Shown: piece by piece, positions 1-64,000 of the stretch
Layout: each line of letters starts with the position of its first letter
How positions within the stretch are numbered: position 1 is the first letter of the stretch
Source of the DNA: a virus
Lineage: Duplodnaviria; Caudoviricetes
DNA: 64,000 nt
Reading direction: 5' to 3' (one strand)
Virus record (IMG/VR): IMGVR_UViG_3300010388_000214
Location: 31,626 to 95,625 of that record
Translations under genes and position numbers: made by a program
The notes under the pieces: generated by a model
Seen by the model: only the letters and a program-made list of their open reading frames with translations
The model's database searches: none
Told to the model about the DNA's origin: nothing

Positions 1-34
1 ATAATCAAAGTATAATTCAAGACTCTCTAAGTCA

Positions 35-127
35 TCACGCATTGTTATCATATTCTTGCTCTCCCTCGCATAGTGGACAAAAGGGGGTACAGTCAAAGCT
101 ACCCTCATGGTTAGGACATTCAATCAT
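35..127 (-). CDS. 30-aa Cys-rich protein (MIECPNH...CTPFCPLC)
   Basis: ATG at 127 directly follows the upstream stop; C-terminal part of track ORF 35..238. Confidence 0.55.
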   Translation of the reverse strand: MIECPNHEGSFDCTPFCPLCEGEQEYDNNA

Positions 128-128
128 G

Positions 129-296
129 TTAACCAGTATATCTTGAATCAATGGATAAAGCAACATCGACACGGTCAAGGTCATAAGCTTCTTCAAGCTC
201 TTCCCAATCGGCAGCAGTCCAATGGCTAGTCTTAACAATAACTACCTTATCAGCACTACCGTAGTTACCGTCGCTAGCAAAGTAATGACTACTCAT
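129..296 (-). CDS. 55-aa acidic hypothetical protein (MSSHYFASDGNYGSA...)
   Basis: manually translated; abuts both neighbours. Confidence 0.6.
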   Translation of the reverse strand: MSSHYFASDGNYGSADKVVIVKTSHWTAADWEELEEAYDLDRVDVALSIDSRYTG

Positions 297-468
297 CTTC
301 TTCTTCATCCTCTAGATATTGGTCAACCTCAATAGAGTAGACACCGTCATATGACGTGCCGTCTTCCTGATAGTCATACTCCCAAGCCAAAGCTTCTGCT
401 TCTTCGGGGGTATCAGCTTCAACATCAAAAGAGTAATCAACTCTCATATTAACTAAGAACTTAGCCAT
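289..468 (-). CDS. 59-aa very acidic protein (MAKFLVNMRVDYSFDVEADTPEEAEA...)
   Basis: manually translated; SD-like AAGGA upstream; TAATG coupling. Confidence 0.65.
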   Translation of the reverse strand: MAKFLVNMRVDYSFDVEADTPEEAEALAWEYDYQEDGTSYDGVYSIEVDQYLEDEEEDE

Positions 469-575
469 TAGTATCCTTTCAATATGTCTGACAGTTGGTC
501 TAACTGTTCTGGGGTTAGTCTTCCGATTACACTTGTGTCGATTGCGTTAGCAAACATATCCTGTATTTCGTTCAT
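468..575 (-). CDS. 35-aa leaderless hypothetical protein
   Basis: ATG 6 nt downstream of the -10 CATACT. Confidence 0.55.
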   Translation of the reverse strand: MNEIQDMFANAIDTSVIGRLTPEQLDQLSDILKGY

Positions 576-581
576 ATAATA

Positions 582-610
582 AGTATGACTTAGATAAAAT
601 GGTTTGTCAA
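582..610 (-). promoter_or_regulatory. sigmaA-type promoter TTGACA-N17-CATACT
   Basis: consensus hexamers with 17-bp spacer; same class at 1799-1827, 2410-2439, 3421-3449. Confidence 0.8.
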
Positions 611-701
611 TATTTCTGGGCGTTTTGTTACCCTATCGTAATCATTGCACAATGACTATATATATAGTTATAAACATTGGCGGCCCCCGATCCTGGTGGG
701 G

Positions 702-728
702 TAGGCAGTTTATTCTCATGCCTAGGAG
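702..728 (-). ncRNA. small H-type pseudoknot motif, copy 1
   Basis: CUC-CUAGGCAU-GAG-AAU-AAAC-UGCCUA, just 3' of the 736 stop. Confidence 0.65.
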
Positions 729-735
729 TGTCCGC

Positions 736-1755
736 CTATGCGGTAGCTAGTTGAACAACCTTGAGCAAACGGTTCTTCTCTGCGTTGATAGCAGGGTCAA
801 AGCCAGATGCGGAAGCCAAGACTGATTCGTTGTTACCCTTGCGACCAGAACGGTACCAGTCGAGACGCTCAGTCATTGCGTTGAACGCACCCCAAGCGGT
901 TCCACTAATCATGTGGTTGAACTCACCCTGATAGATGTCCTCAATCAGTTCCAGCTTGGTCTGCCACTTGGACAGAGAACCCTTAGAGTCTTTCTCTGGC
1001 ATGGGGTAAGCAAGAGCAACGATTTCGTCAAACTTAGCCTTAGAGATTTCAGTCTCAATCATAGCCTTTGCCATGATGTCGAATTCATCCATGTATGCGT
1101 TAGCAAGTCCCAAAGCCTCACGAGCTGCGATAACTTTACCCTCAGCGGTCTGAGTGTGACGAATCTTGAACGACTGCTTGATGTTACGGTTGCGACCTAC
1201 ACCACCACCGATAGCAAGGTTCAGAGTGTTAGCACAGACAACACGCACAGGGGTGATGCTTGCCTGAATCGCTACAGAACCGTCATGAGATGTGTTGACG
1301 AGGAGGTAGGTGTTTACCTTGTCACCAACACCGTTAGGGTCTAGGACAGTCTCACGCTCAAGAGCAATGGAACCAAACACCTGACGACCACCCTTGATAG
1401 AACCAGCAGTCTCCCAGCGACCACCACCGTCTAGGATGTTGTCACCAAATGAGAACAGGTCTTCATTCTGGAGGGTACGGTAACGCTCACCAACAACGCC
1501 AAGCACGTCAGTCTGCTTCTTGTCGAATGGGTTAGAGCGAGCAACAAAATAGTTAGTCTTGTCTGAGGTAAAGTTCTCAGGCATAGGGATTTCTTCAAGA
1601 CGAACATTCCAGTTGTCCAAGTGTGCCAACTCTAGCATCTTGGTTGTGTTTACTTCTTCCTCGAACACAGTACCCAAACCATGCCAAGCTGGTTCACGGA
1701 AAGAGGCAAAGGTAGTCTTGCCAGTTACTGAGTCGATTTCTAGTTCGTGTGCCAT
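736..1755 (-). CDS. DUF932-family (TIGR03299-like) phage/plasmid protein
   Basis: MAHELE...REPAWHGLG, ETAGSIKGGRQVF, SHDGS, TPVRVVCANTL and IRHT motifs. Confidence 0.85.
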   Translation of the reverse strand: MAHELEIDSVTGKTTFASFREPAWHGLGTVFEEEVNTTKMLELAHLDNWNVRLEEIPMPENFTSDKTNYFVARSNPFDKKQTDVLGVVGERYRTLQNEDLFSFGDNILDGGGRWETAGSIKGGRQVFGSIALERETVLDPNGVGDKVNTYLLVNTSHDGSVAIQASITPVRVVCANTLNLAIGGGVGRNRNIKQSFKIRHTQTAEGKVIAAREALGLANAYMDEFDIMAKAMIETEISKAKFDEIVALAYPMPEKDSKGSLSKWQTKLELIEDIYQGEFNHMISGTAWGAFNAMTERLDWYRSGRKGNNESVLASASGFDPAINAEKNRLLKVVQLATA

Positions 1756-1798
1756 GTGGCTACTTCTTTCTTTAGGGGATGAATTGCTTACTTATATA

Positions 1799-1827
1799 AG
1801 TATGACAGTGTTTAGCTATCTTGTCAA
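1799..1827 (-). promoter_or_regulatory. sigmaA-type promoter TTGACA-N17-CATACT
   Basis: consensus hexamers upstream of the DUF932 gene. Confidence 0.8.
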
Positions 1828-1897
1828 CCATCTGGGGGGTATTTTCTTACCTTCGTAATTAAACTGTTACATTCGGGGGGCCGCAGGGTATTTAGAG

Positions 1898-1927
1898 TGA
1901 GCAGTTTCAGATCAATGCTCAGGACCT
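1898..1927 (-). ncRNA. small pseudoknot motif, copy 2
   Basis: AGGUC-CUGAGCAUU-GAUCU-G-AAAC-UGCUCA. Confidence 0.65.
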
Positions 1928-1988
1928 GGCCTAGGGGAAAGAAAGGAATAAGAACCCTAGGCCATCATCGGTAACCCCTTACCGAGAA

Positions 1989-2183
1989 TTAAAACAAACG
2001 TTGCTTGTGGTCCAGAAAGGTACCAGTAATGAATGCACGTACATGTGCGTAAGCTTCTGCACGTCCTTCTTCATATGCAGCTTCGAAAGGACATCCGTCG
2101 GTCTCTTGTTCATTCATCGACTCAACAGCTTCGTCTTCCTTCTTGTGGAAGTACTGCAGCAGCTCAGATACTAGTTCATCCAT
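1989..2183 (-). CDS. hypothetical protein, 64 aa
   Basis: ORF track; TAATG coupling. Confidence 0.7.
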   Translation of the reverse strand: MDELVSELLQYFHKKEDEAVESMNEQETDGCPFEAAYEEGRAEAYAHVRAFITGTFLDHKQRLF

Positions 2184-2380
2184 TAGTTGCCTACGAATTC
2201 AACTACAGTGTCAGCTTCTTGGTACTCGACCATGTCAAGCTTTTCTTCAGTGATATCAAACTCAGGCCAGTAATCAGCATCCTCGTTACCCTGCGAGACG
2301 TGAAAGATTGCAAGAGCTTCGTCTTCACTGTCCGCCTGCACGGAATAGGTATTGCCAGATGTTATAAAGTATGTAGCCAT
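2183..2380 (-). CDS. acidic hypothetical protein (start MATYFIT)
   Basis: SD-like GAAGG before the ATG at 2380; A.s.eEA motif similar to 289..468. Confidence 0.7.
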   Translation of the reverse strand: MATYFITSGNTYSVQADSEDEALAIFHVSQGNEDADYWPEFDITEEKLDMVEYQEADTVVEFVGN

Positions 2381-2409
2381 GTTGGCCTTCTTTCTTTGTC
2401 GGTAATACA

Positions 2410-2439
2410 AGTATGACAGCTGTGGGGGGTATTTGTCAA
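2410..2439 (-). promoter_or_regulatory. sigmaA-type promoter TTGACA-N18-CATACT
   Basis: consensus hexamers; GTAAC-N6-GTTAC immediately upstream. Confidence 0.75.
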
Positions 2440-2520
2440 CCTTCGTAACCTAAACGTTACATTTGCGAGGGGCCGCCCAAATCCCCTAGCCATCACGACA
2501 AACGATCAACTAGGGGTGGG

Positions 2521-2584
2521 TGAGCAGTTTTTATTCCACCAGCATACTCAGGCTAATGAGGCAGTTTTATCTCATACCCAGGAG
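2521..2584 (-). ncRNA. tandem pseudoknot motifs, copies 3 and 4
   Basis: CUC-CUGGGUAU-GAG-AUA-AAAC-UGCCU, then AUUAGC-CUGAGUAU-GCUGGU-GGAAUAA-AAAC-UGCUCA. Confidence 0.65.
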
Positions 2585-2590
2585 TAATTA

Positions 2591-3034
2591 CTAGAGTAGG
2601 TCAATCACCGTGTTGTAGGTAGTTGCCGAGACTTCCTCCTGAGAGGTCATCTTCAGTACCTTTAGGTTACGCTCTAGCAGGGACTTGCGTGTCGTATACT
2701 CACGACCAAAGTGCTGTGACTCATTTGGCTTGCTTGGTTCTTTGGGTGCTTCTGGCAAACCAAGCAGGTCAGAGTTCACGCTAACACGAACAGAGTTACC
2801 GTATTCATTTGATACACGGATAGGCGAGTCATACTCGTTGCCAATTAGTTCTGGCTTACCAAGTGCTTTGATAACAGCCTCAACAACTGCTTTCTGGTGG
2901 TCTGCCTTAGCCTTGCGGTACTCCTCCATTTGAGCAGGGTACACAGCCAAGTCAGCCTCAATCTTAGCAAGAGATGCCTCAATGTCAGCAATGAGAGATG
3001 CGGTAGGGATTTTCACAGAGAGTGAACGAGCCAT
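2591..3034 (-). CDS. hypothetical actinophage protein, 147 aa
   Basis: ORF track; helical, phage-like composition. Confidence 0.8.
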   Translation of the reverse strand: MARSLSVKIPTASLIADIEASLAKIEADLAVYPAQMEEYRKAKADHQKAVVEAVIKALGKPELIGNEYDSPIRVSNEYGNSVRVSVNSDLLGLPEAPKEPSKPNESQHFGREYTTRKSLLERNLKVLKMTSQEEVSATTYNTVIDLL

Positions 3035-3073
3035 AATTGTTTATCTACTTTCTTATTTACTAGGGGTTAGTGT

Positions 3074-3106
3074 CTGGGTAGTTTAGACAGACATACCCAG
3101 GTCTGT
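3074..3106 (-). ncRNA. small pseudoknot motif, copy 5
   Basis: ACAGAC-CUGGGUAU-GUCUGU-CU-AAAC-UACCCAG. Confidence 0.7.
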
Positions 3107-3124
3107 TTTCCTTTTGGAAAGTGT

Positions 3125-3194
3125 GTAGGTGGGGGTCTGGCTAGACACGGCTACCTCTCGGAAACCAGACATTACGGGTAGCGAACCCACCTAC
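3125..3194 (-). ncRNA. intergenic structured RNA: pseudoknot closed by a 9-bp stem
   Basis: GTAGGTGGG/CCCACCTAC encloses the crossing helices GCTACC/GGTAGC and GTCTGG/CCAGAC. Confidence 0.55.
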
Positions 3195-3201
3195 GGTTAG
3201 A

Positions 3202-3348
3202 CTACTTTACGGTAGTCCAGCGAGTGTCACCGTTTGCGAGGGTGAGACGAACACGGCTTGAGCCAGTTGCGTTCTTCACGATTTCCTCAACGATACCCGA
3301 TACACCAGATGCCTGAGTGGTAAAGGTTTCTCCGATTACTGCGTTCAT
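3202..3348 (-). CDS. 48-aa beta-rich protein (MNAVIGETFTTQASGVSG...RWTTVK)
   Basis: manually translated; SD AAGGA; promoter at 3421-3449. Confidence 0.7.
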   Translation of the reverse strand: MNAVIGETFTTQASGVSGIVEEIVKNATGSSRVRLTLANGDTRWTTVK

Positions 3349-3420
3349 TTTATTACTGCTTCCTTGTAGTGAGCCAACTTTGACTGATTTGTTTTACCAA
3401 GTCGTTTACTTGATATATCT

Positions 3421-3449
3421 AGTATGACATCAAATCTGGGGGGTGTCAA
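3421..3449 (-). promoter_or_regulatory. sigmaA-type promoter TTGACA-N17-CATACT
   Basis: consensus hexamers. Confidence 0.8.
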
Positions 3450-3515
3450 GCCTTATCGTAACCTTTTTTATAACAGGTTGGTAACGGTCGGGGGCCGATC
3501 CCCGTTGGGGGTAGC

Positions 3516-4076
3516 CTATGAAGCACTACCCCGAACGATGACCCAGATAAGAGCTTGAGCAGTACGAGGTGTCAGACCAAACTCTCCTGCAACTTTACGC
3601 ACAGCACGAGACAGTTCTACATACTGAGACTGAGAGGGGGAGTCAGTTCCCAGGTTAGCTGCACGACACATCCAAATGTCAATAACTACAGCGTCTTTGT
3701 CACCTGCAATAGCACGAGCGAATGCATTAGTCTTTGGACCTTTGAGAGCGTCAAACCCTAAGTCAATGCTAGTCTGTGCCATTTTGTAGTTGTTAGGCAA
3801 ACCCTTTACCTCATGACCAAGCGAGAATGCAATAGCCTTAGAGATATTACTAGCCCAACGCTCACGAGGTGAGAATGCAGAGACAACGCTTGCACCAACT
3901 TCAAGTGTGGTGTTTAGGTTGCGAGCAACTTCTTCTGCAACTTCTTCTGCATCCCGATACCAGACACTAGCCTCTTCGACCTGACCGAGAGTAGCATTCA
4001 TGAGTAGGTTGCGATACATGCCAGTGTAGTTCTTGATACGGGTGGTTACTTCTGGCTTTACGATTGTGGTTGTCAT
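3516..4076 (-). CDS. phage protein, possibly HhH/DNA-glycosylase-like fold
   Basis: WY..A, SP...W..N, GPKT.AF, VVID.W and QA.IW motifs; the fold is a guess. Confidence 0.6.
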   Translation of the reverse strand: MTTTIVKPEVTTRIKNYTGMYRNLLMNATLGQVEEASVWYRDAEEVAEEVARNLNTTLEVGASVVSAFSPRERWASNISKAIAFSLGHEVKGLPNNYKMAQTSIDLGFDALKGPKTNAFARAIAGDKDAVVIDIWMCRAANLGTDSPSQSQYVELSRAVRKVAGEFGLTPRTAQALIWVIVRGSAS

Positions 4077-4219
4077 GGGGTGTTCCTTTCCTTATATAAA
4101 TAACTATACAGTTACCCACGGACATTTGCAAGGGTATTCTTAACTATCTTAATAACGAATAGGTAACGGATCAGCGGCCCCCGTGGGGGTAGAGAAGTCA
4201 ATCCCCACCCCCAATGGTA

Positions 4220-4702
4220 TTACCAAGAAGCCTGATATATAAATGAAATATCGCTTGTGATAGTTTTGTCTAGCAGAGTCTTCAACTCTTTCTTAGTACG
4301 CTTGAGGTCTTCCCAGTACCACTTGTCTATTTCAGTAGAACCAAAGAAGAAACCAGAAACAGGCTCTAACTCAGACGTATCTTTAGTTGCGATAACATCT
4401 GTAACAGTAAACAGCAACTCTTCCAACCTCTCACGGCTAACATAAACAGGCTGGCACTCGTCTACACCGTTAGCACAGTTAGTGATAAACCAGTTATGGA
4501 TTTGGTTAGACTTACGCCAATAGATAGCAGTCTCAGTTACAGACAGGCCAACGCTTTCGTCTGAGGCTAGGCTGTTGAGGTTTGAGGCGGTAAGAACTTC
4601 GAGATAGTCTCGGTTCTTCTCACGCTGATAGTCACCATCTACAACCTTGTAGTTGTTAGCAGGAATAAACTTACGGACTTCCAGGTACATATCGAGACCC
4701 AT
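4220..4702 (-). CDS. conserved phage protein (MGLDMYL...YWRK.NQIHNWF...YQASW type)
   Basis: recognisable widespread phage motifs; SD AAGGAG. Confidence 0.8.
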   Translation of the reverse strand: MGLDMYLEVRKFIPANNYKVVDGDYQREKNRDYLEVLTASNLNSLASDESVGLSVTETAIYWRKSNQIHNWFITNCANGVDECQPVYVSRERLEELLFTVTDVIATKDTSELEPVSGFFFGSTEIDKWYWEDLKRTKKELKTLLDKTITSDISFIYQASW

Positions 4703-4755
4703 TAGGGACTCCTTTCTTTTGAGGTTTGGTTACAGTTTAGCAGTACCCACGGACA

Positions 4756-4920
4756 TTAGTCAAGGTCATCTACTAAAATAATTTCTTTGTTGAACTGGAT
4801 TGCTTCCTCTAGCATATGGAGCATACCCAATTCTTTTGAGGTCAGGTTGTGGGTGGTGAACAGGTCTGTGGGGGTACCAGTCTCAGTGTCCACTACTCGG
4901 ATAAATAGGTCTAGTGCCAT
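4756..4920 (-). CDS. 54-aa hypothetical protein
   Basis: manually translated; TAATG-coupled. Confidence 0.55.
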   Translation of the reverse strand: MALDLFIRVVDTETGTPTDLFTTHNLTSKELGMLHMLEEAIQFNKEIILVDDLD

Positions 4921-5123
4921 TAGTTCTTATACTCCCTAATTGTAAATTCTTCTGTACCGTTTTCTAGTGCATCTTCATATTCTTCGACAGTACTGAAATA
5001 ATAAAACACACCGTCGTCATTTACTTCTGAGTAATCAGTAATAAAGTCATCAGAGATAACGACATAAGTAAAAAACTCGTCTCGTGGGTCATCTCGCCAA
5101 GTGACTAGGACTTCCTTTTCCAT
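4920..5123 (-). CDS. acidic hypothetical protein, 67 aa
   Basis: ORF track; SD AAGGAG; coupled. Confidence 0.7.
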   Translation of the reverse strand: MEKEVLVTWRDDPRDEFFTYVVISDDFITDYSEVNDDGVFYYFSTVEEYEDALENGTEEFTIREYKN

Positions 5124-5284
5124 TATGCATACTCCTTGATTGCTCGGTTCTTTACAGTGCTACGGGTTCGCAGTCTGTTTGGTCGGTTGTCATGTGTGCC
5201 AGAGGCATTGGACTTACGCAGTTCACGCATACCAATAATGTATGCCGTGTTCTGAATTTTCTGGGGTGGTTTCGCTTTCTTCAT
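5123..5284 (-). CDS. 53-aa basic leaderless protein (…ELRKSNASG.H..RPNRLRTR…)
   Basis: manually translated; ATG just downstream of a -10 CATAAT. Confidence 0.65.
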   Translation of the reverse strand: MKKAKPPQKIQNTAYIIGMRELRKSNASGTHDNRPNRLRTRSTVKNRAIKEYA

Positions 5285-5346
5285 AAACTAATTATGACAT
5301 GACCCACTGACATTCCCGATTTTGGGGGGCCGCCCGAAGGCCCATT

Positions 5347-5469
5347 CTAGATGAATTCGAATGGGTCTCGGTCTTGGAAGATATCCTCGAAGTCCTGCAT
5401 GGTATATGCTCCAGGGTTAGCCATGTAGTCTCGGTAGTCTGCCATGATCTCTTCTGCTTGCTCGTCCAT
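5347..5469 (-). CDS. 40-aa acidic protein
   Basis: manually translated; SD GAGG. Confidence 0.55.
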   Translation of the reverse strand: MDEQAEEIMADYRDYMANPGAYTMQDFEDIFQDRDPFEFI

Positions 5470-5470
5470 A

Positions 5471-5659
5471 TTATCCTCTCCTAGGTTTTGCTTTTAGTTC
5501 TCCACGGTGGAATCTAGTTACAAACTCTCTCGCTGCTGGCCAGTACTCTAGGTTGAATGCTCGCTCATTATGCATCTCAACCATATCCAAGGCTAGCTGT
5601 TCGATTAGCTTGCGGTCAGTAATGATTACTGGCTTTATGTATGTCTCACGCTTAGTCAT
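5471..5659 (-). CDS. hypothetical protein, 62 aa
   Basis: ORF track; coupled. Confidence 0.65.
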   Translation of the reverse strand: MTKRETYIKPVIITDRKLIEQLALDMVEMHNERAFNLEYWPAAREFVTRFHRGELKAKPRRG

Positions 5660-5940
5660 TAGTCTAACTCACTCTCGATAATCCACATACCCAAGCGGTA
5701 TGACTCAACGATATCCCAAGCCTTGACCCACTCACTGCCACGGAATGTAACACCCTCTGGCAACTTGATTTTGAGGTGACCCTCTCCGTCATTCACGGTG
5801 TCAATAGCCTCGACTGCTGTATCAACCATCTGCTGAGGAATTGGAGGATAGCAATTCGTCTGGAAGTGTAGGCTAATTTGCTGTTCAAGTGTGAAGCCTA
5901 GTTCGTCATCTTGAAGTGCTAGTGCTGATAAGTTTCCCAT
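5659..5940 (-). CDS. hypothetical actinophage protein, 93 aa
   Basis: ORF track; SD AAGGA; own promoter. Confidence 0.75.
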   Translation of the reverse strand: MGNLSALALQDDELGFTLEQQISLHFQTNCYPPIPQQMVDTAVEAIDTVNDGEGHLKIKLPEGVTFRGSEWVKAWDIVESYRLGMWIIESELD

Positions 5941-6053
5941 TAGTTTTCCTTTTCTTTTGATACTATAAACCTATCACAAGCCACGGACATTATCAACGTA
6001 ATCGTAAGATCTTTTGGTAACAGTTAGATAACGAAGGGCCGCCTCGCACTCCC

Positions 6054-6179
6054 CTAGAAGGGGAGCTTGAGGTTTTTGTTTGCTTCTTTTAGTTCGTTTA
6101 TCTCATTACGCTGAGCAACGATAATGATACCAGCAATGATTAGGCTGAACCACATACCCCAGAACAATAGGTCTAGCAT
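6054..6179 (-). CDS. 41-aa single-TM membrane protein
   Basis: MLDLLFWGMWFSLIIAGIIIV...; SD GGAGG. Confidence 0.55.
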   Translation of the reverse strand: MLDLLFWGMWFSLIIAGIIIVAQRNEINELKEANKNLKLPF

Positions 6180-6367
6180 TAGTTTACCTCCACCTTGTAG
6201 CAAGCGTCTACAAACTTTACAGCCAAGAAACGGTCATTGTCCTCAGCAAACATAGCACAGAAGTCGTTCACCATATTGTCAAACTTTTCTTCCAAGCCAA
6301 TAGACATTTCCTGGTAGAAGTCGTTCAGGATTTCAGCGGTAGCAACGTAGTCTTTACGTGTCATCAT
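6179..6367 (-). CDS. small phage protein (MTRKDY..A..L...F..DN.RF...KF..AC type)
   Basis: ORF track; recognisable motif. Confidence 0.75.
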   Translation of the reverse strand: MMTRKDYVATAEILNDFYQEMSIGLEEKFDNMVNDFCAMFAEDNDRFLAVKFVDACYKVEVN

Positions 6368-6385
6368 TTTATTTATTTCCTATTC

Positions 6386-6541
6386 TTAGTTAGCGAATGT
6401 GTCGAGAATGTTTTTGTAGGCGTCACGCTTACCGATAAAGTAAGACTTAGAGAGTTCCGAGGCGTAAGGGTCTGCGATGAAGTCATCAGCAATTTTGATT
6501 AGTTCGTTCAGAACCTTTACGGAGAGTGTTACAGTTGTCAT
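6386..6541 (-). CDS. 51-aa hypothetical protein
   Basis: manually translated; SD AAGGA; promoter upstream. Confidence 0.6.
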   Translation of the reverse strand: MTTVTLSVKVLNELIKIADDFIADPYASELSKSYFIGKRDAYKNILDTFAN

Positions 6542-6655
6542 TAGTTTTCCTTTCGTTATGTCTAAAGTCTATACCCACCCACTGACATTCTCAACCCCGA
6601 CACGCCGTGTTTCTTAAACTTTCTTAAAACTTTTTTGGCGATCGGGGGCCGCTTC

Positions 6656-6904
6656 CTAGTAGTCGTCTCCATAGAAGCCACCATCGTTTGCTCCACCGTA
6701 GTCCTCGTCGTCACCCCAGCCAGCAGAGGCAAGAGCATCGGCATCCATCCAGGACTCGTCAGACCAGTCGTCTGCGGAGTCAGCGAAGAGGTCTTCCTCA
6801 CGCTGGTCCTCGTCGGTCAGGAAGATAAGTTCGTTGTCCTCCCCGAGGATTGCGTCTGCCAAGACAGAGGTGTCGAACTCTTCGATTGCGAGAATGTTGG
6901 TCAT
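6656..6904 (-). CDS. extremely acidic 82-aa protein (DADALASAGWG.DEDYG motif)
   Basis: ORF track; SD AAGGA; very D/E-rich. Confidence 0.75.
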   Translation of the reverse strand: MTNILAIEEFDTSVLADAILGEDNELIFLTDEDQREEDLFADSADDWSDESWMDADALASAGWGDDEDYGGANDGGFYGDDY

Positions 6905-7018
6905 GAGTTTTCCTTTCGTTGTAAAACAAATCTAACACAAACCACAGACATTTTCAAGCGGTTTGCAGCGTTTATCTTAATTAACTTAATAACTTTTTGG
7001 TAACGACGGGGGGCCGCC

Positions 7019-7037
7019 TGTGTATAACTTATCCACA
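7019..7037. promoter_or_regulatory. inverted pair of DnaA boxes (TGTGTATAA c TTATCCACA)
   Basis: both match TTATNCACA. Confidence 0.75.
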
Positions 7038-7039
7038 GG

Positions 7040-7207
7040 TTAACATTCGGGGTACATTCCATAAATTACCTGTGGGAATACCCCAGGAATATCCCTAGAG
7101 TTGTCGATAATTATCTGAGCTTCCTCACGGGTAAAGACAATCTGTGACATTATGTCTTGGAATGTCTTTTCATCTCTTAGAGTTATTTCATAGCCTAGCT
7201 TTTCCAT
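7040..7207 (-). CDS. 55-aa hypothetical protein
   Basis: manually translated; coupled. Confidence 0.55.
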   Translation of the reverse strand: MEKLGYEITLRDEKTFQDIMSQIVFTREEAQIIIDNSRDIPGVFPQVIYGMYPEC

Positions 7208-7344
7208 TACTTGAGACCCTTTCCTGCTGGGTGGAGAGCAATAGCACGCTCTAACTCACGGTGCTTTCGCAACTCAGCAAGTGAGGTGTTGTAGTGAGCA
7301 AATTTAGTCTTGAAGCCACATTCTGGGCAAGTGTACTGAGTCAT
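7207..7344 (-). CDS. 45-aa putative Zn-binding protein (YTCPECG...H...HPAGKG)
   Basis: manually translated; SD AAGGA. Confidence 0.6.
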   Translation of the reverse strand: MTQYTCPECGFKTKFAHYNTSLAELRKHRELERAIALHPAGKGLK

Positions 7345-7393
7345 TTCAATTTCCTTTTCTTTGTTATCTAAAGTCTAGCGGTACCCACGGACA

Positions 7394-7540
7394 TTATGCC
7401 TTGAAGGCAGACATTGCCACAATTTTAGTTGTGTACATTTTCTTGGCAATTGCCTGAGCGTGCCAAGTGTTGGAAGCCATAGCGAATACGGTGAAACGCT
7501 CACCTGTTGCTAACTTACCTGAGACTTTGTATTCAATCAT
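7394..7540 (-). CDS. 48-aa hypothetical protein
   Basis: manually translated; SD AGGA; promoter upstream. Confidence 0.55.
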   Translation of the reverse strand: MIEYKVSGKLATGERFTVFAMASNTWHAQAIAKKMYTTKIVAMSAFKA

Positions 7541-7599
7541 TTTTATTTCCTAACTCTTAGTTTCTTTATATCTAAACTCTACACCCACCCACGGACATT

Positions 7600-7749
7600 C
7601 TAACTGTTGTAGTCGAAACATACATTCTGGTTAGGATATTCCAATTCGAATTCTTTACGCTTAGCGTCTACGGTATCGCGATCGCGACCCCAGAATTCGT
7701 TTAGCAACTTTCCAGTTCCTCTTTCAATTACTTGTACAATCCACATATT
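7600..7749 (-). CDS. hypothetical protein (likely start near MWIVQVIE)
   Basis: part of track ORF 7600..7809; SD AAGGA; start approximate. Confidence 0.5.
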   Translation of the reverse strand, partial: NMWIVQVIERGTGKLLNEFWGRDRDTVDAKRKEFELEYPNQNVCFDYNS

Positions 7750-7854
7750 TGGATTCCTTTCTCTTAGATTCTTTTTCTTACTTTCTTTATATCTAAAGTC
7801 TATACCCACCCACTGACATTTTGGGGTGCGACACGCCGTAACGTAAGAAAAAAC

Positions 7855-7914
7855 TTATCCACAAAGTTATCCACAGGGGGCCGCCAAATCGGCGGTATGT
7901 CAAGTGACACGCCG
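7855..7914. repeat. ~60-bp module A: two DnaA boxes, GGGGGCCGCC hairpin, TGTCAA, GACACGCCG
   Basis: near-identical to 8390-8451; related to 8963-9025. Confidence 0.85.
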
Positions 7915-8094
7915 TTAGTCACCAATCATTTTACGATAGGCGTTGAAGACATCCTTGTCAGTGTACTGACTCTGTGCCGATAGCAATTCGTCATACTTAG
8001 CCTGACTTGCTTTCCAGATACGACCGTCATCTGACATAGCATCTTCAAAAGCACGCATCTTTGCCGATAGTAGGCTTTTCATTAGTTCATCCAT
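7915..8094 (-). CDS. hypothetical protein (start MDELMKS)
   Basis: SD AAAGGA before 8094. Confidence 0.65.
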   Translation of the reverse strand: MDELMKSLLSAKMRAFEDAMSDDGRIWKASQAKYDELLSAQSQYTDKDVFNAYRKMIGD

Positions 8095-8110
8095 TTTGGA
8101 ATCCTTTCTT

Positions 8111-8254
8111 TTAGTTACGAACACGGCTAATTGAAACCGAGTAAAAGTCATCACGAGCATAAGCCCGTTCGATGGCTTCGGCTTCATTGAAACCTACGAA
8201 CATAGTTTCGTGAACGAAACCACCATCTTTTTCTTTGATAATTACTTTGAACAT
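8111..8254 (-). CDS. hypothetical protein (start MFKVIIKE)
   Basis: SD AAGGAG before 8254. Confidence 0.65.
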   Translation of the reverse strand: MFKVIIKEKDGGFVHETMFVGFNEAEAIERAYARDDFYSVSISRVRN

Positions 8255-8389
8255 TTTAGTTCTCCTTTCTAAGAGACTTTCTTTTTTATTTCCATATTTA
8301 GTTTTTCTTTCTATATTTACATAGTAACAGTACCCACTGACATTTTGGGGCATTTTCGGGGGGTTTTTGGTAACGGAATTATAACGAAG

Positions 8390-8451
8390 TTATACACAGA
8401 GTTATCCACAGGGGGCCGCCAATTTTGGCGGTATGTCAAGTCGACACGCCG
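8390..8451. repeat. module B: TTATACACA and TTATCCACA, GC hairpin, TGTCAA, GACACGCCG
   Basis: direct sequence comparison with module A. Confidence 0.85.
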
Positions 8452-8793
8452 TTAGTCCCAATAACTACTATTGGATCGACCATATGAGTTAGTCCACCAG
8501 GTAGGCACACTGTATTCGTTATCGATTGATTCTGTAGTTGTTTCATTATCCATATTAGTTATCTTCTTTCATTAGTTCTACTTGTACGCCTAGCAGTTCT
8601 TCTGCTGACATATCCTCTATATCGATTACACCTTCTGGTGTGAGTATCTTGAAGAATCCCATTAGAATTCGCAACCATATGCGTCTAGGCATATCTTGCA
8701 GGATTCTTCCTGACATTCATTACAGAATACTGATTCTGTATAGTTATCACAGATATCGCAAAACGCTAATCCAATTTCATTTAGTAAGTTCAT
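8452..8793 (-). CDS. three closely packed micro-ORFs: 8662-8793 (Cys-rich), 8555-8662, 8452-8553
   Basis: manually translated; SD AAGGAG; TAATG or 1-nt junctions. Confidence 0.5.
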
Positions 8794-8962
8794 TATGAAC
8801 TCCTTTCTTTAGTGAGAATCTTATTTGCTTATTTCTAAGGCTCATATTCTCTATTTATTTTTTCTTTCTTTCTTTATATTATCAGTCTATACCCTATCCC
8901 AGAAAAAGCAAGCCCAAAAGCCACAAAATTTCAGCCTATTTTTTGTAGGCTACTTACAAGAG

Positions 8963-9025
8963 TTATCCACATAGTTATCCACAGGCGGCCCCTCATTTGC
9001 CAGGGTATGTCAAGGCAACACGCCG
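8963..9025. repeat. module C: two TTATCCACA, GCGGCCCC (flipped), TGTCAA, AACACGCCG
   Basis: direct sequence comparison with modules A and B. Confidence 0.8.
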
Positions 9026-9091
9026 ATGATGATAAGAATAGTATTGATCAGTAGCAAGGCTATACATACCCACCCTGCTACCCCACCTACC

Positions 9092-9217
9092 CTATCCAAG
9101 AGACCACACACCCAAGATGAATGCATAGAAGCCTAGCATTATCAAGAACATCATTCCTGTATAGACAATGCCACGAACAAATCCACGTACGAGATAGTAT
9201 AGCTTAGAGTGTTCCAT
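9092..9217 (-). CDS. 41-aa membrane protein
   Basis: manually translated; hydrophobic; coupled. Confidence 0.55.
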   Translation of the reverse strand: MEHSKLYYLVRGFVRGIVYTGMMFLIMLGFYAFILGVWSLG

Positions 9218-9429
9218 TAGAACTCCTTCGATTCAATGTGTTCCCATACTGCACCAACAAGACCACCAAGGCAAGAGACAGCAACTACACCAAGCATCCA
9301 AGTGATAGCAATCGGTGCCATACTCTGAGTGATAGGAGTGTAGTCAATGCTTGATGCCCAATCGAATGAGAAGGCAAAGCTTGTGATGAAGAGTGATGCT
9401 AGTACAATCATTAGTGCTACGAGTTTCAT
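9217..9429 (-). CDS. two-TM membrane protein, 70 aa
   Basis: two hydrophobic segments; SD AAGGA. Confidence 0.7.
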   Translation of the reverse strand: MKLVALMIVLASLFITSFAFSFDWASSIDYTPITQSMAPIAITWMLGVVAVSCLGGLVGAVWEHIESKEF

Positions 9430-9608
9430 TTTCTGTCCTTTGTTATTTCCTGATATATATATTCAATCACGACCCACGGACAATGTCAAGCGACACGCCG
9501 TGTGCTCACTAAAAAGTACCCCCCACCCAGTACTCAAATCATGTATCGTACATCTTTAAAAATTATTCAGATTTTCTGTAATTCTGATTTTCAAAATTTT
9601 TCAGATTT

Positions 9609-10352
9609 TTACTCAACAACGTTTTTACGGATCTCAGACAGAACCATCTCTGGCATCATAGACTGCTCTGAGTGCTGGTAGCGATAATCCAAAGTCTTGT
9701 TGCGGCCATAGATGTTTGGTGAGTTACTAGTCTCCTTAGTCAGAGCAAGTAGATTCTCGTTAAACATGTAACGCTTAAACACAACCTTCTTGTCAGTCAT
9801 GATCTCAAGGAAGAACAGTGGGTCATCCTCTTTGACTGAAAACTTTCGGGTAGTCTTAGGAATGTGGTAATCCAAGTTCCAAGAGCGATACCACTTACCA
9901 ATATTAAACTCTCCTGGTGACATACGTGCACCTTCCATTGGTGATACAGCAGGAAAGTATGGAGCTGTAAATCTAGCTACGACTGGTTCTGATGAAAAGA
10001 ACAACCATGATAGATTATAGATAACATCAATTTGGTCGGGGAAGCTAGAAGGTCTCTCATGATACATTCCTGCAATAGACTTTACATTCATACGAGGACT
10101 CTTTGCTGGGTCTGGTTCGTTCTCAAAGTAATAGTCTGGAATTTCAAATTCGTCATCGATAGCTGATCTAAATACAAACACATTGTCTAATGTATTTCGT
10201 GCAGCAGGACATTGCGACATAAGAGATCCAGGAATCTTCTCACGATGAAGGTTTGTATAAACATTCTCTGGTTTGCGATACAGCATAGCCATAGACTCTG
10301 TGCTTGGCATGTAGTTTGCTGGTGCCCAGTAGATCGTAATTTCTTCTGACAT
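9609..10352 (-). CDS. hypothetical phage protein, 247 aa
   Basis: long ORF; beta-rich; function not recognised. Confidence 0.75.
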   Translation of the reverse strand: MSEEITIYWAPANYMPSTESMAMLYRKPENVYTNLHREKIPGSLMSQCPAARNTLDNVFVFRSAIDDEFEIPDYYFENEPDPAKSPRMNVKSIAGMYHERPSSFPDQIDVIYNLSWLFFSSEPVVARFTAPYFPAVSPMEGARMSPGEFNIGKWYRSWNLDYHIPKTTRKFSVKEDDPLFFLEIMTDKKVVFKRYMFNENLLALTKETSNSPNIYGRNKTLDYRYQHSEQSMMPEMVLSEIRKNVVE

Positions 10353-10535
10353 TTATGGTAGCTTCAACTCGGGGGTAGACTTAATCAAGTTATAAGTCAA
10401 AGCCCATTTATTTATAAGCTTATAAGACACATGTAGATCCTTAGCGATCTGTCGAACTGTCTTGGTTTGTAGCTGTTCAGCTAGCCAGGTCTTATCCTGA
10501 TAGTATTTGACGTATCCGTCTTTCATTGTTTCCAT
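10353..10535 (-). CDS. small helix-turn-helix DNA-binding protein
   Basis: KTVRQIAKDLHVSYKLINKW HTH pattern; SD AAGGAG. Confidence 0.7.
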   Translation of the reverse strand: METMKDGYVKYYQDKTWLAEQLQTKTVRQIAKDLHVSYKLINKWALTYNLIKSTPELKLP

Positions 10536-10617
10536 ATTCTCTCCTTTATGGTTTGGTATCTAAATTTTATCAGACACTATTTCTTTTTGCAAGTACAGGT
10601 ATCTCCACACATAAACG

Positions 10618-10818
10618 TCACCACTTCCCCATAGGGCATACGGCCTTCTCTAACGTTGTTTTGAGCTTCATGTAACATCCACACTTACGACATTTTGTTA
10701 GACGCTTATCTAGCCACTCACAGCCTTTACAAATTTCTAAACGCTGCTCAATGAGTTCTCTATCTGATCTCGGTTGTGATGGATCAAACAGATCTGTAAA
10801 CTTTACGTCTTTGGCCAT
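10618..10818 (-). CDS. small Cys-rich protein (DUF6171-like)
   Basis: R..IC..C...C..CGC.M..K......CP.GKW. Confidence 0.7.
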   Translation of the reverse strand: MAKDVKFTDLFDPSQPRSDRELIEQRLEICKGCEWLDKRLTKCRKCGCYMKLKTTLEKAVCPMGKW

Positions 10819-10830
10819 ACATCTATTTTA

Positions 10831-10989
10831 TCACGTCTTAAGCATTGAGTTCAGATAATTCATTTCGTGCTCTGCACTAACAAAGCCAGTGCCTTCAGTG
10901 GTCTTACAGTCTACACAAAATTTAATAATCATGTATCCGCCATTGTGGCTATCGGTTTGACCTATTTTCCAATTATGTTTACAATCCAT
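10831..10989 (-). CDS. 52-aa protein (C.H.W...C..C)
   Basis: manually translated; leaderless after TGA-TATAGT. Confidence 0.5.
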   Translation of the reverse strand: MDCKHNWKIGQTDSHNGGYMIIKFCVDCKTTEGTGFVSAEHEMNYLNSMLKT

Positions 10990-11059
10990 AATCTACTATA
11001 TCAAATTTTCGACGGTATCAATCAGCTTGTCTGATTCCGAAGGAGGCATTGTCCACAAA

Positions 11060-11130
11060 AGGATAACTCCCCATAATCGGTCATAGTATTAAACCAATAT
11101 ATATCTGATCTATGCCGTATGAGGAGCTAT
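11060..11130 (-). ncRNA. putative structured sRNA 3
   Basis: promoter TTGACA(11161-66)/TACAAT(11137-42); long imperfect stem 11067-85 with 11110-26. Confidence 0.4.
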
Positions 11131-11172
11131 AGATATATTGTACACCCATTTGAAAAGGTTTGTCAAGGTTTG

Positions 11173-11243
11173 AAAGAAAAACCCCTAGCCGTAAATTAGA
11201 ATGTGAGATCTACGGTTAGGGGAGCTTGGTTTTCTTGACTGGG
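11173..11243 (-). ncRNA. putative ~70-nt sRNA 2
   Basis: TGA-TATAAT at 11250-58; 12-bp hairpin 11182-11222 followed by a U-tract. Confidence 0.5.
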
Positions 11244-11257
11244 ACTTCTATTATATC

Positions 11258-11412
11258 AAAAGAAAATCCCCCACCTGCCGCAGCCTCCGATGGGGGATCC
11301 AATAGGTCGTCGGCTTTCGCAGAGGTCTCTATTGTTACTCTTTGTGGGAAGGACTTCCTTCACCATGATGTGGCCTAGTAAACTACGCCGAGAAGGACCT
11401 TGTCTTCTCATT
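11258..11412 (-). ncRNA. putative ~150-nt structured sRNA 1
   Basis: TTGCAA-N17-TATAAT (11419-47); several nested helices; terminator 11266-98 with U-tract. Confidence 0.5.
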
Positions 11413-11480
11413 AATACGATTATAGCAAAGAAAATCTCCCCTTGCAAGCAGAGGGGGAGATCGAGACAATTCTATTGTAG

Positions 11481-11551
11481 CACCCCACCGAGGAATTGAA
11501 CCCCGTCCAACAGGTTTGGAATCTGTCATGCTGCCGTAACACTTGTGAGAT
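11481..11551 (-). tRNA. tRNA-Trp (CCA); 3' CCA not encoded
   Basis: acceptor ATCTCAC/GTGGGGT, anticodon loop TTCCAAA, T-arm CGGGG-TTCAATT-CCTCG, discriminator G. Confidence 0.85.
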
Positions 11552-11610
11552 AGACAACCTAGCCACCGTAGATCCTAAGATTTCCTGCGTAGCTAGGTCT
11601 TAACATATTA

Positions 11611-11639
11611 ATTATAGCAAATATTTTTACACATTGCAA
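11611..11639 (-). promoter_or_regulatory. promoter TTGCAA-N17-TATAAT for the tRNA unit
   Basis: consensus with extended TG. Confidence 0.75.
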
Positions 11640-11951
11640 TAACATGTAAAGAAAATCGCAAAAACTTTACATATCGCCTAACATGTCTTATGTCAAATGA
11701 AAGACAACTTTACTTTGTAGAAAACAAATGAAAGCTAAATGAGGTTTACTTTCATTTAATGCCTTATATAGTCGTCATAAAGTTGGTTAATGCCTGTTAT
11801 ATTCGTCATTATTCAACTATTCGGGATTTCCGAACAGTTCACTTATTCGGTTTTTCCGAACAACTCAAATCAGTACGTACCTTCCGAAAACCAGGAAAAG
11901 TTGGTGTCAAACCACAATAATTGGTTTAAATCGGAACGAACATTCTTATCT

Positions 11952-11989
11952 GTTACCATTTCGTTATCATTCTGTTACATATCTGTAAC
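11952..11989. repeat. four GT[T/A]A[C/T] pentamers at exact 11-bp period
   Basis: GTTAC-N6-GTTAT-N6-GTTAC-N6-GTAAC. Confidence 0.75.
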
Positions 11990-12158
11990 ATTTACCCATA
12001 TTCAAACCATATCTCGGATTCTGGGAGGTTAAGGTTTGAGGTTTGGGTATGTAATTCTCACCGCGAACTTTACGCCGTCGAGCTTTGCGATGCTTATTCA
12101 TCTTAGTTATCAACATGTTGTGGATAACTTTTAAAAAGGACACTATAATAGTAATATC

Positions 12159-12473
12159 ATGACAATTTCGGAATGGCAGGGGATTCTAGGTTTAATCATA
12201 GCAATATCAGCTGTAGCAGGAATTGTCTTTGCTATTCTCCGTTTCTATATCAGAGCATTTGCTAAACAAGAATTAGAAGACATCAGACACGAACTTAAGC
12301 CTAATAGTGGATCGTCTATGAAAGATCAGGTAACACGGCTAGAAGCAAATCAGAAAGTGATTACGGAAACTCAGAAAACAGACAGTGAAAGATTTGATCA
12401 CAAACTAGACAAGCTGGAAGATAAGGTCGACAAGATGTTCGAAATAATCCTTAAGCACTTTGGTAACAACTAA
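12159..12473 (+). CDS. membrane protein, N-terminal TM plus coiled coil (holin/antiholin-like)
   Basis: one TM segment; upstream of the endolysin. Confidence 0.7.
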   Translation: MTISEWQGILGLIIAISAVAGIVFAILRFYIRAFAKQELEDIRHELKPNSGSSMKDQVTRLEANQKVITETQKTDSERFDHKLDKLEDKVDKMFEIILKHFGNN

Positions 12474-12636
12474 TCCCTTATATATTAATATATATATACT
12501 AGATATCTTAGCTAGCTGTTATAGTTCTCTTATCAATTATTACAATTATACACACAAGTTCCTATGTCTTGATACCAAAACCTCATATTCTTTGATAACA
12601 TTTTGATAACGTTATGATTATGTTATAATTTTATAT

Positions 12637-12691
12637 AGCTACTACTTAGGTTTTCTCTCTCATACCCACTTACCTAGGTAGTAGCTTTTTT
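12637..12691 (+). ncRNA. putative ~55-nt hairpin sRNA with CU-rich loop
   Basis: TGT-TATAAT at 12621-29; 15-bp stem, 20-nt loop, U-tract. Confidence 0.55.
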
Positions 12692-12765
12692 AATGCCCTC
12701 CTGATTTCTTATTATTTAATGGTATAATTAAACTGATCTTGTTAAAGATCTAAGGAGAGTTTATT

Positions 12766-13560
12766 ATGAGTCAATTTCAAAACTGGCTAAATAGTGTTAA
12801 CGGTAAAGCCATTGAGATGGATAAGTCGTACGGAGCACAATGCTGGGACCTATGGTCACACTATGGAGTCAACATGCTTGGCGTTACATTCTGGAAAACA
12901 GGAACAAACGCTGGTGGGGGATGCCCACAACACTCAGGCTTCACATGTGGCCTGTGGAAGACATTTGATCGTTCAGGTCTAGGCGAATGGCTGACCCCTG
13001 TACAAGGTCCACCTCAGCGTGGAGACGTAGCTATTTGGGAGTGGGGTTCCCCTGCAGGTCCTAACAGCCACGTTGCCATTGTTGTAGAAGACCGTGGAAG
13101 CAACGTATACTGCATGACACAGAATCCTGGTGCTGCACACTACGCAAACCTTTCAAAGGCTGGTATTCTCGGATACCTTCGCCCAGACAACCAGTCCTTC
13201 TTTGATGGTCCTGGTGCTGGTTCAACTCCTGCTGCAACTGGAACAATTGCTGAACTAGCAGCTGCGGTTATCCGTGGTGAGTTTGGTAACGGTCCAGACC
13301 GTGTAGCAGCTCTTGGTGCAAACTATGATGCTGTTCAGGCAGAGGTTAACCGTATTCTAGGTGGTGGCTCAGCAGCTCCTGCTCCTGCACCAGTATCTAG
13401 CGGTACACAGCACGTCGTAGTTCCAGGTGATACACTCTGGGATTTGAGTGCTGCATACCTCGGAGATCCAACTAGATACATGGAGATCTTCAATGCGTCA
13501 AACTTTAGTTCTGGAAATCCAAGCTTGATTTATCCAGGAGAAATCGCTATTATTCCTTAA
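12766..13560 (+). CDS. endolysin: CHAP + CW_7 (Cpl-7) + LysM
   Basis: YGAQCWDL and HVAIV...QN; A.AVIRGEFGNG.DR...L; HVVVPGDTLW...LIYPG. Confidence 0.9.
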   Translation: MSQFQNWLNSVNGKAIEMDKSYGAQCWDLWSHYGVNMLGVTFWKTGTNAGGGCPQHSGFTCGLWKTFDRSGLGEWLTPVQGPPQRGDVAIWEWGSPAGPNSHVAIVVEDRGSNVYCMTQNPGAAHYANLSKAGILGYLRPDNQSFFDGPGAGSTPAATGTIAELAAAVIRGEFGNGPDRVAALGANYDAVQAEVNRILGGGSAAPAPAPVSSGTQHVVVPGDTLWDLSAAYLGDPTRYMEIFNASNFSSGNPSLIYPGEIAIIP

Positions 13561-13576
13561 GGAGGAGAGAAAACAT

Positions 13577-14083
13577 ATGGAAAAGACACACTTCGTTAAG
13601 CAGGTATTTGACTACCTGTACCCGAGTAAAAACCGTGTAATCGCAGCTGTTGCGTTTGTTCGCACATTCAAGCAGGCAATTACTGGTACATCTGTAGTTG
13701 GTGGATCTGGATTGATCGCTATCAACGCAGGAGACATTGCAAACCTTAACTGGGAAGTTGTTATGTACACAGCAATTGCTGTAGTTCTAACAGCTATCAT
13801 TGCAGGTGCATCAGCTTTTGATGACGTATCTCGCAATGGTCTAAACAGCAAGTACATGGATGCGGCAACAACTCCAGAGCCTTCTGTTATTGTAGACCCA
13901 GCAGTGGTCAAGCAGTTATTGCGTCCAGCATCTTTTGTTCCTGCACCTGCAGAAGCACCAAAGGCTGCAGCTAAGCCAGCTACCCGTAAAAAGGCAACAC
14001 CAAAGGCTACAGCAGCAGCTAACAAGGTTGTAGAGAACACCTTGAAGGCTGACCAGGCTCCAGCAGTTGAAGAGCCAATGTAA
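13577..14083 (+). CDS. putative holin (r1t-like) with Ala/Lys/Pro-rich tail
   Basis: AFVRTFKQA plus hydrophobic segments; directly after the lysin; SD AAGGAGG. Confidence 0.65.
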   Translation: MEKTHFVKQVFDYLYPSKNRVIAAVAFVRTFKQAITGTSVVGGSGLIAINAGDIANLNWEVVMYTAIAVVLTAIIAGASAFDDVSRNGLNSKYMDAATTPEPSVIVDPAVVKQLLRPASFVPAPAEAPKAAAKPATRKKATPKATAAANKVVENTLKADQAPAVEEPM

Positions 14084-14098
14084 TAACATTACAAGCGG

Positions 14099-14134
14099 AT
14101 ACCCCTCGACTAATACTCGGGGGGTATTCTTTTT
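14099..14134 (+). terminator. intrinsic terminator
   Basis: ATACCCCTCGA/TCGGGGGGTAT stem plus T-tract. Confidence 0.8.
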
Positions 14135-14148
14135 GCTATACTTAGGTT

Positions 14149-14886
14149 ATGAATAGAAAATTAGACTGGATTCCCAGATTTGACGAAAGGTCAAAGAACT
14201 TTCCCGTAAGAGGGATTTTAAAGAAACGTGTAGCACGTAAAAATGTTTTGTGGGTAGCAGGTCCAATCCTGGATCAGAAATCAGAAGGTGCCTGTGTAGG
14301 ATTTGGGTGGACAGCACAAGCACTTGCCACTCCATTTGTTGTGAATCTTAAGACGCTTCCAGGAAAAGCACCAAAGACGCCACAACCTTTTGCTCGTTAT
14401 GTATATACAAGTGCACAAAAGGTAGACGAGTATCCAGGAGAGTCTTACGAAGGAACTTCTGTTCTAGCTGGAGCAAAGGTTATGGAAAAGCATTTAGCTA
14501 TAGCTTCATATTCTTGGGCATTCAACATTGATGACATCATTGATGCACTAATTCAAAAAGGACCAGTTGTGCTTGGTATTAACTGGTATGACGGAATGTA
14601 CGAGGCACCAAATGGTGTGCTTTCTGTAACTGGAGATCATGTTGGCGGACACTGTCTTCTAGCTATTGGTTATACTGTTTCTTCTCCTAAGTTTGGTGGC
14701 AACCCTACTGTTACCCTGCAAAATTCTTGGGGTAAAAAATGGGGTATCAATGGATTGGCAGAGATATCTGTACAAGATCTAAGAAAGCTAATGATGGAAC
14801 AAGGAGAAGCTTGTATTCCATCCAAAACAGCATACGTAAAAAAAGCATCAATGGTTGACGCTATCAAGGGCATTTTCTCTAGGTAG
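14149..14886 (+). CDS. papain-like (C1) cysteine peptidase
   Basis: DQKSEGACVGF, GGHC and QNSWG catalytic motifs. Confidence 0.85.
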   Translation: MNRKLDWIPRFDERSKNFPVRGILKKRVARKNVLWVAGPILDQKSEGACVGFGWTAQALATPFVVNLKTLPGKAPKTPQPFARYVYTSAQKVDEYPGESYEGTSVLAGAKVMEKHLAIASYSWAFNIDDIIDALIQKGPVVLGINWYDGMYEAPNGVLSVTGDHVGGHCLLAIGYTVSSPKFGGNPTVTLQNSWGKKWGINGLAEISVQDLRKLMMEQGEACIPSKTAYVKKASMVDAIKGIFSR

Positions 14887-14968
14887 CCTCTTTAAAAATG
14901 CCAATGGTGTATAATGTAATTACTTAAACTTTTATTTAGTTGAGAATTTCTTGGAGGCCCAATTTTAG

Positions 14969-17709
<2,741 letters not shown>

Positions 17710-17710
<1 letters not shown>

Positions 17711-18225
17711 TGAGTCAGCTAAGAGTAAATAGCATTGGAAACCTAGATGGGTCTAAAATAGATTCTACTAGCGATATTGTTGATGTTGCCTTACGTAATG
17801 ATGTTGCTTATGCACAAATTAATAAAATTGCCCTAACAAGTTTTGGATCTGGACATCAAAATATTTTATGGGATGAAGTTGCCATTAGTAAAAATATCAG
17901 TCTTTTATCAAATCAAATTTATTTTTCATTACCTGGCGTATATCAAATTACAGTGGGTATGAGAATTGGAAATACTGCTTCAGATTCTTGGACAGGTATT
18001 AACGTTTTCTATCCTGCTACTAGCACTATTATTGCACGAAGCTATGGAACTGGTAACGTTGCAAATGATCCAGGACCATTTCAGTTTACTTTGCTAGCAG
18101 AAATTACCCAAGTAAATGTACCATATCAAGTTAGACTGTATAGAGCAGGCGGAAGCTTGGTTCAAAGTACCCCAGATACAGAAGCAGGTAGAGCTATAGT
18201 TATGAATATTGTGAAGGTGAGCTAA
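17710..18225 (+). CDS. fibre-associated protein (start MSQLRVNSI)
   Basis: TAATG overlap; beta-rich, C1q/BclA-C-like. Confidence 0.7.
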
Positions 18226-19199
18226 TGAGTACTTTAAAAACAAACAAGGTTGAAAACGTTGCTGGAGATGTGGGAATTCAGTTTGATCCAGTATCTAAGC
18301 GTATTGAGCTTCTTAGTCATGGTTTTGTTTTAAATTTTGATGGTGTCAACATTGTTCCACAGGATAAGAGCAGATCACAATTTACTTTTTCTGCTTCAGA
18401 TCAAAGCTGGGTGGTGCCAGTGGGTGTAACAAAAATTTATGTTAAGTTATGGGCAGCAGGAGGAGCAGGTGGAGGACCTGGATGGTCAACAGGCGGTTTT
18501 GGTGGCGGTGCAGGGCATACTCGTGGAATTATTCCAGTAACCCCAGGCGAAACATTAACTATTCGTGTACCACGTGGTGGATACGCAAATCCAGGAGCAA
18601 CAAACGCACCATTTGGTGGTGGGTCTTCTACAGGTGGTGGTGATAATCAGTACGCTGGAGGTGGTGGAGGATATTGTGGAATATTCCGTGGAACAACACC
18701 TTTGCTAATTGCTGGTGCTGGTGGTGGCGGCGGCTGTCAAACTGGAAGTTACGGACAGAACCACGGTGGTGCTGGCGGAGGCCTAACTGGTCGTAGAGGT
18801 GAGTGTGGAAGAAATAACGTTGGATATACTGGCGGTGGTGGAACTCAAACTGCAGGTGGAACTGGAGGTAACGGTGGCAACTCTACTGGAAATTCTGGGT
18901 CATATCTTCAAGGTGGATCAGTAAACGGAAACGTCTACGGCGGTGGTGGCGGCGGTGGCTACTATGGTGGTGGCTCAGGATCTTACGGTGCATCGGACAT
19001 GGCTGGCGGTGGCGGCGGATCTGGATATGTTGCTCCGTCAGTAATTATGGGGTCAACATATTCGGGTACTGGAAGATATCCAGCAGGAACAGACGACATT
19101 GATTACCCTGCAAGCACTACGTCAAACTACACATCTATTGGTTTTGGTGGGGTTCAGCAGTCGCATGGTGGAGACGGATTTTTGGTAATATATTACTAG
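18225..19199 (+). CDS. glycine-rich adhesin-like protein
   Basis: W.VP.GVT.I.VKLW.AGG and many GGGGG motifs. Confidence 0.8.
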   Translation: MSTLKTNKVENVAGDVGIQFDPVSKRIELLSHGFVLNFDGVNIVPQDKSRSQFTFSASDQSWVVPVGVTKIYVKLWAAGGAGGGPGWSTGGFGGGAGHTRGIIPVTPGETLTIRVPRGGYANPGATNAPFGGGSSTGGGDNQYAGGGGGYCGIFRGTTPLLIAGAGGGGGCQTGSYGQNHGGAGGGLTGRRGECGRNNVGYTGGGGTQTAGGTGGNGGNSTGNSGSYLQGGSVNGNVYGGGGGGGYYGGGSGSYGASDMAGGGGGSGYVAPSVIMGSTYSGTGRYPAGTDDIDYPASTTSNYTSIGFGGVQQSHGGDGFLVIYY

Positions 19200-19209
19200 G
19201 AGATAAATT

Positions 19210-19809
19210 ATGGCATCAACAATTAAAGTAGACAATATTCAAAACTCGTCAAGTCAAGACCTATTTGTCAATGGGTATCCAAGGCAGCCTGGTTCTGTAA
19301 TTGAGTACCTAACTGGTCCTTGTGATGGATTAACCGCAACTGTTGGATCTGGAACATACACATTTCAAAACGTAACCGCCACACAAGATTTTTCTACAAC
19401 TTATTTAGATATTACTGGTAGCACTATTGCCTATACTCCACCTCCAGGAACCTCTCGGGTAATTTATAGATTTGACTTTTCTTATGGTTGGCGTGATACA
19501 GCTCACTCAATTCAGCATTACAAATTTTTTATTGACGGCACAGAAGTTGTTTATGCAAGACATAGCAAGTCAGCACAGTATCTTGAAAATAAGTCAACGT
19601 TTGAGTGGACAATCCCTATTGGCGGATCTCCCAATACAAATACTGGTCGACAGTCTGGATGGACAACTCCAAAAACACTAAAGCTTCAGGCAAGACGTTA
19701 CGCTAACGTATCTAATGGTGGAGTAATCCACGGTTCCTACTATTGGGACGGTGGCGGTTTGTCGAACCAGTTTTGTATGCCAACACTGAGCATTATCGCT
19801 ATTGCTTAG
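19210..19809 (+). CDS. fibre-associated protein (MASTIKVDNIQN)
   Basis: ORF track; N-terminal motif shared with 17710 and 18225. Confidence 0.75.
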   Translation: MASTIKVDNIQNSSSQDLFVNGYPRQPGSVIEYLTGPCDGLTATVGSGTYTFQNVTATQDFSTTYLDITGSTIAYTPPPGTSRVIYRFDFSYGWRDTAHSIQHYKFFIDGTEVVYARHSKSAQYLENKSTFEWTIPIGGSPNTNTGRQSGWTTPKTLKLQARRYANVSNGGVIHGSYYWDGGGLSNQFCMPTLSIIAIA

Positions 19810-19823
19810 GATATAATTATATA

Positions 19824-20633
19824 ATGGCTGAAATAGACTTTCCAGATACACCATCTGACGGTGACGAATATGCTAACTATGTTTATAGTTCCTCTTCTGG
19901 GTGGAACAAAAAACCACCTGCACATCTTTACGATCTTGACGACGTAAGTATGGCTGGATCTCCAACTCACGGTACTACTCTTGAGTACGACATCGTTAGA
20001 GGTTGGGGAGCAGGAGTTGGATTAGTATTCCCAGTTGGAGGAATTAGTGTATTTGCTGGAGCCACCCCTCCGTCAAACTATTTGCTTTGTGATGGATCTG
20101 TGGTTGCAAGATCTTTATACCCCAAACTTTTTCAAATCATTGGAACTACGTATAACACTGGAGCAGAAGCATCTACAGACTTTAGGCTTCCAAACCTTAA
20201 TGGTCGTGTAGCAGCAGGTGCAGATAGCTTTGACACAAATTTCGGGTATCTGGGAAGAGTCGGTGGATCTAAGACTCACACTCTTACAGTTAACGAAATG
20301 CCTTCTCATACCCATATTCAAGACGCACATACGCACACTCAAAACTCACACTCACACACACAGGATTCACACAATCATGGTATGACGATTGGTTTTCAGC
20401 CAAACAGCTGGGAAGCAGCAAACTTTGGGCTAGGGTACTTTGGTAGCTTGCAAAATGCCTGTGCCGTTACTGGTGGTTGGGACATTGGAACTACAGGTAC
20501 TGCACCAAATATCGCAAATACAACAGCAGTAAACCTAGAAAATACAGCCACAAATCAAAATACTGGTGGAGGACTTTCTCACACAAATCTTCAGCCATAC
20601 ATTTCTATGAAATATATAATTAGATTTGAATAA
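19824..20633 (+). CDS. tail-collar fibre with HxH repeats, paralogue 1 (start MAEIDFP)
   Basis: collar motif; HTH..DAHTH..NSHSH..; leaderless start. Confidence 0.85.
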   Translation: MAEIDFPDTPSDGDEYANYVYSSSSGWNKKPPAHLYDLDDVSMAGSPTHGTTLEYDIVRGWGAGVGLVFPVGGISVFAGATPPSNYLLCDGSVVARSLYPKLFQIIGTTYNTGAEASTDFRLPNLNGRVAAGADSFDTNFGYLGRVGGSKTHTLTVNEMPSHTHIQDAHTHTQNSHSHTQDSHNHGMTIGFQPNSWEAANFGLGYFGSLQNACAVTGGWDIGTTGTAPNIANTTAVNLENTATNQNTGGGLSHTNLQPYISMKYIIRFE

Positions 20634-20648
20634 GGTATAATTAGTTTT

Positions 20649-21449
20649 ATGGCAGATCTAAACTTTCCCACTTCACCGCTAGATGGCGATACTTATGGTG
20701 ACTACGTTTATGATTCTGCAACTGAAAGTTGGATTCTCAATTCAGATATTCTTCTTAGTAACGCTAAAGACGTAGACTTTTCTGGATTAGCTGATGGTGA
20801 CACAATATCTTACTCTACAGCTACTAGCAAATGGGTAGCTAATTCTGGTAGAAGAATACCTGTCGGTGCACTCTTCCCTTATCCGTCACTTTTGGCTCCA
20901 GAGGGCTACATTTCTTGTCAGGGACAAATACTCTCTCAAACAGAATATGCAGACCTCTACTCTGTCGTTGGCTCTTTGTATAATATTGGAGGAGAGCCAT
21001 CTGGATCATTTAGAATCCCAAACTTGACCTCAAGAGTTCCAGTTGGGTATAGTTCTGGGGTATCCGAGTTTGATCCAGTAGGAAAGTACTCTGGAGGAAA
21101 TACTCATAGGCTAACCATTAGCGAATTGCCATCACATACACACACTCAGGATGCACACAGTCACAGCCAAAACGCACACAACCATACACAAGATTCTCAC
21201 AGCCATAGTGCAACAACTTCTTTCTACAACTATGGTGGCAACTTTGGTTATGGATATTTTGGTTCGTTTAGAAACCGTGTAGGCGTTACTGGTGGTTGGG
21301 GTCTAGGTACGACATCTGCCCAGCCCACCATCAACGGAACGGCAGCTGTTAATCAAAATGCCACCGCTCAAAATATGAATACTGGTGGCGATGTTCCACA
21401 CAACAATACTCAGCCGTATCTAACGCTTAACTATGTAATAAAATATTAG
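20649..21449 (+). CDS. tail-collar fibre with HxH repeats, paralogue 2
   Basis: aligns end to end with its neighbours. Confidence 0.85.
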   Translation: MADLNFPTSPLDGDTYGDYVYDSATESWILNSDILLSNAKDVDFSGLADGDTISYSTATSKWVANSGRRIPVGALFPYPSLLAPEGYISCQGQILSQTEYADLYSVVGSLYNIGGEPSGSFRIPNLTSRVPVGYSSGVSEFDPVGKYSGGNTHRLTISELPSHTHTQDAHSHSQNAHNHTQDSHSHSATTSFYNYGGNFGYGYFGSFRNRVGVTGGWGLGTTSAQPTINGTAAVNQNATAQNMNTGGDVPHNNTQPYLTLNYVIKY

Positions 21450-21473
21450 TCGTTAAGGTATAATTAAATTATA

Positions 21474-22283
21474 ATGACTATTAATTTTCCCAACTCTCCT
21501 ACAGATGGCGACAGGTATGATGGATTTATTTATACTTCCGCTACAGATACCTGGGACATTATTGCTATTGATTCCATTACTGATGCTGGAGACGTAAGCA
21601 TACCTTCTACACCAGCAAATAACGCATCTTTTGGTTTTGATCATGACTCTCAACAATGGGAAGCAATGGCTCCAGCTGTATCCGTTGGACAGGTATTTGC
21701 ATATTCTGGAACAACAGCACCAGAAGGATACCTTATTTGTAATGGGCAAGAGGTTAGCCAAACCACATATTCAGATCTATTTTCCGTATGCTCTACTTCT
21801 TATAATACTGGTGAAGAATCTTCTGGAAATTTTAGAGTGCCAGACTTAAAAACAAGAATTCCAGTTCAGGTAGATGCTTCAGACTCCAGTTTTAATCTTC
21901 TGGGTAAGACTGGTGGCAGCAAGAATGTAACTTTGGATACTACCCAAATACCATCTCACACACACACACAACTTCCACATAATCATATTCAAAATGCCCA
22001 CAACCATACTCAGGCATCACATAGTCACACTTTGGGTGTTCCCTTCTACCCATCTGGTTGGGAAGCTGGTGGCTATGGAACAGGGTATTATGGATCATTC
22101 CGAAACCGTGTAATTATTTCTGGTGGTGGTACAGGTATTGGTAGTGATGGTCGTGCTCCTGCAATTCAAAACCAGACAGCCACAAACCAAAACACCACAG
22201 CAGTAAACCAAAATACTGGTGGTGGTCAAGCACACAATAATTTACAATCTTACGTTGTGGTACAATATATTATTAAGACTTAA
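21474..22283 (+). CDS. tail-collar fibre with HxH repeats, paralogue 3
   Basis: aligns end to end with its neighbours. Confidence 0.85.
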   Translation: MTINFPNSPTDGDRYDGFIYTSATDTWDIIAIDSITDAGDVSIPSTPANNASFGFDHDSQQWEAMAPAVSVGQVFAYSGTTAPEGYLICNGQEVSQTTYSDLFSVCSTSYNTGEESSGNFRVPDLKTRIPVQVDASDSSFNLLGKTGGSKNVTLDTTQIPSHTHTQLPHNHIQNAHNHTQASHSHTLGVPFYPSGWEAGGYGTGYYGSFRNRVIISGGGTGIGSDGRAPAIQNQTATNQNTTAVNQNTGGGQAHNNLQSYVVVQYIIKT

Positions 22284-22293
22284 TGGAGGAACT

Positions 22294-22545
22294 ATGCTGG
22301 TACCTAGTAATGCTACAGCTGAGGCTATCGAAAAGATGCAACAGCAAAATTTTAGCTACCAAAATCAGCTAGATACTCTGACTGCACTAATGGCAGATAA
22401 TGAAAGATTGATTCAAGAGCTTTTGCCTGCTGGCACATGGGAAGAGGTTGAGGATCCAGACACAACCGACACCCCAGACGGAGAGGGACTGTTGCCAACG
22501 CCATTCCCACCACCAACTAATCCAGAATTGGATACAACAAGCTAG
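22294..22545 (+). CDS. small coiled-coil protein, possible fibre chaperone (start MLVPSN)
   Basis: SD GGAGG before 22294. Confidence 0.6.
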   Translation: MLVPSNATAEAIEKMQQQNFSYQNQLDTLTALMADNERLIQELLPAGTWEEVEDPDTTDTPDGEGLLPTPFPPPTNPELDTTS

Positions 22546-22557
22546 TAGGAAATAATC

Positions 22558-22845
22558 ATGCCAGTAAACTTTCCTACCAGTCCAGCTCTCAACGACACGT
22601 ATACCTACTCTGGTCGTGTCTGGAAGTGGAATGGAAAAGCATGGGAGTCTATCAGCTCTAGCTATGGACCAACTGGACCTCAAGGTCTGTCTGCGTATGA
22701 AGTAGCAGTCGATAACGGTTTCATTGGAACAGAATCCGAATGGCTAGCTGCATCTCTAAACACAATAGAGGGCAATAATATTAAAGTTACAGTAGCTGAG
22801 AATGCACCAACAAGTCCCGATACTGGCGACTTGTGGTTTTGGTAG
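22558..22845 (+). CDS. small fibre adaptor protein
   Basis: NFPTSP, GLSAYEVAV.NGF.GTE.EWL, C-terminal P.SP..GDLWFW. Confidence 0.75.
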   Translation: MPVNFPTSPALNDTYTYSGRVWKWNGKAWESISSSYGPTGPQGLSAYEVAVDNGFIGTESEWLAASLNTIEGNNIKVTVAENAPTSPDTGDLWFW

Positions 22846-22856
22846 GTGATTAGCTA

Positions 22857-23951
22857 ATGCCAAGAACCCAGGGTAATGGTGTAACAATTGGTTCCAGCGT
22901 CAATAATAACTATTTCTTTATTGACTGGTCAGAAACCGTAAACTATAGTGCAAACACTTCAACCATTAGCTGGTCGGCATATTTTCACTACACATCTTCT
23001 GACGCACAGCTGGACGATGGAGATGCAAGTATTGGTGGAAATCTTGTTTGGGATGTTCCAGGCAGAGTTAAAAACTATGCAGGCACATTCACCACAAGAG
23101 ACCATTTTTTGGCTTCTGGATCAATTACTTTAGGTCATACCAATGATGGTGGTGGTACCTTTAACGTATCTGGTAGCGTTTTTGGTTCTCTTTCAGCTAG
23201 ATCTTCCGCTTCCGCAAACTATAGCTTTACAGCAATTGATAGAACCCCAACTACTCCATCAATTAGTGGTGGGCTTAGGGCTACAGATGGACTAAGCTTT
23301 TCTGCAGTCGCAACTGGTGGGGTGAATAACTCTGGACCCACTGTAACCTTTACGCTGCAAAGATCTACAAACAATGTAGACTTTACCGATATATCTTCTA
23401 CAACAACATCTGGTGCCACGCTTACAGCTTCAGGACTTACTGGAAGCACAGTTTATTACTTTAGAATTAAGGCGTCAAACTCTGTTAGTACAAAGTATTC
23501 GTCATCCATTACTTCTAACGGCGTACCAACCGCACCAGCATCGCTAACATACGTAAAGACTGGAAGAAATGTCGCCCTTACAGCAACCGCATCTTCATCT
23601 GCTGGCGGAGGAACAATCTCCTCTTATTCCGTACAATACAGAACTAGTTCGGATGGCGGTTCTAGCTGGGGTAGCTGGGGAAATACTCAGACTATGACAT
23701 CTCTGCAATATACATACTCGCTATTGCCACCAGCATTAACCTATGACTTTAGAGTATACTCTACAAACGAAGTTGGAAACAGTCCTACAACATCTATTGC
23801 TACACCATTCTTTGTCGCAGCTGGTGGAAAGAGGTGGAATGGCACAGCGTTTGTCGCAACCCAGACCGCCAAGAGGTGGAATGGGACATCCTGGATAGAT
23901 CTAACAACTGCTAAAAGGTGGAATGGGTCATCGTGGGTAGATCTTTCTTGA
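22857..23951 (+). CDS. Ser/Thr-rich virion protein with FN3 domains
   Basis: YYFRIKA.N and YDFRVY..N FN3 motifs; KRWNG repeats. Confidence 0.8.
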   Translation: MPRTQGNGVTIGSSVNNNYFFIDWSETVNYSANTSTISWSAYFHYTSSDAQLDDGDASIGGNLVWDVPGRVKNYAGTFTTRDHFLASGSITLGHTNDGGGTFNVSGSVFGSLSARSSASANYSFTAIDRTPTTPSISGGLRATDGLSFSAVATGGVNNSGPTVTFTLQRSTNNVDFTDISSTTTSGATLTASGLTGSTVYYFRIKASNSVSTKYSSSITSNGVPTAPASLTYVKTGRNVALTATASSSAGGGTISSYSVQYRTSSDGGSSWGSWGNTQTMTSLQYTYSLLPPALTYDFRVYSTNEVGNSPTTSIATPFFVAAGGKRWNGTAFVATQTAKRWNGTSWIDLTTAKRWNGSSWVDLS

Positions 23952-23980
23952 TGTATAATATTATTAACAGATAGGAAAGT

Positions 23981-25033
23981 ATGAGAGTAGCAGTTTACAC
24001 AATTGCATTAAATGAAGAACAGTTTGTGCAGCCATGGTATGAGTCTGCAAAAGAAGCAGACTACCTACTTATTGCAGATACTGGATCTACCGATGAAACA
24101 GTGCAGCGTGCACTTGAGCTTGACATTGACGTTGCTCATATATCAGTTAAACCGTGGAGGTTTGACGATGCCCGTAACGCATCCTTGGCTGCCTTGCCAG
24201 ATGATATAGATATCTGCATCGCACTAGATATGGACGAAGTGCTTTTGCCAGGGTGGAGAGAAGAGCTTGAAAAGGCTTATGCTCAGCAAGCTACTAGGCC
24301 AAGATACAAATATACCTGGAACTGGAAAGAGGACGGCTCTCCAGGACTTCAGTATGGCGGAGACAAGATTCACGCACGTCATGGCTATAGGTGGAAGCAT
24401 CCAGTACACGAAGTGATAGTGGCCGATCGCATACAGGAAAAACAGGTTTGGTGTAATTTAGAAATTCACCATCACGCAGACAATTCAAAGTCAAGATCTT
24501 CCTACCTGCCATTATTAGAGCTTTCGGTAACGGAAGATCCATTCAATGATCGTAATGCATTTTACTACGCCAGAGAGCTGACATTTTATGGACAGACAGA
24601 TAAGGCAATTAAAGAACTTAACCGATACCTGTCACTACCAACCGCAACCTGGGGTGCTGAAAGAGCCAGGGCACACAGGTATTTAGCACAGTACGACACT
24701 GACAATACAGAGATTCATCTCAAGAATGCAATTAGTGAAGATGCTGGTAGACGAGAGCCAATCGTAGACTTGGCAATGATGTATTACAAAAAGGGTGAGT
24801 GGAGAAGCTGCTATAGAGCAGCCTTAGACGCTTTGCAAATAAGGGAAAAGCCTCTAGACTATCTCTGCGAAGAGTTTGCCTGGGGAGATGCTCCGTACGA
24901 TTTAGCCGCTATATCTGCATACCATCTAGGCCTAACGCCAACAGCCATTAAGTATGGCAAAAAGGCTGTAGCCCTGAACCCAAACGATGAAAGACTGAAG
25001 GCCAACCTGAAGTTTTATTTAAACAAAGACTAG
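23981..25033 (+). CDS. GT2 glycosyltransferase with TPR C-terminus
   Basis: YTIALNEE, DTGSTD, FDDARN, LDMDE, PVHE and helical repeats. Confidence 0.9.
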   Translation: MRVAVYTIALNEEQFVQPWYESAKEADYLLIADTGSTDETVQRALELDIDVAHISVKPWRFDDARNASLAALPDDIDICIALDMDEVLLPGWREELEKAYAQQATRPRYKYTWNWKEDGSPGLQYGGDKIHARHGYRWKHPVHEVIVADRIQEKQVWCNLEIHHHADNSKSRSSYLPLLELSVTEDPFNDRNAFYYARELTFYGQTDKAIKELNRYLSLPTATWGAERARAHRYLAQYDTDNTEIHLKNAISEDAGRREPIVDLAMMYYKKGEWRSCYRAALDALQIREKPLDYLCEEFAWGDAPYDLAAISAYHLGLTPTAIKYGKKAVALNPNDERLKANLKFYLNKD

Positions 25034-25051
25034 TTATGTTATAATTGGGAT

Positions 25052-25567
25052 ATGGCTAATATTGGATCCTCAACATTTGACTCGCTGATTCCTGACATCA
25101 CCGACATTGCCGATATTCAAAAAGCTTTCAAGCTTTATCACTTTGGAAATACTGAGCTAACATCAACTTCTGGTCAGGGTATTTGGGGACACCTAACCTC
25201 TATTAGTTCTGCTGTTGCCACTAAAGCAAATATTGCTAGCCCCACATTTACTGGTACAGTCACGATGCCAGCTGGAACAATTTCTTCTGTAGCACTAAAG
25301 CTGGTTGCAGGCACAAACCTAACAACTCCAGTAGCAGGTGCTGTAGAGTTTGACGGAACAAACTTATACTTTACCCCATCTTCTAGCAGAAAAACTGTAG
25401 CTTTTACTGATTCGAACATTACTGGTACTGCCGCAGCTGCACAGTCTGTTTTATATTATGGAGGATCTTCTGGATCCATGAATTATTCAGCACCCAACAA
25501 GAAAATCTTTACTGGATCGACTCCACCATCATCTGGTGTAGCAGTTGGCGATATTTGGATGTGGTAG
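25052..25567 (+). CDS. fibre adaptor/minor virion protein
   Basis: KANIASPTFTGT, GAVEFDG; ends GDIWMW. Confidence 0.75.
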   Translation: MANIGSSTFDSLIPDITDIADIQKAFKLYHFGNTELTSTSGQGIWGHLTSISSAVATKANIASPTFTGTVTMPAGTISSVALKLVAGTNLTTPVAGAVEFDGTNLYFTPSSSRKTVAFTDSNITGTAAAAQSVLYYGGSSGSMNYSAPNKKIFTGSTPPSSGVAVGDIWMW

Positions 25568-25570
25568 TCA

Positions 25571-27019
25571 ATGGCTTCGGGTACAGGTTCTTCCGATAGA
25601 GGCTATTATCTAAGAGCCAATATTACGCAGGGTCAGCAAGACTCTACTAATAACAGAACCTATTGCTATGCATCAATCGAGCTTGTAGCGACAAACCAGT
25701 ATTTCTCTAACTGGACTGGCGAAGGAAACTTCCAGGTAAACGGAGGCGTAGTCCAATACTACGGCGGTAAGTACTACATGACTGGTACATATACATCGAT
25801 TACTATTGGTTCTTGGGAAGGATGGGTTGGACATAATAGTGTTGGTGAAGCAACTCTAAGTGTCTACTCTCTGTTCAATATTCCAAACGGAGCAAGTTAT
25901 ACTCCAAGAAATATTTCCGTATCATATCAGGAAACTCTGCCAAACTATACCAGATTACCAAGCAAGCCAAGCATCACTCTAGACTCTAGAGATCGTGGAA
26001 CTATTAACATGACTGCTAGTTCTTCGGTACCTTCTGGTGCACCAGCAATTACATCTTATACGTGGGAATACAGCACAAATGGGTCTAGCTGGACAAGTAT
26101 TGCTGGACAGACCACCTCTACACTTAACTGGACTGGTGCTACTGCAACCACCCAATACTATATAAGAGTTTATGCAACAAACACTGAAGGAAACAGCTAT
26201 TCTGACTCAAGTGCATTAATTTCTGCAGCACCAAGTCAGCCAATAGCAGCTACGCTATCAAGAGACGGAACATCAATCTCTGCAGTACTATCCACCCCAG
26301 CAGCCAATGGTAGCAGTCTAACAACCTTTACAGTTCAAGTAGATACAGTTTCTTCCTTTGACTCATTAGGACTTTCCACAACTAGTGGTATTTTAGCAAG
26401 CCCGTTTGCAATCCCAGAACTTTCACCAGATACTACCTACTATTTGAGATACAAGGTTGGATCTACCAACAGAGGAGACTCTGACTATTCCGCATCTTCA
26501 AATGTAACCATTCCTCCAGTTCCTTCGGGACCCACAATTACAACAGCACTAACAAAACAAGTTAGAAAGGTAACCATTGACTGGAATGCCCCATCTGTTT
26601 CTGGTGGAACTACAATTCTGGGGTACCAGGTAGAAGCCAGGTATAGCGAAGATGGTGGATCTACCTGGGTAAATAGTTTTGAACAAATAGCTACTCCTGC
26701 AGCTGGAACTACCATTTTAGAAACTGCAGATTTAAATATTGCAAAAACTTATCAATTTAGAGTACGGGCAGTAACAGATGTAGGGCTGACAGCCTACTCT
26801 TCCACGGCTTCTCTGACGGAATACAATAGTATTTTTATTTCTGCATATGGCTATCGTCACGACGGAACAAACTTCAATACTGCAATTCAGTTTGCTGCAA
26901 GATATACTGGAAGTTCTGGAGATTCCATTGTTGTAAATGGAACAACCTACACTGGCTGGAAAACAATAGAAAACGTAAAACGCTATACTGGCTCAGAATT
27001 TATATCTTTGACTCAATAG
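25571..27019 (+). CDS. Ser/Thr-rich virion protein with several FN3 domains
   Basis: YYIRVYA.N, L.PDTTYY, YQFRVRA. Confidence 0.8.
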   Translation: MASGTGSSDRGYYLRANITQGQQDSTNNRTYCYASIELVATNQYFSNWTGEGNFQVNGGVVQYYGGKYYMTGTYTSITIGSWEGWVGHNSVGEATLSVYSLFNIPNGASYTPRNISVSYQETLPNYTRLPSKPSITLDSRDRGTINMTASSSVPSGAPAITSYTWEYSTNGSSWTSIAGQTTSTLNWTGATATTQYYIRVYATNTEGNSYSDSSALISAAPSQPIAATLSRDGTSISAVLSTPAANGSSLTTFTVQVDTVSSFDSLGLSTTSGILASPFAIPELSPDTTYYLRYKVGSTNRGDSDYSASSNVTIPPVPSGPTITTALTKQVRKVTIDWNAPSVSGGTTILGYQVEARYSEDGGSTWVNSFEQIATPAAGTTILETADLNIAKTYQFRVRAVTDVGLTAYSSTASLTEYNSIFISAYGYRHDGTNFNTAIQFAARYTGSSGDSIVVNGTTYTGWKTIENVKRYTGSEFISLTQ

Positions 27020-27066
27020 ATAAATAATTAAAACCTAGTATGGTAAGATTGTTTTAGGTGAATTAA

Positions 27067-30000
27067 TTGTCAACTCCATCAAATCTTTATGCAGAAAAGG
27101 TGTTTTCGGAACATCCAATTGCACTGTGGGCACTTGACGATAAATGTGACTACATCAGTTATGTCAGCGAATCAAACAGAAGATTCTATGACTACACAAC
27201 TCAGTGGTTGTATACTGGCATGACGCCATCTTCTGGGGAGAGTGGAACGGTTGTAGAGTTTTCTGCAACTTCTGCTATCGTGGACGAAAAATTTGTTTTT
27301 CAAGATTCTGCGGTAACGAAGATTACACCTCCAGCACTCACAGTAGGTCAAACAGGAACTTTTACAATAAGTAGCAGGTTTACAATTGATGTAGTTAGTA
27401 GATCCTTTTCTGTCGCACTCTATCAATACTCTGACGTAGCACTAACTAGCGTAGAGATTTCTGCTACGGCAACTGGATACTCTCAGACCGAAACTTTCTC
27501 CAGTCTTCAGGCAAACAAGCAAAACCATCTCTGTGCAACTTTTAGTACAACAGAAGAAGTCAATGACATAACTATTTCAATTGAGATTACCTATCCATAC
27601 TCTGCAACAGCTACAGAAATATACTTAAACGGATTTTCTATTGGATCTTTTAGTGAAGAGTTTTCTGCAACTTCTTTGGGAATTGACTATCAGCAACAGC
27701 TTCCTACAGACATTGCACTATCACAGCGTAATGGAGTAAAGGCGTTGGCCTATGGGTCAGAACAGGACTACGGATACTACCTTTTATCTGACACAACACT
27801 ACTTGCAAAAAACTCAAGTATCCCCATGGTTTACGGTGCATCAAACTCCACTATTCTTCACGAGGCAAATCAGACAGAACCACACATGATCCTTCCAGGA
27901 AAAGGCTTTATGAATGAAAAGGGGAAGACTAATACCCTAACTCTAGAGGCATGGCTGAGAATTAATTCAAACAATGCATCTGAAAGAATTATTGGGCCAA
28001 TTGCATCAGAGGACGGACTTTACGTAGACGGGCCATTCCTGGTTCTTAGAATTGATGACAAGACATGCTCTCACTTTGTCGGGGAATGGTTTAGGCCAAT
28101 GCTAGTAGACGTTATTGTTAGCAAGTCTACAGCATCCCTAATGGTAAATGGAGAATCTGTTGCATCAATAGATCTTTCGGACTCAACCCATAACTACGCT
28201 TCGCCAGAAGATTCAAGTGGAAAAAGTCAGGACTGGATTGGGTTTTACTGTTATGGAAATGTGACTTCTGTAGAGGTAGACTGTGTTGCCATTTATCCAT
28301 ATGAAGTTAGTGAAGTGTTGGCTAAGAAGAGATTTGTTTCTGGCCAAGGAGTGGTGTATCCACAAGACATTAACGTAGCCTATTCTGGTGAATCTATTTT
28401 TATCGACTACATATATTCGAACTATGCAAAAAATTATGAGTTTCCAACAATATCTAGCTGGCAGCAAGGCTTCTTTGATAACTTGGATGTTTCTTCAAAA
28501 AAACTGTCATCGCCAACATATCAGCTACCTAGCGTTTCGTCTAGTGGCGGATCTGCATACACCATATCTAAGCTACAAAAAGATCTAAATCCAACCCACG
28601 GTGCAATTTCACTAAAAGAGCCATCAGACTGGTCTGACAAGAACTCTTACCTTTATTTTCCATCACTCAACATCTTGCAAACCACAGTTTCTGCCATCTT
28701 GGGAATTTTTTATAAATCAGAAACTGATTCTTCCACAAATAGGCAGACGTTAATTAAAATTGTTAATACGTTAAATGATAGCTATGTTCGAATTTCGTTG
28801 GAAGATGAAACTCTTAGATATTCTTACAAGGTGATGGGTCAAGCAGAACTAACTTTAGATTATAGTGATGAAAACGAAACAGTAGACATTACAAAGGGAG
28901 ATCTATTCTCGGCAGGAATCAATATTTCAAAAATTTCTGAAAAATATCCAGAGCTAAAGGAATTTTTCTCAAACAGAAGTTCTCTATCCGTAATGATTGC
29001 AGGCGACTACTCTGGAACAGACTCTTCGCTAGATACAACATTTAGTGGAAGAATGTCTAGCATTAGTTTTTGTACTGAAAAAAATGTACAAGAGTTTGAC
29101 CTATTCTTTAGTGCGGACGGCATCTTGGATACTACCGAAACAACACTTCCTGCAGCAAGTTATAGCCTAGTTCTTAGCGATGTTTCTGGGGTATCGAAAA
29201 TAGAGGTTAGTACAAAGTCTTACTGGCAATCACATGTTCCACTTTCTTCTCTCTCAAAACTACAAACTAGCTCTACTGGGGTAGTTAGTGACGGAATTGA
29301 CTTTGTTCAGATTAATCTTGACTACCCACAAACTAGGCCAACAGCTACCGCAGAACTAGATCCAAGACTGGATGATGTAAAAACATTTGTAACCTTTCAA
29401 TATATTTCTGATGGGGCAAATAAAGATCTATCTGAATTTACATCGCTAACATTTGATTCAGAAAAGGTGTTTTTGGTAGAACCAGGATCAAGCTCAGAAG
29501 ACTGGACGGAAACAAAGTATCAGGTTATTGACGGAACGATTGTTTATCCACCAGAACTGCAAGACGGAGAGTCCTATGTAGACATAGCACTTTGCATTCA
29601 TATGGAAATTGTTGCGAACAATTCTTTAAGTAATAAATTGGTTACCAGATTCCTAAAACTTGGATCTCAAAGCTTGTCTAATAATGCCTCTGTAGCGTCT
29701 TCGCCAATAAACAAGATTGGAACAAAGTTTGGCAAGGGGCTTTATCCATATAAAGAAAATGCTACTAATGGATTCCCTGGAAACATTTCCTATAAAGCTA
29801 AAAACCCATTTAGAATATTTAGAGGTTCTGGACCTCACCTTTACTTAACTCATAATTCTGGAATCTCTGTTGCTGGAGAGTATGATAGTAATGTAAATAG
29901 GGGTCTGTTTGCAAGACTAAACAGAGATGCTTTTGCTAATACAAACATCAGCTCTCTGCAAATGTCGGTCCTCTGGAATAATAAATTATTTCCAGAGACT

Positions 30001-30612
30001 CCACAAAAGATTTTTGAAATTGATGCATCTACTGGTGTTTACAACTTCTACGTGGAGGCCGTAGACGGGTTACGCAGACGTGGAAAAATTACTGTAACTC
30101 TTACGTCTGGTACCGTTGAGTCTGGAACCAACACAGTATTCTTCTATTGGAACGGTAACGTTGTTACCAATCCCGTTATGACACTGGGAGAGTGGGGAAT
30201 GCTCGGCATCGTATTTAAGCCATACCTGGTGTTTAATAACTCTGTCGGGTATATTAAATTTACTTCGCCAATGATAGTCAACAACCTTTCTACATATCAG
30301 TTAGACTCTTCATCTCAAGCTCAGCAGATCGTTTACAAGACCTGGCAAGATATTGAAGACAACCCATCCGAAGACGAATGGGACGAATGGTATGTGGAGG
30401 GCGGAACCTCAAAAACATGGGAAGATGCGTTTTATAAAGTCGCAACATTCAACCCATCTATTGATCCTGCAGAAATTTACAAGACATATATTGGTACAAA
30501 CAAGATTATTGCAGATAGTTCTTCGCAGTCTGGTCAGGTTAGGTTAAATAAGTATGAGTATGTAACATATGGTGGCGTACAGCGTGACAGTTATCCAGTC
30601 GGTCTCTTATAA
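27067..30612 (+). CDS. large minor virion protein with LamG/ConA-like domain
   Basis: HPIALWALD, TLEAWLR, D.VAIYPY; TTG start uncertain. Confidence 0.75.
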   Translation: MSTPSNLYAEKVFSEHPIALWALDDKCDYISYVSESNRRFYDYTTQWLYTGMTPSSGESGTVVEFSATSAIVDEKFVFQDSAVTKITPPALTVGQTGTFTISSRFTIDVVSRSFSVALYQYSDVALTSVEISATATGYSQTETFSSLQANKQNHLCATFSTTEEVNDITISIEITYPYSATATEIYLNGFSIGSFSEEFSATSLGIDYQQQLPTDIALSQRNGVKALAYGSEQDYGYYLLSDTTLLAKNSSIPMVYGASNSTILHEANQTEPHMILPGKGFMNEKGKTNTLTLEAWLRINSNNASERIIGPIASEDGLYVDGPFLVLRIDDKTCSHFVGEWFRPMLVDVIVSKSTASLMVNGESVASIDLSDSTHNYASPEDSSGKSQDWIGFYCYGNVTSVEVDCVAIYPYEVSEVLAKKRFVSGQGVVYPQDINVAYSGESIFIDYIYSNYAKNYEFPTISSWQQGFFDNLDVSSKKLSSPTYQLPSVSSSGGSAYTISKLQKDLNPTHGAISLKEPSDWSDKNSYLYFPSLNILQTTVSAILGIFYKSETDSSTNRQTLIKIVNTLNDSYVRISLEDETLRYSYKVMGQAELTLDYSDENETVDITKGDLFSAGINISKISEKYPELKEFFSNRSSLSVMIAGDYSGTDSSLDTTFSGRMSSISFCTEKNVQEFDLFFSADGILDTTETTLPAASYSLVLSDVSGVSKIEVSTKSYWQSHVPLSSLSKLQTSSTGVVSDGIDFVQINLDYPQTRPTATAELDPRLDDVKTFVTFQYISDGANKDLSEFTSLTFDSEKVFLVEPGSSSEDWTETKYQVIDGTIVYPPELQDGESYVDIALCIHMEIVANNSLSNKLVTRFLKLGSQSLSNNASVASSPINKIGTKFGKGLYPYKENATNGFPGNISYKAKNPFRIFRGSGPHLYLTHNSGISVAGEYDSNVNRGLFARLNRDAFANTNISSLQMSVLWNNKLFPETPQKIFEIDASTGVYNFYVEAVDGLRRRGKITVTLTSGTVESGTNTVFFYWNGNVVTNPVMTLGEWGMLGIVFKPYLVFNNSVGYIKFTSPMIVNNLSTYQLDSSSQAQQIVYKTWQDIEDNPSEDEWDEWYVEGGTSKTWEDAFYKVATFNPSIDPAEIYKTYIGTNKIIADSSSQSGQVRLNKYEYVTYGGVQRDSYPVGLL

Positions 30613-30630
30613 TATGGTATACTTGTAATC

Positions 30631-31002
30631 ATGGAAAAGATTATGAAGGGTCAGATTGGTAAGACCAAGATCCAGGTTATTGAAGAGCCATTCTCAAACG
30701 CAGGTGTATATGTTTGGAAAAAGGCTAGCGGCAAGTTTTTTACAGATGGGGAAGGCAACGTTCTTAACATTCCATCGATGCGTGGTGACGAAAGCAAGAT
30801 TCGAGAAATCTCTGATGCAGCTGCGTACCACGGTGAGCCAGACGGAGAAGCTATCTTCTTCCCCAACGTTGCCAGGGTATCTGACGAAGAGCACAGCGAA
30901 CAGCTTGATCGTATGAAGCAGGGACTAATCCCATCGATGAACGACCTTGGTGCATTGATTGCAGCCAAGAAGACACAGGAGATGTACGGTAACGATGACT
31001 AA
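30631..31002 (+). CDS. hypothetical protein upstream of the portal
   Basis: ORF track; leaderless after TGG-TATACT. Confidence 0.75.
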   Translation: MEKIMKGQIGKTKIQVIEEPFSNAGVYVWKKASGKFFTDGEGNVLNIPSMRGDESKIREISDAAAYHGEPDGEAIFFPNVARVSDEEHSEQLDRMKQGLIPSMNDLGALIAAKKTQEMYGNDD

Positions 31003-32596
31003 CGAAGTAACTAGAATTCCTATTCCAATTAGAATAGAAGACGGATTTGAGGAAGTAAAGACTCCATCAAACGACCCATTCTTTAAGGCATGGGACGAGG
31101 TAAAGAACTATAACGGCATTGATGCAAACTTTAAGCGTCGTGCTTCTCGTATCTCTAAGGTAGAAATGTCTGAAGAGTACATGGACTCTGCTAACGCATA
31201 TGCAACTGGTAGAGATGACGCAAAGTCAAAGAAGCTCAACCCTGGTGTGGTTTATCGTAATGCTTACGGAATCTTTGACGTAATCACACCCCCATACGAC
31301 GTATACCAGCTTGCTGGATACTACGACACATCATTTGCAAACCACGCAGCCATTGACGCAAAGGTTGAAAACACCGTCGGTCTTGGCTACGACTTTATTG
31401 TTTCTGACAGAACCATGATGAAGCTTGAGATGACAGAAGACAAGGAAGCGGTTGGCAGAGCACGTAAGCGTATTGAGCGTGCAAAGGTTGACCTTCGTAG
31501 CTGGCTTGAAAGTCTTAACGAAGATGAAAGCTTTACAGAAACTCTAGAAAAGGTTTACACAGATGTTCACGCAACAGGAAACGGCTACATCGAAATCGGC
31601 AGAACCGTAAATGGCGAAATTGGTTATGTTGGCCACATCCCAACAACCACAATGCGTGTACGTCGACTACACGATGGTTTTGTTCAAATCATTGCAAACA
31701 AGGTTGTTTACTTCCGTAATTTTGGGGCAAAGAATCAGAACCCAATCACAACTGATCCACGTCCTAACGAGATTATTCACATCAAGGAGTACTCTCCGCT
31801 AAACACATTCTATGGTGTACCAGACACAATTGCAGCTATGGCATCCTTGCTTGGTGACGCATTTGCTTCTCAGTACAACATTGACTACTTCCAGAACAAG
31901 GCCGTGCCACGCTATGTGGTTACCCTAAAGGGTGCATCTCTTTCTACAGAGGCAGAGGACAAGTTGTTCAGATTCCTTCAGACTGGTCTTAAAGGGCAGA
32001 ACCACCGCACACTCTACATCCCTCTTCCAGGAGACTCTGACCAGAATAAGGTTGAGTTTAAGATGGAGCCAATTGAAAACGGTATTCAGGAAGGTTCTTT
32101 TAACCAGTACCGCAAGCAGGTAAGAGACGACATCCTCATTGCTCACCAGGTCCCACTATCCAAGCTTGGTGGCGGAGATAGCTCTAACGTTGCAGCTGCC
32201 CTGTCTCAGGATAGAACCTTTAAGGAGCAAGTTGCAAGACCTGCACAGCGTAACCTAGAAAAGGTTTTGAACAAGATTGTTCGTGAAAAGACCGATGTTC
32301 TAGAGTTTAAGTTTAACGAGCTAACTCTTACAGACGAGACAGCACAGTCTCAGATTCTTGAGCGTTACGTACGCAACCAGATTATGATGCCTAACGAAGC
32401 TCGTGAGATCATCAACCTTCCACAGATTCCTGGTGGAGACGAGCCATTCCAGATGACATCTAGATTAGCTGCTGATGCTAGAGCTAACCAGGGAAAGACT
32501 CGTGAGCGTGACGCAGAGCGTGTCAGTGGTCAGTCCGATGGAACTGCAACCACAACAGGCAGAAATCCAAAAGGGGAGGGTAGATCCACACAATAA
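30995..32596 (+). CDS. portal protein (start MTNEVTR)
   Basis: TGNGYIE, NEIIH, YGVP, YFQN.AVP, AHQVP..LG, MPNEAR. Confidence 0.9.
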   Translation: MTNEVTRIPIPIRIEDGFEEVKTPSNDPFFKAWDEVKNYNGIDANFKRRASRISKVEMSEEYMDSANAYATGRDDAKSKKLNPGVVYRNAYGIFDVITPPYDVYQLAGYYDTSFANHAAIDAKVENTVGLGYDFIVSDRTMMKLEMTEDKEAVGRARKRIERAKVDLRSWLESLNEDESFTETLEKVYTDVHATGNGYIEIGRTVNGEIGYVGHIPTTTMRVRRLHDGFVQIIANKVVYFRNFGAKNQNPITTDPRPNEIIHIKEYSPLNTFYGVPDTIAAMASLLGDAFASQYNIDYFQNKAVPRYVVTLKGASLSTEAEDKLFRFLQTGLKGQNHRTLYIPLPGDSDQNKVEFKMEPIENGIQEGSFNQYRKQVRDDILIAHQVPLSKLGGGDSSNVAAALSQDRTFKEQVARPAQRNLEKVLNKIVREKTDVLEFKFNELTLTDETAQSQILERYVRNQIMMPNEAREIINLPQIPGGDEPFQMTSRLAADARANQGKTRERDAERVSGQSDGTATTTGRNPKGEGRSTQ

Positions 32597-32662
32597 CTAA
32601 AAATGTTGTATAATAACATATAAGTAACATTTTTAGAAAAAAGGGTCTATAATTAGATTAGT

Positions 32663-33934
32663 ATGACTATTCAAAAAGCACACTGGGCCACCGAAGGCGA
32701 GAACGTTCGCCTTTCTATGCCTATTAACAAGGTTGATCAGGAGAGACGTATTGTCTCTGGTTTTGCTACCCTCGACAACATTGATCGTCAGCAGGACATC
32801 GTAACTACCGAAGCAAGCCTTAAGGCATTCGAGAAGTTCCGTGGCAACATCCGTGAGATGCACCAGCCACTAGCTGTTGGCAAGATGGTCTCCTTCAAGG
32901 AAGACAAGTATTTTGATCCAGAGACAAAGAAGTTCTATTCTGGAGTTTATGTTTCTGCATACGTTTCTAAGGGTGCACAGGACACTTGGGAAAAGGTTCT
33001 AGACGGAACTCTTTCTGGTTTTTCTATCGGCGGTAGAATGAACAAGTGGGACGATGCCTATGACGAGAAGTCAGACTCTGCTATTCGTGTTATTAAGGAA
33101 TACGATCTAGTTGAGCTATCTCTAGTAGATACACCTGCAAACCAGTTTGCAAACATCCTTTCTGTAGAGAAGGTAGATGGCGTAGATGTAGTAAAGGGTG
33201 TCGACTCTGACACCGTACTTGAAAATGTTTTTTGGGATAAGGAGTCTGGATTGGTTATGGTTTCAGAAAATGAATCTGAAGTCAGCCCCACCTCTGGTAC
33301 TCCCATGAAAAATATTGGTTTTGTCGAAAAGTCAGACAGTGACAAAAACGATATGATTAAATTCTTGGTTGATAGTGCTAAAGGCATTAATACAATTGAG
33401 ATTAACAAGGAGGATAACATGACAGAAGAAGTTACAAACGAAGCTGCTGCAGAAGATGTAGTAGTTGACGAAACTGTTGAGATCGCTCCAGAGGCAGATG
33501 CCGCAGTTGAGGCTGAAGCTGAAGATGTAGACAAGGCTGACAAGCCTGAAGTTGAAATCTCAGTTGAGACCGAAGACGAAGAGGACGAAGAGTCCGAAGA
33601 AGAGGTATCGAAGTCAGATAACGAGGAAGTTGCAGTTGATGCAATTACTGAACTTAAAGATGCCGTTACATCAGCCTTTAGCGAAATCACCGCAGTAGTC
33701 AAATCACTTAGTGAAGAGATTTCTGCACTTAAGAAGTCCAATGAGGTCACAGCTGCTAAACTTGCAGATGCTGAGCAGGACTTCGCTAATCTTGGAAAGT
33801 CAATTGACGCTCTCGAAGCTGATACCGCTTTCCGCAAGTCTGGCGATCTGGGCGAGATCGTACAGGAACCAGCAATGGTTGAAAAATCAGTATGGGGCGG
33901 TCGTTTCCTCACAAATGCCGATCTACTGAAATAA
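32663..33934 (+). CDS. HK97-type prohead protease with acidic C-terminal scaffold
   Basis: REMH, GFSIGG, ELSLVDTPAN; acidic coiled-coil tail. Confidence 0.9.
   Translation: MTIQKAHWATEGENVRLSMPINKVDQERRIVSGFATLDNIDRQQDIVTTEASLKAFEKFRGNIREMHQPLAVGKMVSFKEDKYFDPETKKFYSGVYVSAYVSKGAQDTWEKVLDGTLSGFSIGGRMNKWDDAYDEKSDSAIRVIKEYDLVELSLVDTPANQFANILSVEKVDGVDVVKGVDSDTVLENVFWDKESGLVMVSENESEVSPTSGTPMKNIGFVEKSDSDKNDMIKFLVDSAKGINTIEINKEDNMTEEVTNEAAAEDVVVDETVEIAPEADAAVEAEAEDVDKADKPEVEISVETEDEEDEESEEEVSKSDNEEVAVDAITELKDAVTSAFSEITAVVKSLSEEISALKKSNEVTAAKLADAEQDFANLGKSIDALEADTAFRKSGDLGEIVQEPAMVEKSVWGGRFLTNADLLK
33419..33934 (+). CDS. nested in-frame scaffold protein
   Basis: AAGGAGG-N5-ATG, in frame with the protease. 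Confidence 0.6.
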   Translation: MTEEVTNEAAAEDVVVDETVEIAPEADAAVEAEAEDVDKADKPEVEISVETEDEEDEESEEEVSKSDNEEVAVDAITELKDAVTSAFSEITAVVKSLSEEISALKKSNEVTAAKLADAEQDFANLGKSIDALEADTAFRKSGDLGEIVQEPAMVEKSVWGGRFLTNADLLK

Positions 33935-33965
33935 AAATACAAAATATCACTGGGAGGTGAAATAT

Positions 33966-35072
33966 ATGTCGGAAGAAATTATTAAAAACAACCCTTCAAA
34001 TGCAACTTATCCTAACGCGGATGGTTCAGCATTTGCAGGTGGTATTGGTGGTGTTACAGACCCTGCCTTTGCATACCTCGGTAACACCGAAGGTGATGCA
34101 GAACTCGGACTCACAACTGGTCCTAACGCAGTCAACCCATCCTCTACCGCAAACCCCCGTTACGAAGGTGCTGGTATCCTGCGTCCCGAACAGGCTCGTC
34201 GATTCATCGATTACGTCTGGGACGCTACCACTCTTGCCAACGACGGTCGCCGCGTGACTATGCGTGCTAACACTATGGAACTTGAAAAGGTTAACGTAGG
34301 TGAGCGTGTTGTTCGTGCTGCAAACCAGGGTGACGCTAGCTTTACAAACGCTGGTGCCACCTTCTCTAAGGTTGAACTAACCACCAAGAAACTACGTCTT
34401 GACTGGGAAGTTTCAGCTGAAGCACTCGAAGACAATATTGAAGGAGGTGCTCTTGAGGACCACTTGGTTCGTCTCATGACCACCGCTTTCGGTAACGACA
34501 TCGAGGACCTAGCAATTAACGGTGACACCGCACAGTCTGGTGACGCATTCCTCGGCATTATGGACGGCTTTATTGCCCGTGCAGATGGCGATGGCTTTGC
34601 TCACGAGGCAGTCGTAAGTCAGGTTGACGCAAACTGGACTGTCGATGATATGCAGAAGCTTATCCTCGCACTTCCACGTAAGTACCGTGCACTCCAGACA
34701 GGACTCAAGTTCTATGCTGGTACCGATACTTTTGCAAACATCGTTAAGAACAATGGTACCGTATTCGACAGCATCGGTTCAACCGAGTCTGCTCGTGGTT
34801 CCTACTTCGGCGGTGTCGACCAGACCATCGGTGGTGCACGTCAGACTCGTGTACTTGGTGTTCCAGTCCTCGAAGTTCCTTACTACCCTGCAGAGTATGT
34901 AGACCTTACATTCCCTCAGAACCGTATTTGGGGCTTCCAGCGTGACATCACAGTTAACCGTTTCTACGTTCCTAAGAAGGACACAATCGAGTACACCGTA
35001 TTCGTTCGATTCGGAATTAACTGGGAAGAGCAGGACGCTGTAGCTTACGCAACTAAGCCAGTAGCATCCTAA
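33966..35072 (+). CDS. major capsid protein
   Basis: position; GILRPEQA..FID, LEDNIEG, EDLAINGD; SD GGAGG. Confidence 0.9.
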   Translation: MSEEIIKNNPSNATYPNADGSAFAGGIGGVTDPAFAYLGNTEGDAELGLTTGPNAVNPSSTANPRYEGAGILRPEQARRFIDYVWDATTLANDGRRVTMRANTMELEKVNVGERVVRAANQGDASFTNAGATFSKVELTTKKLRLDWEVSAEALEDNIEGGALEDHLVRLMTTAFGNDIEDLAINGDTAQSGDAFLGIMDGFIARADGDGFAHEAVVSQVDANWTVDDMQKLILALPRKYRALQTGLKFYAGTDTFANIVKNNGTVFDSIGSTESARGSYFGGVDQTIGGARQTRVLGVPVLEVPYYPAEYVDLTFPQNRIWGFQRDITVNRFYVPKKDTIEYTVFVRFGINWEEQDAVAYATKPVAS

Positions 35073-35092
35073 TCTTTTAGGTTACACCCATT

Positions 35093-35130
35093 AGAGGGGG
35101 GTAGGAGTTAACGCTCCTGCCCCTCTTTTT
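35093..35130 (+). terminator. intrinsic terminator after the capsid gene
   Basis: GC-rich stem plus T-tract. Confidence 0.8.
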
Positions 35131-35173
35131 AATTATCCTGGTATAATAAAAAGAGTAGTTCAAGGAGGCAATC

Positions 35174-35356
35174 ATGTCGGACGAAAAATACGACAAGGTA
35201 GCAGTATATTCTTCCAGAAACGTTTTTTGGCAGGGTATAGGAAAAATTTCTAAAGGCTATAACATAATGACCAAGGACAAGGCAGACCAGTGGCTCACCA
35301 GAGATCACACCAGGCTTGCTACGCCAGAAGAGGTCGCTAAGGAGTATGGAATTTAA
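35174..35356 (+). CDS. small virion-associated protein
   Basis: SD AAGGAGG; coupled to the next gene. Confidence 0.7.
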   Translation: MSDEKYDKVAVYSSRNVFWQGIGKISKGYNIMTKDKADQWLTRDHTRLATPEEVAKEYGI

Positions 35357-36273
35357 TGGAGATCTTAAGAGTCCCACCCTATCCCATCACTGCTACCTGG
35401 GATGTCCCAGAAGCAAATACAGACTACGTAATTTACCTTGAAGATTTGGTAGATCACTCATTCGAAAATATTGAAATTACATCAAACGCAGATTCTCAAA
35501 TTGAATACGAGATGCCAAGAGCAAAGCTCCAGTTTGATAGAGACTTTCTGTTTAGAGTTTACGACACATTAGGCGAAATTGTAATTGATTCAAACCTTAC
35601 GGTTTACAGACCATATGTTGACCCAAACACTCTTGGAACAACTCCAACAGAAGTAGCAGAATATAAAGAGCTTGAGATTGTTGCTAGAAGCATTATTGAC
35701 TCATATCTAGGGACTTCTGGTGGTTTTTATAATCACAAACTGGTGATGCAGCAGGTTGGTCAAGGAACAGATTACTTCCCAGTTTGGCACGATGCAAACC
35801 GAGTACTAAAGGTTTACGAAAACAACGTTCTGGTTTATGACTACGAAGATACAGAAACAACCTGGGACTTCGTATATACCATGACATTAGATAATTCTGC
35901 AATCATCAAGGTTGTTGCAGACGCATATAATAGATTTGAAGCCAAGCCAATCTCTGCAAGCTATGCAGGTGGAGACCTTGGGTTCCCCTGGGCAGGAAAC
36001 GGTGTAGCGTTCCCAAGAGGATACGACTATATATTTGTTTTGGATGCTGGATTTAAAGCTATTCCGCCAGAGATTGAACTTGCAACAAAGTATTTAATTG
36101 AAGATATTAAGTGCGGAAACAACGACTATTACAAGAGATTCGTTACTCAGTACAGCACAGATCAGTTTGATATTAAGTTTGCTCCACAATTCTTGGAGGG
36201 TACTGGCAACATTATCGTTGATAAGATTCTTAGCAACTATAAGGGCATGAACCTAAAGCCAGGAATACTATGA
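35356..36273 (+). CDS. head-to-tail adaptor
   Basis: synteny; IPPEIELA.. and VDKIL..Y motifs. Confidence 0.65.
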   Translation: MEILRVPPYPITATWDVPEANTDYVIYLEDLVDHSFENIEITSNADSQIEYEMPRAKLQFDRDFLFRVYDTLGEIVIDSNLTVYRPYVDPNTLGTTPTEVAEYKELEIVARSIIDSYLGTSGGFYNHKLVMQQVGQGTDYFPVWHDANRVLKVYENNVLVYDYEDTETTWDFVYTMTLDNSAIIKVVADAYNRFEAKPISASYAGGDLGFPWAGNGVAFPRGYDYIFVLDAGFKAIPPEIELATKYLIEDIKCGNNDYYKRFVTQYSTDQFDIKFAPQFLEGTGNIIVDKILSNYKGMNLKPGIL

Positions 36274-36740
36274 TCAATTGTTGTGATGGAGACGCTACCA
36301 GTATTATCTACCCAATGACGGCAGATATTTGCTACCCCGTAGTTTCTCAAAGCCCATATGGAAACGTATCAAAGGCATGGACCCTTGACGATACCATTGT
36401 GTGCTCATTCACAATTGCAGGATCTAAGAACAAGCAGGATGTTGTTCCCAATCCACTAATCACCATTGACAACTTCTTGATTGGAAGAACAAAGAGAGAT
36501 ATCAGAACATCCGTTCTTGGACTAGATTATGCAATCACAAACATTCTGGTTACAAACATTAGGGACAGAGAGGGAAATGTTATTTATAAAGAAACCTCTG
36601 GCCCACGTGCAGGTCTTCCCACAATTTTTGAAGTTGCCACAAACGATCCAGTTGTTGGTCCATTTGGCAAGATAGAGTTTTTTAAGGTTGTTATTCGTAG
36701 ATCTGAAAACCAGGCGGTGATCTATGAGAGTGAAAGTTAA
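36270..36740 (+). CDS. head-to-tail stopper-like protein
   Basis: synteny and size. Confidence 0.55.
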   Translation: MINCCDGDATSIIYPMTADICYPVVSQSPYGNVSKAWTLDDTIVCSFTIAGSKNKQDVVPNPLITIDNFLIGRTKRDIRTSVLGLDYAITNILVTNIRDREGNVIYKETSGPRAGLPTIFEVATNDPVVGPFGKIEFFKVVIRRSENQAVIYESES

Positions 36741-37392
36741 TGATAATCAACTTATCAAAGATCTAAACAACATTGTTCAATACTCTATTGGCTTTCTGGA
36801 CGGAACTAAGGCAGGCAAAAAGATTATGTTGGCAAACCTTGGCGATCAGCTTCAAGAGCTGGTTGGAGAGTTTATTGACGCAAATGCCAGGGTAGACCCA
36901 CAAAAGCTTCACCACGTGTACGAGTGGTACAGAACAGGAAGTCCTGCAGCAAGATTATTCGACATTGACTACAATGTGACCAATGGAGGACTATCTATTG
37001 ACGGAACACTAACTCAGTCAAGATCTAACCCAAAGGGTTCTAATACGCCATTTTACAATAAGGCAAAGGTCATGGAGTCTGGCTCACCAGTAACAATCTC
37101 TCCAAAGAATGCAAAGGTTTTGAGGTTTGAGCAAGATGGAAAAGAAGTCTTTGTTTCTGGATCTGTTAGAGTTGACAACCCAGGTGGAGAAGAGGTAGCT
37201 GGAAGCTTTGAGGAAACATTTAGAATGTTTTTTATGACGTATGCATCTCAGGCACTATTCTCTATCAGCGGACTAGCTGACCACCTTAAGAATCCAGTAG
37301 AGTTTAAAAAGAATTTTGCTGCAGGAGCTAGAGGCGGCAAGGCTGTCGGATACTCCGCAGGTATCAAATTTATTTCTGGAGGTAAATACTAA
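36724..37392 (+). CDS. neck/tail-completion protein
   Basis: synteny; I.PKNAKVLRF motif. Confidence 0.55.
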   Translation: MRVKVNDNQLIKDLNNIVQYSIGFLDGTKAGKKIMLANLGDQLQELVGEFIDANARVDPQKLHHVYEWYRTGSPAARLFDIDYNVTNGGLSIDGTLTQSRSNPKGSNTPFYNKAKVMESGSPVTISPKNAKVLRFEQDGKEVFVSGSVRVDNPGGEEVAGSFEETFRMFFMTYASQALFSISGLADHLKNPVEFKKNFAAGARGGKAVGYSAGIKFISGGKY

Positions 37393-37946
37393 TGGCAACT
37401 AACCCAATCACATATCCACCCGTAATCATCAATGAATATTTGTCCGAGAAAATAGGACAGGTTCTTCCTGACAGATTTGCAGGATCTCTAAGATTCTTCC
37501 CCACCCTTCCAACAGACCTAGACGCTTTGACAGAAGGTTTTCCAGAAGCGTCAGAAGACGTTTTTGCGGTATACGACAGAATGTTTAAAATGCGTCGCAA
37601 GCCTTTTCCACACATTAAGTGTGAACAGCTACTTTACTATTTCTACAAAACAGCAGGAGACCCAGAAGCCCTAATTGAGACCTCTCAGGTTGTTCAAGAT
37701 CTCCTTGACCGAGGAGACGAGTCTGCAGAAGAAATCAATAAATGGATAGCTTCAAAAGCAGTAGATGGAATTTTGACATTTGGAACTGGACCTCTAGCAA
37801 GAGAATTTAAGCCAGTGAGATTCCATGAGTTTAAGATTTTTCAATTAGAAGAAACTAGAGATATTGTAGACTTTGGAACAGCCAGAACATATGCTGGTAA
37901 CAAGATAATTATTGACTACGAATACCACACCCAAGATTATTCATAA
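37392..37946 (+). CDS. tail terminator-like protein
   Basis: position before the major tail gene. Confidence 0.5.
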   Translation: MATNPITYPPVIINEYLSEKIGQVLPDRFAGSLRFFPTLPTDLDALTEGFPEASEDVFAVYDRMFKMRRKPFPHIKCEQLLYYFYKTAGDPEALIETSQVVQDLLDRGDESAEEINKWIASKAVDGILTFGTGPLAREFKPVRFHEFKIFQLEETRDIVDFGTARTYAGNKIIIDYEYHTQDYS

Positions 37947-38011
37947 ACGGCGTATATACTTGTAATGAGGAAACACGCCCACTATTCTATAGAAATAAGA
38001 GGTGAATAAAT

Positions 38012-38662
38012 ATGGCATATACAAGAGGAAACTCTGCACAGATCATCGTCGGTGCAGCTGCTCTTTTCACGTATGAATCAGGTCCACTCGCACCAGCGAG
38101 CATCCCAACTCAGGTTGAGGATGTATCCTACCGCGAAACTCTCTCGGACAACAATGCATTCCGCAACGTTGGTTACACATCAAATGGTCTCGAACTTCAG
38201 TTCCAGCCCGACTTTGGTGAGGTACAGGTAGACCAGATTCTAGACGTAGCTAAACTCTACAAGCAGGGAATGACTGTTAACCTTAACACTACATTCGCTG
38301 AAGCAACTCTGGAGAACCTACTCTTCGCTATCGCAGGCAAGGATGACACACTAGCAACTGGTGCTGTCGGATCTGCTTTTGCTAGCCAGAGCGTTCTCGA
38401 CCTCGCGTCAGGTGACCTCGGTGAGTGTCCCGTTGAGCGTGGTTTGATTGCTGTCGGTCCTGGTACAGGCGACTGTGCTCAGGGTGACGCTATTGAGCGT
38501 ATCTACGTTGCATACCGTGCACTTTCAATTGAAAGCGTTACAGTATCAGCTAAGCGTGATGAAGCTACCATGTTTGAGGTTTCTTTCCGCCTTCTTCCCG
38601 TTGAGGACGCAACCGCATCCTACGGTAAGATCGTTGATCGTACAATCTCACTAACATCATAA
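38012..38662 (+). CDS. major tail (tube) protein
   Basis: IIVGAA.LF, VGYTSNG, EATLENL; followed by a terminator. Confidence 0.85.
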   Translation: MAYTRGNSAQIIVGAAALFTYESGPLAPASIPTQVEDVSYRETLSDNNAFRNVGYTSNGLELQFQPDFGEVQVDQILDVAKLYKQGMTVNLNTTFAEATLENLLFAIAGKDDTLATGAVGSAFASQSVLDLASGDLGECPVERGLIAVGPGTGDCAQGDAIERIYVAYRALSIESVTVSAKRDEATMFEVSFRLLPVEDATASYGKIVDRTISLTS

Positions 38663-38678
38663 TTAAATAATAAGGATT

Positions 38679-38710
38679 GGCCCAGGTTTAATGCCTGGGC
38701 CTTTCTTTTT
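38679..38710 (+). terminator. intrinsic terminator
   Basis: GGCCCAGG/CCTGGGCC plus T-tract. Confidence 0.85.
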
Positions 38711-38721
38711 GGTACAATAGA

Positions 38722-39414
38722 ATGATGGCAACAAAAATATATGAGACAGAAGTTATAACTCTTATAGATGGCAAAAGAGTTAGGCTGTATCCGTTAAAGC
38801 TTAGATACCTAAGAGAATTCATGGATCAGTTTTCTGCAATCAAAAAAGCCTCCACAGACTACGAGGCTATTGCTGAGTTGTCAAAATGTGCAGCTATCGC
38901 TATGAGACAATTCTGTCCTGAGCTAGAGACTCTAGAAGATTTTGAAGACAGTGTAGACCTTGACGCTATTTATACCATTTTGCGTGTTTCCGCAGGTATC
39001 AAGATTAACCCAGAAGAAGATACAGAAGTAAAAGAACAGGCAGAGTCAAGTGGATCTACATGGGAAGATCTCGACCTAGCCAAGATTGAGGCAGAGGTAT
39101 TTTTGCTGGGTATATGGAAAGACTATGAAGAACTAGAGTCGTCCATGTCTATGCCAGAGATACTAAGCACCCTTGGCTCTAAGAGAGAGCTAGACTTTGA
39201 AGAAAAGAAGTTCTTAGCTTCTATTCAGGGAATCGATATTAGTGGTGAAGACAAAGAGCCAGAGGTTGACGCATGGGAAGCAATGAAGGCAAGAGTATTC
39301 AGTGGTGGACAGACTGGAGACCCCAATGACATTATTGCGTACCAAGGACACACAGCAAACAAGGCTGGCTTCGGTATTGGAATGGGTCTTGACTATGAGG
39401 ACAACAGAAAATAG
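38722..39414 (+). CDS. tail assembly chaperone, long (GT-like) form
   Basis: between tube and tape measure; N-terminal 95 aa homologous to 39463..39774. Confidence 0.75.
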   Translation: MMATKIYETEVITLIDGKRVRLYPLKLRYLREFMDQFSAIKKASTDYEAIAELSKCAAIAMRQFCPELETLEDFEDSVDLDAIYTILRVSAGIKINPEEDTEVKEQAESSGSTWEDLDLAKIEAEVFLLGIWKDYEELESSMSMPEILSTLGSKRELDFEEKKFLASIQGIDISGEDKEPEVDAWEAMKARVFSGGQTGDPNDIIAYQGHTANKAGFGIGMGLDYEDNRK

Positions 39415-39462
39415 TAAATCATTGTGATATAATTTAATAGACCCTAAAGGAGGACATAAACA

Positions 39463-39774
39463 ATGTCTACAACTATTAACGAAGACAAGAAGATTACGCT
39501 TGTTGACGGACGAGAGTTATCTGTAAGACCACTACGTATTTCACTACTTAAGCCTTTTATGAAGAAGTTTGATGAAATCCAGGCAGTAGCTTCGGACAAC
39601 GAAAAGTCTATGGATATCTTGCTTGATTGCGTGGATATTGCTATGCAGCAGTATGCTCCAGATCTAGCAGGGAATAGAGAGAATCTGGAAGATCTACTAG
39701 ATCTACCAACGGTGTACAAGATTGTTGAAGAGGCTTCTGGTTTGAAGCTTTCTGACGTAGCTGGCATCGCATAA
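39463..39774 (+). CDS. tail assembly chaperone, short (G-like) form
   Basis: paralogous to the upstream gene; SD AAGGAGG; own -10. Confidence 0.75.
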   Translation: MSTTINEDKKITLVDGRELSVRPLRISLLKPFMKKFDEIQAVASDNEKSMDILLDCVDIAMQQYAPDLAGNRENLEDLLDLPTVYKIVEEASGLKLSDVAGIA

Positions 39775-39797
39775 TCTAAAAAGGGAAGTGCAAATGA

Positions 39798-42700
39798 ATG
39801 GCTGATGTCGAATCCAATATCAATATTGATATTAATACATCCGATGCTTTAGCCAGCCTACGCACCCTTCAGAGAGAAATCTCTAACTTCCACCAGGTCA
39901 TGTCCAAGACTGGTGCAGTCTCTAACTCAAAGCTTGCAGACATGCAGCAGAATCTCATTAATGGGATTAACTCTACTGGCAAGTTTACAGCAACTCTACA
40001 AAGAGTTACCACTACGACGGAATCCTTCACAAATGCTCTTGAGAAGAATAAGCTCTCAATGGGGCAATACTTCAGGTATGCTGCTGGTTCTACCAAGACA
40101 TTTGGAAGGCTTTTCCGTACCGAGTTTGACACCATCGACAAGGTGGCTCGTGAAAGAGTAAAGACTCTACAAACTCAATACATCAAGCTTGGCCGTGACG
40201 CAAGTGGTGCTATGAAGGCAATCGCTGTTCGTCCACAAGTTCTTGACATGGAAGATCTTGGTACAAAGACTGCCATTGCTGCTCAAAAGGCTCAGCTATT
40301 CAATCAGCTTATGAAGCAGGGTTCTACAGACCTTCTCAACTTTGGTAAGAACACTCAGTGGGCTGGTCGTCAGCTCATGGTTGGTTTTACCATTCCACTT
40401 GGAATTATGGGTGCTGCCGCTGCCAAGGAGTTTAAGGCAATTGAAGAGCAGGTTCTTAGACTTGAGCGTGTTTATGGTGACTTCACCACCACAATGGCTG
40501 ACACAGAAAAAATCACAGAACAGGTTAAGACTCTGGCTGGTGAGTTTACAAAGTATGGCGTCTCCGTCGCTAAGACAATGGGTCTAGCTGCAGATGCAGC
40601 AGCAATGGGTAAGACTGGTGCAGACCTTATTGCTCAGGTATCAGAAGCTAATAGACTTGCCGTTCTGGGTGGGGTAAGTCAAGAGCAATCTCTAGAGACC
40701 ACCATCTCCCTGACTAACTCTTTTGGTATTGCCGCAGACAAACTTTCTGGTAAGATCAACTTCCTTAACGCAGTTGAAAACCAAACCGTAACATCTATTG
40801 AAGACCTGACAGAGGCAATCCCCAAGGCTGGTCCCGTTGTTCAGCAATTAGGTGGTACAGTAGAAGACCTTACATTCTTCCTTACAGCTATGAAGGAAGG
40901 TGGCATTGACGCATCCGAAGGTGCTAACGCACTCAAGTCTGGTTTGGCATCTCTTATTAACCCAACTGGCGAAGCTGTCGATATGCTCAATCAGTTTGGA
41001 ATTAACATTGAGGCTATTCGTGACAAGAATGCTGGAGACGTTACTGGCATGGTTCTTGAGTTTGCACATGCCCTCGAAACACTAGATCCTCTGCAAAAGG
41101 CACAAGCCATTGAAACAATGTTTGGTAAATTCCAGTTTGCACGTATGTCGACACTGTTCCAAAACGTTATTGCCGAGGGTAGCCAAGCAAGCAGAGTACT
41201 AGACCTAACTAAGCAAAGTGCAGCAGAGCTAGCAGTACTATCTCAACGAGAGCTTAGCCGTATTTCAGCTTCCCCACTCTACCAGTTCCAGGGAGCCATC
41301 GAAGACTTTAAGGCAGCACTTGCTCCAGTGGGAGAAACCTTTATGCAGGTTGTTACTCCTATTATTAAGTTTGGTACTGATATTCTAAATAAGTTTAACG
41401 AAATGGATAGCGGAGCAAAGCAGTTCCTGTTAACCATTGTTGGTGCGGTAGCAGGTATTGGTCCTGTACTTCTTATGACCTTCGGTCTGGTTGCTAACGG
41501 TGTAGCTAACCTTATCAAGGGCTTCATGCTTGTAAAGAATGTCTTTACTGGTACGGGAAGTGCTAGCAGTTTGCTTGCTGAGCAAACCCAATACATGACC
41601 AATGAGCAGCTTGAGGCCGCAGCTGTAGCTTCTTCTCTTGGACAGGTACACACTAAGCTTACCCAAACATTTAATGCAGAGACAGCAGCAGTAAGAGAGC
41701 TTGCAGCAGCTTATGGATCTGCGGTTGCACAACAGGGTGCATTCATGGGACCAATCACTACTCGTGGTGGTGGAACAAAGAAGGCAAAGGGCTTTGCTTC
41801 TGGCGGAATCTTTAGTGGCCCAGGTACTGGAACCTCAGACTCTATCATTGCTAGAGTTTCTAATGGAGAGGCTATCATTCCAGCAGCTACAGTCAAGAAA
41901 TTCCCAGATCTTGTTAATGGTTTGATCTCTGGAAACATTCCTGGTTTTGCTAAGGGCGACATCATTAACGAGCTTAGAAGAAAGAACCGTGGAGCACCAC
42001 AAGCAATCATTGACTCAATTTCCCCAGAAGACTATATGTTTGAATCTCTTACAGAAGAAGAGGACGCATTCATTGCAGCACTTAGACGAGAGGGTGCAGC
42101 TGAGGGACTAAGTCAGGCAGAGATTGATAAGCAGATTGAAAACTTAACTGGAAGAATTACAGGAAAGCAAAGACTTGATCGCTCTCACATTGGAAAGACA
42201 ACAACAGAGTACAACGTTGGTGGAAGTCCTATGGCAATGAAAGACTGGAGAACTCAGGATATACAGGTTGACCAGCGTGGCGTTAACCAAATCTTAGCCA
42301 ACCTTCAGGAAATGACTTCTGAGCCAGGTGCTGGAAAGGGGTCGTACCTGAAGAGTCTAGATCCAAAGGTATTAGCAGGAATTGCTGGCGTAGACCCCAA
42401 GAATCAAAAAGCAATGAAGGAATTTACAGCGGCTGTTGAAGATCTAGCTAATGGGGGACACCCAACATCACGTGCTGGATACCAGGCATATCAGGCAATG
42501 ACTCAATATACTGCAGAGAACACTACAGGAAACTCAAAGCAGGCAAGAGGCAGAAGAGTTAGAATGAAGGCAGCCTCTGAGCACGCAAGGTTTAGACTTG
42601 CCGATACTGGTCCAGGATCATACATTGCAGAGCTTGAAGCTGGAAGAATGTCTCCAAAGGCTGACCAAGCAGCAAATGAAAAGGCTAGACAACAGCAGGA

Positions 42701-45700
42701 AGCAGCGGTCACAAATGCTAATGCTAGAATTGCAGCGGAAAAGGGCGAACAGGCAAAGGTAGAGAAGAAGACTACAAAGACAGCAAAGAAGCGTCAGAAG
42801 GCTGAAGAGGTTGTTGCTAAGAGTGAGTCTGAAAAGGCGAAGGCAGCAACAGCAGCAAAACGTGACCCACGCCAAGCATTTGAGGTAATGGAAAACGGTA
42901 GATACCGTGACCCAATTACTAATAGATTTATTAGTACCGAAGAAGGAAAGCGTAGAGAGAAGAATAAGGCTCGTAGAGACGCCAGAGCCGCAGCTAAGGC
43001 TGCTGGGCCACAGACTGCTGCTCAACCCAGTAAGTCTGCAAGAGGTAGCCGAGCAGCTGGATTCGTAGGTAAGGCTGGTATCGGAGGCATGGTTGCTTCT
43101 GGTGCACTGCAAGGTGCCTCTATGATGGGTGGACCACTTGGAGATGTGGCTGGATCTATTGCAGGACCATTGTTTGCTGTATCTGGAATTGTTCAGGTTC
43201 TTCAGATGTTCCCTGGCGTGCTCGCAGCTATGACTGGTCCTATTGGCCTAGTGGTTGCTGGTGTAGCAGCTCTCGGTATTGGCCTGTATGCAATGCACGA
43301 TCAGCTACAAAAAACTCGTGAATCGGCAAGAGAAGCTGCTGGAGCAGTTAGTGTAGGCAACACAGCTATGCAAAAGTTTGCAGAAGCTACTGGTCGTGTT
43401 TCTGCAACCGAGCAGCTACAGCAACGCAGACAGTCCGCTATTGCTCCAACAGAGGGTGGATCTAACGAGTTCGGAACAGCTTACCTAGAGTCTGAAGCAG
43501 GCAAGGCCATGAAGAGTGGTATGCAGGCAGCTATTAAGGATCTAGGTACAAGCGAAGCATCAAAGCAATTTGGACTACAACTTGGAACTGCGGTAGCATC
43601 AAACATTCTTACTGCTGACGAGGCAACGCAAATTGCAGCGGTATTGGGAGAACAATTAGGAAACGAAAGCATTACAATTGGACTTGTTGGACAACTGGAA
43701 AGCATCATTGGTCCTAATGGTCAAGACCTAAAGAATAGCCCAATGGATGTTAAAACTAATTTAATTGCTCAAACATCAAAGTCAGCCATGGGAACTCTTG
43801 CAGACATCGCAGATACTGGAATGGCAGCATGGGGCAGTGAAGATTGGAACGACATGGTTGCCGCTGAGCAGCGAGCAGGTATGGAACTAGGGGCAATGCG
43901 TGAGCAAGGCCAGCTACTTATTGATGATCTACAGCTACAGCATGAAGCGAGACTTGACAATCTTAAGGCTGCTGGAGACCTCCTGGGTATCGAAAAAGAA
44001 AATAAGACTTATGCAGAAGACCGCAAGAAGCTAGAAGATGAAACACGCAAGGCATCAGCGGCTTGGCTAAAAGAATTTAAAAAGGCACCAATGGCAAACC
44101 AGAATGCTATTATCGCCTCAGCCGCAAAGTCTGTAGAAGAGACATATGCAGGAACCGATAGTGAGGCAGCATCTAAGGATGCAATGAAAGCACTTGAGTC
44201 AAAGAAAACTGTTACATCACGTGGTGGCTCCGTTACTAAGAATGATTTCGATAATGAAACAAGAATGATTTTGACTACCGACATCCAGGCAGGTAATATT
44301 TCTCCAGAACAATTTGTAGAGTTGACAAAGTTTATGGATCCCGAAAAGAACGCTGGGTCATACAAAAAGCTTGCAACAATTTCAACAGAGCTTGGTGGTC
44401 CTGCAGCAGGTGTAATGGCAAAGCTTCTTCCACAGCTCGGAGACGAAGCAACAGCAAAGAAGGTTATTGCCTCTATTGATACAGAGAACCCAGAAGAAGC
44501 AAACAAGCTTATCAATACATACGACAGACTACAAACGCTGGCAGGCCAGGACGGTCTTGATCTAATTGTTAAATCTACCACAGACCCAAATGCAGCAGCA
44601 ACACTTGATAGGCTTGGATCTTCCTATGCTGCAATTGACCAACTTGTTGATGGTGCAGGCCCAATTACATTCCAAGCAATTACAGACTTAGACCTTCCTG
44701 GATTTAGTCAGCTTGCTGGAATGGAAGAGTACTTTGCAGGACTTGATCCAATGTCTACAAAGACATTCCTGAATAAATATGTAACCATGTACGAAACGGT
44801 TACAGATAAAGATGTGACTGCTTGGTACGCTAAGCAAAAGGGACTAACTGGAAACGGTGGCGTCACGTCAATTCGACAAGCGGAAAGAACTATGGGTAAG
44901 GTTACTCTTGCTACCATGAGAGCAGAGTATGCTAAGTGGGCTGGACAAAATGCGGTTACAGCATTCCAGGGACTAAACAATACCCCACCCCCACCACCAG
45001 CATCATCTGCTTTCTCTGGAGGCGGAGGAGGATCTCAGCCAGATTTGCCAACAGAAGCAGAAAGATATAACGCAGCTCTCGCATTGATCTCCGACCAAGA
45101 AGATGAAATCAATAAAAAGTACAATGCCAGACTTGAAGCACTTGCAGAGATTGAGAAGGCAGAGCAGGCTATTGCTGAGCAACAGAGAGACCAATTAGAT
45201 CTTGCCGATGCACTCACACGAGGAGACATCTCAGCAGCTGCACGTGCAATGCAAACAATGCGTGCAAACGAAGCTAAGAGAGCTAGAGAACAGCAGAAGG
45301 AAGCTCTTGAAAAGGCAAGAGAGGCAGAGCTTGCCAAGGCATCTTACGGTGGCTACACACGTGGCTGGTACGAGGCTCAGATTCAAAGAATTGAGAATGC
45401 AGAAAATGCAAGGGTAGCAGCTGGACAAGCAAGAGCTAACGGTGGATACATCTCTGGCCCTGGTACTGGTACATCTGATAGTATTCCTGCAATGCTTTCC
45501 AACGGAGAGTACGTAATTAGAGCAGCAGCGGTAAGAGCTTTTGGAATTGACAATCTTAATGCAATCAACGGAATGAACATCGGTGCTTTTGCAAAGGGTG
45601 GTTTGGCTGCTTCTCAAGCAAGAGCAAGAGCAAACAAGATGGCTGCAATGGTTTCAGCTGCAAGAGAAAGAGCACGATTTGCGTCCAGCCCAGCTGCACC

Positions 45701-45935
45701 AGCCTTCGGTTCTATGCCAGCATCAAGAACTCCTGCTCCAAGAGATATGGTTACTCAGGCACCGGCAAGAGCTGCGTCGCCAACAGCTTCTAACCAGAGC
45801 AATTCAGTGTATAATTATAGTGTTAATGTTAATTCAGGCTCGGGTACAAACCCCAACCAGATTGCAGCAGCAGTCATGAAACAGATTAGAAACCTGGAAG
45901 CTAGTAAGGTAAGGAGGAACTACATAAGTGGCTAG
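39798..45935 (+). CDS. tape measure protein
   Basis: 2045 aa, Ala-rich and helical; TP901-type core; TM-like segments; two GPGTGTSDSI motifs. Confidence 0.92.
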   Translation: MADVESNINIDINTSDALASLRTLQREISNFHQVMSKTGAVSNSKLADMQQNLINGINSTGKFTATLQRVTTTTESFTNALEKNKLSMGQYFRYAAGSTKTFGRLFRTEFDTIDKVARERVKTLQTQYIKLGRDASGAMKAIAVRPQVLDMEDLGTKTAIAAQKAQLFNQLMKQGSTDLLNFGKNTQWAGRQLMVGFTIPLGIMGAAAAKEFKAIEEQVLRLERVYGDFTTTMADTEKITEQVKTLAGEFTKYGVSVAKTMGLAADAAAMGKTGADLIAQVSEANRLAVLGGVSQEQSLETTISLTNSFGIAADKLSGKINFLNAVENQTVTSIEDLTEAIPKAGPVVQQLGGTVEDLTFFLTAMKEGGIDASEGANALKSGLASLINPTGEAVDMLNQFGINIEAIRDKNAGDVTGMVLEFAHALETLDPLQKAQAIETMFGKFQFARMSTLFQNVIAEGSQASRVLDLTKQSAAELAVLSQRELSRISASPLYQFQGAIEDFKAALAPVGETFMQVVTPIIKFGTDILNKFNEMDSGAKQFLLTIVGAVAGIGPVLLMTFGLVANGVANLIKGFMLVKNVFTGTGSASSLLAEQTQYMTNEQLEAAAVASSLGQVHTKLTQTFNAETAAVRELAAAYGSAVAQQGAFMGPITTRGGGTKKAKGFASGGIFSGPGTGTSDSIIARVSNGEAIIPAATVKKFPDLVNGLISGNIPGFAKGDIINELRRKNRGAPQAIIDSISPEDYMFESLTEEEDAFIAALRREGAAEGLSQAEIDKQIENLTGRITGKQRLDRSHIGKTTTEYNVGGSPMAMKDWRTQDIQVDQRGVNQILANLQEMTSEPGAGKGSYLKSLDPKVLAGIAGVDPKNQKAMKEFTAAVEDLANGGHPTSRAGYQAYQAMTQYTAENTTGNSKQARGRRVRMKAASEHARFRLADTGPGSYIAELEAGRMSPKADQAANEKARQQQEAAVTNANARIAAEKGEQAKVEKKTTKTAKKRQKAEEVVAKSESEKAKAATAAKRDPRQAFEVMENGRYRDPITNRFISTEEGKRREKNKARRDARAAAKAAGPQTAAQPSKSARGSRAAGFVGKAGIGGMVASGALQGASMMGGPLGDVAGSIAGPLFAVSGIVQVLQMFPGVLAAMTGPIGLVVAGVAALGIGLYAMHDQLQKTRESAREAAGAVSVGNTAMQKFAEATGRVSATEQLQQRRQSAIAPTEGGSNEFGTAYLESEAGKAMKSGMQAAIKDLGTSEASKQFGLQLGTAVASNILTADEATQIAAVLGEQLGNESITIGLVGQLESIIGPNGQDLKNSPMDVKTNLIAQTSKSAMGTLADIADTGMAAWGSEDWNDMVAAEQRAGMELGAMREQGQLLIDDLQLQHEARLDNLKAAGDLLGIEKENKTYAEDRKKLEDETRKASAAWLKEFKKAPMANQNAIIASAAKSVEETYAGTDSEAASKDAMKALESKKTVTSRGGSVTKNDFDNETRMILTTDIQAGNISPEQFVELTKFMDPEKNAGSYKKLATISTELGGPAAGVMAKLLPQLGDEATAKKVIASIDTENPEEANKLINTYDRLQTLAGQDGLDLIVKSTTDPNAAATLDRLGSSYAAIDQLVDGAGPITFQAITDLDLPGFSQLAGMEEYFAGLDPMSTKTFLNKYVTMYETVTDKDVTAWYAKQKGLTGNGGVTSIRQAERTMGKVTLATMRAEYAKWAGQNAVTAFQGLNNTPPPPPASSAFSGGGGGSQPDLPTEAERYNAALALISDQEDEINKKYNARLEALAEIEKAEQAIAEQQRDQLDLADALTRGDISAAARAMQTMRANEAKRAREQQKEALEKAREAELAKASYGGYTRGWYEAQIQRIENAENARVAAGQARANGGYISGPGTGTSDSIPAMLSNGEYVIRAAAVRAFGIDNLNAINGMNIGAFAKGGLAASQARARANKMAAMVSAARERARFASSPAAPAFGSMPASRTPAPRDMVTQAPARAASPTASNQSNSVYNYSVNVNSGSGTNPNQIAAAVMKQIRNLEASKVRRNYISG

Positions 45936-46536
45936 TCAAACCTACATGCAGAACAGAGTTCAGTATAGTCGTCCCCAAGGTATGCTTTGGTCTAAGAACC
46001 CAGGCACACTTGTAGACGGAGTTTATCTTCCTAGCAACTCAGAGTACGGCTCAAGAAGCGGTACTGAAGAATTCCTCATTCTATCTGATCACAATAGAGG
46101 ACCAATAGACTTTGGAATTACACGTATTGAAACCAGACAAAGAATGGTTAACGGAAGAATGCGTTCATACCATGTTGCAGACAAGGTTACAATCGATGTT
46201 AGCTGGAACATGCTTCCATCAAGAGCCTTTAACATTAGACCTGGTTTTAGCACAGACGGAGAAACCCTTACTGGTGTAGTCGCTAACACAGCAGATGGTG
46301 GTGCAGGTGGAGAAGAAATGCTTGCCTGGTATGAAAACAACACTGAACCAATCTGGGTATTCTTGGCATACGACAAGTATCAAAACTTTGGTACAGACAA
46401 CGATGCCTACACACACTTGGGTCAATACAATCAAATTATTGAGATGTACATTACAAGCTTTGACTATACCGTTGTTAAGCGTGGAGGATCTAATCACGAT
46501 CTATGGAATGTTAGTGTCACTCTGGAAGAGGCATAA
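45928..46536 (+). CDS. distal-tail-like minor tail protein
   Basis: directly after the tape measure; ends V.LEEA. Confidence 0.65.
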   Translation: MASQTYMQNRVQYSRPQGMLWSKNPGTLVDGVYLPSNSEYGSRSGTEEFLILSDHNRGPIDFGITRIETRQRMVNGRMRSYHVADKVTIDVSWNMLPSRAFNIRPGFSTDGETLTGVVANTADGGAGGEEMLAWYENNTEPIWVFLAYDKYQNFGTDNDAYTHLGQYNQIIEMYITSFDYTVVKRGGSNHDLWNVSVTLEEA

Positions 46537-49500
46537 TGTTTCAGAATACTACTATTGCCGAGAAGATTAAAGACTCGTCTACTCTACACACTCAGTCACA
46601 GGTAATTGCTGAGTGGAACCTGAACTCCTTCGAAAACATTAAAAAGGTTGGTAACTATAGATACCGCCCAACGGTGTCAAGTCCAACACAAGCAAACTTT
46701 GGTGTAATTGCTTCAACCTATGATGCTCTAGATTCTCTCAACGCATACACTGGTGCAACAGACTCTGACATTGTAGTAGATGGGGGATATAACGAAAACC
46801 ACATTCCCCAAATCTTTCTGTCTCAGGATGCAAAAAAGACAATTCTGTATTCGCTAGAAGATTGTTTCTTTAGGTTTAGACCAAGATCTGGTATTAACAA
46901 AATCCTTTATTTGCCAGGTAAAAAGATTAATAACTCTGGTAGAGATATGTTTAGAAGACCACGATACTATGCGTCGTCACCAGAAGACAAGTTTAAGTAT
47001 TGGACATCGTATCGCAAAGAGGCTGGAGAGACTCAGGAAAAATTTTTCATCTCAAAAATTAAGGTAGTCAACACTCCATCAGTAATTGCAACCTTTACAA
47101 CATCTGCCACACACTCTTTTGTTGTTGGTGACAAAGTAATGATTAAAGACGGAACCCTACAGGACTTTAAGTTTTTGCCAAAAACATACACAATTCTTTC
47201 GGTTCCAACATCCACAACGTTTACTGTGTCTGAATCAGCTGAAACGTACAGTGAACTTAGCGGAGACATCGTAGGTTCTGGTGGTTTAGCCATCACTGTT
47301 ACAAACAACGAAACCGCCGACACCGTTGCCTACATTACAAGATTTTCTTCAGAACGTGGAATTTCTTTTCCAGGTGTGGTCAGCTCTGTTGCAGCAAACT
47401 ATATTGATGACGCCGCACCGTTTGTGGTTTATGAAAATCAAATACCAGCTAACAGACTTGTTGTCAAAATGCAAACAAATGTTGGACAGGTAAACTACGG
47501 AACATTTAAAGATGGGGCAACATCTTACTCAGATCCATTCTTTGGAGACGCAAATAAGACTGTACCCAAAACCTGGAAAATTCAGTATCTAAACGGCTCA
47601 AACTCTTGGGTTGACCTCCAGGGCAATGGCTCTTCCTTGTCGCTTACAGAGGCATCTGTGGCTGCTGACGGCTATCTGCAACTCGCCTACGGACTAATTG
47701 TTCCATCACAGTATGTTTCGTCATTTATCTACGCAGGAAGGTTTGCATCTGAAGCAATGCTTCCATCTGCAGCACCAGAAGGTTACGCTTACCTTATTCA
47801 GTCTGGCACAGGTATCGGCACATTCCACATCATGGTTAGCGGAGACTGGGAAACATTTACTCCAGTATATGGCTGGCAACCAGAGAGCGATGCTCCCACA
47901 AGACTAACTAACTACATTACAGATCTAGTATCTCCAGACTCTTTTGTTAGCGAAAGTGCGACGGTATACCGAGAGCTTCAGTATATTAAGGGATTACGTG
48001 TAGTGGTTACATCAATGAATACTCCACAATCAACTTTCGACCTTATTGAGCTATCCCCTAGAATTGCTGTAGATCTTACAGACAAGACATCTGGCGTAGA
48101 TATCTCTAAGGGAAGCTCTGATATTGGAAGCAGCGGACTTCTTGTAAGTGGACTTGTGGTTTCAAGCGGTAGCTTAGACATCTTTGATTATGACAACGCA
48201 TTTGGAGAATACAACGACGAAAGCATTCTGAACATTAAAAACGATTCTGGTGTAATTCAGTACAGCGTTGCAACAAAGAACCTTCAAGTAAAGATCTTTG
48301 ACATCCTTTATGATGATGACGGAATTGGGTACCACATTCCAATTAAGACTATGTATGCCGATGGTTTTCCAGAAGCATCCACTAGAACAAGAGAGGTATC
48401 CATCACCCTGAGAGACGGATTCTTCTACTTTGAGTCTATGACAGCACCAGAACTGTTATTTTCTGCATCATCTCTTAGTTTTATTATCGCTAGTCTGATG
48501 GACTCTATTGGTTTTACTAACTATCAGTTTAAACGAATTGATAAAAAGAGTGACCCAATTATTCCGCATTTCTTTGTCAGACCAAACGTTACTATAGCAG
48601 AGGTGCTAGAGTCACTAGCTTTGTCGACTCAGACAGCTATCTTCTTTGATGAGTATAACAATCTAACTCTAATGTCAAAAGAATATTTGATGCCAGAGCC
48701 TGCAGATCGTTCAGTAGACTACGTCTTTTACGGATCAAAAGATTCTCAAAAATCTTCGGACGGCATCATAAAGAATCAGAGAAACTCAAATGAGCTAGCA
48801 AACATTGTAGAGATATCCGCTAAAGATGAAGAGATATACAACGATGGCAAGATCACTTACTCTACAAGAAGTGTTCTAAAGAACTATTCTTCTCTAAAGC
48901 AGGCAAACCTTTCTGACGCAGATAAGACTTGGAAGTACCAGGCAGCTCTTCTTTGGGAAGTTGCTCCAGAAGAAAAGACAAAGCCAATTAACGATGATGG
49001 CGGAAACTCCTCTGGCTACACACTATCGTCGATCCCATTATCAAGTCAGCTGACCAGCACATTGCCAACCACAGTTCTTGGAATAATTACTGCAGCAACG
49101 CTTTCTCAAACTACTAGAGAGATCTCATACACCTGCAACAATTCATTTGTTCCAGGAGACATTGTAACGGTAACAAACTTTACAAACAATATATTTAATG
49201 TTGAAGGATTTAGGGTTAAGAGATCAACCTCGACATCATTTGTTGTGGATAGCAGATACAAGGAATCTATGTCAGCAGATATTTCTGGGGTAGTAAGATC
49301 TGGAGTAACCTCCACTGCAATTTGCATTAAGAACAATATCCTTGACTTCGGAGAGTCTGTTGTTTGGATGGGAAGACACAAGGGCTACTTCTACGCTAAC
49401 GGTGAAATTATCAGATATGATGCAATAGAGTACTCAGTTTCTGGTATCGGACTAGTATGGGTTACAAGTCCAACAGAGTACAAAAACTATTTTGGCAAGA

Positions 49501-51440
49501 TGTCTTTCGGTGGAAGTATCTTCCCAACTGGTAGAGTAAGGATCTATTCAGAACCCAAGTATGAGAATGGTGAGATCAAGGCTGGTGCTGTAGCAAAGCA
49601 TGGACGTGGACAGTTTGGCACTGAGCCAAGAACACACGAGGCAGGACTATCTTCCTACTGGACATCTGCAAGCAATAAGGGTGCTTGCAAGATGGAGTCT
49701 TCATACCTGTTTAACCTTTCCACATCAATTCCAGTAACCTCTAAGACTGGTGCATCTGGCATTGTGGATTCCAAATACCACCCAGTTACCACGGGCATTA
49801 TTAAAAATAATATGTCGAGAAAAGATATATCTGAGAATGATCTTGGCGGAAACAGAATTATTGACGGTACAATTCAGTCGTCAGCTCTTATTCTTAACGG
49901 ACCAAGCTTTGAGGCATCTGAGAGTGCAATCAATTACTTATCTTATGTTCACAAGCCACTAGATAACAGATACAACCACTTTGGTAGCAGACTCAGAATT
50001 ATCGGCAAGCCAACTACATCGACTAACGGAAGTCAGCAACCAGTTGGTGCCATGACCTACCAGACAACCACAACAAAAGATTCATCAGACAAGCTTGCAG
50101 TTACTGGATCTTCTGGCGGTATTGCAATTATGCACGACAAGCTTACTAACCTTGGATACTACTTTGAAATAGTAGCATTAACAGAAAACAGTCTGACAGC
50201 ATACAACAATGCAAGCAGCAAGGTTTACAACATGTTTTTCTACAAGATTGAGCGTGGAGTAAAGGACCCAACAGACAACTTCCCATCTGGAGTTGAAGCA
50301 TTCCCAATCACACTCTGGGCAGGTCAAAGCTCAATCAATGTTGATGATGGTCAATTTGCTGGTCAATTTAAGAGAAGTGACGAAGACGTTCCAACCGTAT
50401 ACGACATTGGTGTTGAATATGTTCAAAAGCCAGACGGATCTCTTCAGTTCTACCTATTCTTGAACAACAAGGTAATCGCAAATATTACAGATACAAGCCC
50501 ACTCCCAGAACGAACAAGTGCTATGTCAGTATTCGTAAGAGGCAAGTCAAAGCTTATGTTTGAAAATGTTTATGCACTATCCCTAAAACAAACTTCTGAT
50601 AGTGTTCAGGCACTAGACTCTCCAGTAGAGTCTGTATTTGGATACGATAAGGAGCGTGCCAACGACTCTCTGTTTAAGTATTCAATTTCGGGTATGGTTA
50701 GAGACACGTACCTATCGGGTATAACCATGGCTGGTGATGTAAAGTACAATCTTTACTACGAAGAATTTGGAACAATTATGCGTGAGGTAGCCTACATGGA
50801 CGTTAAGTATGAAAAAGCATACCCTGCACTTTACGCAAAACTATTGCCAACATTTAGCTCTTACCAAAACTACGTTGTTTCTGGATTTATTGCAAGTCCT
50901 TACGGTGCCAAGTTCCTTATCTTCAACACCACCGATAGCGTTCTTGATCTTAACCTTGAATCGGGATCTGCTTATCTTAGAATTGGTGGAGTTGCCTTTA
51001 CAAGTCAGTCCGAGAATGTCCTGACTGTAGACGACTACTTTGCTAAGACAGCTAACCTGGCTGAGCAAGAGATTAACTCTAGCGGTGGTCTGCAAGCAAT
51101 AAAGAGTAAAGCAGACTATGCAAGTATTAGAAACAGTCGCTTGGTTTATGGCAAAAAAGAGTTTAATCTTAATGCAGCATACATCCAGAGCCAAGACGCA
51201 GCTGATGAAATGATGGGGTGGATGACCAGCAAGATGATGCAGCCAAGAAAGCTAATTGGCATCAAGGCATTCTCAAACCCAATGCTTCAGCTTGGAGATA
51301 TTGTTACAATTGATTATGTGGACGAAAGTGGAAACTACGCCGTGGCAAATCCTAGCGATAGATTTGTTGTTTACCACATTGACTATGCAAGAGAGACAAG
51401 CGGTCCAGAAATGAATGTTTACTTGAGTGAGGTGGTCTAG
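46536..51440 (+). CDS. large tail-tip/hub protein
   Basis: FFDEYNNL; NPMLQLGDIVTI C-terminal motif; synteny. Confidence 0.75.
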   Translation: MFQNTTIAEKIKDSSTLHTQSQVIAEWNLNSFENIKKVGNYRYRPTVSSPTQANFGVIASTYDALDSLNAYTGATDSDIVVDGGYNENHIPQIFLSQDAKKTILYSLEDCFFRFRPRSGINKILYLPGKKINNSGRDMFRRPRYYASSPEDKFKYWTSYRKEAGETQEKFFISKIKVVNTPSVIATFTTSATHSFVVGDKVMIKDGTLQDFKFLPKTYTILSVPTSTTFTVSESAETYSELSGDIVGSGGLAITVTNNETADTVAYITRFSSERGISFPGVVSSVAANYIDDAAPFVVYENQIPANRLVVKMQTNVGQVNYGTFKDGATSYSDPFFGDANKTVPKTWKIQYLNGSNSWVDLQGNGSSLSLTEASVAADGYLQLAYGLIVPSQYVSSFIYAGRFASEAMLPSAAPEGYAYLIQSGTGIGTFHIMVSGDWETFTPVYGWQPESDAPTRLTNYITDLVSPDSFVSESATVYRELQYIKGLRVVVTSMNTPQSTFDLIELSPRIAVDLTDKTSGVDISKGSSDIGSSGLLVSGLVVSSGSLDIFDYDNAFGEYNDESILNIKNDSGVIQYSVATKNLQVKIFDILYDDDGIGYHIPIKTMYADGFPEASTRTREVSITLRDGFFYFESMTAPELLFSASSLSFIIASLMDSIGFTNYQFKRIDKKSDPIIPHFFVRPNVTIAEVLESLALSTQTAIFFDEYNNLTLMSKEYLMPEPADRSVDYVFYGSKDSQKSSDGIIKNQRNSNELANIVEISAKDEEIYNDGKITYSTRSVLKNYSSLKQANLSDADKTWKYQAALLWEVAPEEKTKPINDDGGNSSGYTLSSIPLSSQLTSTLPTTVLGIITAATLSQTTREISYTCNNSFVPGDIVTVTNFTNNIFNVEGFRVKRSTSTSFVVDSRYKESMSADISGVVRSGVTSTAICIKNNILDFGESVVWMGRHKGYFYANGEIIRYDAIEYSVSGIGLVWVTSPTEYKNYFGKMSFGGSIFPTGRVRIYSEPKYENGEIKAGAVAKHGRGQFGTEPRTHEAGLSSYWTSASNKGACKMESSYLFNLSTSIPVTSKTGASGIVDSKYHPVTTGIIKNNMSRKDISENDLGGNRIIDGTIQSSALILNGPSFEASESAINYLSYVHKPLDNRYNHFGSRLRIIGKPTTSTNGSQQPVGAMTYQTTTTKDSSDKLAVTGSSGGIAIMHDKLTNLGYYFEIVALTENSLTAYNNASSKVYNMFFYKIERGVKDPTDNFPSGVEAFPITLWAGQSSINVDDGQFAGQFKRSDEDVPTVYDIGVEYVQKPDGSLQFYLFLNNKVIANITDTSPLPERTSAMSVFVRGKSKLMFENVYALSLKQTSDSVQALDSPVESVFGYDKERANDSLFKYSISGMVRDTYLSGITMAGDVKYNLYYEEFGTIMREVAYMDVKYEKAYPALYAKLLPTFSSYQNYVVSGFIASPYGAKFLIFNTTDSVLDLNLESGSAYLRIGGVAFTSQSENVLTVDDYFAKTANLAEQEINSSGGLQAIKSKADYASIRNSRLVYGKKEFNLNAAYIQSQDAADEMMGWMTSKMMQPRKLIGIKAFSNPMLQLGDIVTIDYVDESGNYAVANPSDRFVVYHIDYARETSGPEMNVYLSEVV

Positions 51441-51442
51441 TC

Positions 51443-52303
51443 TTGGTTAAATCAATTAGACAAGCAGAAAACGATGCGGCGAAAAAGAAAGCCGCTCAAG
51501 CCCAGGCAGCAGCCAACGAACGTGCACTTCAAGAAAGAAACAGGGCGGCAGCAGCCGCAGCTGCAGCAGCAGCAGCAGAGCGTGCCGCACAGGCAAGAGC
51601 CAACGAACGTGCACTTCAAGAAAGAGCAAGAATTGCTGAGCAAGCCGCAGCAATGGAAAGAGCTAGAAAAGCTCAGTTAGCAGAAGATCGGGCAGCTCAC
51701 GCAAGACAGGAGGCACTAACAACTTCTCAACGAGCACCAGTTACAACCGTGTCTCCCCCAGCTCCAAAACCCACTCCTGCAGCAGCTCCTATTGCTCCTG
51801 CTCCACCGCCACCACCTCCACCGCCACCACCACCTCCAGTAAGTCCTGGAAACCAAAGCATTAAGATTGCTACGGCAGAACTGTTTATTAGTGGTGAAGA
51901 GACCGTAGATGGAGAGACCATGTTCGAGAGAACGTTCAGTGACATTGGTAGCTCAGAACTGCTGGAAATTACCAGAACAGATTCAATTGACGGTATTGAT
52001 CAGACATACCTGCCAATTACTGGTCTGGCAAACATGAACATGGAGTATCGTCCCGTGAAGATCATTGCCTTGCAGAACACTGACGCAGATTACTTTAAGC
52101 AGTTTTCTATTCCACTTAATAGGTACACACCTTCCGAGGGTACAGGACCAAACGGTGAAATTGTGTACATCGACACTAATCCTGCAAGTCCAACATACAA
52201 TGGTTTGGTTGTTAATACACTAAGCTTAAAGCCTCTAGAAAGGGTTGAGATCGAGTTTATCTCATTTGAAGAGATATTAAATGATACAATTATAGAGACA
52301 TGA
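51443..52303 (+). CDS. minor tail protein with Ala-rich coiled coil and polyproline linker
   Basis: ORF track; start uncertain; 28-nt direct repeat at 51511-38 and 51598-625. Confidence 0.65.
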   Translation: MVKSIRQAENDAAKKKAAQAQAAANERALQERNRAAAAAAAAAAAERAAQARANERALQERARIAEQAAAMERARKAQLAEDRAAHARQEALTTSQRAPVTTVSPPAPKPTPAAAPIAPAPPPPPPPPPPPPVSPGNQSIKIATAELFISGEETVDGETMFERTFSDIGSSELLEITRTDSIDGIDQTYLPITGLANMNMEYRPVKIIALQNTDADYFKQFSIPLNRYTPSEGTGPNGEIVYIDTNPASPTYNGLVVNTLSLKPLERVEIEFISFEEILNDTIIET

Positions 52304-53952
52304 TTACTAACACTGGAAAATCTATCGTTATTAAATACCTGCTTGGTCAGGCACCATCTTATGCATCATATATTGCTGCAGGTTGTGGACCAAAACCAGT
52401 AGAGCAAATGAGCTTTACCGTTACAGCTAAGGCAATCGAGAGCAATATTGCACGACTTACTGTTTCTCCTCACAACATGCAGATAGGAGATTACATAACA
52501 GTTTCCGATGTAGACACAACTTTTAATGGCATTTACCAAATTTCTGCAAAAACTAGCACAACTGTGTCCTACTCTAAAACAGCAGCAAACGTTGGAACTT
52601 TTTCTAGCCCAATCTCTGTTTCTCCAAATGGAAAGGTTAGCAGAAATTATTCAAACAAACAGTCTCTTGACTTTGAAATGTTTAGAGTTCCTATTACATC
52701 ACGTGGATATGTACAGGAAGATGGAGTCTCTAAGGTTGTTCTTACGGCTAGCATCCCATCCTCCGATAGGTACGAAATCACAGAGCTAGGAATCTATTCT
52801 GCAGCATCCAACCCATCAGCACAGCTTTCAGATAGCAAGAACCTTTTTCTTTTTGTTAAGGGCGAAGGTTGGGAATACCACAATGAATCAGCATCGCTAG
52901 AAATTCCAACGGTAGTTAATAAGCTAGACCTTCAAACAGCAGGCTCTATCTACACAGGTACTGGCCTGGGTTCTGAGATCAATGGAACAGAAGGCACTCT
53001 GGCTCAGCTTGCAGCAAACTGCTTTGTTGCAGATGCGTCAAACAGCACATTTGATGCAGAGTTAAGAGTTGCAAGACAAGAGCGTAGCAGAAACCTGGGG
53101 CCAAGCATTTTTCTAAGGGGAAACTCTTCAGATCTAGTAAAAACAATAGCCATAGATTCAGTTTCCTATACTTCAACAACAGCAACATATACTACCGCTA
53201 AGACTCACGGATTGTTTGTTGGGGATGTAGTTACAACATCTGGTCTTTCTCCTTCTGGGTATAACGGAACCTTTACGGTAACTGGAGTAAATGCTGCCTC
53301 TAAAACTTTTACGGTTGCAAATACCACAAACGCATCAGTATCAGATGGCGTTGGAACAGTAGAGCTTCCAAGATTTTCTGCAGCTTCTGGTGCTCATATT
53401 CACGCAGCAAGCAATATTAATCTTACGCTAGATGAAAACTCCCCAACTGACGAATTGCACGCTGCCTTTTCTGTAGTGAGTGTAAGCTCAACATCAGATG
53501 GGGAATCTTTTGACGCTATTGGATCCGTTCGGGTAATGCTCAGATTTGCAAATAGTCACCAGACAGATCCAGCAATTACAGCGTTTGCACAGATGGATAT
53601 AGACTTGTCTTCAACTGATTACGATTTTGCAACCAATAGATATTTTGTAGCTACACAACAACTTCAAGACCTAAATCGTTACGGAAGCTTTACCTGGAGA
53701 GAAACATCTGTTGTCCTGGCCTATGCTTCTGTACTAGACACAAATGGTGATCCAATGGACGAGTATTATGTAGCTCTTGACGGACTTAGATTGGAAAACG
53801 TTTCATCATTTAATCCATTATATGGATTGACTGGGTACACTATTATTGAAAACTCTACTCAGGGAACGACTGGCACCTATCCAAAACCAATTATTAAGTT
53901 GCCAAACACTTCTAACTTTATTGAGTTTAGGTATTCTCTGGATGTGATCTAA
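52300..53952 (+). CDS. minor tail/baseplate protein
   Basis: MITNTGK..I.KYL, ITELGIYS motifs. Confidence 0.7.
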   Translation: MITNTGKSIVIKYLLGQAPSYASYIAAGCGPKPVEQMSFTVTAKAIESNIARLTVSPHNMQIGDYITVSDVDTTFNGIYQISAKTSTTVSYSKTAANVGTFSSPISVSPNGKVSRNYSNKQSLDFEMFRVPITSRGYVQEDGVSKVVLTASIPSSDRYEITELGIYSAASNPSAQLSDSKNLFLFVKGEGWEYHNESASLEIPTVVNKLDLQTAGSIYTGTGLGSEINGTEGTLAQLAANCFVADASNSTFDAELRVARQERSRNLGPSIFLRGNSSDLVKTIAIDSVSYTSTTATYTTAKTHGLFVGDVVTTSGLSPSGYNGTFTVTGVNAASKTFTVANTTNASVSDGVGTVELPRFSAASGAHIHAASNINLTLDENSPTDELHAAFSVVSVSSTSDGESFDAIGSVRVMLRFANSHQTDPAITAFAQMDIDLSSTDYDFATNRYFVATQQLQDLNRYGSFTWRETSVVLAYASVLDTNGDPMDEYYVALDGLRLENVSSFNPLYGLTGYTIIENSTQGTTGTYPKPIIKLPNTSNFIEFRYSLDVI

Positions 53953-54737
53953 TGGCAATTCCTGACAACATTCAAAGTGTTACAATTCCTGCCAACAAGA
54001 TGCCGTACTCTACATCCGACGGTTTTTACTACGTAAGATATAGGGTTATTACAGAAAGCAAGGACATCTTTTCTACTTGGAGTCCAAAGTTTAAATTACC
54101 AGTGGTTCCAATTTCTTCAATTGTTGGAGAATCATATAGTCCAAACCTAAAGATTGTTACAGATACAAGCAACGTAAAACTTACGTGGGATTTACCAACA
54201 ACAATTAATTTGGAAAATTTTGACGTATACGTAAAGTGGTCAACTCAGGGTGCTGAGCCAACCCTTACTCAGTGGGGCAATATTGATTGGAAGTATGCAA
54301 CTGCGGTGCAAGGAAACAGTGTCTCAGTAAAGATTCCAGCTCAAACCAAAGAGTCTGTGATAACTGGAGTAACATATGACAGCACTACTGCCACCTACGA
54401 AACAACACAGTCACACAACCTTCAGCCAGGAGACAATGTAACCATTACTGGATTGTCTCCACACGGATATAATGGGGTATTTCAGGTAAGCACCGTGAAT
54501 GCTCCTGCTAAAAAGTTTACGGTTCTGAACGACACAAACGAAACGGTAACAGATAGTGGGGGCTTTGTGTCAATCAACACCAGATACTTTAGAATGTGGG
54601 TGCAGGTTCCAACTCAAAGCAAATTCCCAGGAACCGCAGCAAAACTTTTTGAAACAGACACCATCTTTATTAATCAGACAGACTCTATTGATGGTGGATC
54701 TCCAGAGCAACTAGTTATAGACGGCAATTTGCTGTGA
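53952..54737 (+). CDS. minor tail protein
   Basis: coupled; Ig/FN3-like segments. Confidence 0.65.
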   Translation: MAIPDNIQSVTIPANKMPYSTSDGFYYVRYRVITESKDIFSTWSPKFKLPVVPISSIVGESYSPNLKIVTDTSNVKLTWDLPTTINLENFDVYVKWSTQGAEPTLTQWGNIDWKYATAVQGNSVSVKIPAQTKESVITGVTYDSTTATYETTQSHNLQPGDNVTITGLSPHGYNGVFQVSTVNAPAKKFTVLNDTNETVTDSGGFVSINTRYFRMWVQVPTQSKFPGTAAKLFETDTIFINQTDSIDGGSPEQLVIDGNLL

Positions 54738-54749
54738 TATAATTAGTCT

Positions 54750-55196
54750 ATGGCTATTCTACCTCTACCACAACGTGGTCAACCAATTGATTATGACTAC
54801 ATGTATCAGATCACAGAGGCCATTAACAAGGTCTCTACACAGCTTTCCGTTACCAATGCTGGTAACATTGTCGATATTGCTCCAGGTACACCAAGAAAGC
54901 AAGTACCAGTTGGGCAAACTATTATCGTTGCAAAAAAGCACAACCTAAACCTTACAACATCTTCTGCAGCCTCTGTGGACCGAGAGTTTGAGATCCTGTT
55001 TGATATGATGTTTGACTACCCCCCAGTAGTTACAGTAACTCCAAAGAGAAATGCAACAAGTAATGACAGTCAGGTTGACGTTCTAGTAATTACTTCTATC
55101 ACAACTACTGGCGTTAAGGGTGTAATTAACACAACTTCAACTGGTGTTCTTAACGTAGAGCTACAGATGATTGCTGTGGGAATCAAGAACTCCTAG
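54750..55196 (+). CDS. minor tail protein
   Basis: LPQRGQP.D; F..PPVVTVT C-terminal domain. Confidence 0.6.
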   Translation: MAILPLPQRGQPIDYDYMYQITEAINKVSTQLSVTNAGNIVDIAPGTPRKQVPVGQTIIVAKKHNLNLTTSSAASVDREFEILFDMMFDYPPVVTVTPKRNATSNDSQVDVLVITSITTTGVKGVINTTSTGVLNVELQMIAVGIKNS

Positions 55197-55204
55197 GAGA
55201 CCAC

Positions 55205-55735
55205 GTGGCCTCATTTGATAGGGAAGCCTATAACTCTGCACCAGTAATTACTGGTAGCAAAAAGGTTTGGTTCTTAAACGGTGATCTAGTTAGATTGTAC
55301 CACCTGAATAGATCTAACGGCATTGTATCTGTTTACAATATTAATAAAGATAGAATCGAAAGCTGCCTTCTAGGAGACTTTAAAAAAACAAGAGAACGAG
55401 CATACACAGTTATGGAAACTTCTGTTTTGGTAAATAGACATAGAAAGCATATGCCACGACTTATGAAAGATGGAAAGATTCCGCTACCGACTGGGGCAGC
55501 GGTAGACAAAGAGCGTGGCTGGCAGATTAGATCTTACTACTCAGAATCGCAAGTTCACCAGATTCGTGATATACTTGCTACACACAACATTGGTAGACCA
55601 AGGAGAGACGGTCTCATCAATAATAATTCAACTCCCACTAAGCAGGAGTTGACAAGACGTATGGGAGATGGTATTCTTACATATACGAGGACTGAAGACG
55701 GACGGTTTGTCCCTATTTGGTCAGAATCTATCTAA
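55205..55735 (+). CDS. MerR-like HTH DNA-binding protein
   Basis: YTV.E...LV.....G.IP.P....R.YSE..V..I; SD AGGAG. Confidence 0.6.
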   Translation: MASFDREAYNSAPVITGSKKVWFLNGDLVRLYHLNRSNGIVSVYNINKDRIESCLLGDFKKTRERAYTVMETSVLVNRHRKHMPRLMKDGKIPLPTGAAVDKERGWQIRSYYSESQVHQIRDILATHNIGRPRRDGLINNNSTPTKQELTRRMGDGILTYTRTEDGRFVPIWSESI

Positions 55736-55752
55736 TGAGAGAGAGAAGCAAA

Positions 55753-55959
55753 ATGGAAAACGAACAGACTAAGGTGAACGTTACACTTGGTTATACACTT
55801 AACCTAGGTAACTTCCAGTCGCTTCGAATTGACCTGGGTGTAATTGACTCACGTCGTGATGGCGAAAGCATTGAGGATGCGTTTACTCGTGTCTATGGTT
55901 TCGTCGAGGGTAAACTAATTACCAAGATCAATGAAGCTAAAGCTGAAGTAGACGAGTAA
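55753..55959 (+). CDS. small hypothetical protein (start MENEQ; TLNLGNFQSLRID)
   Basis: purine-rich RBS; coupled. Confidence 0.7.
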   Translation: MENEQTKVNVTLGYTLNLGNFQSLRIDLGVIDSRRDGESIEDAFTRVYGFVEGKLITKINEAKAEVDE

Positions 55960-56267
55960 TGGCTGAACGCAAAGACAGGATGGCTTTGCTCAGTAGATAC
56001 AGTAAGTTACATACTTTTCACTACGAAGAGAGGCCATCCTATAACATTAATGTTGAGCAGTGGGCAGCAGATGCCCTGATAGAGTCATACACTCTTCAGG
56101 GTTGTTATGACCTATTGTCTTACTATTTTGAGGCTAGCGAAAATCCTACATGGAAGTATTTCGCTAATTATGCAGATAAGATTATCGATGCTCGTGCACA
56201 GTATGAGAGAGACTTGCAGGAGCGAAAGGAACGTAGAAAATTGGCAAAGGAGTGGCTAAATGGCTAA
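55959..56267 (+). CDS. hypothetical protein, possibly helicase-associated
   Basis: overlaps the dnaB start. Confidence 0.65.
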   Translation: MAERKDRMALLSRYSKLHTFHYEERPSYNINVEQWAADALIESYTLQGCYDLLSYYFEASENPTWKYFANYADKIIDARAQYERDLQERKERRKLAKEWLNG

Positions 56268-57483
56268 TACAGAATCAAAATTAATTTCAGCGGTACTTGC
56301 CGACAAGCAGATTCACGTATTGCTACAAGCCAATGTGGATAAGATTTTAACTACCCACAATGATATTTGGACTTTTGTTCGTAACTATTTTGAGAACAAT
56401 GGAACCGTGCCACCTTCTGGTTTGGTTGTTGACAAGTTCCGTGACTTCGAGCCAGTAGCTGGGGTAGGTGCAACAAAGCACCACCTTGAAGAGCTGCAGG
56501 CAGAGTTCCTGAACGATAGTCTAAAAGATATTCTACGCAACGCCGCATCTGATGTTCAGGGTGGCAAGGGAGTGGAGGCACTAGAGGGTCTTATCTCAAA
56601 GACTTCTGAGCTTAAGAAAGATACTGCAATCATCCGTGATGTGGATGTGACGGACATTGAATCTGCAGTAGCTTACTATGAGAACGTGCAAAAGCAAAAT
56701 GCTCTAGGATCGATTGGTATCAAGACTGGCCTTCCAGGATTTGACAACTATCTTCCTGCTGGTATCATGCCAGGTCAGCTCGGTGTATTCCTAGCCTACC
56801 CAGGTATTGGTAAGTCATGGCTATCGCTTTACTTTGCGGTACAGGCATGGAAACAGGGCAAGTCACCACTCATTATCAGCCTTGAGATGTCGGAGACAGA
56901 GGTTCGTAACCGTGTATTCACAATCATGGGTGAAGGGCTTTGGTCACACCGCAACCTCAGTGCAGGAAACGTAGAGATAGACACTCTTCGTTCGTGGCAC
57001 AAGAAGCACGTTGAGGGAAAGCCAGAGTTCCACATTATCTCTAATGATAGTGGTGGAGAAGTTACCCCCTCAGTTATTCGTGGAAAGATTGATCAGTACA
57101 AGCCAGATCTAGTTATCGTAGACTACCTGCAGCTGATGTCACCAAACCAAAAGTCTGACAGCGAAGTTGTTCGTATGAAGAACTTGTCTCGTGAGTTAAA
57201 GCTTCTTGCTATCTCAGATGAAATTCCGATCATTGCAATTTCTTCTGCTACGCCAGATGACGTTAACAAGCTAGACACCGTTCCAACACTGGGGCAAACA
57301 TCCTGGTCACGCCAGATTGCATACGATGCTGACTGGGTAATGGCACTCGGTAGAGGCACAAATAGTGATATCATTGAATGTGTCTTTAGAAAGAACAGAA
57401 ACGGGTTCATGGGAGAGTTTTTAGTTCAGGCTGACTTTGATAAAGGTTACTACAAGTACAAGGACTATGAAGACAATAACTAG
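56260..57483 (+). CDS. dnaB: DnaB-like replicative helicase
   Basis: AYPGIGKS, SLEM, VDYLQLM, SRELK.LA, DAD, KNRNG. Confidence 0.93.
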   Translation: MANTESKLISAVLADKQIHVLLQANVDKILTTHNDIWTFVRNYFENNGTVPPSGLVVDKFRDFEPVAGVGATKHHLEELQAEFLNDSLKDILRNAASDVQGGKGVEALEGLISKTSELKKDTAIIRDVDVTDIESAVAYYENVQKQNALGSIGIKTGLPGFDNYLPAGIMPGQLGVFLAYPGIGKSWLSLYFAVQAWKQGKSPLIISLEMSETEVRNRVFTIMGEGLWSHRNLSAGNVEIDTLRSWHKKHVEGKPEFHIISNDSGGEVTPSVIRGKIDQYKPDLVIVDYLQLMSPNQKSDSEVVRMKNLSRELKLLAISDEIPIIAISSATPDDVNKLDTVPTLGQTSWSRQIAYDADWVMALGRGTNSDIIECVFRKNRNGFMGEFLVQADFDKGYYKYKDYEDNN

Positions 57484-57497
57484 TTATAATAGGTACT

Positions 57498-57824
57498 ATG
57501 AACAACATCCACCACAAGTCAATAAAAAGGTTCCATCTCGATGGTCACATCCTTGACGACTCTGCTTTTTGGAGACTAAAGGATCAGTATGTTCGGTTGC
57601 TCACAACCAATATGCGAATGTCGGGGTATGTACCAAGACTTGACATACAGCCAGATTTTACATTAGACTATAATCAGGAAAAGCAATATTTTGAATTTGA
57701 ACTATCATTATATGGAATATACTTAGGAAAGAAGCAAAGCCAATGGATCGACGGAGTAGAGGGAACACAAATAGTGTATACTCAGATGAACAAATCAAGA
57801 GAGTCCTCGCAGGTAGTGGAATAA
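57498..57824 (+). CDS. hypothetical protein, 108 aa
   Basis: leaderless after TATAAT; overlaps the primase 5' end. Confidence 0.65.
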   Translation: MNNIHHKSIKRFHLDGHILDDSAFWRLKDQYVRLLTTNMRMSGYVPRLDIQPDFTLDYNQEKQYFEFELSLYGIYLGKKQSQWIDGVEGTQIVYTQMNKSRESSQVVE

Positions 57825-58687
57825 ACATTGAGTCAGAAGTTACTTCGGACTACTTAATCTTCTGCCCATTTCATGGCAACCACAGAACCCCAGCTGGTGA
57901 AGTTGACAAGTCCAGCGGAATCTTCTTCTGCTTTTCCTGTCACAAGGCCTGTGATCTTATTGAATTAATTATGCACACCTCTGGTCGTACATATTTTGAG
58001 GCTGCTAGGTATATTAAGAGTAAAGAGTCTAATAGTACTATTGAGCAGGATATTGACAAGCAGCTCAATCAAGAGCCAGAGTTTGTAGAGTTTGACGAGT
58101 TCACGGTAAAGCGATTAAACAACGCAGCGTTGGAGTCTCCACGAGCAATTCGTTATTACCAGGGCAGATCAATTACAAAAGACTCTGTTCACAAGTTTCA
58201 GCTAGGGTACTCTGACAAGCGTGACATGATTACTATTCCAGTACACTCTCCAGATGGAATGTGTGTTGGCTTCGTAGGCCGTTCTGTGGAGGGTAAAGAG
58301 TTCAAGAATAGTCCTAAACTACCTAAAAGTAAAACACTATTCAATATTCACAGAGTAAAGACCTCTCGTCAGGTTTATGTCGTAGAGTCTTCGTTCGATG
58401 CAATTAGATTAGATCAGTGTGGTATGCCAGCAGTGGCTACCCTGGGTGCTAGTGTAAACAGCACACAAATAGACTTGCTTCAAAAGTACTTCAATGATAT
58501 TATTGTTATTGCTGACAACGATGAAGCTGGAAGTGGTATGAGAGACAGACTTGTAGAAAAGCTTGGACCTCGTGTTACCGTACTGCAACTAGATAAGCAG
58601 TACAAAGATATCGGTGACATGGATGATGAATCTATTAAGAACCTTCGGGTTGGATTTGACAACTCTATCGCCGCTATGCTAAACTAA
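57743..58687 (+). CDS. dnaG: DNA primase (CHC2 Zn finger + TOPRIM)
   Basis: CPFH...CFSC, VES.FD, DNDEAG, KD. Confidence 0.9.
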   Translation: MDRRSRGNTNSVYSDEQIKRVLAGSGINIESEVTSDYLIFCPFHGNHRTPAGEVDKSSGIFFCFSCHKACDLIELIMHTSGRTYFEAARYIKSKESNSTIEQDIDKQLNQEPEFVEFDEFTVKRLNNAALESPRAIRYYQGRSITKDSVHKFQLGYSDKRDMITIPVHSPDGMCVGFVGRSVEGKEFKNSPKLPKSKTLFNIHRVKTSRQVYVVESSFDAIRLDQCGMPAVATLGASVNSTQIDLLQKYFNDIIVIADNDEAGSGMRDRLVEKLGPRVTVLQLDKQYKDIGDMDDESIKNLRVGFDNSIAAMLN

Positions 58688-58723
58688 TATACCCACTAAG
58701 GGAAAATAACAAAGGAGAAACAA

Positions 58724-59377
58724 ATGAGTGTAATTAAAGGGCTAAAGAATATCAACGCACTACTTGATAAGCCAAAGTATGATGAAGATTCACCTCGTGT
58801 TCGCTGGCTCAAGCTAGCTGACGGACAGGCAGTAAAGATCCGTTTCGTTGAGGAACTGGATGAAGACTCTGCCAACTACTCGGAAGACCGTGGTCTTGCC
58901 CTTGTTGTCAAGGAGCACACTAATCCCAAGGACTACAAGCGTAAGGCTGTAGACACCATGGACACCGAAGGCCGTGACTGGGCTGAAGAGATGCACCGTA
59001 AGGACCCCAAGGCTGGTTGGCGTGCACGTCTTCGCTTCTACTGCAACGTCCTCGTTGACGACGGCATTGAAGAGCCATACGTGGCTATCTGGTCAATGGG
59101 TGTAAGCAAGCAGTCTGCATTCAACACTATTCGTGAGTATGCACTTGAGACTGGCAGCATCTCTAACCTGACCTGGAAGCTTAAGCGTAACGGCCAGGGT
59201 ACTGAGACCAGCTACACCCTCATTCCGTCTGCACCTGATGCAGAACCATACAAGTGGGAAGTACAGCCTTACCCACTGGAATCAGCTCTTAAGAAGATTC
59301 CATATGCTGAGCAGGAGGCATTCTACCTCGGGTTCGATAGCCCATCTGGATCAGCAACTTCCAATATCGAATGGTAA
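58724..59377 (+). CDS. single-stranded DNA-binding protein (gp32-like)
   Basis: W.KL.DG..VKIRF, KRNG.GTETSY; acidic/aromatic C-terminus. Confidence 0.7.
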   Translation: MSVIKGLKNINALLDKPKYDEDSPRVRWLKLADGQAVKIRFVEELDEDSANYSEDRGLALVVKEHTNPKDYKRKAVDTMDTEGRDWAEEMHRKDPKAGWRARLRFYCNVLVDDGIEEPYVAIWSMGVSKQSAFNTIREYALETGSISNLTWKLKRNGQGTETSYTLIPSAPDAEPYKWEVQPYPLESALKKIPYAEQEAFYLGFDSPSGSATSNIEW

Positions 59378-59438
59378 CAAACTGGGGGGTCAGCAGAACA
59401 CTGCTGGCCCTCCTATCCTACAAAGAGAGAGAAACTAA

Positions 59439-62400
59439 ATGAGCTACGTTGGACTTCACGTTCACACTCACTATTCGTTGTTTGACGGTATCGCAACACC
59501 ACAGGAATATGTGGACCGAGCAGTAGAACTGGGTATGCCAGCTATTGCAATTACCGATCACGGTTCGCTTTCGGGTCACCGTGAAATGTATCGTACTGCC
59601 AAAGAGGCAGGTATCAAGCCTATCCTAGGTGTCGAAGGCTACATGGCTCAAGACCGATTCGACCACCGAGATGCATCAGAACGTGAGCACGTTCTAGACA
59701 TGGTGTACAACCACATTGTTATTCTCGCTAAGAACGAGAAGGGGTTGGAAAACCTTAACAAGCTTAACGAGATTGCTTGGACAGAAGGTTTCTTTAAGAA
59801 GCCACGTATTGACTTTGAGGTGCTGGAAAAGTACAGTGAGGGGCTTATTGTTACCTCAGCTTGCCCAAGTGGTATCGTAGCCAAGTCTATTGAGACTGGT
59901 GAACTTGCCGTGGCCAAGGAAAAGATTGAGTGGTTCCACCGTGTATTTGGTGACGACTATTACATCGAGGTCATGCCTCACAACGCTGCTGAGATTAACC
60001 ACACCCTACTGCAGTTTGCAGACGAGTACGGAATCAAGGCTGTAGTTACACCTGACTGCCACCACTCTGACCCTAGTCAAAAGGAAGTCCAGGAGCTAAA
60101 GCTTATTCTCAACACCTACTCAAACAAGATTGAGAAGGATGCTACATTCGAGAAGTCTCGTGACATGCCAAACCTTATGGAGCGTTTGGACTACCTGTAC
60201 GGTGCAGACCGTCAGATGTCATTTAACAAGTTTAACATTCACCTTCTCTCTTATGAGGAAATGAAGCGTGACATGGAGGCCCAGGGTATTGATCGAGAAG
60301 ACATCTACCAGCACTCACTAGAGATTGCTAATAAGGTAGAAGACTACAACATCAAGGACCACATGGACCTTCTTCCTGTACAGTACCCAAAGCCAGACGA
60401 AGAGCTTTACGCACTTGCTATTGCAGGTTTAAAGCAGCGTGGACTTGAGGGCAAGCAGGACTATCTAGATCGTCTAGATGAAGAGTTAAAGATTATTAAA
60501 GATAAGAACTTCGGACCGTACTTCCTTGTCGTTCGTAGTATGATTGCGTGGGCAAAGAAAGAAGGTATTCGTGTTGGTCCTGGTCGTGGTTCGGCTGCTG
60601 GTAGTCTTCTCTGTTATGCTCTTGGTATCACTGACATTGACCCAATTATTCATGGCCTTTTGTTCTTCCGTTTTATTAATCCAGAAAGAAATGACTTCCC
60701 AGATATTGATACTGATATTCAGGATTCTCGTCGAGACGAGGTAAAGGATTATCTAGTTAGACAGTATCGACACGTTGCATCTATTGCTACGTTCCTACAG
60801 TTTAAGGATAAGGGTGTGGTTCGAGACATCTCTCGTGTACTCCACATCCCACTGGTTGACGTTAACAAGGTGCTCAAGACTATTGACACTTGGGACGAGT
60901 ACTGCTCTTCCAAGACCACTGAGTGGTTCCGTGAGAAGTATCCAGAGGTAGAACAGTATGGAGAGCAGCTCCGTGGACGTATCCGTGGTACGGGTATTCA
61001 CGCTGCTGGTGTTGTTACTGCAAAGGAGCCTATCTTTAAGTATGCTCCAATGGAGACACGCACATCACCAGGAACCAAGGAACGCATTCCTGTAGTTGCT
61101 GTAGACATGGGTGAGGCAGAGCGTATTGGTTTGATTAAGCTTGATGCTCTTGGTCTCAAGACTTTGTCCGTACTTGACGACACTCTTAATATTATTAAAG
61201 AACGTCACGGTCAGGATATCGATCCACTTACCATTGACATGGATGACCGCAACGTATACGAGATGCTGTCAGCAGGTCACACCAAGGGTGTGTTCCAGTG
61301 TGAAGCTACACCATACACCAATCTGTTGGTAAAAATGGGGGTAAAGAACTTTGACGAACTAGCAGCATCTAACGCACTAGTACGTCCAGGTGCTATGAAC
61401 ACCATTGGTAAAGACTACATTGCACGCAAGCACGGTAAGCAGAATGTTGATTACAAGCACCTTGTAATGAAGGGGTTCACATCAGACACCTATGGTTGTA
61501 TCTTGTACCAGGAGCAGGTCATGCAGGCCTGTGTACAGCTTGGTGGAATGTCTATGGCAGAGGCTGACAAAGTTCGTAAGATCATCGGTAAGAAGAAGGA
61601 TGCTAAGGAGTTTGACCAGTTCCAAGACCAATTCGTTAAGGGTGCTTCGGCATACATTGGCGAAGAAGGTGCCAGGGATTTGTGGCATGACTTTGAGGCA
61701 CACGCTGGTTATTCGTTTAACAAGTCACACGCTGTGGCGTACTCAACTCTTTCTTACTGGACAGCATGGTTGAAGTACCACTACCCCATCGAGTTTATGT
61801 TTGCTCTTCTTAAGAATGAGAAGGACAAGGATACTCGTACGGAGTACCTCATTGAAGCAAAGCGTATGGATATCCCTATTCGACTTCCACACATCAACGA
61901 GTCCGACATGGACTTTAAGATTGAGGGCAAGGGTATCCGCTTTGGTCTGACTGGTATTAAGTTTATCTCTGATAACATTGCCAAGAAGTACATCGAGGCA
62001 CGCCCATTCAGGTCATACAAGGAGCTTGAGGAGTTTACGTTTGGCAAGGGTAACGGAGTCAACAGTCGTGCACTATCGTCTCTACGACTAATTGGTGCCG
62101 CTACATTCGAAGATAACCCACGCAACGAGCAAGAGGTTCGAGAGAATCTTTACGAGTACCTAAACCTACCAGAGTTTAACATCTCGGTTCCAGCACACTT
62201 CCACGCCTTTATTAATGAGGCAGAGGAGTACGAGGAAAAGGGTGCATTCATTCTTATGGGAATGGTTAAGAACATCAAGCGAGGCAAGGGTTGGTCACGA
62301 GTTGAGATCCTTGATAAGACTGGTGTTGTTGGTATCTTTGACGACGAGCAAACACTTATCGAGCCAGGACGTACATACATCATCTTGGCTAGCGATAACC

Positions 62401-62711
62401 GTGTGACATCGTTTGTCCCTGTAGACGAGGCAAAGGGTTCCGACAACGGAATCGTAAGGTTCCTTGGATACAAGCAGTTGCCATACACTGACGATGAAAT
62501 GTATGTTGTGTCATTCAAGCCACGAGTAACAAAGGCTGGAAAGAAGATGGCATACCTAGTACTCGCTGATACTTCTCGTGAGCTGCATTCTGTGACGGTA
62601 TTCCCAACACAGTTCCCCAAAGCTTATATGAAGATTAAAGAGGGTAACGCATACAAATTTGAATTTGGCAAGACCAAAGACGGCACTATTATTTTGAACG
62701 ACGTAGAATAA
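59439..62711 (+). CDS. dnaE: DNA polymerase III alpha subunit (PHP + polymerase + OB)
   Basis: LHVHTHYS.FDG, GPGRGSAAGS, PDIDTD, HAAGVV, FNKSHA. Confidence 0.95.
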   Translation: MSYVGLHVHTHYSLFDGIATPQEYVDRAVELGMPAIAITDHGSLSGHREMYRTAKEAGIKPILGVEGYMAQDRFDHRDASEREHVLDMVYNHIVILAKNEKGLENLNKLNEIAWTEGFFKKPRIDFEVLEKYSEGLIVTSACPSGIVAKSIETGELAVAKEKIEWFHRVFGDDYYIEVMPHNAAEINHTLLQFADEYGIKAVVTPDCHHSDPSQKEVQELKLILNTYSNKIEKDATFEKSRDMPNLMERLDYLYGADRQMSFNKFNIHLLSYEEMKRDMEAQGIDREDIYQHSLEIANKVEDYNIKDHMDLLPVQYPKPDEELYALAIAGLKQRGLEGKQDYLDRLDEELKIIKDKNFGPYFLVVRSMIAWAKKEGIRVGPGRGSAAGSLLCYALGITDIDPIIHGLLFFRFINPERNDFPDIDTDIQDSRRDEVKDYLVRQYRHVASIATFLQFKDKGVVRDISRVLHIPLVDVNKVLKTIDTWDEYCSSKTTEWFREKYPEVEQYGEQLRGRIRGTGIHAAGVVTAKEPIFKYAPMETRTSPGTKERIPVVAVDMGEAERIGLIKLDALGLKTLSVLDDTLNIIKERHGQDIDPLTIDMDDRNVYEMLSAGHTKGVFQCEATPYTNLLVKMGVKNFDELAASNALVRPGAMNTIGKDYIARKHGKQNVDYKHLVMKGFTSDTYGCILYQEQVMQACVQLGGMSMAEADKVRKIIGKKKDAKEFDQFQDQFVKGASAYIGEEGARDLWHDFEAHAGYSFNKSHAVAYSTLSYWTAWLKYHYPIEFMFALLKNEKDKDTRTEYLIEAKRMDIPIRLPHINESDMDFKIEGKGIRFGLTGIKFISDNIAKKYIEARPFRSYKELEEFTFGKGNGVNSRALSSLRLIGAATFEDNPRNEQEVRENLYEYLNLPEFNISVPAHFHAFINEAEEYEEKGAFILMGMVKNIKRGKGWSRVEILDKTGVVGIFDDEQTLIEPGRTYIILASDNRVTSFVPVDEAKGSDNGIVRFLGYKQLPYTDDEMYVVSFKPRVTKAGKKMAYLVLADTSRELHSVTVFPTQFPKAYMKIKEGNAYKFEFGKTKDGTIILNDVE

Positions 62712-62720
62712 GGAGAAAAA

Positions 62721-63038
62721 ATGTTCGATTCACTAGCAACAGAACTGCACGCAACCGCAGTAGATAAGGGCTTCTGGCCAGAGGATGTCGATGACATCTT
62801 TGTAACTAAGCAATTAATGATGATTGTCTCAGAGGCTGTAGAGGTCATGGAGGCTATCCGCAAAGACAAGGGTGAGGAAGAGATTGCAGACGAAATGGCA
62901 GACATTTTGATCCGTACACTTGATCTATACGCTGGTTTAGTAGAATTCGGGTATACCACAGTATCCCTTGATTACGCTTTCACGAAGAAGACACGCTTTA
63001 ACACATCACGACCAGAGAAGCACGGAGTACGATTCTAA
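62721..63038 (+). CDS. MazG-like nucleotide pyrophosphohydrolase
   Basis: SEAVEVMEA...EEIADEMADILIR.LD. Confidence 0.8.
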   Translation: MFDSLATELHATAVDKGFWPEDVDDIFVTKQLMMIVSEAVEVMEAIRKDKGEEEIADEMADILIRTLDLYAGLVEFGYTTVSLDYAFTKKTRFNTSRPEKHGVRF

Positions 63039-63259
63039 TGATTACAGTATACACAAAGCCAGCTTGCGTTCAGTGCGAGCAGACAAAGAAGCTTTTGACC
63101 AAGAATGGTTTGGAGTTTGAGACAATTGACATTACGCAGGATGAAGCAGCATACGACAAGATCGTTGGCATGGGATTCCTAGCAGCTCCAGTAGTTATTG
63201 CAGGAGAAGATAGCTGGGCAGGCTTCCAGCCAGAAAAGATTAATGGGTTGGTGGATTAA
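63038..63259 (+). CDS. nrdH: NrdH-like glutaredoxin
   Basis: VYTKPACVQC...APVV....WAGF. Confidence 0.9.
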   Translation: MITVYTKPACVQCEQTKKLLTKNGLEFETIDITQDEAAYDKIVGMGFLAAPVVIAGEDSWAGFQPEKINGLVD

Positions 63260-64000
63260 TGGCTGACATGACCGTAGACGATGTTCTGGCAGCACTTAAT
63301 CCTAAGTTGCGTAAGAATCTTTTTGTTGGAGACGAGATGCCAGAAACACTGCTCCAGCCCACACCTAGCTATGGCTTGAACAAAGCACTTGGTGGAGGCC
63401 TACCATACGGACGACAGGTACTGATTTGGGGAAGCAAGTCTTCTGCTAAGTCTTCTATGTGTCTCCAGATGATTGGACTGGCACAGAAAGAAGGTAAGAT
63501 CTGTGCTTGGATCGATGCCGAGATGTCGTTTGACAAGTCCTGGGCTGAGAAGCTCGGGGTAGACACGTCAAAGCTTATCTATTCACAGTGTCGTACAATC
63601 AATGAGATGGTAGACCTAGGCACTAACCTTATGAACGCAGGTGTAGACCTTATTGTTGTAGACAGTATTACATCACTGTTGCCTGCAATCTACTTTGAGA
63701 AGGACTCTGACGAGCTTAAGCAGCTTGAAAACACCAAGCAGATTGGTGCTGAGTCACGAGACTTCTCTAATGCGTGGAAGATGATTAACTATGCTAACAA
63801 CAAGCCTAAGCCTACATTGTTTGTGCTGATTTCTCAGTCACGAAACAATATCTCTGCTATGTATACCTCACAGCAGCCTACTGGTGGACAGGCAACCAAG
63901 TTCTATTCATCCACAGTCATTAAGCTGTTCTCGTCTGAGTCTGATAATCAGGCTATCAAGGGTAAGATTCCTGTTGGAGATAAGTTGATTGAAGAGAAGA
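63259..64000 (+). CDS. recA: RecA/UvsX-like recombinase, 3' truncated by the window end
   Basis: manual translation: LNKALGGGLPYGR, GSKSSAKS, WIDAE, VVDSI. Confidence 0.9.
   Translation, partial: MADMTVDDVLAALNPKLRKNLFVGDEMPETLLQPTPSYGLNKALGGGLPYGRQVLIWGSKSSAKSSMCLQMIGLAQKEGKICAWIDAEMSFDKSWAEKLGVDTSKLIYSQCRTINEMVDLGTNLMNAGVDLIVVDSITSLLPAIYFEKDSDELKQLENTKQIGAESRDFSNAWKMINYANNKPKPTLFVLISQSRNNISAMYTSQQPTGGQATKFYSSTVIKLFSSESDNQAIKGKIPVGDKLIEEK

Follow-up and report, generated by a model that had tools for sequence, protein, structure and literature searches.

Two kinds of site in the spacers of an uncultivated freshwater actinobacterial phage, a WhiA-type box and a DnaA box, are on sequence grounds probably real host-factor sites. 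For a third kind, a GTTAC repeat with an 11-bp period, MtrA is a possible binder. The presence of exact copies of WhiA and DnaA sites in these spacers, between small leftward genes, suggests that expression and replication of the phage are tied to the host cell cycle, and the phage may read or sequester the host cell-cycle circuit. For the complete module, in which host WhiA and DnaA would occupy their boxes and a winged-helix response regulator the GTTAC repeats, we consider the case evenly balanced.

The DnaA boxes, the 11-bp-period GTnAC-type repeats and the GACAC words beside -35 hexamers lie where a preliminary description had placed them. Its claim that the same spacers carry all three classes holds for one spacer only (w8257-8452); three others have two. 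Among the regulators that it had named, WhiA has gained support from a 10-mer equal to the extended WhiA motif and DnaA from boxes that are perfect, phased, conserved and share flanks with bacterial boxes; the case for MtrA is weaker and GlnR is unsupported.

Positions marked w refer to the window, which is the whole 64,000-nt stretch analysed, and those marked g to the 95.6-kb record. Enrichment was tested over w627-12127, with expectations from 300 dinucleotide shuffles. The family sample consisted of 80 related IMG/VR loci (1.34 Mb) and the completeness subset of 11 relatives at least 90% complete. Gene limits were taken from a table based on ribosome-binding sites and from direct reading of the sequence. 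MAG G027, titled 'uncultured Aquiluna sp.', was used as a freshwater actinobacterial stand-in host, and the bacterial comparison set comprised 81 genomes of its class, including the unpublished G041. It should be noted that copy number in this phage genome overstates independent selection, because the repeats are partly paralogous modules that have recombined in natural variants.

Layout of the leftward arm and its promoters

The region is best explained as the leftward arm, with about 40 very small genes, of a lytic-type actinophage of about 100 kb. On the same best explanation the arm is split among many short transcription units, and the spacers are reusable modules of terminator-like hairpin with GC patch, upstream sites, sigma-A-type promoter and leader. 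The conserved leader, with its ribosome-binding site, forms the module end. The actinobacterial host of the preliminary description is plausible given a WhiB gene (43.9 bits against a cut-off of 23.6, found in 11 of 11 complete relatives), a portal 47-49% identical to those of Streptomyces Stanwilliamsviridae phages and -10 hexamers of the TAGACT type. The phage encodes its own DnaB-like helicase and DNA polymerase, and a six-frame search of it gave no DnaA domain IV, WhiA HTH, Trans_reg_C or sigma-70 region 4.

Two promoter classes were distinguished. Class A consists of a -35, (A/T)TGTCnGTGGGT, 5 nt and a TAnnnT -10, the core TGTCnGTGGG filling the spacer between -35 and -10. Its cores are all on the minus strand, at w4115-4124, w4746-4755, w5303-5312, w6578-6587 (full promoter TTGAGA-ATGTCAGTGGGTGGGTA-TAGACT), w7384-7393, w7588-7597, w7809-7818, w8333-8342 and w9473-9482. 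Class B, TTGACA-17-TGTCATACT, is likewise found on the minus strand, at w1799-1827 and w3421-3449, as TTGACA-18-TGTCATACT at w2410-2439 and as TTGACA-17-CATACT at w582-610. With 9 copies on one strand, all inside promoters, TGTCnGTGGGT is the commonest motif of the region; it was overlooked in the preliminary description and matches none of the WhiA, DnaA and MtrA/GlnR sites. GC patches are placed between terminator-like hairpins and GTTAC repeats or DnaA boxes. The region holds seven GGCGGCCCC words (0.02 expected), one of which lies in the GC-rich patch GGGGGGCCGCC at w7001-7018.

WhiA-type and DnaA boxes

GACAC had been reported beside -35 hexamers at 6.6-9.5 kb, and six such sites are indeed found from w6598-6607 to w9491-9500. 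Bare GACAC is not enriched in w627-12127 (23 against 22.1 expected); the unit there is the 10-mer CGACACGCCG, with four exact and two one-mismatch copies, and CGGCGTGTC occurs five times within the window against 0.03 expected, a count equalled in none of 300 shuffles. All six boxes are intergenic by the gene table and by reading of the sequence, and all lie on the minus strand. The box at w6598-6607 (CGGCGTGTCG on minus, CGACACGCCG on plus) precedes TTGAGA, the -35 of a class A promoter, by 3 nt, the exact copy at w7829-7838 is upstream of the class A promoter with core w7809-7818, and that at w9491-9500, also exact, is 1 nt upstream of TTGACA in the class A promoter with core w9473-9482. The other three lie upstream of TTGACA hexamers for which no -10 is recognisable at 16-19 nt, and belong to composite DnaA-box modules. 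One of them (w7905-7914, one mismatch, TGACACGCCG on plus) begins immediately behind a stop codon, and beyond it come TTGACA, a GC hairpin and two DnaA boxes in tandem; the exact copy at w8442-8451 heads a composite module of TTGACA, hairpin and DnaA pair, and the one-mismatch copy at w9016-9025 (CAACACGCCG on plus) heads the third.

Across the 80 related loci the 10-mer CGACACGCCG is the most enriched multi-copy word, the family logo reads CGACACGCCG-t, and CGACACGCC is among the strongest multi-copy 9-mers (245 copies, 67 of 80 loci). The word GACACGCC is present at 284 sites and the backwards word at 9, and 6% of the GACACGCC sites are inside ORFs of at least 100 aa, which make up 42% of the bases. 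WhiA-type sites number 50 against 5 in the 11 relatives at least 90% complete and cluster in one arm; in the cultivated relatives Coruscant (6 against 0), Yaboi (1 against 1) and BillNye (5 against 6) they are scattered and without clear enrichment. TTGAC starts 2-5 nt downstream in 77 of 237 unique GGCGTGTC contexts, at offset 3 in 58, and on the opposite side in none of the 237. A DnaA box follows at most 45 nt downstream of the WhiA-type box in 54 of the 237.

The phage 10-mer equals the extended mycobacterial WhiA motif at 10 of 10 positions. According to PMC13473873, ChIP-seq of M. tuberculosis WhiA and IDAP-seq with the pure protein give GACACGCC, and the motif is also present in WhiB2 ChIP-seq; the paper further cites CGACACGCCGn, the result of earlier ChIP work, and cGACACGc, the M. 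smegmatis form. MAG G027 has four copies of CGACACGCCG, one ahead of the rapZ-whiA operon at a distance of 40 nt and another in the interval separating two MerR genes, where a DnaA box is 3 nt away; genome-wide the 10-mer is not enriched in this low-GC genome (4 against 7).

The DnaA box TTATCCACA occurs in seven exact copies in w627-12127 (w7029-7037, w7855-7863, w7867-7875, w8402-8410, w8963-8971, w8975-8983 and w12119-12127) against 0.12 expected, with 0 of 300 shuffles equal, and g29275-43752 holds 11 of the 12 exact boxes of the 95.6-kb record. One-mismatch partners are found at w7019-7027, w8390-8398 and w12107-12115, and all paired boxes are intergenic by the gene table and by reading of the sequence. 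Tandem boxes with a 12-bp period stand on the plus strand at w7855-7875 and w8963-8983, each with two exact TTATCCACA, and at w8390-8410, where TTATACACA precedes TTATCCACA. The pair at w7019-7037 is back-to-back (TTATACACA on minus, TTATCCACA on plus). That at w12107-12127 is converging (TTATCAACA on plus, 3 nt, TTATCCACA on minus) and overlaps with the -35 of TGGATA-17-TATAAT (w12121-12149), the first promoter that reads rightward.

In the family GTGGATAAC is among the strongest multi-copy 9-mers (308 copies, 71 of 80 loci). For TTATCCACA we counted 394 sites against 14 for the backwards word in these loci, 4% of them inside the ORFs of at least 100 aa that cover 42% of the bases, and 80 against 9 in the 11 most complete relatives, where they cluster in one arm. 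Same-strand spacings peak at 11 (30 cases), 12 (54), 33 (11), 42 (11) and 55 (6), that is, with helical phasing. The phage box is the full DnaA consensus at 9 of 9 positions, and its flanks (AGTTATCCACAGG) agree with the box cluster upstream of dnaB in MAG G027, where the rplI-dnaB interval holds seven exact boxes within 175 bp. The flanks there, (A/G)GTTATCCACAG(G), agree with those of the phage logo, aAGTTATCCACAGG, and the 81 genomes contain 221 copies of GTTATCCACAG (220 without G041) and 15 of its reversed control. Just left of the window, an origin-like non-coding stretch of 450 bp at g29150-29650 contains iterons, an AT-rich core and 5 boxes, and relatives have iterons and tandem boxes at the equivalent place.

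GTTAC repeats

Bare GTNAC is not enriched in w627-12127 (106 against 92.8 expected). Pairs of the form GT[AT]A[CT]-N6-GT[AT]A[CT] number 14 in the same region against 0.43 +/- 0.73 expected, with 0 of 300 shuffles equal, and a scan of spacings from 0 to 15 peaks at N6 with these 14 pairs, every other spacing giving 0-3. Within the window GTWAC-N6-RTWAC occurs 8 times (0.21 expected; 0 of 300 shuffles equal).

In accordance with the 0.6-8.4 kb given previously, the GTnAC-type sites extend from w627 to w8385, and to these are added an array at w11952-11989 and a pair at w12595-12626. Upstream of class B promoters stand the pairs at w627-642 (GTTAC-N6-GTAAT; promoter w582-610), at w2445-2460 (GTAAC-N6-GTTAC, whose end is 5 nt short of the -35 TTGACA) and, on the minus strand, at w3470-3485 (cGTTACc-N4-tGTTATa with a third GTTAC beyond; promoter w3421-3449). 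The minus-strand pair at w4152-4167 (cGTTACc-N4-cGTTATt) is upstream of a class A promoter. Further pairs are found at w1855-1870 (11-bp period, TGTAACAGTTTAATTACGAAGG on the minus strand) and, on the minus strand, at w6017-6032 (cGTTATc-N4-tGTTACc), at w6989-7004 (cGTTACc-N4-aGTTATt), adjoining the back-to-back DnaA pair, and at w8370-8385 (cGTTATa-N4-cGTTACc), in the sole spacer with all three classes. The array at w11952-11989 has four 11-bp-phased units (GTTAC/GTTAT/GTAAC) and lies between diverging gene arms. Among relatives the N6 peak is less clear (211, other spacings 119-131), and family-wide conservation of the repeats is lower.

The published MtrA consensuses are c-G-T/A-n-A-C/T-c repeats 4 nt apart for M. 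tuberculosis, n-A/G-T-a-A-C-a for C. glutamicum and GTnACC for S. coelicolor. The form cGTTACc-N4-cGTTAYy agrees with all three, which are loose and carry little information. Both the published MtrA boxes and the phage sites are GTnAC(c) direct repeats that recur every 11 bp and lie upstream of promoters; the phage half-site (cGTTAYc), on the other hand, is more specific than the loose consensus, and the repeats are unevenly conserved in relatives. GlnR was also considered, and that reading is unsupported, as GTNAC-N6-GNNAC has 4 copies where 1.34 are expected, and as many arise in 23 of the 300 shuffles.

Proposed host factors and competing explanations

CGGCGTGTCG, which stands 1-3 nt ahead of the -35, is most likely a WhiA box, where host WhiA would bind and help or gate RNA polymerase, the phage WhiB-family protein being the likely bridge to sigma-A region 4. 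AGTTATCCACAGG is most likely a DnaA box, present in helically phased pairs that host DnaA would bind, as it would the origin-like region just left of the window. DnaA could start phage replication; it could also obstruct or terminate transcription that reads through the ends of genes and repress the first rightward promoter, and with rising phage copy number the boxes could soak it up. The 11-bp-phased cGTTACc repeats, 40-90 nt upstream of promoters, would be sites for a winged-helix response regulator, with host MtrA the best candidate on weak evidence.

DnaA boxes are known in phage and plasmid origins, and datA of E. coli is a DnaA-titrating cluster. The phage resembles these in having perfect 9-mers in phased groups and an origin-like region containing iterons as well as an AT-rich core, and its many copies could titrate DnaA; here, however, the pairs are dispersed among promoter spacers and the ends of genes, together with WhiA-type boxes, in an actinophage. 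The WhiA/WhiB dual activation of actinobacterial cell-division promoters, known from S. venezuelae sepX and the M. tuberculosis WhiA/WhiB2 regulon, uses the same GACAC core (GACACGCC, CGACACGCCGn), likewise upstream of a sigma-A -35 and with a WhiB-family protein available. In the present case a phage genome carries the sites and itself encodes the WhiB, whose closest chains in sequence are WhiB7 and WhiB1 and no WhiB that partners WhiA, and half of the window's WhiA-type boxes head modules without a -10. In the solved sepX complex WhiB sits on 7 bp next to the -35 and GACAC is further upstream on the non-template strand, whereas the phage GACAC is on the template strand and only 3-4 bp from the -35; the paper on that complex states that strand and spacing differ among targets. 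According to PMC9437464, CtrA-binding sites are conserved in promoters of an alphaproteobacterial phage group, whose programme can thereby be timed to host state. Our case would likewise place sites of host cell-cycle master regulators in phage promoters; it differs in phylum and regulators, in having several side by side and in the likely co-factor WhiB carried by the phage, in place of sole dependence on the host protein.

All repeated motifs might instead be operators for phage proteins, their likeness to host sites being coincidence or mimicry with no host factor bound, and this we judge unlikely while giving it some weight. It would suit the oriented, intergenic, multi-copy nature of the sites and the nine one-stranded promoter copies of TGTCnGTGGGT, which have no known host match; the roughly 40 small phage proteins are alternative candidate binders, and two small proteins give weak helix-turn-helix matches (w10353-10535 and g19690-20112). 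Cluster A mycobacteriophages have multi-copy oriented repressor sites ('stoperators') and T4-like phages promoter/stem-loop cassette linkers, bound by phage proteins or without a known binder. Many oriented short asymmetric sites between small genes, with cassettes exchanged at repeats, are common to these and to our phage, but here two motifs are host-factor consensus sites. That two independent motifs equal the full host consensus (DnaA 9/9, extended WhiA 10/10) argues against phage operators, as do a third exact consensus in relatives, TGTGA-N6-TCACA (315 copies at N6, 0 at N5, N7 and N8), the agreement of DnaA box flanks between phage and bacteria, and the absence from the phage of homologues of the DnaA, WhiA, OmpR-type and sigma-70 region 4 DNA-binding domains.

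It is rather improbable that the DnaA boxes serve replication only, as origin or for helicase loading, with ordinary promoter architecture around them and no cell-cycle panel. The origin-like stretch g29150-29650, the iterons and tandem boxes at its equivalent in relatives, the phage's own helicase and polymerase and the helical phasing all fit such a role, but the tandem pairs of the window are scattered over four spacers and one promoter and not gathered in one origin. Nor does it explain the WhiA-type box at -35 hexamers, or sit well with the DnaA boxes close downstream of 54 of 237 WhiA-type boxes, a pairing also present in MAG G027. Very improbable, in our view, is that the modules are mainly recombination substrates, linkers for cassette swaps kept by gene conversion and not by protein binding. 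In contigs of other freshwater metagenomes cassettes are indeed missing or exchanged, and the joints fall exactly on the repeats (7905->8451 with AGACACGCCGT between; 8426->8959; 7581->7743 with 153 other letters between), but repeats recombine whatever their function, and the same 10-mer and 11-mer are found at bacterial regulatory regions. In relatives the short boxes are invariant and the sequence between them diverges; one of them, L007, keeps CGGCGTGTCG, TTGACA and CCCCCTGTGGATAACTnTGTGGATAAG around an intervening stretch that differs.

Over-represented words and promoters in the leftward arm

The span proposed in the preliminary description for its host-regulator motifs agrees to the nucleotide with the sites themselves: at position 627 of the window begins the first of the phased GTnAC pairs, and the last DnaA box ends at 12127. 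We compared word counts in this region (627-12127) with 300 dinucleotide-preserving shuffles. The DnaA box TTATCCACA was observed 7 times against 0.12 expected, the phased pair GT[AT]A[CT]-N6-GT[AT]A[CT] 14 times against 0.43 and CGGCGTGTC 5 times against 0.03, and none of these counts was reached by any shuffle (0/300 in each case). There was no enrichment of bare GACAC (23 vs 22.1 expected), GTNAC (106 vs 92.8) or the MtrA-type word GTCACA (3 vs 7.1), and the Streptomyces-type box TTGTCCACA stayed at chance level (1 vs 0.14, reached by 39/300 shuffles). The short words are therefore not meaningful alone; the phased GTnAC pair and the GACAC-containing 10-mer are the real units. All six WhiA-type 10-mers and every paired DnaA box are intergenic. 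The repeat copies in this genome are in part paralogous. The commonest motif of the region, TGTCnGTGGGT, was missing from the earlier list and fits none of the three regulators.

In gene direction (minus strand), a typical spacer consists of a stop codon, a terminator-like hairpin or a GC patch, upstream sites, a promoter, and a conserved leader with AAAGGA before the ATG. The GC patch word GGCGGCCCC occurs in 7 copies against 0.02 expected. When the GC patches were considered as terminators by folding the spacers, the outcome was mixed: only 3 of 12 clearly beat shuffles, with z from about -2.4 to -1.8, and mostly the word lies outside the stem. A strand-specific conserved hairpin, CCTGAGCA-N10-12-TGCTC, was also seen on the minus strand near 705-730, 1895-1925 and 2525-2560 and in relatives, following stop codons; the hairpin word AAACTGCTC has 238 copies in 77/80 loci, 228 of them forward-strand. 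The hairpin might terminate transcription or serve in RNA processing.

Two promoter classes were distinguished. Class B, TTGACA-17/18-(TG)TCATACT, is present in four copies between 582 and 3449. Class A has a variable -35, the core (A/T)TGTCnGTGGGT, 5 nt and a TAnnnT -10, often with TG upstream of the -10; nine strict copies between 4115 and 9482, every one of them on the minus strand, and two degenerate ones were found, with none elsewhere in the record. In a composite module at 7850-7914, 8385-8451 and 8960-9030, a WhiA-type box and TTGACA are followed by a short GC hairpin, CCCC and two DnaA boxes 12 bp apart. As it has no -10 at 16-19 nt, we rejected it as a promoter. A converging DnaA pair at 12107-12127 overlaps the -35 of the first rightward promoter. 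RNA libraries (two runs of a single study) yielded short contigs only (5900-6542, 8332-8661 and 8891-9223), and from contigs neither transcription nor its starts or strand can be read.

In other freshwater metagenomes (runs X3 and X6), contigs covering window positions 5900-9600 have single gene cassettes deleted or replaced, with joints at the repeated regulatory modules (for example 7905 to 8451; 8426 to 8959; 7209 to 7349 with 144 other letters; 7581 to 7743 with 153 other letters).

The phage, its relatives and the probable host

The IMG/VR record is 95,625 bp long, of which the window takes bases 31626-95625, with an estimated completeness of 88% and a GC content of about 43%. The portal protein (window 30959-32596) is 47-49% identical to portals of the Streptomyces phages Coruscant, Yaboi and BillNye of the Stanwilliamsviridae, and the order portal, small protein, protease is common to our phage and these. 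A WhiB-family protein is encoded at 13656-13940 of the record (43.9 bits against a cut-off of 23.6). WhiB was found in 11 of 11 complete relatives and above the cut-off in 17 of the 26 records searched, the misses being mainly fragments. WhiB has been described as marking Actinomycetota and the phages that infect them (PMC10202952, PMC8612146), low-GC freshwater actinobacteria and the phages of about 45% GC infecting them are known, and matches to the stretch outside possible source samples came mostly from freshwater metagenomes of several studies. Given the portal, the WhiB protein, the freshwater occurrence and the known actinophages of similar GC, the host is likely an actinobacterium. Searching bacterial genomes with the phage WhiB returned four contigs (61-76% identity) from freshwater MAGs whose titles are Methylococcus, Chitinophagaceae, Polynucleobacter and Aquiluna. 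They look like phage contigs in MAGs of mixed titles and assign no host. The Aquiluna MAG (G027) serves below as a stand-in actinobacterium only, and may itself hold mis-binned contigs.

About 40 very small genes, each preceded by a clear ribosome-binding site, make up a leftward arm at window positions 1-12150, and rightward genes for lysis, tail, head and then replication follow from 12159. Megablast gave no match of positions 1-12500 to cultured phages, and an Rfam scan of 1-13000 found tRNA-Trp only. On the minus strand at 11100-11700, three units stand back to back, each with an extended -10 (TTTGCTATAAT or TTTGATATAAT) behind a terminator; they would yield tRNA-Trp (11480-11551) and two putative small RNAs of about 150 nt (around 11265-11415) and 70 nt (around 11180-11250), both without an Rfam match. 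An 82-aa, very Asp/Glu-rich protein without Pfam match (6656-6904, minus strand) resembles a DNA mimic or anti-restriction protein. Further left, bases 1-25000 of the record carry auxiliary genes for NrdI, NrdE and NrdF (class Ib), dCMP deaminase, ThyX, Hsp20 and WhiB, together with a 665-aa double glycosyltransferase, an FkbM-type methyltransferase and the C-terminal end of RecA, cut off by the record end.

With the DUF932 protein (window 736-1755) as query, 214 relatives were retrieved from IMG/VR. Conservation was studied in 80 loci including at most 10 kb of flanking DNA (1.34 Mb altogether, GC 33-45%), where the top multi-copy 9-mers were GTGGATAAC (308 copies, 71/80 loci) and CGACACGCC (245 copies, 67/80 loci). 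The WhiA-type 8-mer GACACGCC has 284 sites against 9 for the reversed word, and TTATCCACA has 394 against 14. Only 6% and 4% of these sites, respectively, fall within ORFs of at least 100 aa, which make up 42% of the bases. Among the 11 relatives with a completeness of 90% or more, we counted 50 vs 5 for GACACGCC and 80 vs 9 for TTATCCACA, with the sites gathered in one arm. The boxes are constant and the sequence between them varies; for instance, one relative (L007) has CGGCGTGTCG, TTGACA and CCCCCTGTGGATAACTnTGTGGATAAG with another intervening stretch. A CRP/GlxR-type palindrome, TGTGA-N6-TCACA, was further detected in 315 copies in 68 of the 80 related loci (5% of them in ORFs of at least 100 aa), against none at N5, N7 or N8 and 6 at N4. 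It often adjoins WhiA-type boxes in the relatives, and none was found in the phage's own record.

Candidate binding sites for host regulators

All six WhiA-type boxes share the GACAC core, and the extended consensus GACACGCC / CGACACGCCGn gives four exact 10-mers and two with one mismatch. The family logo reads CGACACGCCGt; given as (a)CGGCGTGTCG, its reverse complement is CGACACGCCG(t). The consensus reported from WhiA ChIP-seq in M. tuberculosis is GACACGCC; the same 8-mer was obtained with purified WhiA in IDAP-seq and the same motif in WhiB2 ChIP-seq (PMC13473873). That paper also quotes CGACACGCCGn as the top WhiA motif of an earlier large ChIP study and cGACACGc from a one-hybrid study in M. 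smegmatis. Set against CGACACGCCGn, the logo shows that the phage 10-mer equals the longest published WhiA form at 10/10 positions, a comparison which, like the others with published motifs, rests on consensus strings quoted in the text of the papers. The GACAC class is probably a WhiA box.

TTGAC begins 2-5 nt downstream of the box in 77 of 237 unique contexts (58 at offset 3) and was never found on the other, control side (0/237), a position that fits an activator. The C-terminal domain of WhiA is reported to read GACAC while WhiB bridges WhiA to region 4 of sigma-A, and strand and spacing differ among WhiA targets (PMC10243135). In the solved sepX complex WhiB occupies 7 bp beside the -35, whereas in the phage boxes GTGTC is just 3-4 bp away from the -35 and GACAC is on the template strand, opposite to that complex. 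Three further points count against the WhiA reading: half of the window's boxes head modules without a -10, the nearest sequences to the phage WhiB are WhiB7 and WhiB1, and the cultivated relatives Coruscant, Yaboi and BillNye show no clear enrichment of WhiA boxes. No WhiA HTH domain was found in the phage. In the Aquiluna MAG the genome-wide count of CGACACGCCG is 4 vs 7, which is uninformative in so small and low-GC a MAG. One of these four lies 40 nt upstream of the rapZ-whiA operon (L095 = G027:C16, ~2107), and another is found between two MerR-family genes, at a distance of 3 nt from a DnaA box (L093 = G027:C30, ~3075).

The record as a whole holds 12 exact TTATCCACA boxes, with one-mismatch partners besides, and the phage DnaA logo is aAGTTATCCACAGGtt. 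Same-strand distances in 81 sequences peak at 11 (30 cases), 12 (54), 33 (11), 42 (11) and 55 (6), as expected if a protein binds one face of the helix; in the window itself, three pairs are in tandem at a 12-bp period. Immediately left of the window, at 29150-29650 of the record (L006, 10150-10650), a 450-bp non-coding stretch with AGGTTTG iterons and an AT-rich core contains five DnaA boxes in two opposed groups and GGATATGGGG repeats, and looks like an origin. Relatives have CTCCACT iterons together with tandem boxes at the equivalent position. Seven exact boxes were found within 175 bp between rplI and dnaB of the Aquiluna MAG (L092 = G027:C41, 6160-6340), with the same flanks as the phage boxes and one CGGCGTGTT word included. 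Across 81 genomes of this MAG's class the 11-mer GTTATCCACAG was counted 221 times, or 220 times if the unpublished genome G041 is left out, and its reversed control 15 times. No DnaA domain IV was found in the phage, and its DnaA-type sites are likely bound by host DnaA. In the window the boxes may help to fire an origin, act as a roadblock where genes end, repress the rightward promoter or titrate DnaA.

The GTTAC repeats have the half-site cGTTA(C/T)c with an 11-bp period and lie 40-90 nt upstream of both promoter classes. A scan of spacings from 0 to 15 gave 14 pairs at N6 against 0-3 at each other spacing. In the relatives 211 pairs were counted at N6, but 119-131 also at N1, N7 and N13, and the strict form GTWAC-N6-RTWAC occurs mainly in the nearest of them. 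GlnR boxes have the form gTnAc-n6-GaAAc, with two unlike half-sites. The GlnR-like sites of the preliminary description were not borne out, as the second half-site here is GTTAY and not GAAAC, and GTNAC-N6-GNNAC is found 4 times against 1.34 expected, a count reached by 23/300 shuffles. The published MtrA consensuses are c-G-T/A-n-A-C/T-c repeats 4 nt apart for M. tuberculosis, n-A/G-T-a-A-C-a for C. glutamicum and GTnACC-N5-GTnAC for S. coelicolor; the phased pairs fit these consensuses, which are loose. MtrA is a possible binder, and no response-regulator output domain was found in the phage. The repeats could also be weak DnaA sites, since the extended DnaA box opens with the six bases GTTATC.

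Readings of the sites and relation to known systems

The reading we favour, at about even odds, is that host proteins bind the WhiA-type and DnaA-type sites, with the phage WhiB acting as partner where a promoter has a WhiA box. Its chief rival, in which every site is bound by phage proteins, seems rather improbable to us, as two motifs equal a host consensus in full and a third exact consensus, TGTGA-N6-TCACA, is abundant in the relatives; three such coincidences would be surprising. That the DnaA boxes serve replication only is less probable still and covers just part of the picture. So does a view of the modules as recombination linkers, which we consider very unlikely even with the cassette joints falling at repeats.

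Going beyond binding by host proteins, we suggest tentatively, and with more doubt than belief, that these freshwater actinophages, which form a widespread family with at least 214 relatives in IMG/VR, tie their programme to regulators of host growth and cell cycle and drain them. Host WhiA and the phage's WhiB would turn on a subset of phage promoters, while host DnaA would fire the phage origin and gate or insulate transcription units. An MtrA-type regulator might work at the upstream repeats in our phage, and a CRP/GlxR-type one at the palindromes in relatives. The multiplying phage genomes would deplete these regulators, and host division and replication would stall.

The nearest known system in concept is that of CtrA sites in phages of Alphaproteobacteria (PMC9437464), and in mechanism the WhiA/WhiB activation complex and DnaA-dependent origins. 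Our reading would carry the CtrA case, in which phages sense a cell-cycle master regulator of the host, over to Actinomycetota and to several regulators together, in phages of freshwater bacteria that are abundant yet difficult to culture. In the titles and abstracts searched we found no description of WhiA sites in phage genomes, and the term WhiA is absent from the phage WhiB survey. DnaA boxes in actinophages had no mention among the matches listed of a far larger set, which is weak evidence of absence.

WhiB genes are a hallmark of actinophages, and their function in the phage life cycle was called 'largely enigmatic' in a 2021 survey (PMC8612146). Here WhiB is a core gene of the family and occurs with an exact WhiA box at the -35 of phage promoters, so that it can be asked directly by experiment whether host WhiA and phage WhiB co-activate these promoters; if they do, this would be the first defined molecular job for phage WhiB proteins. 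The DnaA part of the idea is open to laboratory testing in distant cultivated relatives, as BillNye has four TTATCCACA boxes within 119428-119715 and Yaboi a similar small TTATCCACA cluster at 118726-118758.

What the first reader, a model, noticed from the sequence alone, without database searches (positions are those of the whole stretch)
702..3106. Five copies of a covarying ~30-nt RNA pseudoknot in early-region spacers
On the transcribed (-) strand, five intergenic elements (702-728, 1898-1927, 2521-2557, 2558-2584, 3074-3106) share the form stem / loop CURRGYAU / stem' / 1-7 nt / AAAC / URCYY. Stem sequences differ (CUC:GAG, AGGUC:GAUCU, AUUAGC:GCUGGU, ACAGAC:GUCUGU) yet always pair. The loop-tail helix also covaries (UAGGCA:UGCCUA, UGAGCA:UGCUCA, CUGGGUA:UACCCAG). 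Invariant CU, AU and AAAC suggest tertiary contacts or a binding site. Copies 1 and 4 start within 10 nt of a stop codon and copy 3 is in tandem with copy 4. Possible roles (inference): nuclease-blocking 3' cap, processing or antitermination signal, or a decoy analogous to pseudo-ToxI RNAs that neutralise type III toxin-antitoxin defence. I cannot match it to a family I know.
Basis: partly seen in the sequence, partly recalled or inferred. Interest (0 to 1): 0.88.

Follow-up and report, generated by a model that had tools for sequence, protein, structure and literature searches.

The report
Widespread phage mRNA-tail pseudoknot
The five short RNA pseudoknots are real and belong to a large RNA family we could not find described, which sits just after stop codons in viruses of many microbes, often right before an RNA cutting site, so it most likely caps and protects the tail of the message.

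Summary
All five copies exist at the stated places on the minus strand. A sixth lies elsewhere in the same 95.6-kb virus genome. The form is P1 (3-7 bp, closing C-G) / C / UNRNYA / one non-G base / P1' / ...AAAC / URNYN(A).

Evidence that it is real:
- A sequence-only anchor finds 240 copies on the gene-sense strand and 0 on the other strand in 80 related viral loci.
- Both helices covary.
- A covariance model built only from relatives returns exactly the five window copies as its top hits.

It is not limited to these phages. One exact pattern gives 233 well-formed copies in viral contigs and in genomes labelled as many bacterial phyla and a methanogen. They follow 125 unrelated protein clusters.

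Context: most copies start 4-12 nt after a stop codon. Many end 1-13 nt before a tRNA 5' end or a hammerhead cleavage site, or abut a DUF2800 RNA.

Best reading (about 0.5): a compact 3'-terminal pseudoknot that shields the upstream mRNA from 3'-to-5' exonucleases after processing or termination. No 3' ends were mapped.

Recoding, riboswitch, ToxI-like repeat and canonical terminator readings fail tests. There is no Rfam match, and seven text searches found no description.

The parts
702..728 (-). Pseudoknot copy 1: CUC / c / UAGGCA / u / GAG / AAUAAAC / UGCCUA. It starts 7 nt after the TAG of the DUF932 gene.
   Evidence: model R1 28.7 bits, E 1.1e-5
1898..1928 (-). Pseudoknot copy 2: CAGGUC / c / UGAGCA / uu / GAUCUG / AAAC / UGCUCA. 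It lies 60 nt after the TAA of ORF 1989..2183, behind two hairpins.
   Evidence: R1 25.8 bits, E 6.6e-5
2521..2558 (-). Pseudoknot copy 3, in tandem directly after copy 4: CAUUAGC / c / UGAGUA / u / GCUGGUG / GAAUAAAAAC / UGCUCA. It has a long P1 and L3.
   Evidence: R1 14.4 bits, E 0.082. Contigs from runs X23 and X24 show relatives without this copy.
2559..2584 (-). Pseudoknot copy 4: CUC / c / UGGGUA / u / GAG / AUAAAAC / UGCCU. It starts 6 nt after the TAG (followed by an in-frame TAA) of ORF 2591..3034.
   Evidence: R1 32.2 bits, E 1.3e-6
3074..3106 (-). Pseudoknot copy 5: ACAGAC / c / UGGGUA / u / GUCUGU / CUAAAC / UACCCAG. It sits between two cistrons, 95 nt after the TAG of ORF 3202..3348 and 39 nt before the ATG at 3034.
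   Evidence: R1 18.0 bits, E 0.0088
736..1755 (-). Upstream gene of copy 1: 339-aa DUF932 protein. In relatives the order is DUF932 gene, pseudoknot, tRNA-Asp.
   Evidence: Pfam PF06067, E 1e-49
2591..3034 (-). 147-aa ORF flanked by copy 5 upstream and copies 4+3 downstream. It has no Pfam family. Relatives of it also precede the motif in other viral contigs.
   Evidence: upstream-protein cluster of 12
1989..2183 (-). 64-aa ORF, the last gene before copy 2.
3202..3348 (-). 48-aa ORF, the last gene before the structured spacer and copy 5.
582..610 (-). Promoter-like site TTGACA-17-CATACT downstream of copy 1. Equivalent sites lie at 1799-1827, 2410-2439 and 3421-3449. Apart from copy 5, which lies between two cistrons, the copies (copy 1, copy 2, copies 4+3) sit at the end of one transcription unit, ahead of the next promoter.
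   Evidence: consensus scan only

Best explanation
The element is a compact H-type RNA pseudoknot that forms the 3' untranslated tail of phage mRNAs. I propose it acts as a 3'-terminal cap. The transcript is cut or ended a few nucleotides downstream, by RNase P at an adjoining tRNA, by an adjoining hammerhead ribozyme, by termination at a U-tract, or by an unknown endonuclease. The upstream message then ends in the pseudoknot with only a short single-stranded tail. That should stall 3'-to-5' exonucleases and lengthen the life of that cistron.

Shown here: the pseudoknot pairing, its strand, its position after stop codons, its adjacency to cleavage sites, and its breadth.

Inferred:
- The conserved unpaired bases form base triples that make a small fold mechanically stiff. 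This would involve the loop-1 C, the AAAC end of loop 3, the closing C-G pair and the central G-C pairs of P2, as in luteovirus-type pseudoknots.
- RNA 3' ends really lie just behind it.
- It slows decay.
For: 1. It is a real RNA-level structure.
- A sequence-only anchor gives 240 copies on the sense strand and 0 on the antisense strand in 913 kb of 80 related loci. In those copies 229 of 240 have all 4 inner P2 pairs, and 240 of 240 have at least 3 P1 pairs.
- On 150 distinct copies, 85.0% of cells are paired against 71.6% in shuffles. The covariation score is 0.394 against 0.147, with 0 of 500 shuffles reaching it. Slid controls pair at 25-37%. P1 pair 5-18 has 83 double changes and 0 unpaired cells. 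P2 pair 11-29 has 20 double changes and 0 unpaired.

2. It is tied to the upstream gene's end.
- 162 of 210 family copies start 3-25 nt after a stop codon.
- In the broad sample most upstream ORFs end 4-12 nt before the motif, and almost none end closer.
- The upstream proteins fall into 125 clusters among 212, so the motif is not gene-specific.
- A convergent ORF follows in 35 of 228 broad copies. The genome's sixth copy also lies between convergent genes.

3. It sits just before RNA cleavage sites.
- 69 of 80 same-strand tRNAs in the family loci are preceded by the motif at 1-8 nt.
- In the broad sample 18 of 233 copies are followed by a same-strand tRNA (Asp, Leu, Arg, Ser, Glu) at 3-13 nt. 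None of the 26 tRNAs found nearby is on the opposite strand.
- A tRNA lies 7 nt after the motif in a contig labelled Segatella.
- Three hammerheads have their cleavage site 5, 7 and 12 nt after the motif.
- In L093 the order gene, pseudoknot, hammerhead occurs twice in a row. Both ribozymes match Rfam Hammerhead_3, at 50.5 bits (above the gathering score of 48.5) and 41.2 bits (below it, E 1.4e-7).
- The DUF2800 RNA starts at the next nucleotide in L112 and L138. It also matched in L180 and L186, where adjacency was read only.
- 45 of 233 copies have a U-tract within 9 nt.

4. Separate cleavers beside it argue that it is the thing left behind, not the cutter.

5. It occurs in contigs labelled as many bacterial phyla and Methanobrevibacter. 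This fits a physical barrier better than a host-specific protein site.
Against: - No RNA 3' end was observed. Only assembled contigs of RNA libraries could be laid. Some of them run straight across copies 1 and 2 (X20 records 8 and 10).
- Nearest-neighbour energies of the single helices are modest: P1 -0.9 to -7.1 and P2 -2.3 to -8.1 kcal/mol. A roadblock therefore needs tertiary contacts that I did not test.
- Several copies are followed by an ordinary hairpin (copy 3; relatives). The pseudoknot would then not be the terminal structure.
- Many copies lie 21-50 nt before the next start codon with no known cleavage site.
- The tRNA-Asp adjacency in the family is one inherited arrangement, not 67 independent events.
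- Strict conservation of unpaired C and AAAC could equally mean recognition by a factor.
- In a group of closely related Saccharibacteria loci, a 14-codon ORF ends inside the motif.
Confidence: 0.5

Rival explanations
1. It is a binding site for a factor: a phage or host RNA-binding protein, the terminating ribosome, or RNA polymerase. The factor would control translation termination or re-initiation, mRNA fate or transcription read-through. The pseudoknot would be a recognition shape rather than a passive barrier.
For: - Unpaired C8 and A22-C25 are invariant, and G12, G27 and C28 are nearly invariant, in 150 distinct copies.
- The second P1 pair is only U-A or A-U.
- There is a sharp lower limit of about 4 nt between stop codon and motif. 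This places it at the mRNA entrance of a ribosome sitting on the stop codon.
- Copies are clustered in one 6-10 kb multi-promoter region in 5 of 5 complete relatives.
Against: - The motif occurs with the same sequence in contigs labelled from many bacterial phyla and from a methanogen. A single protein partner is therefore unlikely unless it is universal.
- No protein family recurs beside it: 125 upstream and 163 downstream clusters.
- The 4-nt limit is equally expected if the fold must simply stay closed while the ORF is translated.
Confidence: 0.2
2. It is a folding insulator or processing helper. A fast-folding local structure would keep the upstream coding RNA, or scanning ribosomes, from disturbing the folding and cleavage of the structured RNA that follows (tRNA, hammerhead, DUF2800 RNA).
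For: The motif directly abuts tRNAs, hammerheads and the DUF2800 RNA.
Against: Most copies have no structured RNA behind them. In the broad sample 18 of 233 are followed by a tRNA within 13 nt and 3 of 233 by a hammerhead. None of the five window copies is.
Confidence: 0.1
3. It is a decoy or sponge. Stable pseudoknot-ended decay fragments would accumulate early in infection and titrate a host nuclease or defence protein. This is the reader's pseudo-ToxI idea in wider form, by analogy with flavivirus sfRNA.
For: - There are several copies per genome, concentrated in the presumed early region.
- Tandem copies exist: window copies 4+3, L149 and L022.
Against: - P1 differs in every copy, and the motif is spread across very different hosts.
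- There are no ToxI-like arrays of identical 34-45 nt units. No toxin gene was recognised next to the tandem pair in L149, where the flanking proteins have no Pfam match.
- Nothing here shows that fragments accumulate.
Confidence: 0.08
4. It is an unconventional transcription terminator. The P2 helix, braced by P1, would play the part of the terminator hairpin in front of a U-tract.
For: - 45 of 233 broad copies have at least 4 U within 9 nt after P2.
- The Streptomyces phage relatives have a GC hairpin terminator at the same position after the stop codon.
- No canonical terminator-like site was found on the minus strand of window 1-4400.
Against: - 188 of 233 copies have no U-tract, and neither does any of the five window copies.
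- Copies directly before a tRNA, a ribozyme or the next cistron must be read through.
Confidence: 0.05
5. It is a very small self-cleaving ribozyme or a ligand-binding aptamer of preQ1-I-like topology.
For: - The fold has the same order of parts as preQ1-I: short P1, loop, A-rich tail, then a 3' strand pairing to the loop.
- It keeps company with hammerheads, as new ribozyme classes do.
- Conserved C residues lie at the helix junction.
Against: - No Rfam family matches at E<=10 in either of the two short stretches searched that way, window 500-4300 and L093 7150-7720.
- It lies behind stop codons and before unrelated downstream features, not in 5' leaders of one gene class.
- The single base corresponding to the ligand-pairing loop is variable, U, A or C.
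- A separate ribozyme or RNase P site stands 1-13 nt behind it, which a self-cleaver would not need.
Confidence: 0.05
6. It is a recoding signal: stop-codon read-through or -1 frameshifting stimulated by a pseudoknot 5-8 nt downstream.
For: The spacing of 4-12 nt from the stop codon is that of recoding pseudoknots.
Against: Among 260 distinct copies with a stop 0-25 nt upstream:
- The median read-through extension is 8 codons, and 161 of 260 meet another stop within 12 codons.
- The median -1 frame extension is 6 codons.
- Only 9 in-frame slippery heptamers occur in the last six codons.
Window copy 4 follows TAG TAA, and the sixth copy (outside the window) also follows TAG TAA.
Confidence: 0.02

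Closest known systems
MALAT1 / MEN-beta 3' triple helix with RNase P processing at a downstream tRNA-like structure (recalled knowledge; the search listing and abstracts describe the triplex protecting the transcript)
   Same: A compact A-rich tertiary structure lies immediately upstream of a tRNA-shaped RNase P site. Cleavage therefore leaves the structure as a protective 3' end without a poly(A) tail.
   Different: The MALAT1 element is a U-rich stem-loop clamping a 3' A-tract in a long major-groove triplex, found in vertebrate nuclei. Here the element is a 27-38 nt H-type pseudoknot in phage mRNAs. The downstream partner is a real tRNA, a hammerhead, or nothing recognisable. Protection is not shown.
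Luteovirus-type compact frameshifting pseudoknots such as beet western yellows virus (recalled knowledge)
   Same: Both have a short S1, a loop 1 that begins with C, a bulged junction base, and an A-rich loop 3 ending next to S2. The overall size is about 28 nt, and the conserved unpaired bases could form triples.
   Different: S2 here is 5-6 bp rather than 3 bp. There is no slippery site and no extended frame. The element sits after the stop codon, not before it.
preQ1-I riboswitch aptamer (Rfam RF00522; topology recalled; the abstract of PMC11625349 was seen in the listing)
   Same: It is an H-type pseudoknot of about 30 nt with an A-rich 3' tail followed by a strand that pairs with the hairpin loop.
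   Different: No covariance-model match was found. P2 is longer. The ligand-pairing loop is reduced to one variable base. The position is 3' of genes rather than in leaders of queuosine genes.
ToxI and other type III antitoxin RNAs
   Same: They are short pseudoknotted RNA units with a conserved A-rich single-stranded stretch, found in phage-related contexts, sometimes in tandem.
   Different: ToxI is an array of near-identical 34-45 nt repeats directly upstream of its toxin gene. These copies are dispersed, differ in P1, follow unrelated genes and have no recognised toxin partner.
Hammerhead ribozymes flanking single genes in prophages (Perreault et al. 2011, PMC3088659; passages read)
   Same: The genomic setting is the same: long phage transcripts apparently cut into gene-length mRNAs. 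L093 shows this arrangement.
   Different: The passages returned by a term search of that paper (the whole text was not read) do not mention a conserved pseudoknot on the upstream side of the cut. That pseudoknot is the new part.
Bacterial 3' stabilisers: intrinsic-terminator hairpins and REP elements (recalled knowledge)
   Same: They occupy the same position behind the stop codon. The Streptomyces phage relatives carry a GC hairpin exactly there.
   Different: This element is a pseudoknot with a conserved sequence rather than a simple GC-rich hairpin, and most copies lack a U-tract.

Membership tests
preQ1-I riboswitch (RF00522) | Match to the family covariance model | tested here: not met
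   No match at E<=10 in window 500-4300 or in L093 7150-7720. No match at gathering score in the whole window.
preQ1-I riboswitch (RF00522) | Location in the 5' leader of queuosine synthesis or transport genes, with the ribosome-binding site or a terminator in the switch | tested here: not met
   Copies start 3-25 nt after stop codons (162 of 210). Upstream proteins fall into 125 clusters and downstream proteins into 163 clusters.
preQ1-I riboswitch (RF00522) | Conserved ligand-pairing cytosine in the loop between P2 and P1' | tested here: not met
   That loop is a single base that is U, A or C.
Type III antitoxin RNA (ToxI-like) | Tandem array of near-identical 34-45 nt repeats | tested here: not met
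   The five window copies are dispersed over 2.4 kb with different P1 and P2. Only pairs are ever adjacent.
Type III antitoxin RNA (ToxI-like) | Toxin endoribonuclease gene directly downstream | tested here: inconclusive
   Window neighbours are DUF932, DUF7178 or have no Pfam family. The protein after the L149 tandem pair has no Pfam match. No dedicated ToxN profile search of all neighbours was run.
-1 frameshift or read-through stimulatory pseudoknot | Slippery heptamer 5-8 nt upstream, or an open frame continuing through and beyond the pseudoknot | tested here: not met
   There are 9 slippery heptamers in 260 copies. The median read-through extension is 8 codons, and 161 of 260 are closed within 12 codons.
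Intrinsic (Rho-independent) terminator | GC-rich hairpin immediately followed by a U-tract | tested here: not met
   No terminator-like site was found on the minus strand of window 1-4400. A U-tract lies within 9 nt in only 45 of 233 broad copies.
Small self-cleaving ribozymes (hammerhead, pistol, twister and others in Rfam) | Match to a ribozyme model, or a catalytic core | tested here: not met
   The motif has no Rfam match. The hammerheads found are separate elements downstream of it. Self-cleavage itself is not testable here.
ENE-type 3' triple helix with RNase P processing | tRNA-shaped RNase P substrate directly downstream | tested here: inconclusive
   Met in 69 of 80 same-strand tRNAs of the family loci and in 18 of 233 broad copies. 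Not met for the five window copies.
ENE-type 3' triple helix with RNase P processing | U-rich internal loop clamping a 3' A-tract | tested here: not met
   There are no U-rich strands. The A-rich stretch is loop 3 of a pseudoknot.
Exoribonuclease-resistant RNA (xrRNA) | Ring-like fold that blocks a 5'-to-3' exonuclease, with a match to Rfam xrRNA models | tested here: not met
   No Rfam match was found. The context points to protection of the upstream RNA, not the downstream one. Resistance itself is not testable here.

The most novel reading that the evidence does not exclude
This is an apparently undescribed, nearly universal 'tail module' of prokaryotic viruses. It is a roughly 27-nt triplex pseudoknot which, paired with RNase P sites or self-cleaving ribozymes, lets phages of bacteria and archaea cut polycistronic transcripts into single messages with exonuclease-proof 3' ends. 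That would make it a prokaryotic counterpart of the MALAT1 triple helix. Possibly, the resistant fragments left over also act as sponges for host RNases or defence nucleases.
Probability: 0.35. Interest if true: 0.9.

Novelty: new variant of a known kind. Interest (0 to 1): 0.82.

Why it matters
If the reading holds, phages carry a tiny, portable and sequence-defined mRNA stabiliser that works in many bacteria and perhaps in archaea.
- It would give a purpose to the long-puzzling hammerheads that flank prophage genes, and to some phage tRNA placements.
- It would add a 3'-to-5' counterpart to viral exonuclease-resistant RNAs.
- It would offer synthetic biology a roughly 30-nt 3' cap to combine with ribozyme insulators.

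Even if the mechanism is wrong, a strongly covarying pseudoknot family with hundreds of members and no Rfam entry is worth curating and probing.

Tried and rejected
Rfam: at gathering score over the whole window, only a tRNA at 11481-11551 matched. At E<=10 over 500-4300, only a meaningless snoRNA-like match appeared.

DNA similarity to known phages: megablast found nothing. blastn found only weak coding similarity to 82 Streptomyces phages.

Streptomyces phage ends (Riptide L001, Yaboi L002): no copy by pattern or by model R1, whose best score was 7 bits. Their intergenic spacers carry a GC hairpin instead.

RNA-library contigs:
- Four runs were laid, all as assembled contigs, so no starts, ends or strand can be read.
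- One contig of run X19 stops at 1899, one base inside the 3' end of copy 2. A contig of run X20 runs on to 1858, so I draw nothing from this.
- Shares of the stretch in RNA runs were small, 0.05-0.14.

Recoding was rejected. The canonical-terminator reading was rejected for the window.

Energy evaluation of single helices gives only modest values and cannot score a pseudoknot.

tRNA-like 3' end: 'CCA' is the commonest triplet after P2, in 21 of 163 family and 22 of 228 broad copies, but it is still a minority. I do not claim tRNA-like mimicry.

Chance expectation for the exact pattern in the genome collection is about 49 hits spread over 15 gap sizes, by my own arithmetic assuming equal base frequencies. 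Consistent with this, 25 of 258 hits, mostly with odd gap sizes, had fewer than 3 P1 pairs. They were dropped before all later counts.

ORF-based counts use mechanical ORFs, not annotated genes.

Literature:
- Seven full-text searches found no description of the motif.
- I read passages of PMC5737381, PMC3088659, two 2026 bioRxiv preprints and PMC10690425.
The supplements of PMC5737381 (DUF2800 motif drawings) and PMC10690425 (10,006 candidate viral RNAs, one overlapping a tRNA-Asp) could contain this motif unnamed, and I could not check.

Full report
**What is there.** On the minus strand of window 702-3106 there are five short elements of one form. Each has:
- a stem P1 of 3-7 bp that always closes with C-G;
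- one unpaired C;
- six bases UNRNYA;
- one or two unpaired bases;
- the P1 return strand;
- an A-rich stretch ending in AAAC;
- five to seven bases that pair with the UNRNYA loop bases (P2).

This is an H-type pseudoknot.

A lax pattern found 6 hits on the minus strand and 0 on the plus strand of the window. In 100 shuffles the mean was 0.79 hits. One of the six (40145-40117) is probably chance.

The window is part of a 95,625-base virus record. A sixth copy lies outside the window at genome position 15300-15326 (+), 12 nt after the stop of an Hsp20 gene and facing a convergent ORF.

**The setting in this phage.** All genes here run on the minus strand. Promoter-like sites TTGACA-17/18-CATACT recur at 3449, 2439, 1827 and 610, and a weaker TTGCAA-17-TATAGT site lies at 4131. 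No terminator-like hairpin with a U-tract was found on that strand.
- Copy 1 starts 7 nt after the stop of a DUF932 gene.
- Copy 4 starts 6 nt after a TAG TAA double stop.
- Copy 3 follows copy 4 directly.
- Copies 2 and 5 sit 60 and 95 nt behind a stop, after other hairpins.
- Copy 5 lies between two cistrons without a promoter.

The closest named relatives, by one protein at 53-56% identity, are Streptomyces phages of about 130 kb. Their spacers have the same layout but carry a GC hairpin where this phage has the pseudoknot. They have no copy of the motif.

**Relatives and covariation.** The DUF932 protein retrieved 80 IMG/VR loci at 73-92% identity.
- A pairing-based scan found 104 strict copies on the gene strand and 1 on the other. 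Loosening it showed that the base between P2 and P1' is U, A or C.
- To avoid circularity I then used an anchor that demands only the conserved letters and no pairing. It gave 240 hits on the sense strand and 0 on the antisense strand. In those hits, 229 of 240 had all four inner P2 pairs and 240 of 240 had at least three P1 pairs.
- On 150 of the 155 distinct sequences, 85.0% of cells pair against 71.6% in shuffles. The covariation score is 0.394 against 0.147, reached by 0 of 500 shuffles. Sliding the partners drops pairing to 25-37%.
- P1 pairs 5-18 and 4-19 show 83 and 43 double changes. P2 pairs 10-30, 11-29 and 12-28 show 17, 20 and 12.
- G-U pairs are frequent (for example 33 U-G at pair 13-27). 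All copies are on the sense strand. The structure therefore belongs to the RNA, or less likely to that single DNA strand.
- A covariance model made from these relatives alone finds exactly the five window copies as its best five hits.
- In five complete relatives of 112-119 kb there are 5-6 hits each. Four or five of them are clustered within some 6-10 kb around the DUF932 gene.

**It is far more widespread than one phage group.**
- An exact pattern of the two conserved halves gave at least 118 stretches in the species-genome collection and at least 119 in IMG/VR.
- Of 258 hits, 233 have at least three P1 pairs. I dropped the 25 others, mostly with odd spacer lengths, as chance.
- In the genome collection, 84 of 119 hits have the same 5-nt spacer.
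- The record titles include Saccharibacteria, Anaerolineae, Bacteroidota, Clostridia, Lactobacillaceae isolates, Nocardia, Polynucleobacter, Cyanobacteria and Methanobrevibacter. Bins may contain viral contigs, so these labels are hosts at best.
- The proteins encoded just upstream fall into 125 clusters among 212. The largest are DUF932 (16), a small protein (14), Hsp20-like (13) and the family of the window's 147-aa ORF (12). The motif is therefore not tied to a gene.

**Context that points to function.**
- The motif follows stop codons. 162 of 210 family copies start 3-25 nt after one. In the broad sample most upstream ORFs end 4-12 nt before it, with a sharp lower limit near 4 nt.
- It precedes RNA cleavage sites. 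69 of 80 same-strand tRNAs in the family loci have the motif 1-8 nt upstream. This is largely one inherited DUF932, motif, tRNA-Asp arrangement, with separate Trp and Glu cases.
- In the broad sample 18 of 233 copies have a same-strand tRNA of five different kinds 3-13 nt downstream. None of the 26 nearby tRNAs is on the other strand. Rfam also shows a tRNA 7 nt behind the motif in L137.
- Three hammerheads have their cleavage site 5, 7 and 12 nt behind the motif.
- In L093 the order gene, motif, hammerhead, gene, motif, hammerhead, gene is plain. The two ribozymes score 50.5 and 41.2 bits against a gathering score of 48.5.
- The DUF2800 RNA begins at the very next base in L112 and L138. It also matched in L180 and L186, where adjacency was read only.
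- 45 of 233 copies are followed by a U-tract. 35 of 228 are followed by a convergent ORF.

**Most likely mechanism.** What these contexts share is that the RNA is cut or ended a few bases behind the motif. The upstream message then finishes with stop codon, 4-12 nt, pseudoknot, and a 1-13 nt tail. I therefore read the motif as a 3' cap against 3'-to-5' exonucleases.

Three further points are inference from the known behaviour of H-type pseudoknots, not tested here:
- The lower limit of about 4 nt fits a fold that must stay closed while a ribosome sits on the stop codon.
- The fixed 6-bp P2 with a one-base loop 1 is the geometry in which one nucleotide can span the deep groove.
- The invariant C, the AAAC, the closing C-G and the near-invariant central G-C pairs of P2 could form the base triples that make such small folds stiff.

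The nearest functional analogy is the MALAT1 triple helix left by RNase P cleavage. Perreault et al. proposed that hammerheads cut prophage transcripts into gene-length mRNAs (passages read). The pseudoknot would be the missing 3' protection of those products.

**Weak points.**
- I saw no RNA ends. The only expression data were contigs from RNA libraries, and some of them bridge copies 1 and 2.
- Helix energies are modest.
- Some copies are followed by a further hairpin or lie inside operons with no known cut.
- Strict sequence conservation could mean a binding partner.
- In closely related Saccharibacteria loci, a 14-codon ORF ends inside the motif ahead of a conserved gene. This hints at other uses.

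**Rivals.**
- Recoding fails: the median read-through is 8 codons and there are 9 slippery sites in 260 copies.
- A riboswitch or ribozyme reading has no model match, the wrong position, and a redundant cleaver next door.
- A ToxI-like decoy lacks identical repeat arrays, and no toxin partner was recognised.
- A terminator role could hold for the U-tract minority only.
- A factor-binding role remains open. A role as a folding insulator for downstream RNAs also remains open.

**Novelty.** There is no Rfam 15 match. Seven full-text searches gave no description. Supplements were closed and could hold it unnamed. I rate it a new RNA family. On the best reading, it is a new variant of a known kind of element, the mRNA 3' stabiliser.

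Noticed in passing
window 676-690, 1875-1888, 2468-2480, 3494-3510, 4170-4185 (minus strand): A GC-rich box (GGGGGCCGCC, GCGGCCCCCC, GGCGGCCCC, CGGCCCCCG, GGGGGCCGC) follows each transcription-unit end and precedes the next promoter. Streptomyces phage Riptide has a GGCCGCCCCGGCC box at the same place in nearly every spacer. It may be a shared regulatory DNA site or a small hairpin.
   Followed up: partly
window 2443-2462, 1845-1864, 3455-3490, 625-640 (minus strand): A repeated GTAAC-N6-GTTAC / TTACGA(A/T)AGG motif lies just upstream of the -35 hexamer of the four TTGACA-17/18-CATACT promoters. It looks like an operator or UP-like site.
   Followed up: no
window 3107-3201 (minus strand): The 95-nt spacer before copy 5 folds into a long stem (GUAGGUGGG...CCCACCUAC) with inner hairpins. 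The energy is -30.5 kcal/mol with z -2.39, and 1 of 200 shuffles folds as well. It may be another structured RNA.
   Followed up: partly
L093 7150-7720 (minus strand): In a contig labelled Polynucleobacter, two consecutive units of gene, pseudoknot, type III hammerhead surround a 51-aa ORF.
   Followed up: yes
L112 5407-5592; L138 5051-5233; also L180, L186: The Rfam DUF2800 RNA (RF02960, 140-157 bits) starts at the nucleotide directly after the pseudoknot. The pseudoknot itself follows a 64-65-aa ORF. The true 5' border or function of the DUF2800 RNA may involve it.
   Followed up: partly
L105 3750-3835 (also L146, L198, L114, L083): In closely related Saccharibacteria loci (94% mean column identity among the four aligned), a Shine-Dalgarno-led 14-codon ORF (MSSDGEQWVGPEHD) ends with its stop codon inside loop 3 of the motif. 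This is 22 nt before a conserved 138-aa gene with no Pfam match. It may be a leader-peptide switch.
   Followed up: partly
window 2520-2563: A contig of RNA run X23 joins 2520 to 2563 and so lacks copy 3, and a contig of X24 starts at 2563 with loose letters before it that resemble the sequence found after copy 3 in the window. The tandem pair in this phage is therefore a recent duplication.
   Followed up: no
first three bases after P2 in all copies: G is almost excluded at the first base after P2 (6 of 228). CCA is the commonest triplet (21 of 163 family, 22 of 228 broad copies).
   Followed up: partly
window 11481-11551 (minus strand): The window holds a single tRNA gene (34.2 bits). No pseudoknot copy was found upstream of it.
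   Followed up: no
L022 4934-5125; L149 4178-4250: Other genomes carry arrays of two or three copies 23-100 nt apart within one spacer.
   Followed up: partly

Follow-up and report, generated by a model that had tools for sequence, protein, structure and literature searches.

A candidate cluster of promoter-bearing small-RNA units around a tRNA-Trp gene at the start of the leftward early arm in an uncultured phage, probably of actinobacteria

We found that the minus strand at 11055-11639 of the window (the 64,000-nucleotide stretch of DNA analysed here, taken from a 95.6-kb IMG/VR virus record) carries four tandem units, one a tRNA unit and three of them short RNA units. Their order is P1, leader hairpin, tRNA-Trp and T1; P2, RNA2 and T2; P3, RNA3 and T3; P4 and the RNA4 hairpin (Table 1). 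The cluster lies between divergent transcription arms, at the start of the leftward early arm, and all of its units face the early genes. Judged by sequence comparison, the RNA units are conserved, constrained in structure and non-coding; they look like real RNA genes because related phages keep, lose and reshuffle them. On balance, the stretch is probably the non-coding head of the leftward early arm, organised as an array of four independently promoted small-RNA cassettes. The comparison drew on twelve related contigs, and the relatives include L003, L152-L159, L180 and L005-L007.

Table 1. Features of the cluster and of the first early genes, in the direction of transcription (window coordinates).
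Feature	Position	Strand	Description
P1	11611..11639	-	TTGCAA, 17 nt, TGc-TATAAT; 10/12, TG; promoter of tRNA unit
Leader	11552..11604	-	tRNA 5' leader; hairpin about 11556-11599
tRNA-Trp(cca)	11480..11551	-	ARAGORN; no encoded CCA end; one A-C mismatch in anticodon stem
T1	11427..11462	-	terminator hairpin and U-tract; loop contains P2 -35
P2	11419..11447	-	TTGCAA, 17 nt, TGc-TATAAT; 10/12, TG; promoter of RNA2
RNA2	11257..11412	-	about 150 nt; predicted to be P2-driven, ends in T2
RNA2 H1	11390-11409	-	invariant loop ACAAGGTC
RNA2 H2	11372-11389	-	helix
RNA2 H3	11345-11365	-	GAAGG-AAGT-CCTTC
RNA2 3' domain	11263-11344	-	AAGAGTAACA, stem with GAAA-loop hairpin, T2
T2	11266-11300	-	RNA2 terminator; loop word GCTGCGGCAGG
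P3	11250..11258	-	extended -10 only, TGATATAAT, without -35; overlaps T2 U-tract
RNA3	11172..11244	-	about 70 nt; 5' CCCAGTCAAGAAAACCAAGC (11224-11243), then T3
T3	hairpin 11182-11222, U-tract to 11172	-	RNA3 terminator
P4	11137..11166	-	TTGACA, 18 nt, TACAAT; 11/12
RNA4	11055..11130	-	bulged hairpin of about 21 bp (11063-11130) and U-rich tail
Small hairpin	11013..11039	-	loop ACAAG; between RNA4 and first gene
52-aa ORF	10831-10989	-	TGATATAGT (10995-11003), 5 nt, ATG; leaderless-type start
66-aa four-cysteine early protein	10618-10818	-	TGATAAAAT (10825-10833), 6 nt, ATG; leaderless-type start

A preliminary description of this DNA had proposed four minus-strand promoter-RNA-terminator units around tRNA-Trp, and consensus scanning, ARAGORN, folding and conservation all find the corresponding signals in the sequence. 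Promoters were scored by a sigma-70-type consensus, on the assumption that the host polymerase recognises it. The scan of 9000-14000 returned 20 sites (12.2 +/- 3.4 in shuffles), and P1, P2 and P4 are the best three minus-strand sites in that interval. P1 retains a -35 of the form TTGnnA and a TGnTATAAT in the related contigs inspected. The P2 site reads TGTTATAAT in L155 and L157, while L153 and L159 have no promoter at the corresponding place and carry RNA2 directly 3' of the tRNA. P3 is supported by conservation: TGnTAnnnT stands 6-8 nt upstream of the word CCCAGTCAAG in all six copies of RNA3. In most relatives P4 takes the form TTGACAAACCTT...GTGTACA(A/C)T, with a -35 of TTGCCA in L003 and TTGACT in L155 and L157.

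T1 is the sole terminator found by a simple terminator scan; T2 and T3, which have larger loops, emerged from folding. The three share the ending GG(A/G)G(A/T)TTTTCTTT, and the 13-nt terminator tail GGGGATTTTCTTT, allowing at most one mismatch, has three copies in the whole record, all inside the cluster. The joints T1/P2, T2/P3 and T3/P4 can be read directly in the sequence and bear out the proposal that each of the first three terminators overlaps or abuts the next promoter. The TTGCAA at 11447-11442 had been placed inside the tRNA terminator hairpin, and we located it in the T1 loop; the T2 U-tract extends into the P3 -10, and the T3 U-tract ends 5 nt short of the P4 -35. Such overlap is not obligatory: L157 has 20 extra nucleotides and a separate -35 between T1 and P2.

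The leader of the tRNA unit folds at -18.9 kcal/mol (z -2.9), and a leader hairpin is present in ten of ten contigs in six unrelated sequence versions, that of the window being identical in L157 and nearly so in L180. All 72 nucleotides of the tRNA-Trp, 24 of which served as the search word, are identical in ten of ten contigs; L180 has a diverged tRNA-Trp. The match to the Rfam tRNA model (RF00005) is low, at 34.2 bits against a gathering score of 29, and the sole blastn match among cultured phages is 54 nt of the tRNA, in Methylophilales phages. The T1 region alone folds weakly (z -1.4; 18 of 200 shuffles as good), and its hairpin is also found in L155 and L157. When the covariance models of Rfam 15 were run over 10900-11800 with E up to 10, a check of the kind that the preliminary description had suggested, matches other than the tRNA were at chance level and far below gathering scores; RNA2, RNA3 and RNA4 match no Rfam family. 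The tRNA alone was matched in L152, L153, L154 and L157 with E up to 1.

RNA2 folds at -54.1 kcal/mol over 150 nt (z -3.2; 1 of 200 shuffles as good). All 30 of 30 cells in H1 are paired, both sides have changed in five of its six pairs and none of 500 shuffles reaches its covariation score, although shuffle controls can overstate support in comparative sets that are small (4-7 distinct sequences) and closely related, as these are. The 8-nt loop of H1 is invariant across five distinct sequences. H2 and H3 together have 96.9% of their cells paired with double changes in 4 of 13 pairs, and the 3' domain has double changes in 6 of 20 predicted pairs (four sequences). The H2-H3 core occurs in 8 of the 11 tRNA-bearing contigs. 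A two-motif pattern for RNA2 gave 38 matches in IMG/VR, all of which look unrelated on inspection; 18 of these are one recurrent, coding-like, G+C-rich stretch of 72 nt.

RNA3 folds at -20.1 kcal/mol (z -3.25; 0 of 200 shuffles as good; z -4.5 in a second fold analysis). It is absent from 8 of 11 contigs, and a long-form pattern search returned four matches, three of them real and one a chance match in a coding region. The 10-mer CCCAGTCAAG at its 5' end is invariant in all six copies (the window, L155, L157, L005, L006 and L007), every one of which has the extended -10 and a hairpin that leads into a U-rich tail. The terminators themselves vary, with at least three unrelated hairpins among the six. 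In the predicted folds of four copies CCCAGTCAAG is unpaired; the folds of L155 and L157 draw six of its bases into pairing with the tail. A word search of the phage gave 11-12-nt complements to this seed in two plus-strand genes. The capsid mRNA is not supported as a target: of two RNA3-bearing relatives, G002 keeps the capsid-like site and G003 has a synonymous mismatch in it, and a third record is without the gene. Within the phage genes compared, the seed has no convincing conserved target.

The preliminary description had also suggested that two of the hairpins, those of the leader and RNA3, could pair with each other. The 10-nt complementarity is real (GATCTACGGT and ACCGTAGATC), but the pairing is not conserved and is within chance: in 152 of 1000 shuffles, two of the four RNAs are complementary over 9 nt or more. 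L157 and L180 keep the leader hairpin; the RNA3 terminator of L157 differs and L180 is without RNA3. Aligned directly, the leader and RNA3 hairpins are identical in 19 of 48 columns. A further candidate, that RNA2 and RNA3 mimic the 3' end of 16S rRNA, was also rejected. Several 7-9-mers are common to these RNAs and the 3'-terminal 75 nt of E. coli 16S (8 common 7-mers where shuffles give 2.1, p 0.015; this stretch ranks first among 294 16S windows), but the signal is lost with actinobacterial 16S: with sequences from genomes of the family of an Aquiluna-labelled MAG (an actinobacterium; see below), our window gave 4 against 1.8-2.0 (p 0.14-0.19), and L003, L152, L153, L155 and L156 gave nothing.

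RNA4 folds at -27.7 kcal/mol (z -4.0), a value that none of 200 shuffles equals. Ten of 11 contigs carry it, and the remaining one stops short of the site. Its stem exists in three compensated versions, A, B and C, with 5 of 11 predicted pairs compensated, and in nine of nine contigs the fold of the sense strand is better than that of the antisense. A search with a 17-mer from one arm found L003 only. Type B has the hairpin without a U-tract and adjoins the -10 of the first gene; because it has no U-tract it is not a self-contained sRNA gene, and RNA4 may be the 5' leader of an early mRNA rather than a separate sRNA. The earlier view of the locus as a dedicated sRNA cluster accordingly needs qualifying at RNA4, while the non-coding, structure-constrained and promoter-bearing units with compensatory changes in relatives agree with it. 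Downstream, CAGACAAGCTG of the small hairpin has its only other copy in L157. The 52-aa ORF has, in a comparison by eye, a similar C-terminal peptide at the corresponding place in L090, and the 66-aa four-cysteine early protein has at least 573 relatives in IMG/VR. A box of the TGnTAnnnT type stands a few nucleotides before the early-gene ATG in four of eight relatives inspected (L069, L090, L093 and L123).

Four RNA libraries cover parts of the region with assembled contigs, which can reveal neither the ends of transcripts nor their absence. X18 has a 153-nt contig over 11469-11621, which is not a clean P1 transcript because it reaches past the P1 -10. X17 covers 10778-10936 and 11891-12121. 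The contigs of X7 (10811-11213) and X8 (10745-11205) begin inside T3 and run through P4 and RNA4 into the ORFs. The four libraries together leave 11248-11463 uncovered; since contigs cannot show absence, they are uninformative on RNA2.

The run of the X7 and X8 contigs from T3 to the ORFs is also what would be seen if the elements were cis-acting leaders of the early operon, with attenuation, processive antitermination or promoter occlusion at T1-T3 and RNA4 tuning the leaderless early genes. The common direction of the units towards the early genes fits that alternative, as do type-B RNA4, abutting the -10 of the first gene without a U-tract, and the position of RNA3 in L005-L007, immediately upstream of the promoter of the first gene. 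We nonetheless regard it as unlikely. The downstream genes each have their own -10 box 5-7 nt before the ATG, so read-through would yield untranslatable leadered copies, and T2 and T3 are strong hairpins followed by U-tracts. No such elements stand upstream of the early gene in the eight relatives inspected, and the gap between the early gene and its divergent neighbour ranges from 48 to 2546 nt at 120 loci. Termination alone does not explain the invariant loops of RNA2 or the invariant 5' end of RNA3.

Among the relatives the units are present, absent, fused or swapped, and the terminator-promoter joints at which this happens are similar. A promoter of its own precedes RNA2 in the window, L155 and L157, but in L153 and L159 RNA2 is fused to the 3' end of the tRNA. 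H1 alone forms the tRNA terminator in L152, L154 and L180. The window and L005 share an identical 25-nt joint, GGGGATTTTCTTTTGATATAATAGA, and differ in the units that flank it. This arrangement resembles the PeSL cassettes of T4-type phages, which are described as a compact sigma-70-like early promoter with a stem-loop terminator, repeated in a plastic early region where related phages differ by insertions, deletions and swaps (PMC2839356, PMC4122927). The T1/P2, T2/P3 and T3/P4 joints likewise bring a promoter together with a stem-loop terminator, and insertions, deletions and swaps between relatives begin and end at them. In contrast to PeSLs, whose cargo is small ORFs, the cluster carries non-coding RNAs and a tRNA; its phage is siphovirus-like with a WhiB-like protein, not T4-type; its repeated part is short (13-25 nt); and recombination at its joints is suggested by the mosaicism.

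It might be that only these joints matter, as PeSL-like regulatory or recombination cassettes, and that the intervening sequence is passenger DNA, the tRNA excepted. The three terminator tails, each within one mismatch of GGGGATTTTCTTT, the shared joint with different neighbours and the mosaic module content are all compatible with this, and PeSLs are reported to mediate shuffling (PMC2839356, PMC4122927). It is distinctly unlikely, for the cargo has compensatory changes and invariant loops that neutral passengers would lose, and the RNA4 fold is strand-specific. Strand specificity bears equally on the proposal that the hairpins act as DNA, in a replication origin or as protein-binding palindromes of a divergent early control region. 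The position between divergent arms and the TTCGG-N5-CCGAA palindromes just upstream (11820-11860) would suit that proposal, but G-T pairs in the stems work on the sense strand only, the sense fold of RNA4 is the more stable in all nine copies and the promoter and U-tract signals occur in one orientation only, which makes it very improbable. That RNA2 is a leaderless mRNA for a 51-aa peptide (MRRQGPS...) is barely credible and was rejected: its ATG lies 7 nt 3' of TGCTATAAT, the spacing pattern of the real genes of the phage, but L155 and L157 have ATA in place of the start codon, a stop interrupts the frame after nine codons in L153, the spacing of conserved blocks is 46 as against 42 and 45 with a 1-nt frame shift in L155 and L157, and conservation tracks helices rather than codons. 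The conserved coding across 11256-11412 that the preliminary description had named as a refutation was not found.

A WhiB-like protein (43.9 bits; cut-off 23.6) and about 25 gene starts that look leaderless make the uncultured phage a probable actinophage. WhiB is described as an actinophage marker (PMC10914622). The combination of TGnTAnnnT, 4-9 nt and ATG or GTG, counted only where it opens an ORF of at least 40 aa, occurs at 25 starts (mean 5.25 in 20 shuffles). The best cultured relatives of the portal protein belong to Streptomyces phages (46-50% identity), and the structural genes are similar to those of Streptomyces siphophages. WhiB itself did not serve to call the host: its best four genome matches are MAG contigs labelled Methylococcus, Chitinophagaceae, Polynucleobacter and Aquiluna, which indicate no host because they are probably binned phage contigs.

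From these signals we infer transcription, processing and function as follows. In the array of independently promoted cassettes, a host sigma-70-type RNA polymerase would transcribe the units once the DNA enters the cell. Unit 1 would yield a precursor from which the leader hairpin is cut off, freeing tRNA-Trp. Unit 2 would yield RNA2, a five-helix RNA of about 150 nt; because two of its loop words (ACAAGGTC and the AAGT of GAAGGAAGTCC) are invariant although the stems diverge, it would most likely act by presenting those loops to a protein or another RNA. Unit 3 would yield RNA3, whose unpaired, invariant 5' end CCCAGTCAAG and exchangeable terminator suggest an sRNA that base-pairs through a 5' seed. 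In unit 4 the P4 transcript would begin with a long bulged hairpin, either a short hairpin RNA (type A, with its U-rich tail) or a protective leader of the early mRNA (type B). If many genes of the phage start with leaderless mRNAs, each unit would need a promoter immediately before it and a terminator that keeps out transcription from upstream, resulting in tight terminator-promoter joints. Being similar, the joints may double as recombination points, leaving relatives with different sets and fusions of the same modules.

Other known systems share parts of this organisation. Phage T4 is said to make two small stable RNAs, species 1 and 2, beside its tRNA genes, cut from the tRNA precursor. 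There, too, short structured RNAs of unexplained function adjoin phage tRNA genes, but most units of our cluster have their own promoter and terminator, and no sequence relation emerged (Rfam matched the tRNA only). Base-pairing sRNAs with a seed and an intrinsic terminator have reportedly been found in phages and prophages, for example a Shiga-toxin phage sRNA (PMC7547250) and the prophage Pas sRNAs (PMC13192938). RNA3 resembles these in its predicted promoter, invariant unpaired end and Rho-independent terminator; it differs in being a candidate predicted from sequence, and Hfq is not known from the host phylum. The morons of lambdoid phages are accessory units that sit between conserved genes, each with a promoter and a terminator of its own. 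The units described here are likewise accessory and separately equipped, but their cargo is RNA and their insertion site is the early control region. Beyond a few model phages little is known of phage small RNAs, and for actinophages, to our knowledge, next to nothing; at the level of titles we found no paper on such a small-RNA cluster.

As a tentative and speculative extension, the cluster may be an RNA-only hyperplastic region, a swap-shop of early RNA tools with which freshwater actinophages take over the host or counter its defences. RNA2 might be a decoy or sponge that holds out its two invariant loops to a host or phage protein, RNA3 a 5'-seed sRNA against host messages, tRNA-Trp a replacement for a scarce or attacked host tRNA and RNA4 a guard of the early leaderless operon, with RNA genes traded at the joints as T4-type phages trade ORFs at PeSLs. 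The locus offers three candidate new RNA families, backed by covariation, and a clear example of RNA-gene modules being shuffled at terminator-promoter joints, in a phage that appears to start its early genes as leaderless mRNAs. Being very compact, the promoter-terminator joints may serve as expression-design parts in such hosts, and, if the RNAs act on the host, the RNAs would be entry points to RNA-based takeover or counter-defence in Actinobacteria.

Four tandem units lie on the minus strand (sequence of 10700-12000), as the preliminary description had proposed: the promoter scan, the folds and the tRNA match bear out promoter-RNA-terminator units arranged around tRNA-Trp. Signals, conservation, covariation, a lack of coding and a mosaic content of modules are all observed in this cluster and, judged on sequence, the small-RNA cassettes that surround the phage tRNA form a real, conserved and shuffled set. 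In a consensus scan the predicted promoters P4, P1 and P2 were the top three minus-strand promoter-like sites in 9000-14000, a region with 20 such sites against 12.2 +/- 3.4 in shuffles. Fold z-scores were -2.9 for the leader and -3.2, -3.25 and -4.0 for the candidate non-coding RNAs RNA2, RNA3 and RNA4, respectively; the T1 segment alone folds weakly (z -1.4). The 3' ends of the predicted terminators T1-T3 share nearly one 13-base word, GG(A/G)G(A/T)TTTTCTTT, with no copy elsewhere in the 95.6-kb record. The Rfam check of the cluster matched tRNA as the sole family and none for RNA2, RNA3 or RNA4, and the cluster holds three candidate new RNA families. RNA-library contigs, which cannot reveal transcript ends, cover the tRNA unit, and RNA4 together with ORFs.

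Predicted elements of the cluster and features beside it (window coordinates)
Feature	Position	Strand	Remarks
P1	11639-11611	-	TTGCAA, 17 nt, TGc-TATAAT; promoter of unit 1
Unit 1 leader	between P1 and tRNA	-	about 50 nt, hairpin-bearing
tRNA-Trp(cca)	11551-11480	-	unit 1
T1	after tRNA, end of unit 1	-	-35 of P2 sits in its loop
P2	11447-11419	-	promoter of unit 2
RNA2	11412-11257	-	unit 2; ends with terminator T2
P3	11258-11250	-	extended -10 TGATATAAT; T2 U-tract reaches into it
RNA3	11244-11172	-	unit 3; starts with CCCAGTCAAGAAAACCAAGC; terminator T3 at end
P4	11166-11137	-	TTGACA, 18 nt, TACAAT; five bases past T3
RNA4	11130-11063	-	unit 4, downstream of P4; long bulged hairpin, U-rich tail
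52-aa ORF	10831-10989	-	TGA stop doubles as TG of next gene's extended -10
66-aa protein gene	10618-10818	-	four cysteines
Micro-ORF	10577-10612	-	11 codons, cysteine-rich, MCGDTCTCKKK; 5 nt past stop of 66-aa gene
Palindromes	11820-11860		two, type TTCGG-N5-CCGAA; upstream of P1 in divergent control region
Related half-site	11873-11890		

Contigs sharing the tRNA were found with an exact 28-mer in IMG/VR (L003) and with a 24-mer in metagenome contigs (L152-L159, in which L153 is close to L159 and L156 to L158); a further contig with a diverged tRNA-Trp, L180, was found by words of P4. The 72-nt tRNA is identical in 10/10 contigs, 24 nt of it being the search word, and its flanks are just 70-90% alike. 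Every contig has the leader hairpin, in six unrelated sequence versions; the window's version is identical in L157 and nearly so in L180, a more distant relative whose tRNA (3468-3539, minus strand) is compensated in the acceptor and T stems. A proposed pairing between two hairpins of the cluster does not stand: it is 10 nt long, the 9-nt level is reached in 15% of shuffles, and it is absent in the relatives with the window's leader hairpin (L157, L180). Among cultured phages the sole match was to 54 nt of the tRNA (11491-11544, minus strand): four Methylophilales phages (Melnitz) are 85% identical over this stretch, which their annotation gives as a hypothetical protein.

RNA2 is built of five parts: the 6-bp stem of H1 closes the invariant loop ACAAGGTC; H2 is followed by the linker ACATCA and then by H3, GAAGG-AAGT-CCTTC; and the 3' domain comprises AAGAGTAACA, a stem and terminator T2, whose loop word is GCTGCGGCAGG. 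Five different H1 stems occur, with 30/30 cells paired and five of six pairs changed on both sides, and the H1 covariation score was reached by 0/500 shuffles, a figure that is not a probability because the RNA2 sets are small and related. Between the close pair L152 and L154 the loop-closing pair of H1 differs by a double change, G-C versus A-T. H2 and H3 together are 96.9% paired (both-side changes in 4/13 pairs), and such changes affect 6/20 predicted pairs of the 3' domain (four sequences). The H2-H3 core is found in eight of the 11 tRNA-bearing contigs, in different settings. A promoter of its own serves RNA2 in the window and in L155 and L157, of which the latter two keep just the 5' half and end it with a different terminator; in L153 and L159 it is fused to the tRNA 3' end with neither terminator nor promoter between; in L152, L154 and L180 H1 is split off as the tRNA terminator and a longer RNA2 follows behind its own promoter; L003 has the 3' domain only. 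The preliminary description had raised a possible leaderless frame, MRRQGPS, in this region. That frame is not conserved: the ATG is ATA in L155 and L157, a stop follows after nine codons in L153, and the frame shifts among relatives, since the conserved RNA2 blocks are spaced by 42, 45 or 46 nt. Mimicry of the 16S rRNA 3' end by RNA2, apparent against E. coli, was gone against 16S from the family of an Aquiluna-labelled MAG (an actinobacterium).

RNA4 is present in 10/11 contigs, the eleventh stopping short of the site. Its types A (window, L003, L155, L157), B (L152, L153/L159, L156/L158) and C (L180) have one common shape, with both-side changes in several pairs (5/11 predicted pairs), as pair ladders also show. 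The stems contain G-T pairs, and in 9/9 contigs folding is better for the sense than for the antisense strand, which argues that constraint acts on RNA of the minus strand. The U-rich tail at the end of type A is lacking in type B, which abuts the -10 of the first gene; depending on the phage, RNA4 may therefore be either a short hairpin RNA or a 5' leader.

RNA3 also occurs in three more distant phages (L005, L006, L007). All six copies carry CCCAGTCAAG near the predicted start and are preceded by an extended -10; the form is short in the window, L155 and L157 and long, with GGAAACCAGC, in L005-L007, and at least three of the terminator hairpins are unrelated. This predicted transcript is built like an sRNA that has its seed at the 5' end. 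Complements of 11-12 nt to its 5' end lie in two plus-strand phage genes, at 34396-34407 (a capsid-like ORF) and at 2352-2363 of the whole record (G000), and both encode the peptide LDWE. We do not count the capsid-like site as support for a target: one RNA3-bearing relative keeps it, a synonymous change disrupts it in another, and the word codes for a conserved LDWE peptide.

The IMG/VR record is 95,625 bases long and an estimated 88% complete. Transcription diverges near 12000-12150, and the rightward genes are for lysis and structure (endolysin, tail fibre, portal, protease); the best cultured relatives of the portal are in Streptomyces phages (46-50% identity). A WhiB-like gene (PF02467; G000:C1:13671-13844, outside the window) scores 43.9 bits against a cut-off of 23.6, and its closest genome matches, at 61-76% identity, come from MAG contigs that bear the labels of four unrelated taxa and are probably misbinned phage contigs. 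Freshwater surveys use WhiB to mark actinophages (PMC10914622).

Across the whole record, 25 starts have TGnTAnnnT, then 4-9 nt and an ATG or GTG that opens an ORF of 40 aa or more; shuffles gave 5.25 on average. Window examples of this type are at 10818, 10989, 14149, 25052, 38725, 52300 and 54750; among them 14149, 25052 and 52300 also open long ORFs in the ORF list. Immediately downstream of the cluster follow two genes, for the 52-aa product (ATG 10989) and the 66-aa four-cysteine protein (ATG 10818), with leaderless-type starts and no Shine-Dalgarno sequence. These observations suggest that many mRNAs of the phage are probably leaderless, and each such gene seems to use its own extended -10 promoter. 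Leaderless mRNAs are common in Actinobacteria. The tight joints fit a genome of this kind: each unit would need its start right at its promoter, and transcripts running in from upstream would be untranslatable copies, which would account for a terminator right before the next promoter. Overlap of the two is not essential, since L157 carries, between T1 and P2, 20 additional bases and a separate -35. On infection the host RNA polymerase would read all four units at once and the tRNA would be released from its precursor, while RNA2 would act via its invariant loops, RNA3 by base pairing through its 5' end, and RNA4 by protecting or regulating the P4 transcript.

In IMG/VR at least 573 relatives of the 66-aa early protein occur, those of loci L068-L147 included. 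Its gene is always divergent from a 104-aa neighbour, with a gap of 48 to 2546 nt (120 loci where both were found), a variation that makes the site between them an insertion hot spot. None of eight relative loci inspected had a tRNA-RNA cluster upstream of the 66-aa gene; four (L069, L090, L093, L123) have a non-coding gap of about 160-380 nt and, a few nt ahead of the ATG, a box of the TGnTAnnnT type. A peptide similar to the 52-aa product is encoded upstream of the gene in L090, and micro-ORFs like that of the window occupy the matching place in L003, L153, L156 and L157. The palindromes look like candidate operators; relatives carry other repeated words in that region (TTCGGCGG, GGAACGAACGTAC). 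The variable gap, together with the eight loci that are without the cluster, argues that the cluster is an accessory expansion of a plastic site.

The window and L005 share an identical 25-nt joint, GGGGATTTTCTTTTGATATAATAGA, even though the flanking units differ, and the similar joints look like recombination points. Promoter-early stem-loop (PeSL) cassettes are described as acting in this way in T4-type phages (PMC2839356, PMC4122927); the likeness lies in the joints and the difference in the cargo, which here is RNA. Overall, the cluster is a variation on known kinds of element: tRNA-linked stable RNAs, sRNA genes of phages and PeSL-like cassettes.
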